DNA from: Candidatus Dormiibacterota bacterium
Lineage (GTDB): Bacteria; Chloroflexota; Dormibacteria; Dormibacterales; Dormibacteraceae
Assembly (NCBI GenBank): GCA_046727555.1
Contig: JBKPCW010000144.1
Coordinates: 1-26,741, forward strand
Length of the DNA stretch: 26,741 nucleotides
Reading direction: 5' to 3'
Below, piece after piece: positions 1-26,741 of this stretch. Within the stretch, counting starts at the first letter, position 1. Each line of letters starts with the position of its first letter. The notes under the pieces were generated by a model. That model made no database searches. It was not told the DNA's origin and saw nothing but the letters and a program-made list of their open reading frames with translations. A program made the position numbers and the translations under genes.

Positions 1-1644
1 TGGCTTGGTGCACAGGGCTGGTACGCGCTGCTGGTCGACGTGTTCGCGCTCCTGGTCCTGGTCGGCGTTCTGACCGCGTTCGTCATCCGCAAGGTCGTGA
101 AGCCGGCGCGCTTCGCGGGCAGCCACCTGGGCGAGGCCGACCTGATCCTGATCCTGATCGCCGGCATCGTCGTCACCCTGTTCCTCTGGCACTCGTCGCA
201 GATCGCCCTCGGGCGGAACGACTATCCCGCCTCGTGGGCGCCGATATCCCAGGCCCTCTCCCACCTGGTGGCGCCGGCCGCCCCGTGGCTCGAGCGGGTG
301 GCGGTCTGGGCGCACGTCCTGATCATCCTGTCGTTCCTGGTCTACCTCCCGTACTCCAAGCACCTCCACATCGGGGTCGCGGCGATCAACGTCTATTTCG
401 GACGCACGCGCGCGCGAGGGCGCCTGGAGCCGGTCGACTTTACGCTGCCGGACGACAAGATCCGATTCGGCGCGGCGCGCGCGACGGACATGACCTGGAA
501 GCAGATGCTCGACACCATGTCGTGCACCGAATGCGGCCGCTGCCAGGAGGTCTGCCCCGCCTACAACACAGGCAAGCCGCTCTCGCCGAAGCTGCTCATC
601 ATGGCCGAGCGCGACCACCTGCTCGGCCGGTCGCCGGAGCCCATCGTGCCCACCGCGGTCATCGACGACGTGGTGTGGGACTGCGTCACGTGCGGTGCGT
701 GCGTGCGCGAGTGCCCGGTGAGCATCGAGCACATCGACCACATCATCGACCTGCGCCGCAACCTGGTCATGGTCGAATCGCGGTTCCCGGGCGAGGCGGC
801 GGCGATGCTGCGCGACGTCGACCGCACGTCGAACCCGTGGGGCCGGCCGCAGTCAGACCGCACGCAGTGGGCCGAGGGGCTGGGCGTACGCGTGGTGCAG
901 CCGGGCGAGCGGGCGCCGGACGTCCTGTTCTGGGTTGGCTGCGCGCCCGCATTCGACGAGCGGGCGCGGCGCGCTGCTGTCTCGACGGCGAAGCTGCTGC
1001 AGTCGGCGGGCGTGGACTTTGCCATCCTCGGCCCGCGCGAGTCGTGCACCGGAGACCCGGCTCGGCGCATGGGCGACGAGTACACGTTCCAGCGCCTGGC
1101 CGGCGAGAACGTGGCCACGCTCAACGACGCGGCCGTGAAGAAGATCGTCACCACGTGCCCGCACTGCTTCAACACTCTCGGCAACGAATACCCGGACTTC
1201 GGTGGGCGCTACGAGGTGGTGCATCACACCGAGTTCCTCGCCGAGCTGGTGCGCGACGGCAAGCTCTCGCCGGTGGCGAGCGAGACGCCGATCACCTACC
1301 ACGACTCGTGCTACCTGGCCCGGCACAACGACGTCCGCGCGCAGCCGCGCGAGCTGGTCGCCGCGGTGGGCAAGCCCGTCGAGATGCCGCGCAACCGCGA
1401 GCGCACGTTCTGCTGCGGGGCGGGCGGGGCGAGGATGTGGATGGAAGAGAAGCGCGGCCGGCCGATCAACCAGGAGCGGGTGTGCGAGGCGGCGGCGACC
1501 GGCGCCGAGACGCTGGCGGTGGCGTGCCCGTTCTGCACGGTGATGCTGGACGACGGTGTGCGCGAGACGGGGGCGAAGCTGCAGGTGTTCGACCTGGCGA
1601 CGCTGCTCCATGAGGCCGTGGAGCGAAAGAAGCACGCGACTTGA
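1..1644 (+). CDS. Membrane-anchored heterodisulfide-reductase-like Fe-S oxidoreductase (FadF/HdrD/GlpC-like; NarI-like TM region, 2x[4Fe-4S], two CCG domains), 5'-truncated by the window edge
   Basis: Frame is open from base 1 (WLGAQGWYALLVDVF...). TM helices ending in YLPYSKHLH; CTECGRCQEVCP and CVTCGACVRECP ferredoxin motifs; CCG-domain motifs WVGC, ESCTGD, TTCPHC, YHDSC, CCGAGG, ACPFC; stop TGA at 1642-1644. Confidence 0.88.
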   Translation, partial: WLGAQGWYALLVDVFALLVLVGVLTAFVIRKVVKPARFAGSHLGEADLILILIAGIVVTLFLWHSSQIALGRNDYPASWAPISQALSHLVAPAAPWLERVAVWAHVLIILSFLVYLPYSKHLHIGVAAINVYFGRTRARGRLEPVDFTLPDDKIRFGAARATDMTWKQMLDTMSCTECGRCQEVCPAYNTGKPLSPKLLIMAERDHLLGRSPEPIVPTAVIDDVVWDCVTCGACVRECPVSIEHIDHIIDLRRNLVMVESRFPGEAAAMLRDVDRTSNPWGRPQSDRTQWAEGLGVRVVQPGERAPDVLFWVGCAPAFDERARRAAVSTAKLLQSAGVDFAILGPRESCTGDPARRMGDEYTFQRLAGENVATLNDAAVKKIVTTCPHCFNTLGNEYPDFGGRYEVVHHTEFLAELVRDGKLSPVASETPITYHDSCYLARHNDVRAQPRELVAAVGKPVEMPRNRERTFCCGAGGARMWMEEKRGRPINQERVCEAAATGAETLAVACPFCTVMLDDGVRETGAKLQVFDLATLLHEAVERKKHAT

Positions 1645-1674
1645 TCCAATCGCGGTGCGTTTGACGCTGGGAGC

Positions 1675-1698
1675 TTCGCGATTCGATCAAATCGCGAA
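1675..1698. terminator. Hairpin between convergent genes, probable bidirectional terminator
   Basis: ttcgcgatt (1675-1683) and aatcgcgaa (1690-1698) form a perfect 9-bp stem with a 6-nt loop between the stops at 1644 (+) and 1703 (-). No strong U-tract. Confidence 0.5.
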
Positions 1699-1702
1699 AG
1701 GG

Positions 1703-2590
1703 TCAGGCTGCGGAGGTCCGGAAGAGCACCCTGTTTTGAGACGGATCGGTGGCTGCGAGGCCGCCGTCTTCTTCTTCTAGCCGCACGTCGCCATGTTCGA
1801 GGCGGGTCACGACGTCGGCCAGGTCGCGCTTCGTAGGCAGCTCGACAGTGAACCGGCGCAGGCCGGCCGATCCCTCCGGCGCGGGGCGCGCGCCCCGACC
1901 CGCCCATGTGTTCAGGCCAAGGTGGTGGTGGTAGCCGCCGGCGGAGACGAAACCCACGCCCGGCACGTGGCCCATCACGTCGAAGCCCACGAGGTCGTGG
2001 TAGAAGCGCAGCGCGTCGTCGACGTCGGCGACGTGAAGATGGACGTGTCCCATCCGGGTCCCGTCCGGCATCGGAGTGTCGAGAAGATCGTCCTCGCGCA
2101 GGTGGCTGAACAGCTCCTCGAGGTCGATCGGGTCACGGCCCGAGCGCGGCTTGCCGTCTTTGTCGTAGGCGACGAAGGTGCCGTTGCCGAAGCCCATCGT
2201 CCCGTCCTCGGGCGACTCGGTGTAGATCTCGATCCCGTTGCCGTCCGGATCCCAGAGGTAGTTGGCCTTGGTCATCACGTGGTCGGTGGGGTACTGCTCC
2301 CACCGCAGCCGGGCCAGCCGGGCGATGACGCGCGCCAGCTCGCGGCGGTCGGGAACGACGATCGCGAGGTGGTACAGACCCGAGGTGCGCGCCACGACCG
2401 GGCGCTCGGCGCCGGGATGGAGGACCACCAGCTCGCGCTCGCCCACCCCCATCCGCAGCTCGGGCCCGTCCGAAGGCAGCGGGGCCAGGCCGACGTAGTC
2501 GCGGTAGAAGCGCAGGGCGCGTTCGGCGTCCGTGACCGCGACCTCGACGGCTCCCATGCCGGTCCTGGCCGCGATGGATTGCGTCTGCAT
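1703..2590 (-). CDS. Two-domain VOC/glyoxalase family protein (CatE/YfiE-like extradiol dioxygenase family)
   Basis: GLYHLAIVVP, DHVMTKANYLWDPDGNGIEIY, MGHVHLHVAD and GGYHHHLGLNTW motifs; 295 aa. Confidence 0.85.
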   Translation of the reverse strand: MQTQSIAARTGMGAVEVAVTDAERALRFYRDYVGLAPLPSDGPELRMGVGERELVVLHPGAERPVVARTSGLYHLAIVVPDRRELARVIARLARLRWEQYPTDHVMTKANYLWDPDGNGIEIYTESPEDGTMGFGNGTFVAYDKDGKPRSGRDPIDLEELFSHLREDDLLDTPMPDGTRMGHVHLHVADVDDALRFYHDLVGFDVMGHVPGVGFVSAGGYHHHLGLNTWAGRGARPAPEGSAGLRRFTVELPTKRDLADVVTRLEHGDVRLEEEDGGLAATDPSQNRVLFRTSAA

Positions 2591-2643
2591 CAGAGGATTT
2601 CTACCCAGCCGTATCCCTGCATATTCAGCGGACCTAGAGGTAC

Positions 2644-2775
2644 CCCCTCACCCCGACCCTCTCCCCTGCGGGGAGAGGGAGTCTGCTCCGGCCCCTCACC
2701 GCGACCCTCTCCCCTGCGGGCAGAGGGAGTCTGCTCCAGCCCCTCACCCCGACCCTCTCCCCTCCGGGGAGAGGG
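2644..2775. repeat. Three tandem 48-bp REP-like palindromic units
   Basis: Units start at 2644, 2692 and 2740: cccctcacc(c/g)cgaccctctcccct(g/c)cggg(g/c)agaggg, followed by agtctgctcc(g/a)g in units 1 and 2. Each carries a ccctctcccc-N3-ggggagaggg hairpin (one mismatch in unit 2). Confidence 0.9.
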
Positions 2776-2784
2776 GGAGACTTC

Positions 2785-4491
2785 TCACGACAGGCCGAGG
2801 ATGTTCCCGTCCTCGTCGATGTCGATGCTGGCCGCGATCGGCGTCGTCGGCAGGCCGGGCATGGTCCGCATCTCGCCGCAGATCGGGTAGATGAACCCCG
2901 CGCCGACCGACGCCCGAACCTCCCGCACCGGCAGCACCCACCCGGTCGGGGCGCCCTTCAGCTTCGGGTCGGACGAGATCGACAGATGGGTCTTGGCGAT
3001 GCACACGGGCAGCCGGCCGAAGCCGCTCGCCTCGTACGCGTCGATCTGCCGAGCGGCGGGCGCGTCGTACTCGACGCCGCGTGCGCCGTAGATGCGCAGC
3101 GCGATGGTCTCGATCTTCTCCCGCAGCGTCGCGGCGTCCGGGTAGAGGAGCTGGAACACGCTCGGCTCTTCAGCGGCCGCGGCCACCATCTCCGCCAGCT
3201 CGACCGCGCCCTCACCGCCGTCGGCAAAGTTGCGGCAGACGGCCGACCGGACGCCGAGGTGCTCGGCCAGCTCGCGGATCGCGCGGTGCTCTGACGGGTG
3301 GTCGCCAGGGAAGGCGTTGATCGCCACCACCGGCGTGACACCGTGGATCTGGATGTTCTCCACCTGCTTGCGGAGGTTGGCCGCACCGGCCAGCACGTCG
3401 TCGGGGTTCTCCTTCAACAGGTCCGGCGGCAGCGGCCTGCCGGCGACGACGCGGTACTTGCCGGAGTGCACCTTCAGCGCGCGCACGGTGGCGACGATCA
3501 CCGCGGCATCGGGGGCCAGGCCGGACGTCCGGCACTTGATGTTGAAGAAGCGCTCGGCGCCCATGTCCGCGCCGAAGCCGGCCTCCGTCACCAGGAAGTC
3601 GCCGCCGTGGATGCCGATCATGTCGGCGAGCACCGACGAGGCGCCGTTGGCGATGTTGCCGAACGGGCCGGCGTGGACGAGCACCGGCGTGTTCTCCAGC
3701 GTCTGCAGGAGGTTCGGCTTGATGGCGTCGCGCATGATCACCGTCATCGCCCCGCCGGCGTGGAGGAAGTCGGCGGTGATGGGCTGGCCGTCGCGCGCCA
3801 GGCCGATGACCATACGTCCCAGGCGCTTGCGCATGTCCTGAAGCGAGGTCGCGAGCGCGAGCACAGCCATCACCTCGGACGCCGCGGTGATGTCGAACCC
3901 GGTCTGACGCACGACGCCGTCCTCCGGCGCGCCAAGACCGACGACGACGTTGCGCAGCACCCGGTCGCTCACGTCGAGCACCCGCCGCCAGGTGATGCTG
4001 TGGAGGTCGATCGGGAACTCGCGCAGGCTGTGGTGGATGAAGTTGTCGATCATCGCGGCCAGCAGGTTGTGCGCCGCCGTCACCGCGTGGAAGTCACCCG
4101 TCAGGTGCAGGTTCAGGCGCTCCATCGGCACGACCTGGCTGTAGCCGCCGCCGGCGGCGCCGCCCTTGATGCCGAAGGTCGGGCCCATGGACGGTTGGCG
4201 GATGGCGACGGTCGCGCGCTTGCCGATCCTGCCGAGGGCGTCGCCGAGGCCGACGGTGGTCGTCGTCTTGCCCTCGCCGAGAGGTGTCGGCGTGATGGCG
4301 GAGACGACGACGTACCTGGCCTTGGGCCTGTCGCGCAGCTCCTCGATCGCTTCGAGCTTGATCTTGGCGACGTCGTGGCCGTAGGGCTCGAGCAGGTGCG
4401 GTCCGATGCCCATCCTGGCCGCGATTTCGGGCATGGGCACCAGGCGCGCCTTGCGCGCGATCTCAAGGTCGGTCGGGAACTCCACCTTCAT
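2785..4491 (-). CDS. fhs: Formate--tetrahydrofolate ligase
   Basis: 568 aa; TPLGEGKTTT P-loop, IKGGAAGGGYSQVVPME, LHLTGDFHAVTAAHNLL, GFDITAASEVMA, VTEAGFGADMGAERF, CIAKTHLS, MRTMPGL. Confidence 0.97.
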   Translation of the reverse strand: MKVEFPTDLEIARKARLVPMPEIAARMGIGPHLLEPYGHDVAKIKLEAIEELRDRPKARYVVVSAITPTPLGEGKTTTTVGLGDALGRIGKRATVAIRQPSMGPTFGIKGGAAGGGYSQVVPMERLNLHLTGDFHAVTAAHNLLAAMIDNFIHHSLREFPIDLHSITWRRVLDVSDRVLRNVVVGLGAPEDGVVRQTGFDITAASEVMAVLALATSLQDMRKRLGRMVIGLARDGQPITADFLHAGGAMTVIMRDAIKPNLLQTLENTPVLVHAGPFGNIANGASSVLADMIGIHGGDFLVTEAGFGADMGAERFFNIKCRTSGLAPDAAVIVATVRALKVHSGKYRVVAGRPLPPDLLKENPDDVLAGAANLRKQVENIQIHGVTPVVAINAFPGDHPSEHRAIRELAEHLGVRSAVCRNFADGGEGAVELAEMVAAAAEEPSVFQLLYPDAATLREKIETIALRIYGARGVEYDAPAARQIDAYEASGFGRLPVCIAKTHLSISSDPKLKGAPTGWVLPVREVRASVGAGFIYPICGEMRTMPGLPTTPIAASIDIDEDGNILGLS

Positions 4492-4501
4492 CGCACCACT
4501 C

Positions 4502-5350
4502 CTACGACAACTTCGCCAGCATCTCCTGGCGCCACCTTTCAGTCGGCTCGATCTCGTTGAACGTGAACACGTGCAGGCCCGCGACCCGGCGCTGGGGCGC
4601 CGCGATCCCGTCCATCAACGCGCCCAGGAAGCGCTGGGGCTCGTATCCGCCGGGCCGGAACATGCGCGCCACCCAGCTCGGGTGGCCGCGCAGGAAGCGG
4701 GCCGCGTCGGCGACTCCGATCCTGGTCGACACTCGCAGCAGGCGGACCGGGTCGGCGACGCCGGCCATGCCGATGTAGATCGGCAGCTCGACCCCGCGCC
4801 GGCGCACGCGCTCCACCCAGCGCTTCACAGTCTCGGCGTCGAAGCTCATGTTGCTGACGATGTAGGTGGCGACGCGGCGCTTGTCCCACATGGCCTGGAT
4901 GGTCACGTCGTCGTCGATGAACGGATGGCTCTCGGGATAGCCGGTGACCCCGATGTCGGCGAAGCCGTGGCCGTGCGGGAGGGCCTGGATCAGGGAGATG
5001 GAGTCCGGGAACGCGCCCGCCTCTCTCGCGTCGCCGGCGACGACGAAGATCTCTGTGATTCGCGCCGAACGCAGCCTGTCGACGATCCGGTCGAGCTCGG
5101 CGGTGTCGCGCACGAGGCGCGCGGAGAGGTGGGGCACAGCGTGGTACCCGAGCTCCGCGAGCCTCACGGCCACGTCGACCGTGGGTGCCATGCCCCGGCG
5201 GGGGGACGCCGTGACGGCGACGACCACCTCGCGCGGCACGTTGGCGGCGACGAGCTCGACCACACCGTCGGTGGGCAGCACCTCGTAGCGCGGGCTGCGG
5301 AGGAAGGCGGCGAGCGTGCCACCCTTCTCAGCCCGAAGAGGCTTCACCAC
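4502..5350 (-). CDS. metF: 5,10-methylenetetrahydrofolate reductase (short MetF-type); start probably GTG at 5350 or 5347, not 5380
   Basis: RYEVLP, VPHLSAR, VVAGD, GVTGYPESHP and GLHVFTFN motifs. SD-like gcaggt lies upstream of 5350. The ORF-track start at 5380 falls inside a predicted promoter. Confidence 0.85.
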   Translation of the reverse strand: MVKPLRAEKGGTLAAFLRSPRYEVLPTDGVVELVAANVPREVVVAVTASPRRGMAPTVDVAVRLAELGYHAVPHLSARLVRDTAELDRIVDRLRSARITEIFVVAGDAREAGAFPDSISLIQALPHGHGFADIGVTGYPESHPFIDDDVTIQAMWDKRRVATYIVSNMSFDAETVKRWVERVRRRGVELPIYIGMAGVADPVRLLRVSTRIGVADAARFLRGHPSWVARMFRPGGYEPQRFLGALMDGIAAPQRRVAGLHVFTFNEIEPTERWRQEMLAKLS

Positions 5351-5368
5351 GCCCACCTGCGGTGTCGC

Positions 5369-5397
5369 ACTATACGCCACTGTCGCGCCATGCGCAA
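5369..5397 (-). promoter_or_regulatory. Sigma70-type promoter for metF-fhs
   Basis: Minus strand reads TTGCGC (5397-5392), N17, TATAGT (5374-5369), in the 51-bp gap between the phosphoesterase stop and metF. Confidence 0.65.
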
Positions 5398-5401
5398 CAC
5401 A

Positions 5402-6868
5402 TCAGAACGGCGCCGGCAGCAGCAAGATGGCATTTCGATCGGCGGGCGTGCCTGCCCGGATCGGCTCAAAGCCGCTCAGCGGCACGTTCGCCGCGAGCTC
5501 GCGGTGCAGGCCGGCCAGTCCCCGGCCGTCGTGGTCGAGCATCGTGCACCCGAGGGCGAGCAGCCCGCCCTCGGTGGCGTAGACCTCCACCGTCCTCGCC
5601 TGGCATGGCCAGTCGATGATCGAGCCGGTCGTCACCTCCCAGAAGGTGCCGCGCGGCGTGATCCGGTTGCTGTGCGTGTGGCCGTTGAGCCACAGGATGA
5701 CGTTGCCGAAGCGCTGAAGCAGGTCGAGAAGCTCGGCCGCGTGCTGCTCGCAGCGCGGGTTGGACAGCGTGTCGTAACCGTGGTGGGAGAGCAGGACGAC
5801 GTAGCGGTCTTCGTTACGCGTCGGCAGCTTCGCCCCATCGCGGGACCGGAACGACGAGTGCACCTCCTCGAGGCGCCGCTCGAGCCAGTGCATCTGCTGT
5901 GGGGCGATCGTCCCGTCCGCCCCGCCCTCGTCGCACACCGTGTCCAGGGTGATGAACCGCAGCAGGCCGTGGTCGCGCACGTGGTAGGACTCCTCGAACA
6001 GGTCGCCGCGCTCGATCGAGCGGCGCTCCGGGTCGGGGGAGATGTCGCGATAAGGCCCGGCCAGGAATCGTTCCGGAGAGACGGCGAACGTCTCCACCGC
6101 CGTGTCGGGGTCGATGCCTTCCGGCATGTCCACCGGCTTGCGCCAACCCGTCATCGCCCTGGCCAGCGCCGGCGTGACGAGACCGACGCCCTGGCAGACC
6201 TGCTCGTGGTTGCCCCAGCAGCGAAGCCAGGGCAGGCGGAGCCCATCCGAGTGGAACTCGAGCGCCGCCTCCTCCAGCAGGCCGGGGCGACGCGGGTAGC
6301 CCAGGTCGCGCTGGAACACGTCGCCGTCCTCGGCGCCGTCCGGCTTCCAGTAGATGTCGCCCGGCCAATCCACCCTCTGCACGCCGTCGTAACCGGGCGC
6401 GCCCGAGTCGGGCCGCACCGTGCCGCCGTCCATCAGGGCGAGGAAGCCGGCGAGCTCATTGCGCTGCGTGTTGTCAACGGCGTCGCCGGTCACGGCCGCG
6501 ATTCGTGGCGCCGCGCCCGTGAGCGGACATGACTCGACGTCGTTGATCGTCCGCACCATCGCGGCGATGGCGTGCGTGCTCAGCATCTCGTGCGGCCGCT
6601 GCATCGTGATGAGCTCGCGAAAGCGCGGGTCGCGCCAGAAGCGGTTGACGAACTCGAAGCGGGCGGGCGACTGGGCGTCGATGACGTGCAGGTCGGTGAG
6701 GTGGGCGATGACCGCGATCGCCTCTCCCTTCGGGATCGCGTCCGCATCCGGCGACGCGACGAGCTCTGTGCGCACGATGTGCGGCTCGCCTGGACCTTCG
6801 ACCACGGCGCGATAGCTCTTCCGCACGATCGCGCCGGGGACAAGCGTCCTCTCCGACGTGAAGGTCAC
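5402..6868 (-). CDS. Calcineurin-like metallophosphoesterase, TIGR03767-like, without signal peptide
   Basis: All five metal-binding motifs present: DLH, GDAVD, GNHE, SHH, GHTH. YRAVVEGPGEPHIVR and DAQSPARFEF are typical of this family. GTG start 6868 overlaps the ATPase stop (GTGA); 488 aa. The 750-aa ORF-track call is an upstream in-frame extension. Confidence 0.85.
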   Translation of the reverse strand: MTFTSERTLVPGAIVRKSYRAVVEGPGEPHIVRTELVASPDADAIPKGEAIAVIAHLTDLHVIDAQSPARFEFVNRFWRDPRFRELITMQRPHEMLSTHAIAAMVRTINDVESCPLTGAAPRIAAVTGDAVDNTQRNELAGFLALMDGGTVRPDSGAPGYDGVQRVDWPGDIYWKPDGAEDGDVFQRDLGYPRRPGLLEEAALEFHSDGLRLPWLRCWGNHEQVCQGVGLVTPALARAMTGWRKPVDMPEGIDPDTAVETFAVSPERFLAGPYRDISPDPERRSIERGDLFEESYHVRDHGLLRFITLDTVCDEGGADGTIAPQQMHWLERRLEEVHSSFRSRDGAKLPTRNEDRYVVLLSHHGYDTLSNPRCEQHAAELLDLLQRFGNVILWLNGHTHSNRITPRGTFWEVTTGSIIDWPCQARTVEVYATEGGLLALGCTMLDHDGRGLAGLHRELAANVPLSGFEPIRAGTPADRNAILLLPAPF

Positions 6869-7944
6869 GCGCCGACCGAGGCTGCTTCTTCCCTCTGCAC
6901 GAGGACAGGGTCGGGGCGGAGGACGAGCCGGACCTTGGAGCCGGCCGGGTGCTCCGAGGCGGCCGCGGTCGGGAGCTGGGCGAGGACCGTGGTGTCGCCG
7001 AGGTCGACGGTGACGCGGCTCACGGCGCCAAGGAACGCGACGGCGATCACTGTGCCGACCAGCGGGCCGCCCGACCCGTCGGCGTTGCCGGCGATGCTCA
7101 CCGCCTCCGGCCTGACCAGCGCGATCGCCGGCCCGTCCGGCACGTCGGGGTGGACCAGCGGGATCGTGGTACCGCGGATCTCGACCGAGCCGCCGCGCAC
7201 TGTGCCCGCCATGCGGTTGGTCAGACCGACGAAGTCGGCGACGAAAGGAGTCGCCGGGCGCGAATAGACCAGCGTCGGCGGACCGAGCTGCTCGAGCTTG
7301 CCCGCCTGCATGACGCCGACGCGGTCGGCGATGGCGAGCGCCTCCTCCTGGTCGTGCGTCACGAAGAGCGTCGTGATGCCGACCTCGAGCTGGACGCGGC
7401 GGATCTCGTCGCGCAGACGCGCGCGCACCTTGGCGTCGAGCGCGGACAGCGGCTCGTCGAGAAGCAGCACCTGCGGCTGGATGGCCAGGGCGCGGGCCAG
7501 GGCCACGCGCTGCTGCTGGCCGCCGGACATCTGGTTGGCGTAGCGGTTGGCGAACCGGCCGAGGCCGACCAGCTCGAGCATCGCGAGCGCCCGCTTCTTG
7601 CGCTCGGCGGTGCCCACGCCGCGCATCTGCAGACCGAACGCGACGTTCTCCCACGCGACCATGTGCGGGAAGAGCGAGTAGGCCTGGAAAACCATGCCGA
7701 TGTTCCGCTTGTTGGTCGGGAGGTCGGTCACGTCCTGCCCGGCGATGACCACCCGGCCCTCATCCGCCTGCTCGAGACCGGCGAGGAGGCGCAGCGCAGT
7801 CGTCTTGCCGCAGCCCGACGGGCCGAGGAGCGCGACCAGCTCGCCCGGCGCGAGCGTCAGCGACAGCCCGTCGAGCGCGGTGACCGTGCCGTAGCGGCGG
7901 ACCAGGCTCTCGAGCCGGACCTCGACGCCGGACCTTTCGCTCAT
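6865..7944 (-). CDS. ABC transporter ATP-binding subunit (PotA/AfuC-like, C-terminal TOBE)
   Basis: GPSGCGKTT, MSGGQQQR, LLLDEP and VTHDQEEA motifs; ATG 7944 overlaps the permease stop (ATGA); 359 aa. Confidence 0.95.
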   Translation of the reverse strand: MSERSGVEVRLESLVRRYGTVTALDGLSLTLAPGELVALLGPSGCGKTTALRLLAGLEQADEGRVVIAGQDVTDLPTNKRNIGMVFQAYSLFPHMVAWENVAFGLQMRGVGTAERKKRALAMLELVGLGRFANRYANQMSGGQQQRVALARALAIQPQVLLLDEPLSALDAKVRARLRDEIRRVQLEVGITTLFVTHDQEEALAIADRVGVMQAGKLEQLGPPTLVYSRPATPFVADFVGLTNRMAGTVRGGSVEIRGTTIPLVHPDVPDGPAIALVRPEAVSIAGNADGSGGPLVGTVIAVAFLGAVSRVTVDLGDTTVLAQLPTAAASEHPAGSKVRLVLRPDPVLVQREEAASVGA

Positions 7945-8810
7945 GTGACGTTGATGCTCTGGCTGGCGAGCATGGTTGCGGGCTCCTCCCGGTAGGTGCG
8001 GCGCGACCGGCCGCCGACGAAGGCGAGGATCACGAGCAGGACGAAGGCGAAGAGCAGGGAAGCGACCGCGACCGCGATCGACACGCCCGCGTTGGTCCTC
8101 CCGAGGTGGACCAGCTCGACCTGCAGGTTGTTGTAGAGGAGGTTGTTGGCGATCGTGTACTCGCCCAGCACGAGCGCCACCGAAAGGAGCGTCGCGTTGA
8201 GGATGGCGTTCGAGATGTTGGGCGTGATCACGCGCCACATCACCGCGAACCAGCTGGCGCCGAGGCTGCGCGCCGCTTCGGAGAGCGTCTTGACGTCGAT
8301 CGCGCCAAGTCCGGCGTCCAGGGCCCGGTAGGCATAAGGAAGGACGAGGACGATGTAGGCCAGGGCGAGCGTCATGATCGAGTCGCTGAGGTTGGTCCCG
8401 AGCCAGATGTACATGGGGAACAGGCCCACGACCAGGACGATCGCGGGGATGGTCAGCGGCAGCAGGCTGATGAACTCCACGACCCTGTTCAAGCCGGGCA
8501 GCTTGAGGCGGACCCAGACCATGGTGGGGACGAGGAGCACCAGCATCGCGATCGAGGTGATCACCGCGAGCTCGAGCGAGGCGATGATCCCCGTCGGGTT
8601 GTCGACGGGAAGCCCGACCATCTCCTTGTAGTCGAAGATCGACTTCCAGTACTCGAGCGTGCGCGACCCGTCGTTGGCGCGGGTCGAGAACTCGACCATC
8701 GCCCCGAGCGGGACCAGGAAGTAGACGGCGGCGACGGCGAAGACGACGTAGCGAAAGAGCTGGAGCCGGAGCCAGCGCCTGCGGTGCACGCCGCGCCGGG
8801 CTAGAGCCAT
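7941..8810 (-). CDS. ABC transporter permease (PotC-like)
   Basis: Hydrophobic helices, EAA loop (LSEAARSLGASW); ATG 8810 overlaps the end of the upstream permease; 289 aa. Confidence 0.92.
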   Translation of the reverse strand: MALARRGVHRRRWLRLQLFRYVVFAVAAVYFLVPLGAMVEFSTRANDGSRTLEYWKSIFDYKEMVGLPVDNPTGIIASLELAVITSIAMLVLLVPTMVWVRLKLPGLNRVVEFISLLPLTIPAIVLVVGLFPMYIWLGTNLSDSIMTLALAYIVLVLPYAYRALDAGLGAIDVKTLSEAARSLGASWFAVMWRVITPNISNAILNATLLSVALVLGEYTIANNLLYNNLQVELVHLGRTNAGVSIAVAVASLLFAFVLLVILAFVGGRSRRTYREEPATMLASQSINVT

Positions 8811-9703
8811 CGGGCGGTCCTCCGCTGCAGCAGCGAGTACAGGATCGTGACCACGGTCACGATCACGACCATCTCGATCGCGATCGCCTTGGCGAACCCG
8901 GGCTCCACGGCGCCGACCTCGCTGCTGAGGCCGTTGCTGATCTGCTGCGCCAGCACCGGCGCGCCCTGGTTGATGAGCGCGTTGGCGGTGGCGTAGGCGG
9001 AGAAGGCGTTGGCGAACAGCAGCAGCAACCCGCCGAGGAAGGCGGGAAACAGGAGTGGCCCGGCGACGTGTCGCCAGTAGTGCCAGGTGCTGCCGCCCAG
9101 GCTCTCCGTCGCCTCGCGCCACTGCGGCTTGACCCCGTCGAGCGCGGGCAGGAAGACCAGGACCATCAGCGGGATCTGGAAGTAGAGGTAGACCACGATC
9201 AGGCCGGGGGTGTCGAACAGCCACAGGCTCTTGCCGTAGTAGTCGAATCCGTGCGCCTGGAAAAAGAGATAGACGAAGCCCGCGGGTCCGATGCTGGCGA
9301 TGAACGCAAACGCGAGCGTCACGCCGCCGAACTGGGCGAGGACGCCCGACGCCGACACGAGCATCCGCCGGAGCAGGCCACCCGGATTGCCGGTCGCGAT
9401 TGCGTACGCGAGGAGCGCGCCGAGCACGGCGCCGAAAACCGCCGTCACGGCGGAGACGACGGTCGTCGTGACCGTCGCGGAGACGACGTACGACCGGGAC
9501 AGGTGGGCGAAGTTGTCGAGGGTGAACGAGTTGTTGGCGTCGAAGAAGGCGCCGAGGGCGATGATCGCCGTCGGGAGGGCGAGGAACAGGCCGACGTAGA
9601 CGAAAAACGGCAAGGCCCCGACCCAGTCGAGGGAGAACCGCCGGCCGCCCAACAGTGGGCGGCCGACGTTCGTCGTTACAGCCGGAGTCCCGGCGGTCGT
9701 CAA
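8801..9703 (-). CDS. ABC transporter permease (PotB-like)
   Basis: Hydrophobic helices, EAA loop (WREATESLGGS); TTG 9703 overlaps the SBP stop (TTGA); 300 aa. Confidence 0.9.
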   Translation of the reverse strand: MTTAGTPAVTTNVGRPLLGGRRFSLDWVGALPFFVYVGLFLALPTAIIALGAFFDANNSFTLDNFAHLSRSYVVSATVTTTVVSAVTAVFGAVLGALLAYAIATGNPGGLLRRMLVSASGVLAQFGGVTLAFAFIASIGPAGFVYLFFQAHGFDYYGKSLWLFDTPGLIVVYLYFQIPLMVLVFLPALDGVKPQWREATESLGGSTWHYWRHVAGPLLFPAFLGGLLLLFANAFSAYATANALINQGAPVLAQQISNGLSSEVGAVEPGFAKAIAIEMVVIVTVVTILYSLLQRRTARWL

Positions 9704-10827
9704 GAAATGGCCTTGAGCCAGTTGGCGACGAGGTAGTTCTTCGCCGCGGTGGCCTGCGCGTCGCTCATGAACTGCGGCGTGCCGTTGACCGGAGGCAGAG
9801 CCGAGGCGGCCGACGCGTCGACGGTCCCGGCCTTGGTCATGGCCGCCTGCCGGACCGGCCGCGCCAGTCCCTGGAGCCAGATGTTCTGGCCGTCGTCGGA
9901 GTAGAGGAACTCCTCCCACAGCCGCGCGGCGGCGGGGTGCGGAGCGTTCTTGTTGATCGCCTGGGCGTAATAGCCGCCGAGGACGGCGTTGCCCGGCACG
10001 AAGACCTTCCACGAGGGCACGTCCTTGCCGTGCGCCGCGGAGAGGTAGTCCCAGTCGAAGACCACCGGCGTCGTCCCGTTCTTCACGGTCGCCGTGGTGG
10101 CCTGCGTCTTGGAGAAGTTGCCGGCGACCTTCAGGCGGTGGAAGAAGTCCACGCCCTGCTTGATGTCGTCGAGCGAGCCGCCTTCCGCGAGGTTGGCCAT
10201 CATCACGCCGTTCAGCGCCGCGTTGGCCTTGGTCGGGTCGCCGTTGAGCGCGACCTTGCCCTTGAACTCAGGCTTGAACAGGTCGTCGATCGAGGTGATC
10301 GTCGGCACCTTGCTCGAGTCGTAGCCGATCGACATGAAGCCGCCGTAGTCCTGGACCCACACCCCGGTCGGCTCCTTCTGGCTGTCGAGGATGTCGGTCC
10401 ACGTCGTGACCTTGTAGGGGGCGAACAGGTTCGTGTTCGCCAGGGCCACCGCCATGCCGACGTCGAGGACGTCCGGCGCGCGGCTCGTCGTGCCCAGCTG
10501 GTTGACAGCGTTCACCTCGTCCTGGCTCGAGCCGTCGGGGTTGTCGGAGGTGATCTGGATGCCGTACTTCGCGGCGAAGGTGTCCAGCTCCTTGCCGTAG
10601 TTCGCCCAGTCGCGAGGCAGCGCGATGACGTTGAGCTTGCCCTCGGCCTTGGCCGCTGCCACCAGCGCCGACATGCCGCCGCAGTCGGCGGCCGCCTTGG
10701 CGGTCTTGGCGGTCGACTCGCTGCAGGCGGTCGTCCCTCCTCCACCTCCGGAGCTGCCGCAGGCAGCAACCACGAACAGGGCCACCACGGCCAGGCCGAG
10801 GCGGCGCGTCAGACTACCCAATCTCAT
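9700..10827 (-). CDS. ABC substrate-binding lipoprotein (PotD/AfuA-like, 'putative spermidine/putrescine' class)
   Basis: ATG 10827 with purine-rich SD (ggaggggaagacgaaagg); signal peptide and lipobox VAAC; EGKLNVIALPRDWANY, APDVLDVG and NKNAPHPAAARLWEEFLYS; 375 aa. Confidence 0.9.
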   Translation of the reverse strand: MRLGSLTRRLGLAVVALFVVAACGSSGGGGGTTACSESTAKTAKAAADCGGMSALVAAAKAEGKLNVIALPRDWANYGKELDTFAAKYGIQITSDNPDGSSQDEVNAVNQLGTTSRAPDVLDVGMAVALANTNLFAPYKVTTWTDILDSQKEPTGVWVQDYGGFMSIGYDSSKVPTITSIDDLFKPEFKGKVALNGDPTKANAALNGVMMANLAEGGSLDDIKQGVDFFHRLKVAGNFSKTQATTATVKNGTTPVVFDWDYLSAAHGKDVPSWKVFVPGNAVLGGYYAQAINKNAPHPAAARLWEEFLYSDDGQNIWLQGLARPVRQAAMTKAGTVDASAASALPPVNGTPQFMSDAQATAAKNYLVANWLKAIS

Positions 10828-10885
10828 CCTTTCGTCTTCCCCTCCATGTACCGGCCGGGCACCGGCTGCCACTGAAACACGGCCA

Positions 10886-10914
10886 ATGATGGCCCCAGCC
10901 CGCCCATGTTGCAA
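10886..10914 (-). promoter_or_regulatory. Candidate sigma70-type promoter for the ABC-phosphoesterase operon
   Basis: Minus strand reads TTGCAA (10914-10909), N17, CATCAT (10891-10886), about 60 nt upstream of the SBP start. Confidence 0.45.
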
Positions 10915-10973
10915 GGACAGAGTTCAAGCCTGGGGTTGATTTCAGTTAGGCAGCGGTTAATTCGTTCTGTAGG

Positions 10974-11762
10974 TCACGTTTCAGCTCGCTTGCCGCGGTA
11001 GCCCAGCCTCCGGGAGAGGTCCGCCGCCCCCTCGGCCGTCAGACGCTCGAGCTTCGCGGCCGTGCGGACCCGGTGCGAGGGCCCGGAGACGTCGAGGGCG
11101 GCGACGACGTCGCCCGCCGGGCCGAAGACCGGGGCGGCGATCGCATCCAGCCCGACCTCCAGCTCCTCGTGGGTCCGGGCCAGCCCGGAGGCGCGCACCT
11201 CCTCGAGCTGGGCCGCCAGCCTGGTCCGGTCGGTGATCGTCTGCGGGGTCACGCGGTCGAGCGGGAGGCCGAGCAGGCGCTCCCGGACGGCGTCCGAGGC
11301 GAAGGCGAGGATCGCCTTGCCCGAGGCCGTGCAGTGCAACGGGTAGCGGCCCCCGAGCCAGTTGACGCTGACCACGGAGGTCGAGGCGATGGCCTGCTCG
11401 ATCGGGACGATCACGTCGCCCAGGAGGACGTCGAGGGTCGCGGTCTCGCCGGCCGCGGTGGCCAGGCGCTCGCACACCGGCCTGGCCACGAAGCGCAGGT
11501 CGAACTCGCCGGTGACGACGCTCGCCAGCTGGGGCAGGCGGCGACCAAGCCGGTAGCGGGCGGTGCGGGGGTCGCGCTCGACCAGGCCGTGCCGCTCCAG
11601 CGTGCCCAGCAGCCGGAGGGCGGTCGAGCGGTGGACGCGCAGCTCGCGGGCGACCTCGGCGCCGGTGCGCCCGCCGGCGGCGGCGAGCAGGTCCAGGATG
11701 GAGATCGCGCGGTCGACCGAGCGAACGGCGGCGGCGCCTTCGTCGCCGACGTCGTTGCTCAT
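10974..11762 (-). CDS. IclR family transcriptional regulator
   Basis: N-terminal HTH (VRSVDRAISILDLL...RSTALRLLGTL...YRLG) and effector domain (LHCTASGKAIL, EELEVGLDAIAAPVF); 262 aa. Confidence 0.95.
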   Translation of the reverse strand: MSNDVGDEGAAAVRSVDRAISILDLLAAAGGRTGAEVARELRVHRSTALRLLGTLERHGLVERDPRTARYRLGRRLPQLASVVTGEFDLRFVARPVCERLATAAGETATLDVLLGDVIVPIEQAIASTSVVSVNWLGGRYPLHCTASGKAILAFASDAVRERLLGLPLDRVTPQTITDRTRLAAQLEEVRASGLARTHEELEVGLDAIAAPVFGPAGDVVAALDVSGPSHRVRTAAKLERLTAEGAADLSRRLGYRGKRAET

Positions 11763-11770
11763 GACGCAAC

Positions 11771-11802
11771 ATTATCCATTCCGCGCAACGGCAGGATAGG
11801 AT
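11771..11802. promoter_or_regulatory. Divergent, probably leaderless promoters for iclR and the corrinoid operon
   Basis: Plus strand TAGGAT (11797-11802), N6, GTG start 11809. Minus strand GATAAT (11776-11771), N8, ATG 11762. The gap is only 46 bp. Confidence 0.55.
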
Positions 11803-11808
11803 GGAACG

Positions 11809-12522
<714 letters not shown>

Positions 12523-12528
12523 CGTCTG

Positions 12529-13392
12529 ATGGAGACCGTTCTCTCCTCGCGGGCTCGCGAGGTCGTCATCTCCGGCGAGCGTCCCTTCGTCATCATCGGC
12601 GAACGCATCAACCCGACCGGACGGAAGGTGCTCGCCGCGGAGATGAAGGACGGCGTGATGGACCGCGTGCGCTCGGACGCGGTGGCGCAGACCCAGGCCG
12701 GCGCCCACGTGCTCGACGTCAACGCCGGCATCCCGGCCATTGACGAGCCGGCGCTCCTGGTCGCCGCGATCAGGGCGGTGATGGAGGTCAGCGACCTGCC
12801 GATCTGCATCGACTCGTCGATCATCGAGGCGCTCGAGGCGGGGCTATCCGCCTACGAAGGCAAGGCGCTGGTCAACTCCGTCACGGCGGAGGAGGAGCGC
12901 ATGGAGCGCATCCTGCCCCTGGTCAAGAAGCACGGGGCGGCGGTGATCGGCATGGCCAACGACGAGACCGGGATCACGATGGTGCCGACGGAACGCCTCG
13001 AACTGGCCCGACGGATCGTCGAGCGGGCGATGGACCACGGCATCCCGAAAGAGGACGTGATCATCGACCCCATCGCGATGACCGTGGCGGCAGACCCGAC
13101 CTGCGGCCTGGTGACCCTCGAGACCATGCGCCTGATCCGCGACGAGCTCGGCAACAACATGACCTGCGGCGCCTCCAACGTGTCGTTCGGGCTCCCCGAC
13201 CGCCCGGCGGTCAACGCCGCTTTCCTGCCCCTGGCGATGAACGCCGGGCTGACCTGCGCGATCACGAACCCGCTCGAGGCCCAGGTGCGGCGCGCCATCC
13301 TCGCCGGCGACCTGCTGCTGGGTCACGACGAGTACGCGATGCGCTGGATCGCCAGCTTTCGCCAGGAGCAGGCGAAGGCGGCGGCGAAATGA
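12529..13392 (+). CDS. Methyltetrahydrofolate:corrinoid methyltransferase (pterin-binding TIM barrel, AcsE/MtgA-like)
   Basis: IIGERINPTG, LDVNAG, ICIDSS, LVNSV, IIDP, GASNVSFGLP and AITNP motifs; 287 aa. Confidence 0.92.
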   Translation: METVLSSRAREVVISGERPFVIIGERINPTGRKVLAAEMKDGVMDRVRSDAVAQTQAGAHVLDVNAGIPAIDEPALLVAAIRAVMEVSDLPICIDSSIIEALEAGLSAYEGKALVNSVTAEEERMERILPLVKKHGAAVIGMANDETGITMVPTERLELARRIVERAMDHGIPKEDVIIDPIAMTVAADPTCGLVTLETMRLIRDELGNNMTCGASNVSFGLPDRPAVNAAFLPLAMNAGLTCAITNPLEAQVRRAILAGDLLLGHDEYAMRWIASFRQEQAKAAAK

Positions 13393-15215
13393 TCGCGCGC
13401 AAGCTCGAGGTCAACTATCTGCCGTTCGACCGGACGACCCGGGTCCCGGCCGGCACCACCGTCTTCAGCGCCGCGCACTGGATCGGCCTGCCCATCGACT
13501 CGACCTGCGGCGGCCGTGGCACCTGCGGCAAATGCAAGGTGCGCATCGTCCGCGGGTTGACGGAGGCCGAAACCGCCGATCACCGGCAGCTGCGGCCGCA
13601 GGAGATCGCCGACGGGTGGCGGCTTTCCTGCCAGGCGCGGATCTACGAGGACATGACGTGCGAGGTCCCGCAGCTGCTGCGCGTGCCCAAGGCGGCGACC
13701 ATGGGCCTCGGACGACTCGTCATCCTCGACCCCAACGTCCGCAAGGTGTACCTCGAGCTCGAGGAGCCATCGCTCCACGACCAGCGAAGCGACATCGCTC
13801 GCCTGCGCGACGCGCTGACCAAAGAGGGGCACGACTTGGTCGCCGGCGTGGCCGTGCTGCGCGCGCTGCCGCAGGTCTTTCGCGACGCGGGATTCAAGGT
13901 CACCGCGGTGCTCGCCGGCGACCACCTGGTCGCGGTCGAGCGCGGCGACACGACCGGTGACTGCTACGGGGTCGCCTTCGACGTCGGCACGACGACGCTC
14001 GTCGGCACGCTCATGAACCTCCGCACCGGCATGGCGGCGTCGGTGCTGTCGACGCTCAACGGCCAGGCGCCTTTCGGCGCCGACGTCATCTCGCGCATCA
14101 GCCACGGCATGAACGGACCCGAGGCGATCGACGAGCTCCAGCAGGCCGTGGTGACCACGATGAACTCGATCCTGGACGAGCTGTACCGCGAGACGGGCGT
14201 CACGCCGGCGCAGACCTACGAGGCGGTCGTCGTCGGCAACGTCACCATGCTGCACCTCTTGCTCGGCGTCGACCCGAGCCCGCTCTCGATGTCACCGTTC
14301 ACGCCGGCGTTCATGGACGAGCTGAGCGTCGAGGCGCGGGACGTCGGTCTGCGGATACATCCCCACGGCTACGTGCAGACGCTGCCCGCGCTCGGCGCCT
14401 ACGTCGGCGCGGACATCGTCGCGGGCGTGCTCGCCACCAACGTCGTGCGCGAGGACAGGGTGCGCGTCTTCGTCGACGTCGGGACGAACGGCGAGATCGT
14501 GCTCGGCAGCGCGCAGCGCGCGCTGGCCACCGCCGCGCCGGCGGGCCCCGCGTTCGAAGGCAGCCAGATCAAGTGTGGGATGCGCGCCACCGCCGGCGCG
14601 ATCGAGGGCGTCACGCTGGGCGACCGCGTCGACCTGCAGATCATCGGCGGCGACGTCGCCGCGGAGGGTATCTGCGGCTCGGGCCTGGTCGATGCCGTGG
14701 CGCAGCTGCTGCTCGCCGGCCTGCTCGACCATTCGGGCCGCCTGCGGACTGCAGCCGACGTCCCGGACCATCCGCTGCGGGAGCGGCTGATCGAGGTCGA
14801 CGGCGTGCGCGCGTTCCTGCTCGCCGACGGCGTGTACCTGTCGCAGCGGGACATCCGGGAGCTGCAGTTCGCCAAGGGCTCGATCGCGACCGGGATCAAG
14901 GTCCTGATGGACATCCTCGGCGTCCGCGCAGAAGACCTCCATGAGATCCTGCTCGCCGGCTCGTTCGGGTCCTACCTGAACCCGGAGAGCGCGAAGATCA
15001 TCGGCCTCGTGCCGCCGGTCGACGTCGACCGGATCATCGCGGTCGGCAACTCCGCCGGGGAGGGCGCGAAGATCGCCCTGCTCTCCTACCGGGAGCGGCA
15101 GGTCGCCTTCGAGCTGCCGTCGCGCATCGAGTACGTCGAGCTGTCGGGAAGGTCGGACTTCAACGACTCGTTCATCTCGGTGCTCGGCTTTCCAGTGCTG
15201 GAGCGCGTCTCGTGA
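13389..15215 (+). CDS. ATP-dependent corrinoid reductive activator (RACo/RamA, ASKHA/DUF4445 with N-terminal 2Fe-2S)
   Basis: CGGRGTCGKC...RLSCQ ferredoxin; AFDVGTTT, DVGTNGEI, AGPAFEG, GICGSG, LAGSFG and GNSAG ASKHA motifs; ATGA overlap with the upstream gene; 608 aa. Confidence 0.95.
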   Translation: MIARKLEVNYLPFDRTTRVPAGTTVFSAAHWIGLPIDSTCGGRGTCGKCKVRIVRGLTEAETADHRQLRPQEIADGWRLSCQARIYEDMTCEVPQLLRVPKAATMGLGRLVILDPNVRKVYLELEEPSLHDQRSDIARLRDALTKEGHDLVAGVAVLRALPQVFRDAGFKVTAVLAGDHLVAVERGDTTGDCYGVAFDVGTTTLVGTLMNLRTGMAASVLSTLNGQAPFGADVISRISHGMNGPEAIDELQQAVVTTMNSILDELYRETGVTPAQTYEAVVVGNVTMLHLLLGVDPSPLSMSPFTPAFMDELSVEARDVGLRIHPHGYVQTLPALGAYVGADIVAGVLATNVVREDRVRVFVDVGTNGEIVLGSAQRALATAAPAGPAFEGSQIKCGMRATAGAIEGVTLGDRVDLQIIGGDVAAEGICGSGLVDAVAQLLLAGLLDHSGRLRTAADVPDHPLRERLIEVDGVRAFLLADGVYLSQRDIRELQFAKGSIATGIKVLMDILGVRAEDLHEILLAGSFGSYLNPESAKIIGLVPPVDVDRIIAVGNSAGEGAKIALLSYRERQVAFELPSRIEYVELSGRSDFNDSFISVLGFPVLERVS

Positions 15216-15799
15216 GCGGCACCGCGCTCGTCATCTGCGGCGCTCTCGGGCGCGAGGTGAAGCAGATCGTCGACAGGCGCGGCTGGGACGTCGACGTCTA
15301 TGGCGTCTCCGCCCTGCTGCATCTCTACCCGTCGCGGATCGTCGACGAGCTGCGGAAGAGGCTGCACGACCTGCGCCCGCGCTACGACAACCTGGTCGTG
15401 GTCTACGGCGACTGCGGCACCACCGGCCGCCTGGAACCGATCCTCGAGGAGTTCGGCGCGGCGCGCCTCCGCGGCCCGCACTGCTACGAGATGTTCGCCG
15501 GCGAGGAGCGCTTCGCCAGGATCGCCGAGGAGCGGCCGGCGACGTTCTTCCTCACCGACTGGCTCGTCCGCAACTTCGAGCGTGCCGTCATCAGGGGCCT
15601 GGGCCTCGACCGCCACCCCGACCTCAAGCCGATGCTGTTCGCCAACTACGAGTCGATCCTCTATCTGCGCCAGGCGCCGAACCCTCGCCTGGCGGAGAAG
15701 GCGCAAGAGATCGCCGCCTACCTGGGATTGGCGCTGGAGATCGAGGACGTCGGCCTCGGGGAACTCGAAGAGCGGCTCGCCGCGTTAGTGGAATCGTGA
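15212..15799 (+). CDS. DUF1638 domain protein (corrinoid reactivation accessory)
   Basis: ICGAL, VYGDCGT, GPHCYEMFAG and FFLTDWL motifs; GTGA overlap with the RACo gene. Confidence 0.88.
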   Translation: MSGTALVICGALGREVKQIVDRRGWDVDVYGVSALLHLYPSRIVDELRKRLHDLRPRYDNLVVVYGDCGTTGRLEPILEEFGAARLRGPHCYEMFAGEERFARIAEERPATFFLTDWLVRNFERAVIRGLGLDRHPDLKPMLFANYESILYLRQAPNPRLAEKAQEIAAYLGLALEIEDVGLGELEERLAALVES

Positions 15800-15800
15800 T

Positions 15801-16079
15801 TTGGCGAAATACCAGGTGATGTTCTGGAAGCACATCCCCTCCCAGGTGAAGGCGTGGGAGGGCGACGTCCAGTCGAAGCGCATGCTGCCCGACTACTTCC
15901 AGGCCGCGATCGACGCCTACGCCATGAAGGACGGCTCGACCGACATGGACGCTTACCTTGCCGGCTGGCAGTGGGGACAGGTCGAGGAGCGGGACGGCTC
16001 CCCGGAGGAGGTCGTGGCGGCGCTGGTCGAGGAGCTGACCGCGGCCAATCCCCGCGCCACTTTGCTGAACCCGACATGA
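15801..16079 (+). CDS. Small 'virulence factor' domain protein (PF13769-like), typical of corrinoid methyltransferase clusters
   Basis: YQVMFWKHIPSQVKA...FQAAIDAYAM...DAYLAGW matches the family pattern as I recall it; TTG start 1 nt after the DUF1638 stop; 92 aa. Confidence 0.8.
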   Translation: MAKYQVMFWKHIPSQVKAWEGDVQSKRMLPDYFQAAIDAYAMKDGSTDMDAYLAGWQWGQVEERDGSPEEVVAALVEELTAANPRATLLNPT

Positions 16080-16525
16080 ACGAGACGATCCTCGACGACC
16101 TCGTCAGCAGCCAGCAGCTGGTCATCGCCATGCTGCGCGTGTCGGTCGAGGATCCGTCGGCGCGCGTCGGCGCCTGGGACCTGCGCGACATCGCGGCCCA
16201 CCTCGCCGCCACCGAGCGCGACTGCTACGTGCCGCGCATCCGCGCCATCGCCGCGGGTGAGAACCCGACGTTCGGCGTCTTCACGAACGACGACACGGAC
16301 TTCAGCGGGATCCACCTCGAGGACGCGCTCGACGAGTGGACCGCGACCCGCCTGATGCTGATCGGCTTCGTGAGGACGCTGGACGCGGATCAGCGGACGG
16401 TTCTGAAGGGACGCCATGACCCGTACGGGGACGTGACGGTCGATCGCTATCTGGAGATCGCTCTGAAGCACGACCGCGATCACCTACGAGGCTTAGAGAG
16501 GCTTGCCGGCGAACTGACGCGCTGA
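16076..16525 (+). CDS. DinB/YfiT family protein
   Basis: ATG 16076 in ATGA overlap; WDLRDIAAHL and HDRDHL His triad; 149 aa. Confidence 0.85.
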   Translation: MNETILDDLVSSQQLVIAMLRVSVEDPSARVGAWDLRDIAAHLAATERDCYVPRIRAIAAGENPTFGVFTNDDTDFSGIHLEDALDEWTATRLMLIGFVRTLDADQRTVLKGRHDPYGDVTVDRYLEIALKHDRDHLRGLERLAGELTR

Positions 16526-17048
16526 CCTCGCGCACCAGGCGCTGGGCTTCGGCCCGGCGCCCGTCCTGCAGTCCCGACGTGAGGTTGACCTGGACGAGCA
16601 AGGCGGCGACGGTCACGGCGGAGTGGGCGATGATGGCCGCGGCGACCGCGTCCGCGCGCAGGTTCTGGTTGCCGTGCGTCTCCAGCTCATGGGCGAGCTC
16701 GACGACGGCGGCGGCGGTGCGCGCGATGGCGAGGGGCACATCGATCGTCCGGTCCCGCGCCGCTTCGATGTCTTTGCCGGAGCGGACCGCGGCCAGGAAC
16801 TCGTTGAATGCGACCGCGTCCTGCTCGATCAGGTCCTCGGCGAGCAGGCGCGCCTCCTCAGCCTGCTTGTGTGCGGCCGCGGCTCCAGCCCACGATTCGG
16901 AGCGGACCGCGACCTTCTGCAGCAGCGCGGCCGAAGCGGCCAGCGTGGCGGCGGCGGCCGAGCCGCTCGCCGGTGCCGGGGCGCCGGACGCGATCTGGCT
17001 CAGCAGGTAGCCAAACCGGGCGCGGGCCCTGGCCTCAGGACTCCCCAA
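16302..17048 (-). CDS. Cyclodeaminase/cyclohydrolase family protein (FTCD_C / FchA-like) with a 3' extension running antisense into dinB
   Basis: LASGAPAPASGSAAA-type N-terminal motif, DAVAF, IDVPL, GNQNLRADA and VQVNL match FTCD_C. TTG 17048 has SD aagggag and overlaps the mttB end. The recognisable domain ends near 16500. Confidence 0.8.
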   Translation of the reverse strand: MGSPEARARARFGYLLSQIASGAPAPASGSAAAATLAASAALLQKVAVRSESWAGAAAAHKQAEEARLLAEDLIEQDAVAFNEFLAAVRSGKDIEAARDRTIDVPLAIARTAAAVVELAHELETHGNQNLRADAVAAAIIAHSAVTVAALLVQVNLTSGLQDGRRAEAQRLVREVSASVRRQASLSLVGDRGRASERSPDSDRPSRPRTGHGVPSEPSADPRPASSRSRSASGGSRSTRRARPRGGSR

Positions 17049-18495
17049 TCTCTCCCTTGCGTCTCTTGACGAACTCCTGCAGCTCCTCGTCCATGCCCGG
17101 GTCGATGCCGGGGTCGGGGTACTCCGCCAGCAGCTGCTTCCAGCGCTCAGCCGCGACGACGTCCGCCGTGCGCGAGCCGAAGCGCTGCCAGCGGTCGTAG
17201 TTCTCCGTCGACGACACCCAGGGGCGGTAGAAGCCGGTGCGGTAGTGGCGCATCGTGTGCTCGGCGCCGAGGAAGTGGCCGCCCGGCCCGACCTCGCGCA
17301 GGGCGTCCATCGCCAGTCCCTCGTCGTCCACCGGCATGCCGTGGTGGAGCATCCACTCGAACATGCGCAGCTGCTCCACGTCGATGATGAACTTCTCGTA
17401 GGACGCGAGCAGCGCGCTCTCGAGCCAGCCCGCGGCGTGGAGGACGAAGTTGACGCGGCCGAGGATTGTCGGCCACATGCACATCATCGACTCGTACGCC
17501 GCCTGCGCGTCGGGCGACTTCGACGAGGTCAGCGCGCCGCCGCCGCGGAAGGGAAGGTTGTAGCGCCGCGCCATCTGGGCGCTCGCGAGGATGCCCATCG
17601 CCGACTCGGGCGTGCCGAAGGCCGGGCTTCCCGACTGCATGTCCGTGTTGGTCAGGAACGAGCCGTACACGCTCGGCGTGCCTGGGCGGATGAGCTGGAC
17701 CAGGGCGATGCCCGCCAGCGCCTCCGCGGTCTGCTGCGCCACCGTCCCGGCGAGGCCCATCGGCGACATCGCGCCCGCCATGAGGAAGGGCGTGACGATG
17801 ACCGGCTGGGCCGCCTCCGAGTACTCGAGCAGGGCGCCGAGCATGCGGTCGTCGTAGCGCAGCGGGCTGTTCACGTTGATCAGGCTGACGACGGCCGGCG
17901 TCTTCTCGATGCTCTCCCGGCCGCCGCACGCGATCGCGGCCATCTCGACCGTGTCACGCGCGTTCTCGGCCGAGATGACGCTGCCCATGAACGGCTTGTC
18001 CGTCCAGCGGACATGGGAGTAGACCATGTCCAGGTGCCGCGTGCCCAGGGGCAGGTCCTCGGGCTCGACGGTGGTGCCGCCGGCGCAGTGGATCTGCTCC
18101 ACCGCCTGGGCCATCTTGTCGAAGTTGGTGAAGTCCTCGATCGTCGCGCCGCGCCGGCCGCGCTCGAGGTCGGTGACGAAGGGTGGGCCGTAGACCGGCG
18201 CCGTGACCACATGGTCGCCGCCCAGGACGACGTTGCGCTTGGAGTTGCGCGCCTGGAGCTCGAAAGTGGCGGGCGTCTTGCGGACGTGCTCGAGGACGAA
18301 GTCGGGGTCGAACCGGACGCGGTTCTCGTCGACCTTCATCCCCGCCTTCTTGAAGAGTTCGCGGGCCCGCTCGTGGAGAAAGTCGACGCCGATCTCCTGG
18401 AGGATGGTCATGGCCTGCCCGTGGACGGTCTCGACCTCCTCCGGGGAAAGCCAGTCGTAGGGCTTGAGGGGGTTCTTCCACATCGGCAAGCTCAA
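17035..18495 (-). CDS. mttB: Trimethylamine methyltransferase (MttB) superfamily protein, non-pyrrolysine (MtgB-like); start TTG 18495 or ATG 18483
   Basis: LSPEEVETVH, PVYGPPFVTDL, INVNSPLRYD, GTPES, AQAAYES and LHAAGWLE motifs; no in-frame amber codon; about 486 aa. Confidence 0.92.
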   Translation of the reverse strand: MSLPMWKNPLKPYDWLSPEEVETVHGQAMTILQEIGVDFLHERARELFKKAGMKVDENRVRFDPDFVLEHVRKTPATFELQARNSKRNVVLGGDHVVTAPVYGPPFVTDLERGRRGATIEDFTNFDKMAQAVEQIHCAGGTTVEPEDLPLGTRHLDMVYSHVRWTDKPFMGSVISAENARDTVEMAAIACGGRESIEKTPAVVSLINVNSPLRYDDRMLGALLEYSEAAQPVIVTPFLMAGAMSPMGLAGTVAQQTAEALAGIALVQLIRPGTPSVYGSFLTNTDMQSGSPAFGTPESAMGILASAQMARRYNLPFRGGGALTSSKSPDAQAAYESMMCMWPTILGRVNFVLHAAGWLESALLASYEKFIIDVEQLRMFEWMLHHGMPVDDEGLAMDALREVGPGGHFLGAEHTMRHYRTGFYRPWVSSTENYDRWQRFGSRTADVVAAERWKQLLAEYPDPGIDPGMDEELQEFVKRRKGEIGES

Positions 18496-18629
18496 GTTTG
18501 ACCGAGGCTGACGCTGTGGTAACGTAGGCGCTGCCCGTTGGGGCGCTCGGTCCTCGCAGAGGACCCTACCTAACCTGACTTGACCCTCATCACACGTCTC
18601 GCCCGCACCACCCTCAGGCGTCGCCCGGC

Positions 18630-21080
18630 ATGAGCACGCCCATCCCGGCCAAACCGGAGGGTGCGCCAGTGATTTCGCCTGGGACCCTGCCCGGCGACGT
18701 CCTGCCGCTCTGGAACCCCGACATCCCCGGGGAGGAGATCCAGGCCGGCCGCCTGGGCATTCGGGTCCGCCCCGGCACGCCCGCCGCGGCCAAGGTGACA
18801 GCGCTGGAGGCCGCCGGCGGCGCCGAGCTCCTGCGTCAGGTGCTGGAGGAGCAGAAGCTCATCGACGGCACCTACACCGTCGTCAAGCCGGAGAAGCCGC
18901 TCGAGTTCATCGGCCAGGTCAGCTCGACGCTGCTGACGGGCAAGCTCGGCCGGACCCCGATGGGCCTGGCCCTGGAGATCACCGACTGGCAGGAGCTCGA
19001 GGGAACCCTCGAGATGGAGAAGAACCGCTTGCGCCTCCGCTTCCAGGAGCTGCACGTGGTCAAGGAGTGGGACGGCGAGCTGGAGGGCTTCACCGCCATC
19101 GCGCTGCGCGAGCAGGCCAAGCTTTACCCGCTCCTCGACTCGACCATGCGCTTCATCGAGCACCTGCGCGACTACCGCGAGAACCTCGCCGAGGCCGCCG
19201 TCCGGCGCTACGAGGCCACCGAGCAGTGGATCGAGTGCCCCAAGTGCGAGACCGAGGTCCCGACGTCGGACGGCATCCACTGCTCGAACTGCGGCGAGGA
19301 CATGCGCGGCGGCGAGTACGTGCGCGCGATCCTCCACCTGGTCGACGACGCCGACGGCCGCCTGTACCGCGGCATCGATTCGCTGACCGTCCGCTCGGCG
19401 GGCTTTCCCGAGTACCGCGGCATGTCGCTCGACCGCATCCAGGGCTCGAACCTGTGGGTCAGCTTCCGCCGGTACGACCCGCTGCCCGACGAGGGCATAG
19501 TCCTCCCGACCGCCAGCGTCGAGATGTTCGAGGCCCAGCGATCGTGCATCCGCCAGCTCCAGATCGGCAGCCCCCGCACCGGCTCGCTGGCCGCCGAGCT
19601 CGTCGATCCCGGCTGGCTGGGCACGCCTCCGCGCGTGCCACTGGACGGCAAGCGCGCCCACCACCTACCGGACCCGAACGAGGAGCAGGCCGAGGCGGTG
19701 GCCCGCGTCATGGGCATGCGTCCCGGCCAGCTGTACCTCATCCAGGGGCCGCCTGGGACCGGCAAGACGACGGCGATCGTGGAATCGATCCGGCGCATCC
19801 TGGGCCGCAACCCCAACGCGTCCATCCTTCTCTCCTCGCACTCCAACGACGCCGTCGACACCGGGCAGGAACGCCTGCTCGGCTTCTCCCACGTGCGCCA
19901 GGCGCGCATCGCCGAGCCGGGCAAGGTGCCGCGCCGCCTGCGGCCGACCCTCGTCGAGGGCGATGACCTCGAGCCGTACAACCTCGTCGCCGGCACCGTC
20001 AACCGCCTGACCATCGATTCACGGCTGCGTTTCAAGGTCTTCGACTGGCTGATCCTCGACGAGGCCAACAAGGTGCGCGCCAACGAGGCGCTGGCGGTGA
20101 TGCCTCTGGCCAAGCGCTGGGTGATGATCGGCGACCTCAACCAGCTGCCACCGGTGATGGAGGACGCGGCCGCGACCTTCACCATCAAGCAGCCGCTGGA
20201 CGAGCTCGTTCGCGACGACAGCTTCTACGGCTGGGTCTGGGACAAGGTGCCGGCCGGGTCGCGCATCATGCTGCCGCGCCAGTACCGCATGCGCGAGCCC
20301 ATCGGCCGCGTCGTGTCCGACCTCTTCTACGACGGCAAGCTCATCCACGAGGCACCGCACCCGCGCATGCCGCTGCCCTGGCCTTTCGACCGCGAGCTCG
20401 TGTGGGTGGACACCGGCGCGCAGGAGGAGTACCGCGACGCGCAGCGCTCGGTCGCGAACGAGTTCGAGGTCGCGCTCTGCAAGGACATCACCTCGATCAT
20501 TCGCCGCCGCGTGCGCAAGGCGAAGCTCGCCGTGATCGCGATGTACAACTCGCAGGTCAACCGGCTGCAGGGCGCGCTGAAGGGCATCGTCCCCCCGGAC
20601 GACATCGAGTCCGTCGACGCGTTCGAGGGTCGGGAGTCGGACGGCGTGATCCTCTCCCTCGTCCGCTCCAACGAGCGCGCGGCCATCGGCTTCCTGAACG
20701 ACCCGAACCGCGTCAACGTCGCCATCTCGCGCGCCAAGAAGCTGCTCGTGATCGTCGGCGACTCCAAGACCGTCATCGGCGGTGCGCCCGAGCTCTTCGG
20801 ACCGCTCTTCGAGCACTGCAAGGATGAGGGCCTTGTCGCCGGCGTCGGGGCGGTCGTGACCGCGTGCCAGCGCGTCGGCATCCGCTCCCAGGTCCAGCGC
20901 CTGTCACGTCCGCACCGGGGCGACCGGCGGGCTCGCCGGCGCCGCCGCGGGCAGCGCCCCGTCGACGGCGAGACTGCGATCTCCCCGAACGGCTCGGAGC
21001 CGGTCCAGGCGGAGGCCGATTCGGGGCCGAACGGGGCTCCGGAGCCGGCCCCGGTGGAATCGCCTACGGAGGCTGAATAA
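18630..21080 (+). CDS. Upf1/DNA2-like superfamily 1 helicase (AAA_11/AAA_12) with an unknown N-terminal region and an inserted CxxC-x11-CxxC zinc ribbon
   Basis: Q-motif NEEQ, Walker A GPPGTGKT (19746-19769), Ia SHSNDAVD, II DEA, III IGDLNQLPP, QYRM, V VDAFEGRE, VI RVNVAISRAK; CPKC...CSNC at 19236-19292; 816 aa. Confidence 0.88.
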   Translation: MSTPIPAKPEGAPVISPGTLPGDVLPLWNPDIPGEEIQAGRLGIRVRPGTPAAAKVTALEAAGGAELLRQVLEEQKLIDGTYTVVKPEKPLEFIGQVSSTLLTGKLGRTPMGLALEITDWQELEGTLEMEKNRLRLRFQELHVVKEWDGELEGFTAIALREQAKLYPLLDSTMRFIEHLRDYRENLAEAAVRRYEATEQWIECPKCETEVPTSDGIHCSNCGEDMRGGEYVRAILHLVDDADGRLYRGIDSLTVRSAGFPEYRGMSLDRIQGSNLWVSFRRYDPLPDEGIVLPTASVEMFEAQRSCIRQLQIGSPRTGSLAAELVDPGWLGTPPRVPLDGKRAHHLPDPNEEQAEAVARVMGMRPGQLYLIQGPPGTGKTTAIVESIRRILGRNPNASILLSSHSNDAVDTGQERLLGFSHVRQARIAEPGKVPRRLRPTLVEGDDLEPYNLVAGTVNRLTIDSRLRFKVFDWLILDEANKVRANEALAVMPLAKRWVMIGDLNQLPPVMEDAAATFTIKQPLDELVRDDSFYGWVWDKVPAGSRIMLPRQYRMREPIGRVVSDLFYDGKLIHEAPHPRMPLPWPFDRELVWVDTGAQEEYRDAQRSVANEFEVALCKDITSIIRRRVRKAKLAVIAMYNSQVNRLQGALKGIVPPDDIESVDAFEGRESDGVILSLVRSNERAAIGFLNDPNRVNVAISRAKKLLVIVGDSKTVIGGAPELFGPLFEHCKDEGLVAGVGAVVTACQRVGIRSQVQRLSRPHRGDRRARRRRRGQRPVDGETAISPNGSEPVQAEADSGPNGAPEPAPVESPTEAE

Positions 21081-21110
21081 CCGGAGCCGCTCGCTAAGCT
21101 CTTGGGCGCC

Positions 21111-21548
21111 ATGAGCGAGCAGTGCGTCTTCTGCGACATCGTCCACGGGACGTCCCCGGCGAGCCTCGTCTACCAGGACGACACGGTCGTGGCCTTCATG
21201 GACATCCAGCCGATCACGCAGGGCCACATGCTCGTGCTGCCACGTGAGCACGCCGTGCTGATGACGGACCTCAACGAGCCGGCGGCGATGCGCACGTTCA
21301 AGATCGCGCGCCGGCTCGCCGCGGTGGCGCGCCATACGCTTGGGGCGAGCGGCATCAACATCCTGGTCATGGACGGCGAGGCCGCGTACCAGGACGTGCC
21401 TCACTTCCATGTCCACGTCATCCCGCGCTACCCGGGCGACGGGTTCGGCCTGACGTTTCCGCCGACGTACGAGAAGGCGCCGGCGCGGGCTCAGCTCGAC
21501 GCGATCGCGGCGGCGCTTCGCCAGGTGTCGATGCCGGCGACGGCCTGA
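21111..21548 (+). CDS. HIT (histidine triad) family nucleotide hydrolase
   Basis: CVFC, FMDIQP, GHMLVLP and VPHFHVHVIPR triad; 145 aa from ATG 21111. Confidence 0.93.
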   Translation: MSEQCVFCDIVHGTSPASLVYQDDTVVAFMDIQPITQGHMLVLPREHAVLMTDLNEPAAMRTFKIARRLAAVARHTLGASGINILVMDGEAAYQDVPHFHVHVIPRYPGDGFGLTFPPTYEKAPARAQLDAIAAALRQVSMPATA

Positions 21549-21551
21549 CCC

Positions 21552-21625
21552 GTCGATAGTCCGGACTGACGCGCGGTTCGGCGCCCCAAAACGGTCGATA
21601 GTCCGGACTAACGCGCAGTGGCGCC
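21552..21625. repeat. Two 42-bp-period direct repeats, each with a palindromic core
   Basis: gtcgatagtccggact(g/a)acgcgc(g/a)g...ggcgcc at 21552 and 21594; core agtccggact is a perfect palindrome (tagtccggacta in copy 2). Confidence 0.85.
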
Positions 21626-21626
21626 G

Positions 21627-22034
21627 CTACTTCGTGACGGTCACCTGGAGCGAGTAGACGGCGACAAACATCGGGCACGCCGCACCCGGCGGACACTTCG
21701 GCGAAGCGGTCGACGTGACGTCGACCGTCCCCGGCTTCAGGCCCACGAACGCCGCCAGCGTGACGCCGATGGCGGCGGTGGCGGCGGGATCGACTGCCGG
21801 CGCGAGCACGCTGCGATCGCTGGAGGCGGGGTGCGTCCAGTTGTTCATGCCGTTGGGCGCGTGCAGCGCCACCTCGAGCCTCTGCCCCACGTGAAGGGTC
21901 GCCGTGTGGTCCTGCTCGGTGACGGTGACCTGCTCCGAGGGAGTCGGTGACGGATTGGAGCCGGCGCCGGTGCCCGTCGCGCCGCAGGCGCACACAAGCA
22001 GGGCGATCGCAGCCACAAACAGACGATTCTTCAT
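21627..22034 (-). CDS. Small lipoprotein with a probable Ig-like/chagasin-like beta-sandwich domain
   Basis: MKNR plus hydrophobic signal and VCAC lipobox; Pro/Ser/Thr linker; TATLHVGQRLEVAL...W...AAFVGLKPGTVDV...YSLQVTV beta pattern; CPPGAAC pair. Confidence 0.7.
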   Translation of the reverse strand: MKNRLFVAAIALLVCACGATGTGAGSNPSPTPSEQVTVTEQDHTATLHVGQRLEVALHAPNGMNNWTHPASSDRSVLAPAVDPAATAAIGVTLAAFVGLKPGTVDVTSTASPKCPPGAACPMFVAVYSLQVTVTK

Positions 22035-22096
22035 CTCAGTAGCCGAAACGCGCGAGGCATCGTTGGGGTAACTCGTGACGCTAGGATTCTCGGCTC

Positions 22097-23557
22097 GTGT
22101 CTAGGTTCGCGTCCGCGATCGTCGCCCTGGCGCTGCTGGCCGCCTGCAGCGGCGGCAACAAGGTCGCCTCGGTCCAGCATTCGCCTTCTCCGGTCGCGGG
22201 TGGGCTGATGCAGGGGCTGATCGCTTACGCCGGTGACGCCGGCATCGGCGTGCTCGACCCGGACACGGGCAAGTCCACGCTCGTGGCGCCCTTGCCGCCG
22301 GGCGCGTTTCGCGTCAACGGACCGGTGTGGGGCCCGGCGCCAGGCATCGACCACCCGGTGATCTACTTCACCGTCCACGACGACCGCCCTGCGGAGAGGC
22401 GCAACACGGCCGGCGTGGTGCCGTACGACTGGATCTTCAGGGTCGACCCGTTCAGCGGCACGATCGCACCCGTCGCGGCCTCGCTCGACCAGGTGAGCGA
22501 GGGCCCGATCGGCCTCGTCGCCAACTCCCGCTACCTCGCCCTGACGGTCGGGTGCTGCGCCACCTACGAGGTCGACGCGCTCGACCTGACGCAGGCGTCG
22601 GCGCCGATCAAGGTGCTGGCGCGGCCGCCCGACCAGACCGCGTTCTTCACCGAGGGCATGGCGCCGGGTGATTCGAGCCTGGTCGCCGTGCGGGCGTTCG
22701 GCACCGGCGCGTGGTACTGGCTCAACGCCGAGGCGGGGATGGTGCATCCGTTCCCGCTCAAGCTGGGCCAGGACGACGGCCCGATCGCGATCAGCCCAGA
22801 CGGGACGTTGGCGGCCATCGCGCTTCCCAGCCAGGGGGCGTTGATCGAGCCGATCAACAGCTCGCTGCCTCTCGAGAGTCCGAGCGCGACGGCGCCGGCA
22901 TCGGCGACGCCAACACCCACGCCGACCTCGAAACCATCTTCCCCACCAAGCCCGACGGCGCCCAAGAAGGTGAACTCGAAGCTGCTGCACCCCGACGGGC
23001 TGGCGTGGAGCCCGGACGCGAAGCGGCTCGGGCTGGCGGTGAACGGCGAGGTCGAGCTCTACGACGCGGCGGCGCCGGACGGCCCGCCGGCGACGAAGTA
23101 TCTCGGCGGCAAGGGCGTCGTCGGTCTCTCGTGGTCGCGCCCGCTGCCGTTCCTGACCCTGGCGGACGTCAAGCCCAGCCCGGGCCCGCAGGCCACCGTC
23201 GATGCCCTGCTGGCGGCGACGAAACTGCCCACGGCCGCCGACACGCCGGCCAACCGCCCGCTGACCCAGGTCTACCTGTGGGAGTTCGATTCGAGCAAGA
23301 CGTCGCCGATCGAGACCATCACCGACGCGACGCAGGACGTGCTGGCGAAGTACCCGCCGCTGGCGGCGGGCGTCGTGTATCACCACTGGGCGCCGAGCGC
23401 GACGTGGGCGCTGCTCGGCGGCTGCTACCGCTATCGCGTGGTGGTCACAGGCAGCATCCCGCCGGTCGCGACCACGTTTGGGCTGGCGAGCAACGCGCCG
23501 TGCTCGGCCAGGCCGTCCCCGAGCACGTCACCGAGCGCCACGCCCAAGCCCTCCTAG
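22097..23557 (+). CDS. Hypothetical lipoprotein, probable beta-propeller (TolB/WD40-like) with a Pro/Ser/Thr linker
   Basis: LAAC lipobox; blade-like repeats (IAISPDGTLAAI, LAWSPDAKRLGL, VDALDL, RVDPFSG); PST-rich insertion at about 22875-22960; 486 aa. Confidence 0.72.
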   Translation: MSRFASAIVALALLAACSGGNKVASVQHSPSPVAGGLMQGLIAYAGDAGIGVLDPDTGKSTLVAPLPPGAFRVNGPVWGPAPGIDHPVIYFTVHDDRPAERRNTAGVVPYDWIFRVDPFSGTIAPVAASLDQVSEGPIGLVANSRYLALTVGCCATYEVDALDLTQASAPIKVLARPPDQTAFFTEGMAPGDSSLVAVRAFGTGAWYWLNAEAGMVHPFPLKLGQDDGPIAISPDGTLAAIALPSQGALIEPINSSLPLESPSATAPASATPTPTPTSKPSSPPSPTAPKKVNSKLLHPDGLAWSPDAKRLGLAVNGEVELYDAAAPDGPPATKYLGGKGVVGLSWSRPLPFLTLADVKPSPGPQATVDALLAATKLPTAADTPANRPLTQVYLWEFDSSKTSPIETITDATQDVLAKYPPLAAGVVYHHWAPSATWALLGGCYRYRVVVTGSIPPVATTFGLASNAPCSARPSPSTSPSATPKPS

Positions 23558-23560
23558 CAT
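23555..23560 (+). promoter_or_regulatory. Candidate -10 element of a leaderless promoter overlapping the upstream stop codon
   Basis: TAGCAT (its TAG is the lipoprotein stop), N7, ATG 23568; no SD visible. Confidence 0.5.
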
Positions 23561-23567
23561 CTACGGC

Positions 23568-25085
23568 ATGGCCCTGGATTTCCTGAAAAGCCATGCCGAG
23601 TCCCAGCCGGACAAGCCGGCGGTGATCTGCGCCGGCGACGTCGTCGACTTCGCCACCCTGAACCGGCGCGCGAGCCGCGTCGCCAACGCGGTGACCAGGC
23701 TCGGCTGCCACGAGGGCGATCGCGCGGCGTGGATGTCGTTCAACTCCATCGCCGGCGCCGAGATCGCCAACGGGCTGCGCCGCGCCGGCGTCGTGATCGT
23801 GCCGGTGAACTACCGCCTGCGCGACGCCGAGATCGCGTACGTGCTGAACGATTCCCAAGCGCGGGTGGTTTTCGCCGGCCCCGACCACGTCGAGGCGATG
23901 GCCGCCGCCGTGCCCGCGATACGTGGCGACGTGCGCTTCGTCGCGGTGGGCGACCACGTGCCGGGCGGCTGGATCTCCTACAGCGACCTGACGGCCGCCG
24001 CTTCGGAGGAATTCGATGCGGTCGGCGACGGCCTCGGGCCGTCGATGATCTACACCTCGGGCACGACCGGGAACCCGAAGGGCGCGTGGCGGCCGCGCGG
24101 CGTCGACATCGCCAACGTGCTCCAGGTCATCTCGATCTTCGAGCTCTCACAGGACGACGTCCACCTCATGTGCGGCCCCGGCTACCACAGCGGCGTGTCG
24201 TTCTTCTCTGTGCTCCACCAGGTCCTCGGCGCCAGCATCGTCATGCAGCCGAAGTTCGAGGCTGACAGCGCCCTCGACCTGATCGAGCGACATCGCGTGA
24301 CGACGAGCTTCATGGCCCCCACGCTGCTGCAGCGCCTGGTCGACGCGCAGACAAAGCGCCCGCGTGACACGTCGTCACTCAGGGCGTTGATCCTGGGCGC
24401 CGCGCCGTGTCCTCATGCGCTCAAGGCGCGCGCCGAAGCCGCCTTTGGGCGCGTGCTGTGGGAGTTCTACGGCGCGACCGAAACAGGGATCAACACAGTG
24501 CTGCGACCCGAGGACCAGCTGCGCAAACCGGGCTCTTGCGGCACCGCGGTGCCCGGGCAGGAGATCCGGCTCGTCCGCGAAGACGGGAGCGAGGCGGAGA
24601 TCGGCGAGCCCGGCGAGTTCATGGTCCGCAACAGCTGGCAGGCCGAATACTTCAACAGGCCCGACGCCACGAGCCGCAGCATGCACGATGGGTTCTTCTC
24701 GGTCGGGGACGTCGCCTATCGCGACGAGGAGGGCTACTACTACATCTGCGACCGCCGGATCGACATGATCGTGTCGGGTGGCGTGAACATCTACCCCGCC
24801 GAGGTCGAGGCGGTGCTGCACGCGCACCCCGCGGTCATGGACGCCGCCGTCATCGGCGTGCCCGACGACGAGTGGGGCGAATCCGTGAAGGCGGTGGTGC
24901 AGCTGCGGCCCGACACGCGAGCGAGCGCGGAAGAGCTGGTCGCGTTCTGCGCCGAGAGGCTCGCGGGCTACAAGAAGCCGCGCACGGTCGACTTCGTCGA
25001 CGAGCTGCCGCGCGACGCGGCGGGCAAGCTGCTCAAACGCAAGCTCCGGGACGCCTACTGGACGAGCGCCGGGCGCAAGATTTGA
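23568..25085 (+). CDS. AMP-dependent acyl-CoA synthetase/ligase (ANL superfamily)
   Basis: YTSGTTGNPKG, FYGATE, SVGD, DRRIDMIVSGGVNIYPAEVE and GKLLKR motifs; 505 aa from ATG 23568. Confidence 0.95.
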   Translation: MALDFLKSHAESQPDKPAVICAGDVVDFATLNRRASRVANAVTRLGCHEGDRAAWMSFNSIAGAEIANGLRRAGVVIVPVNYRLRDAEIAYVLNDSQARVVFAGPDHVEAMAAAVPAIRGDVRFVAVGDHVPGGWISYSDLTAAASEEFDAVGDGLGPSMIYTSGTTGNPKGAWRPRGVDIANVLQVISIFELSQDDVHLMCGPGYHSGVSFFSVLHQVLGASIVMQPKFEADSALDLIERHRVTTSFMAPTLLQRLVDAQTKRPRDTSSLRALILGAAPCPHALKARAEAAFGRVLWEFYGATETGINTVLRPEDQLRKPGSCGTAVPGQEIRLVREDGSEAEIGEPGEFMVRNSWQAEYFNRPDATSRSMHDGFFSVGDVAYRDEEGYYYICDRRIDMIVSGGVNIYPAEVEAVLHAHPAVMDAAVIGVPDDEWGESVKAVVQLRPDTRASAEELVAFCAERLAGYKKPRTVDFVDELPRDAAGKLLKRKLRDAYWTSAGRKI

Positions 25086-25843
25086 GCGTCTCCTTCGACC
25101 GGGCCGCGGGTTACTACGACCAGACCCGAAGCCTCCCCGAAAAGGTGATGGCGCAGTTGGTGCCGATGCTCATCGCCGAGCTGCCGGCGGGCACTTGCCT
25201 CGAGATCGGCGTCGGCACCGGCCGGATCGCAATGCCGTTGATGCTGCGCGGGGTCGACGTGGTGGGCGTCGACATCGCGCTCGAGATGCTTCGCCTGCTG
25301 CTGTCGAAGAGCCGGGCCGCAAGGCTCGCGCTCGCCGACGCGACGCGCCTGCCGTTTCGCGACCGAACCTTCAAGTCAGCGATTGCGTCTCACGTCCTCC
25401 ATCTGATCCCAGGGTGGAAGGTCGCCCTCGACGAGCTCACCCGCGTGGTGGCGCCGGGCGGGGTGATCCTCGCCTCGCGCAGCGCCGACACGAAGGCGGT
25501 GTGGCATCGCGCGGTCCGGCGCCGCTTCTTCGTCGAGGCGGGCGATCCGCCCTGGCCTCCCGGAATCGATCGGATCGAGCAGCTCGACGAAGAGATGGAG
25601 GCGCGCGGCGCCACGGTTCGCCGCCTCGGCGACGTGCACAACGAGGAGCAGGTCAGCATCGACGACCTCCTGGCGGCGCTGGCAAAAGGGGTCTGGTCGG
25701 CTTGCTGGTCGATCGACGAACCGACGCGCTTGCGCGCCGCGGCGGCGACGCGGGAGTGGGCGGCCGGCGAGTTCGGCGACCTCCGGGCGAGGCGGCCGAC
25801 CCGGCACGAGTCAGACTGGCGCGCCTACGCCTTACCCGAGTAG
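25082..25843 (+). CDS. Class I SAM-dependent methyltransferase
   Basis: TTG 25082 overlaps the ligase stop (TTGA); SFDRAAGYYD, LEIGVGTG motif I, VGVDIA, ADATRLPF, HVLHLIP; 253 aa. Confidence 0.9.
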   Translation: MSVSFDRAAGYYDQTRSLPEKVMAQLVPMLIAELPAGTCLEIGVGTGRIAMPLMLRGVDVVGVDIALEMLRLLLSKSRAARLALADATRLPFRDRTFKSAIASHVLHLIPGWKVALDELTRVVAPGGVILASRSADTKAVWHRAVRRRFFVEAGDPPWPPGIDRIEQLDEEMEARGATVRRLGDVHNEEQVSIDDLLAALAKGVWSACWSIDEPTRLRAAAATREWAAGEFGDLRARRPTRHESDWRAYALPE

Positions 25844-26698
25844 GGGAAGGACGAACTCCAGGGAGCGGCTCACCCGGCCGAGCGGGCGGTCGTCCCGCGA
25901 GGCGAGCCTGGTCTCCTGCTCGAGCGTGTACCAGCCTCGGTACTTCGTCGCGCGCAGCGCCTCGGTGACCCGAGACACGTCGGCTCCCCCCTCACCGGCC
26001 GCGACGTACAGTCCGCGAGCCACCGCCTCGGGGTAGTCGAGCGAGCCATCGCGCACGCGCCGGGCGACGTCCGTGTCGACGTCGTTGAGGTGGACGTGCT
26101 GGATGCGGCCGTGGGTGAGCTCGATCACCTCGACCGGGTCCGCGCCGGCGATGACCAGGTGGGCGACGTCGAGGCAGACGCCGGCCTCCGAGCCGACCAG
26201 CAGCCGCTCGATCTCCCGCGGACCCTGGATGATGCTGCCGAAGCGCGGCTGCACCGCGACCTTCAGGCGGTGGCGCGCGCACACGTGCTCGACCGAGCCG
26301 ACGGAGTGGAGGAGGTGCGCCCACTCCGAGTTGGAGAGCGGCGTGTGGTTCGAGGCAGCCGGCCCGCGTTCCGAGATGGCCGCGAGGACCAGCGTCTCGG
26401 CGCCGATCGCCGACAGCCAGTGCGCATGGCCGTCGATGTGCGCGAGCTCTGACCCGCGGATGTCGTGGTGGTGCAGGACCGCGTGCACCTGGCCCGCAAC
26501 CACCTTGAGGCGATGGCGGCGAAGCACCGCCCTCGCCTGGTCGCTGCGATCGGGGAGGAAGCGAGGCGGTCCTGCGGTGATCGCGCCTTCGCCCACTGCT
26601 GCGGCCTCCGAGAGCACCCGTTCGGCGTCGATCTGGTGACCCCAGCCGCTCGTCTCGTTGATCCCCCAGCATCCGGGGGAGAGGGCGAGCCGGTGCAT
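25832..26698 (-). CDS. Sugar phosphate isomerase/epimerase TIM-barrel protein, divergent IolE/MocC (inosose dehydratase)-like
   Basis: SPGCWG...GWG...ERVLSE...GPPRFLP N-terminus, CLDVAH, HVHLND and YRGWYTLEQE motifs; 288 aa; 12-bp convergent overlap with the methyltransferase. Confidence 0.78.
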   Translation of the reverse strand: MHRLALSPGCWGINETSGWGHQIDAERVLSEAAAVGEGAITAGPPRFLPDRSDQARAVLRRHRLKVVAGQVHAVLHHHDIRGSELAHIDGHAHWLSAIGAETLVLAAISERGPAASNHTPLSNSEWAHLLHSVGSVEHVCARHRLKVAVQPRFGSIIQGPREIERLLVGSEAGVCLDVAHLVIAGADPVEVIELTHGRIQHVHLNDVDTDVARRVRDGSLDYPEAVARGLYVAAGEGGADVSRVTEALRATKYRGWYTLEQETRLASRDDRPLGRVSRSLEFVLPLLG

Positions 26699-26741
26699 CG
26701 ACCGAGGCCGCCGGCCCCGGATCCCACCCCAGCTGAGACCC

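What the first reader, a model, noticed from the sequence alone, without database searches (positions are those of the whole stretch)
5402..10827. ABC importer translationally coupled to a cytoplasmic TIGR03767-type phosphoesterase: possible phosphocholine/phosphoester supply line
Seen: five genes chained by TTGA, 10-bp, ATGA and GTGA overlaps, with the phosphoesterase last and metF-fhs immediately downstream. Established: PotD/AfuA-class binding proteins include binders of polyamines, phosphonates and sugar phosphates, and this is not the ProX/OpuA class normally used for betaine. Inference: a phosphorylated methylamine (for example phosphocholine or glycerophosphocholine) or another phosphoester is imported, hydrolysed inside and fed to the MttB system.
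Basis: inference. Interest (0 to 1): 0.65.

Follow-up and report, generated by a model that had tools for sequence, protein, structure and literature searches.

The report
Phosphoester importer inside a choline-demethylation island
A five-gene unit (ABC importer plus a cytoplasmic metal-dependent phosphoesterase) is real, conserved across phyla, and in this soil Dormibacteria lineage is built into a vitamin-B12 choline/phosphocholine demethylation island, so it probably brings in a choline phosphate ester, though its substrate is unproven.

Summary
SBP, two permeases, ATPase and a signal-less metallophosphoesterase (PE) are chained by TTGA, 10-bp, ATGA and GTGA overlaps. metF follows after 21 bp and fhs after 10 bp.

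ABC+PE is a self-contained module. The ATPase gene directly precedes PE in 71 of 74 testable loci, and the pairing persists at 39% PE identity.

- **With C1 genes:** 58 of 80 loci, all in one Dormibacteria family.
- **Without C1 genes:** 21 loci, including Actinomycetota, where the module has its own LacI regulator and sometimes PbfD-like/PhnX-like phosphonate genes.
- **Not needed by MttB:** a sister family has MttB in 40/43 genomes and PE in 0/43.

New support for a phosphocholine link:
- This MttB clade travels with a catabolic choline kinase. They are adjacent in the sister family, and the kinase is also present in this genome.
- This mirrors the published MthB/MthK phosphocholine demethylase of Eubacterium limosum.

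A choline-phosphate-ester supply line is the best guess (about 0.45). Hydrolysis to choline before MttB is unlikely, because these enzymes need an acidic quaternary amine.

Earlier scan notes report MttB beside other metallophosphoesterases in other genomes; I did not check them.

The parts
9700..10827 (-). Lipoprotein substrate-binding protein (375 aa), SBP_bac_6 / PhnS-AfuA-FbpA branch
   Evidence: Pfam SBP_bac_6 65.9 bits. Its only NCBIfam hit is PhnS, at 33 bits against a cut-off of 310. The model has pLDDT 83.7. The best fold matches are 5t1p (C. jejuni SBP, ligand unknown), then 4r6y PhnS. It is 62-72% identical to the SBPs of the Actinomycetota modules.
8801..9703 (-). ABC permease 1 (300 aa)
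   Evidence: BPD_transp_1. TTGA overlap with the SBP stop.
7941..8810 (-). ABC permease 2 (289 aa)
   Evidence: BPD_transp_1. The best NCBIfam hit is PhnV, below its cut-off. 10-bp overlap with permease 1.
6865..7944 (-). ABC ATPase with TOBE domain (359 aa)
   Evidence: ABC_tran 134 bits plus TOBE_2. The best NCBIfam hit is PhnT2, 378 bits against a cut-off of 457.7. ATGA overlap.
5402..6868 (-). Signal-less binuclear metallophosphoesterase (488 aa), sub-threshold relative of TIGR03767
   Evidence: Metallophos 30.7 bits; TIGR03767 280.8 bits against 330.75. D59-x-H61, G128-D129, G219-N220-H221-E222, H362/H363 and G396-H397-x-H399 are invariant in 20 homologues. No signal peptide. Fold matches are weak: Rv0805, GpdQ, SMPDL3A/acid sphingomyelinase. 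GTGA overlap with the ATPase gene.
4502..5380 (-). MetF-like methylene-THF reductase, 21 bp downstream of PE
   Evidence: MTHFR domain. The position after PE is conserved in Dormibacteria loci.
2785..4491 (-). Formate-tetrahydrofolate ligase (Fhs), last gene of the unit
   Evidence: FTHFS 810 bits. It is followed by three palindromic repeat units at about 2640-2784.
10974..11762 (-). IclR-family regulator heading the same strand, 146 bp upstream of the SBP gene
   Evidence: HTH_IclR + IclR_C. Its start lies 46 bp from the start of the divergent corrinoid-protein gene. It is kept in this position in Dormibacteria loci.
11809..16079 (+). Divergent operon: corrinoid protein, methyl-THF:corrinoid methyltransferase, RACo/RamA-type activase, DUF1638, small 'Virulence_fact' protein
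   Evidence: This is the same gene set as the MtgC/MtgD/RamA/DUF1638 system of Ruegeria pomeroyi (PMC12478193).
17035..18495 (-). Non-pyrrolysine MttB-superfamily methyltransferase (486 aa)
   Evidence: MTTB 650 bits. It scores 473 bits to D. hafniense MtgB (2qne/9yce). Y97, R312 and H348 are kept; F356 is Ala.

Best explanation
The five genes form a self-contained 'take up and hydrolyse' module.

- A lipoprotein binding protein of the PhnS/AfuA branch captures a small phosphate- or phosphonate-bearing organic molecule outside the cell.
- Two permeases and a TOBE-type ATPase import it.
- A cytoplasmic two-metal phosphoesterase, translated from the same message, cleaves a P-O ester bond.

The layout copies ugpBAEC-ugpQ, but with unrelated binding-protein and hydrolase families.

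In this Dormibacteria family the module sits between the IclR regulator and metF-fhs. These belong to an island that also encodes the MttB/corrinoid/methyl-THF system, DMGDH-like oxidases with ETF and, elsewhere in the island, a choline kinase and an APC permease.

By analogy with MthB/MthK of Eubacterium limosum, the island's methyl donor is most likely phosphocholine. The module is therefore most likely a second entry route for a choline phosphate ester (phosphocholine or glycerophosphocholine).

PE would do one of two things:
- free phosphocholine from the diester, or
- remove phosphate from the demethylated product (dimethylaminoethanol phosphate or phosphoethanolamine).

**Shown:** gene structure, families, conserved synteny, distribution.
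**Inferred:** ligand, bond cleaved, link to MttB.
For: **The module is a unit**
- Overlapping genes.
- The ATPase gene directly precedes PE in 71 of 74 testable loci.
- The pairing persists at 39% PE identity with other regulators.

**The ligand is phospho-organic**
- The nearest characterised relatives of the SBP, ATPase and permeases are the PhnS/PhnT2/PhnV aminoethylphosphonate importer, all below cut-off.
- The second-best fold match of the SBP is PhnS, 4r6y.
- The fold neighbours include binders of phosphorylated ligands: G6P (VcA0625, AfuA) and the periplasmic binding protein P5PA (that P5PA binds pyridoxal phosphate is from recall).

**PE is an active cytoplasmic enzyme**
- All metallophosphoesterase motifs are invariant.
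- There is no signal peptide.
- The nearest folds are diesterases: Rv0805, GpdQ, sphingomyelinase-like.

**Link to the island**
- 58 of 80 loci keep IclR-ABC-PE-metF-fhs.
- L048 keeps PE between IclR and metF with no ABC genes.
- In family f1, 40 genomes have both PE and MttB, 2 have PE only, 4 have MttB only and 27 have neither.
- All 11 Actinomycetota genomes tested that carry the module have one MttB cluster. Only 5 of 149 sampled genomes of that order do.

**Phosphocholine**
- MttB sits next to a Fe-ADH, choline kinase, DMGDH-like enzymes and an APC permease in sister family f3.
- A choline kinase lies on contig C68 of this genome.
- The kinase orthologue is present in 44 of 44 MttB-positive f1 genomes.
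- MthB uses phosphocholine only (PMC12155760).
- The MttB here keeps the Arg/His that bind the acidic group but lacks F356 of the glycine-betaine motif (PMC13080624).
Against: - No ligand or activity is known for any member of this SBP or PE clade. Every family hit is below the equivalog cut-off.
- The MttB pathway does not need the module: family f3 has MttB in 40/43 genomes and PE in 0/43.
- The module exists without MttB: family f2 has PE in 7/51 and MttB in 0/51, and MttB was not found in the L060, L081 and L042 genomes.
- In Actinomycetota the module is far from the MttB cluster, has its own LacI regulator, and in 6 loci lies beside PhnX-like and PbfD-like phosphonate genes.
- Co-occurrence within f1 is largely explained by physical linkage in one island. 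The Actinomycetota genomes are related to each other, so 11/11 overstates independence.
- The island already has an APC permease plus kinase route.
- MttB is about as close to the glycine-betaine enzyme MtgB (473 bits) as to anything else. DMGDH-like enzymes fit a glycine-betaine pathway equally well.
- No shared operator motif was found.
Confidence: 0.45

Rival explanations
1. This is a general organophosphate (for example glycerophosphodiester) scavenging module used mainly to obtain phosphate, like Ugp. Its place inside the C1 island would be an inherited accident of insertion, with no metabolic hand-over to MttB.
For: - The module occurs with three different regulators (IclR, LacI, GntR) and in genomes with no MttB.
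- The sister family runs MttB without it.
- SBP identity of 62-72% between Dormibacteria and Actinomycetota suggests the same ligand in both settings.
- PE's fold neighbours include the glycerophosphodiesterase GpdQ.
- The closest solved SBP is from C. jejuni. I suspect from recall that it is Cj0727, and papers list Cj0727-Cj0755 under 'phosphate regulated genes'. The identity of 5t1p with Cj0727 is not verified.
Against: - The module sits inside one transcription unit with metF-fhs under IclR and has stayed there while PE diverged to about 50% identity.
- L048 keeps PE in the island without the ABC genes.
- All 11 Actinomycetota genomes tested that carry the module have the otherwise rare MttB cluster.
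- No pst/pho genes are nearby.
Confidence: 0.25
2. This is an aminophosphonate route. The importer takes 2-aminoethylphosphonate or its N-methylated forms, or their esters from phosphonolipid head groups, and PE cleaves the P-O ester. In Dormibacteria the MttB system would demethylate N,N,N-trimethyl-AEP, the phosphonate analogue of phosphocholine.
For: - The best family and fold neighbours of SBP, ATPase and permeases are PhnS, PhnT2 and PhnV/PhnU.
- In Actinomycetota, TIGR03364 (the PbfD family, 287 bits, above its cut-off) and TIGR03351 (PhnX-like, 216 against 218.9) lie next to LacI-ABC-PE in 5-6 loci.
- PbfD oxidises N-methyl-AEP. No FAD enzyme handles trimethyl-AEP (PMC10590968).
- From recall, GpdQ-type enzymes can hydrolyse phosphonate monoesters.
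Against: - No PhnX-like or PbfD hit above cut-off in this genome, which is 74% complete.
- Those neighbours occur in one or two related actinobacterial lineages only.
- All transporter hits are far below equivalog cut-offs.
- The choline kinase in the island points to phosphate esters rather than phosphonates.
Confidence: 0.12
3. This is an ordinary PotD/FbpA/ThiB-type importer for a polyamine, iron or thiamine, with PE as an unrelated passenger gene.
For: - SBP_bac_6 and the PotA/FbpC-like ATPase scores.
- Many invariant aromatic and acidic residues in the SBP (W74, W143, W157, W259-D260-Y261, W273, E305, E306) would suit an ammonium group.
Against: - PE is translationally coupled and is conserved with the importer across phyla and down to 39% identity.
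- No equivalog cut-off for PotD, FbpA or ThiB is approached.
- Iron and polyamine binders rank below PhnS in the fold search.
Confidence: 0.05

Closest known systems
E. coli ugpBAEC-ugpQ (glycerophosphodiester uptake with cytoplasmic phosphodiesterase)
   Same: The same logic and gene order: binding protein, two permeases, a TOBE-type ATPase, then a cytoplasmic phosphodiesterase as the last gene.
   Different: The binding protein is of the SBP_bac_6/PhnS branch, not UgpB. The hydrolase is a binuclear metallophosphoesterase, not a GDPD-fold enzyme. The regulator here is IclR, within a C1 island, rather than Pho control. This comparison rests on recall of the ugp operon.
MthB-MthC-MthA-MthK phosphocholine:THF methyltransferase system of Eubacterium limosum (PMC12155760)
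   Same: An MttB-family enzyme, corrinoid protein, methyl-THF methyltransferase and activase together with a catabolic choline kinase. The product, dimethylaminoethanol phosphate, has to lose its phosphate.
   Different: - The organisms here are soil Dormibacteria, presumed aerobic from recall (not tested here).
- The kinase is adjacent to MttB only in the sister family.
- Here there is an ABC importer plus phosphoesterase instead of, or in addition to, an EamA/APC carrier.
- Orthology of this MttB to MthB could not be tested.
MtgBCD/MetF2/RamA/DUF1638 glycine betaine demethylation of Ruegeria pomeroyi (PMC12478193) and MtgB of D. hafniense (2QNE, 9YCE; PMC13080624)
   Same: The same set of corrinoid, pterin-methyltransferase, RamA/RACo, DUF1638 and MetF genes. 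The MttB here scores 473 bits to MtgB and keeps Y97, R312 and H348.
   Different: F356 of the four-residue glycine-betaine motif is Ala here and Gly in Actinomycetota, with an invariant Trp four residues earlier. No importer-phosphoesterase module is described for those systems.
PhnSTUV 2-aminoethylphosphonate ABC importer (Salmonella; PhnS structure 4R6Y)
   Same: It is the nearest transporter of known substrate for all four importer parts.
   Different: All scores are far below the equivalog cut-offs: SBP 33 against 310, ATPase 378 against 457.7. PhnSTUV has no coupled phosphoesterase.
GpdQ (Enterobacter aerogenes) and Rv0805, class III metallophosphodiesterases
   Same: The same catalytic fold and motif set. 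They are the best structural matches to PE.
   Different: The matches are weak (TM 0.32-0.35 by the model, 12-13% identity). PE is about 200 residues longer, with an N-terminal beta domain and long inserts.
TIGR03767 family (secreted Tat-signal metallophosphoesterases of Cutibacterium/Streptomyces; PMC9723661)
   Same: The closest sequence family, at 280.8 bits.
   Different: PE is below the 330.75 cut-off. It has no Tat signal and is cytoplasmic. It is always paired with an ABC importer rather than acting outside the cell.

Membership tests
Calcineurin-like metallophosphoesterase superfamily (PF00149) | Pfam score above the gathering threshold | tested here: met
   30.7 bits against 21.5.
Calcineurin-like metallophosphoesterase superfamily (PF00149) | Metal-binding motifs DxH, GD, GNH(D/E), H, GH, GHxH | tested here: met
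   D59/H61, G128-D129, G219-N220-H221-E222, H362-H363 and G396-H397-x-H399 are all invariant in 20 homologues.
TIGR03767 metallophosphoesterase family | Score at or above the curated cut-off (330.75 bits) | tested here: not met
   280.8 bits, matched in two stretches.
TIGR03767 metallophosphoesterase family | N-terminal twin-arginine (Tat) signal typical of members (family description, from recall) | tested here: not met
   PE starts directly at the conserved core. The upstream frame belongs to the ATPase gene. Tat-type N-termini are seen in the longer relatives.
PhnS (2-aminoethylphosphonate-binding protein, NF011620) | Equivalog cut-off of 310 bits | tested here: not met
   33.1 bits. The fold match to 4r6y has E 1e-15 and TM 0.61/0.71.
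Binding-protein-dependent ABC importer | A lipoprotein or secreted SBP, two BPD_transp_1 permeases and an ABC ATPase in one operon | tested here: met
   The lipobox VAAC is at residues 20-23.
PotD / FbpA / ThiB importers | Equivalog scores for the SBP or for PotA/FbpC | tested here: not met
   The SBP has no such hit. The ATPase scores 328 against 355.6 for potA and 324 against 496 for the ferric ATPase.
Ugp glycerophosphodiester system | A UgpB-type SBP and a GDPD-fold UgpQ | tested here: not met
   The SBP is SBP_bac_6 and the hydrolase is Metallophos. The system is analogous in layout only.
MtgB (glycine betaine:corrinoid methyltransferase) | Four-residue glycine-betaine motif Y97, R312, H348, F356 (PMC13080624) | tested here: inconclusive
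   Three of four residues are kept. F356 is Ala, with a Trp at the position of I352.
MthB/MthK phosphocholine demethylation system | A choline kinase gene co-located or co-occurring with the MttB-family gene | tested here: met
   - In family f3 the kinase is adjacent to MttB, one gene between (coordinates).
- In this genome it is on contig C68 (PF01633, 92 bits).
- 44 of 44 MttB-positive f1 genomes have the orthologue.
MthB/MthK phosphocholine demethylation system | Orthology of the MttB-family protein to MthB, and activity with phosphocholine | not testable with these tools
   The MthB sequence could not be fetched, and no assay is possible.

The most novel reading that the evidence does not exclude
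Soil Dormibacteria (presumed aerobic) break down choline entirely at the phosphate-ester level, the reverse of the plant phosphoethanolamine N-methyltransferase route.

1. Phosphocholine is imported by this ABC system, or made by the island's choline kinase.
2. The MttB system demethylates it.
3. The two DMGDH-like oxidases demethylate further, down to phosphoethanolamine.
4. The coupled metallophosphoesterase is the final phosphoethanolamine (or dimethylaminoethanol-phosphate) phosphatase.

The same importer-esterase pair would serve phosphoethanolamine or aminoethylphosphonate esters in Actinomycetota.
Probability: 0.12. Interest if true: 0.8.

Novelty: new variant of a known kind. Interest (0 to 1): 0.55.

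Why it matters
Dormibacteria are abundant, uncultured soil bacteria whose carbon sources are poorly known.

If the module imports choline phosphate esters, the recently discovered phosphocholine-demethylating branch of the MttB superfamily would no longer be known only from a gut anaerobe. It would also operate in soil bacteria that are presumed to be aerobic. That would point to membrane-lipid head groups (phosphocholine, glycerophosphocholine) as a combined C1, nitrogen and phosphorus source in soil.

It would also give a first function to two groups with no characterised member:
- a widespread cytoplasmic branch of the TIGR03767-like metallophosphoesterases
- their PhnS-like binding proteins

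If the module turns out to be a plain phosphate-scavenging unit, the finding is ordinary.

Tried and rejected
- **Choline to betaine by BetA/CodA.** No GMC oxidoreductase was found in this genome (74% complete) or in 3 of 5 larger relatives. I dropped it as the link. The Fe-ADH route was not excluded; a Fe-ADH sits beside MttB in family f3.
- **ABC-PE as a replacement for the APC permease.** Rejected. The APC permease is present in 42 of 73 f1 genomes, largely the island-bearing ones.
- **Choline kinase (PF01633) presence as a discriminator in Actinomycetota.** Uninformative. Hits occur in 5/5 module-bearing genomes and in 4/5 of the sampled MttB-positive genomes without PE.
- **Shared IclR operator** upstream of the SBP, corrinoid and mttB genes. 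No common 8-9-mer or palindrome was found.
- **Sigma-70 promoter and terminator scan.** Nothing useful.
- **Expression.** No RNA holder was listed for the stretch.
- **Direct PDB sequence hits for PE.** None.
- **Identity of 5t1p as Cj0727.** Could not be verified.
- **Context of remote PE representatives.** Three of six look-ups gave contigs too short or without DNA.
- **Pocket-level comparison of the SBP with PhnS/PotD.** Not possible, because model and PDB coordinates cannot be read in the script box.
- **One tool call failed** and was repeated with a protein id.
- **No complex prediction was run.**

Full report
**1. What is in the sequence**

The window is 70% G+C. It is contig C144 of a 1.86-Mb, 74%-complete metagenome-assembled genome. 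Its nearest relatives are Dormibacteria, labelled Dormibacterota or 'Chloroflexi CF_' in public records.

GC3 periodicity and ORF calls give five minus-strand genes:
- SBP 9700-10827
- permease 1 8801-9703
- permease 2 7941-8810
- ATPase 6865-7944
- phosphoesterase PE 5402-6868

Reading the junctions confirms the TTGA, 10-bp (ATGGCTCTAG), ATGA and GTGA overlaps. metF starts 21 bp after PE and fhs 10 bp after metF. Directly below fhs lie three roughly 48-bp palindromic repeat units (about 2640-2784), which probably close the transcription unit. An IclR gene (10974-11762) heads the same strand. Its start is 46 bp from a divergent operon for a corrinoid protein, a methyl-THF:corrinoid methyltransferase, a RACo/RamA-type activase, DUF1638 and a small protein. 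A non-pyrrolysine MttB gene lies at 17035-18495.

**2. The parts**

*Binding protein.* The SBP has a lipoprotein signal and is SBP_bac_6. Its only NCBIfam hit is PhnS, the 2-aminoethylphosphonate binder, at 33 bits against a cut-off of 310. The ATPase and permeases also score best to PhnT2, PhnV and PhnU, all below cut-off. An AlphaFold model (pLDDT 83.7) matches best an uncharacterised Campylobacter jejuni SBP (5t1p). Next comes Salmonella PhnS (4r6y), then iron, metal-citrate, glucose-6-phosphate and P5PA binders.

*Phosphoesterase.* PE carries every binuclear metallophosphoesterase motif, invariant in 20 homologues. It scores 280.8 bits to TIGR03767, under the 330.75 cut-off. It has no signal peptide in any lineage examined. 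Longer relatives of 600-1000 aa do carry Tat-type N-termini. The PE model is moderate (pLDDT 71.6). It matches only weakly the diesterases Rv0805, GpdQ and the sphingomyelinase-like enzymes. There is no PDB hit by sequence.

**3. The module is a unit**

Among 80 genome loci with a PE homologue, the ATPase gene directly precedes PE in 71 of the 74 that can be judged. The three exceptions are:
- L048: IclR-PE-metF, with no ABC genes
- L042: SBP-PE only
- L036: PE alone

At 39% PE identity the pairing with an SBP_bac_6 importer still holds, under a GntR regulator. Two other remote homologues stand alone near EamA carriers. The layout parallels ugpBAEC-ugpQ, with unrelated protein families.

**4. 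Relation to C1 genes**

*Loci.* 58 of 80 loci keep metF/fhs and/or the corrinoid genes beside PE, and 21 do not:
- 15 Actinomycetota
- 4 Dormibacteria of another family
- 1 Eisenbacteria
- 1 mislabelled contig

*Sample of the class.* In a sample of 200 genomes of the class:

| Family | PE and MttB |
|---|---|
| f1 (own family) | 40 both, 2 PE only, 4 MttB only, 27 neither |
| f3 | MttB 40/43, PE 0/43 |
| f2 | PE 7/51, MttB 0/51 |

These tallies include five genomes flagged unpublished (G427, G448, G449, G472, G496). Leaving them out does not change the pattern. So the MttB system does not need the module, and the module can live without MttB. Within f1 they are gained and lost together as one island.

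*Actinomycetota.* The module has its own LacI regulator in 13 of 15 loci. In 5-6 loci it lies next to a TIGR03364 FAD oxidoreductase and a TIGR03351 PhnX-like hydrolase. TIGR03364 is the family of PbfD, which oxidises N-methyl-AEP (PMC10590968). All 11 such genomes tested have one MttB cluster elsewhere, arranged IclR-corrinoid-MeTr-RACo-DUF1638-MetF. Only 5 of 149 sampled genomes of that order have MttB, and none of those five has PE. These genomes are related to each other, so the association is suggestive and not proof.

**5. What the island does**

In relatives the island continues with a DAO-FAO_M-GCV_T enzyme (dimethylglycine/sarcosine-dehydrogenase type), EtfB, EtfA and the HdrD-like Fe-S protein whose 3' part opens this window.

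In sister family f3, an MttB that is 76% identical to this one sits in a single operon with:
- a Fe-ADH
- a choline/ethanolamine kinase
- two DMGDH-like enzymes
- an APC permease
- a small metallophosphoesterase-like protein

This genome has the same kinase on contig C68, beside a DMGDH-like gene (PF01633, 92 bits). The kinase orthologue is present in all 44 MttB-positive f1 genomes, and in only one f1 genome without MttB. The APC permease is present in 42 of 73 f1 genomes.

This mirrors the MthB/MthC/MthA/MthK system of Eubacterium limosum. There the MttB-family enzyme accepts phosphocholine but not choline, and yields dimethylaminoethanol phosphate (PMC12155760).

The MttB here scores 473 bits to the glycine-betaine enzyme MtgB. 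It keeps Y97, R312 and H348, but has Ala at F356. The Actinomycetota homologues have Gly there, with an invariant Trp four residues earlier. R312 is kept by all characterised family members, whose substrates are all acidic quaternary amines (PMC13080624). No GMC-type choline oxidase was found in this genome or in 3 of 5 relatives. One OpuAC-type binding protein lies elsewhere in the genome.

**6. Reading**

The best-supported model is that the module is an uptake-and-hydrolysis unit for a phospho-organic compound, recruited in family f1 into a choline/phosphocholine-to-methyl-THF island. Its most likely cargo there is phosphocholine or glycerophosphocholine.

PE more plausibly does one of two things:
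- makes phosphocholine from a diester, or
- strips phosphate from a demethylated product.

Three rivals remain open. All turn on binding and enzyme assays that cannot be done here.
- a plain phosphate-scavenging unit
- an aminophosphonate route
- a classical PotD/FbpA-type importer

**7. Earlier scan notes**

Earlier notes report MttB genes next to other kinds of metallophosphoesterase, and an APC-permease/phosphoesterase unit in a choline island, in other genomes. I saw the APC-phosphoesterase pair myself in f3 and f1. The other notes were not checked.

Noticed in passing
window 2640-2784: Three tandem roughly 48-bp copies of a G+C-rich palindromic unit (core CCCTCTCCCC-TGCG-GGGGAGAGGG) lie between fhs and the glyoxalase-family gene. 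They look like a REP-type or terminator array.
   Followed up: partly
own genome contig C68 (L107:3-4067): A DMGDH-like gene, a choline/ethanolamine kinase (PF01633, 92 bits), a GntR/FCD regulator and a small metallophosphoesterase-like gene lie in a row. The contig is cut at both ends. In relatives this block belongs to the same island as the window.
   Followed up: yes
L103:16949-19528 and L104:896-8184 (genome G373, sister family): One operon holds DMGDH-like, MttB, Fe-ADH, choline kinase, DMGDH-like, APC permease and a small Metallophos_2-like protein, next to GntR. This is a candidate aerobic counterpart of the MthB/MthK phosphocholine pathway.
   Followed up: partly
L071:2727-11632; also L064, L065, L075, L076, L079: In Actinomycetota a PbfD-family FAD oxidoreductase (TIGR03364, above cut-off) and a PhnX-like hydrolase (TIGR03351, just under cut-off) lie beside the LacI-ABC-PE module. 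This hints at phosphonate-ester use.
   Followed up: partly
window 17035-18495 (MttB residues 353-361): The whole Dormibacteria/Actinomycetota MttB clade has HAAGWLE(S/G)(A/G). The F356 position of the D. hafniense glycine-betaine motif is Ala or Gly, and a Trp is invariant four residues earlier.
   Followed up: partly
window 11763-11808: Only 46 bp separate the divergent starts of the IclR gene and the corrinoid-protein gene, so their promoters and any operator must overlap.
   Followed up: no
window 22097-23557 (+) and 21627-22034 (-): ORFs of 486 aa and 135 aa with coding-type GC3 but no Pfam or NCBIfam match.
   Followed up: no
L048:8468-11614: In one Dormibacteraceae genome PE follows IclR directly and precedes metF, with the four ABC genes missing from the island.
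   Followed up: partly
L113:1170-10566: In a remote relative (PE 39% identical) a GH95 fucosidase gene with F5/8 type C domains is inserted between the ABC ATPase gene and PE, under a GntR regulator.
   Followed up: no
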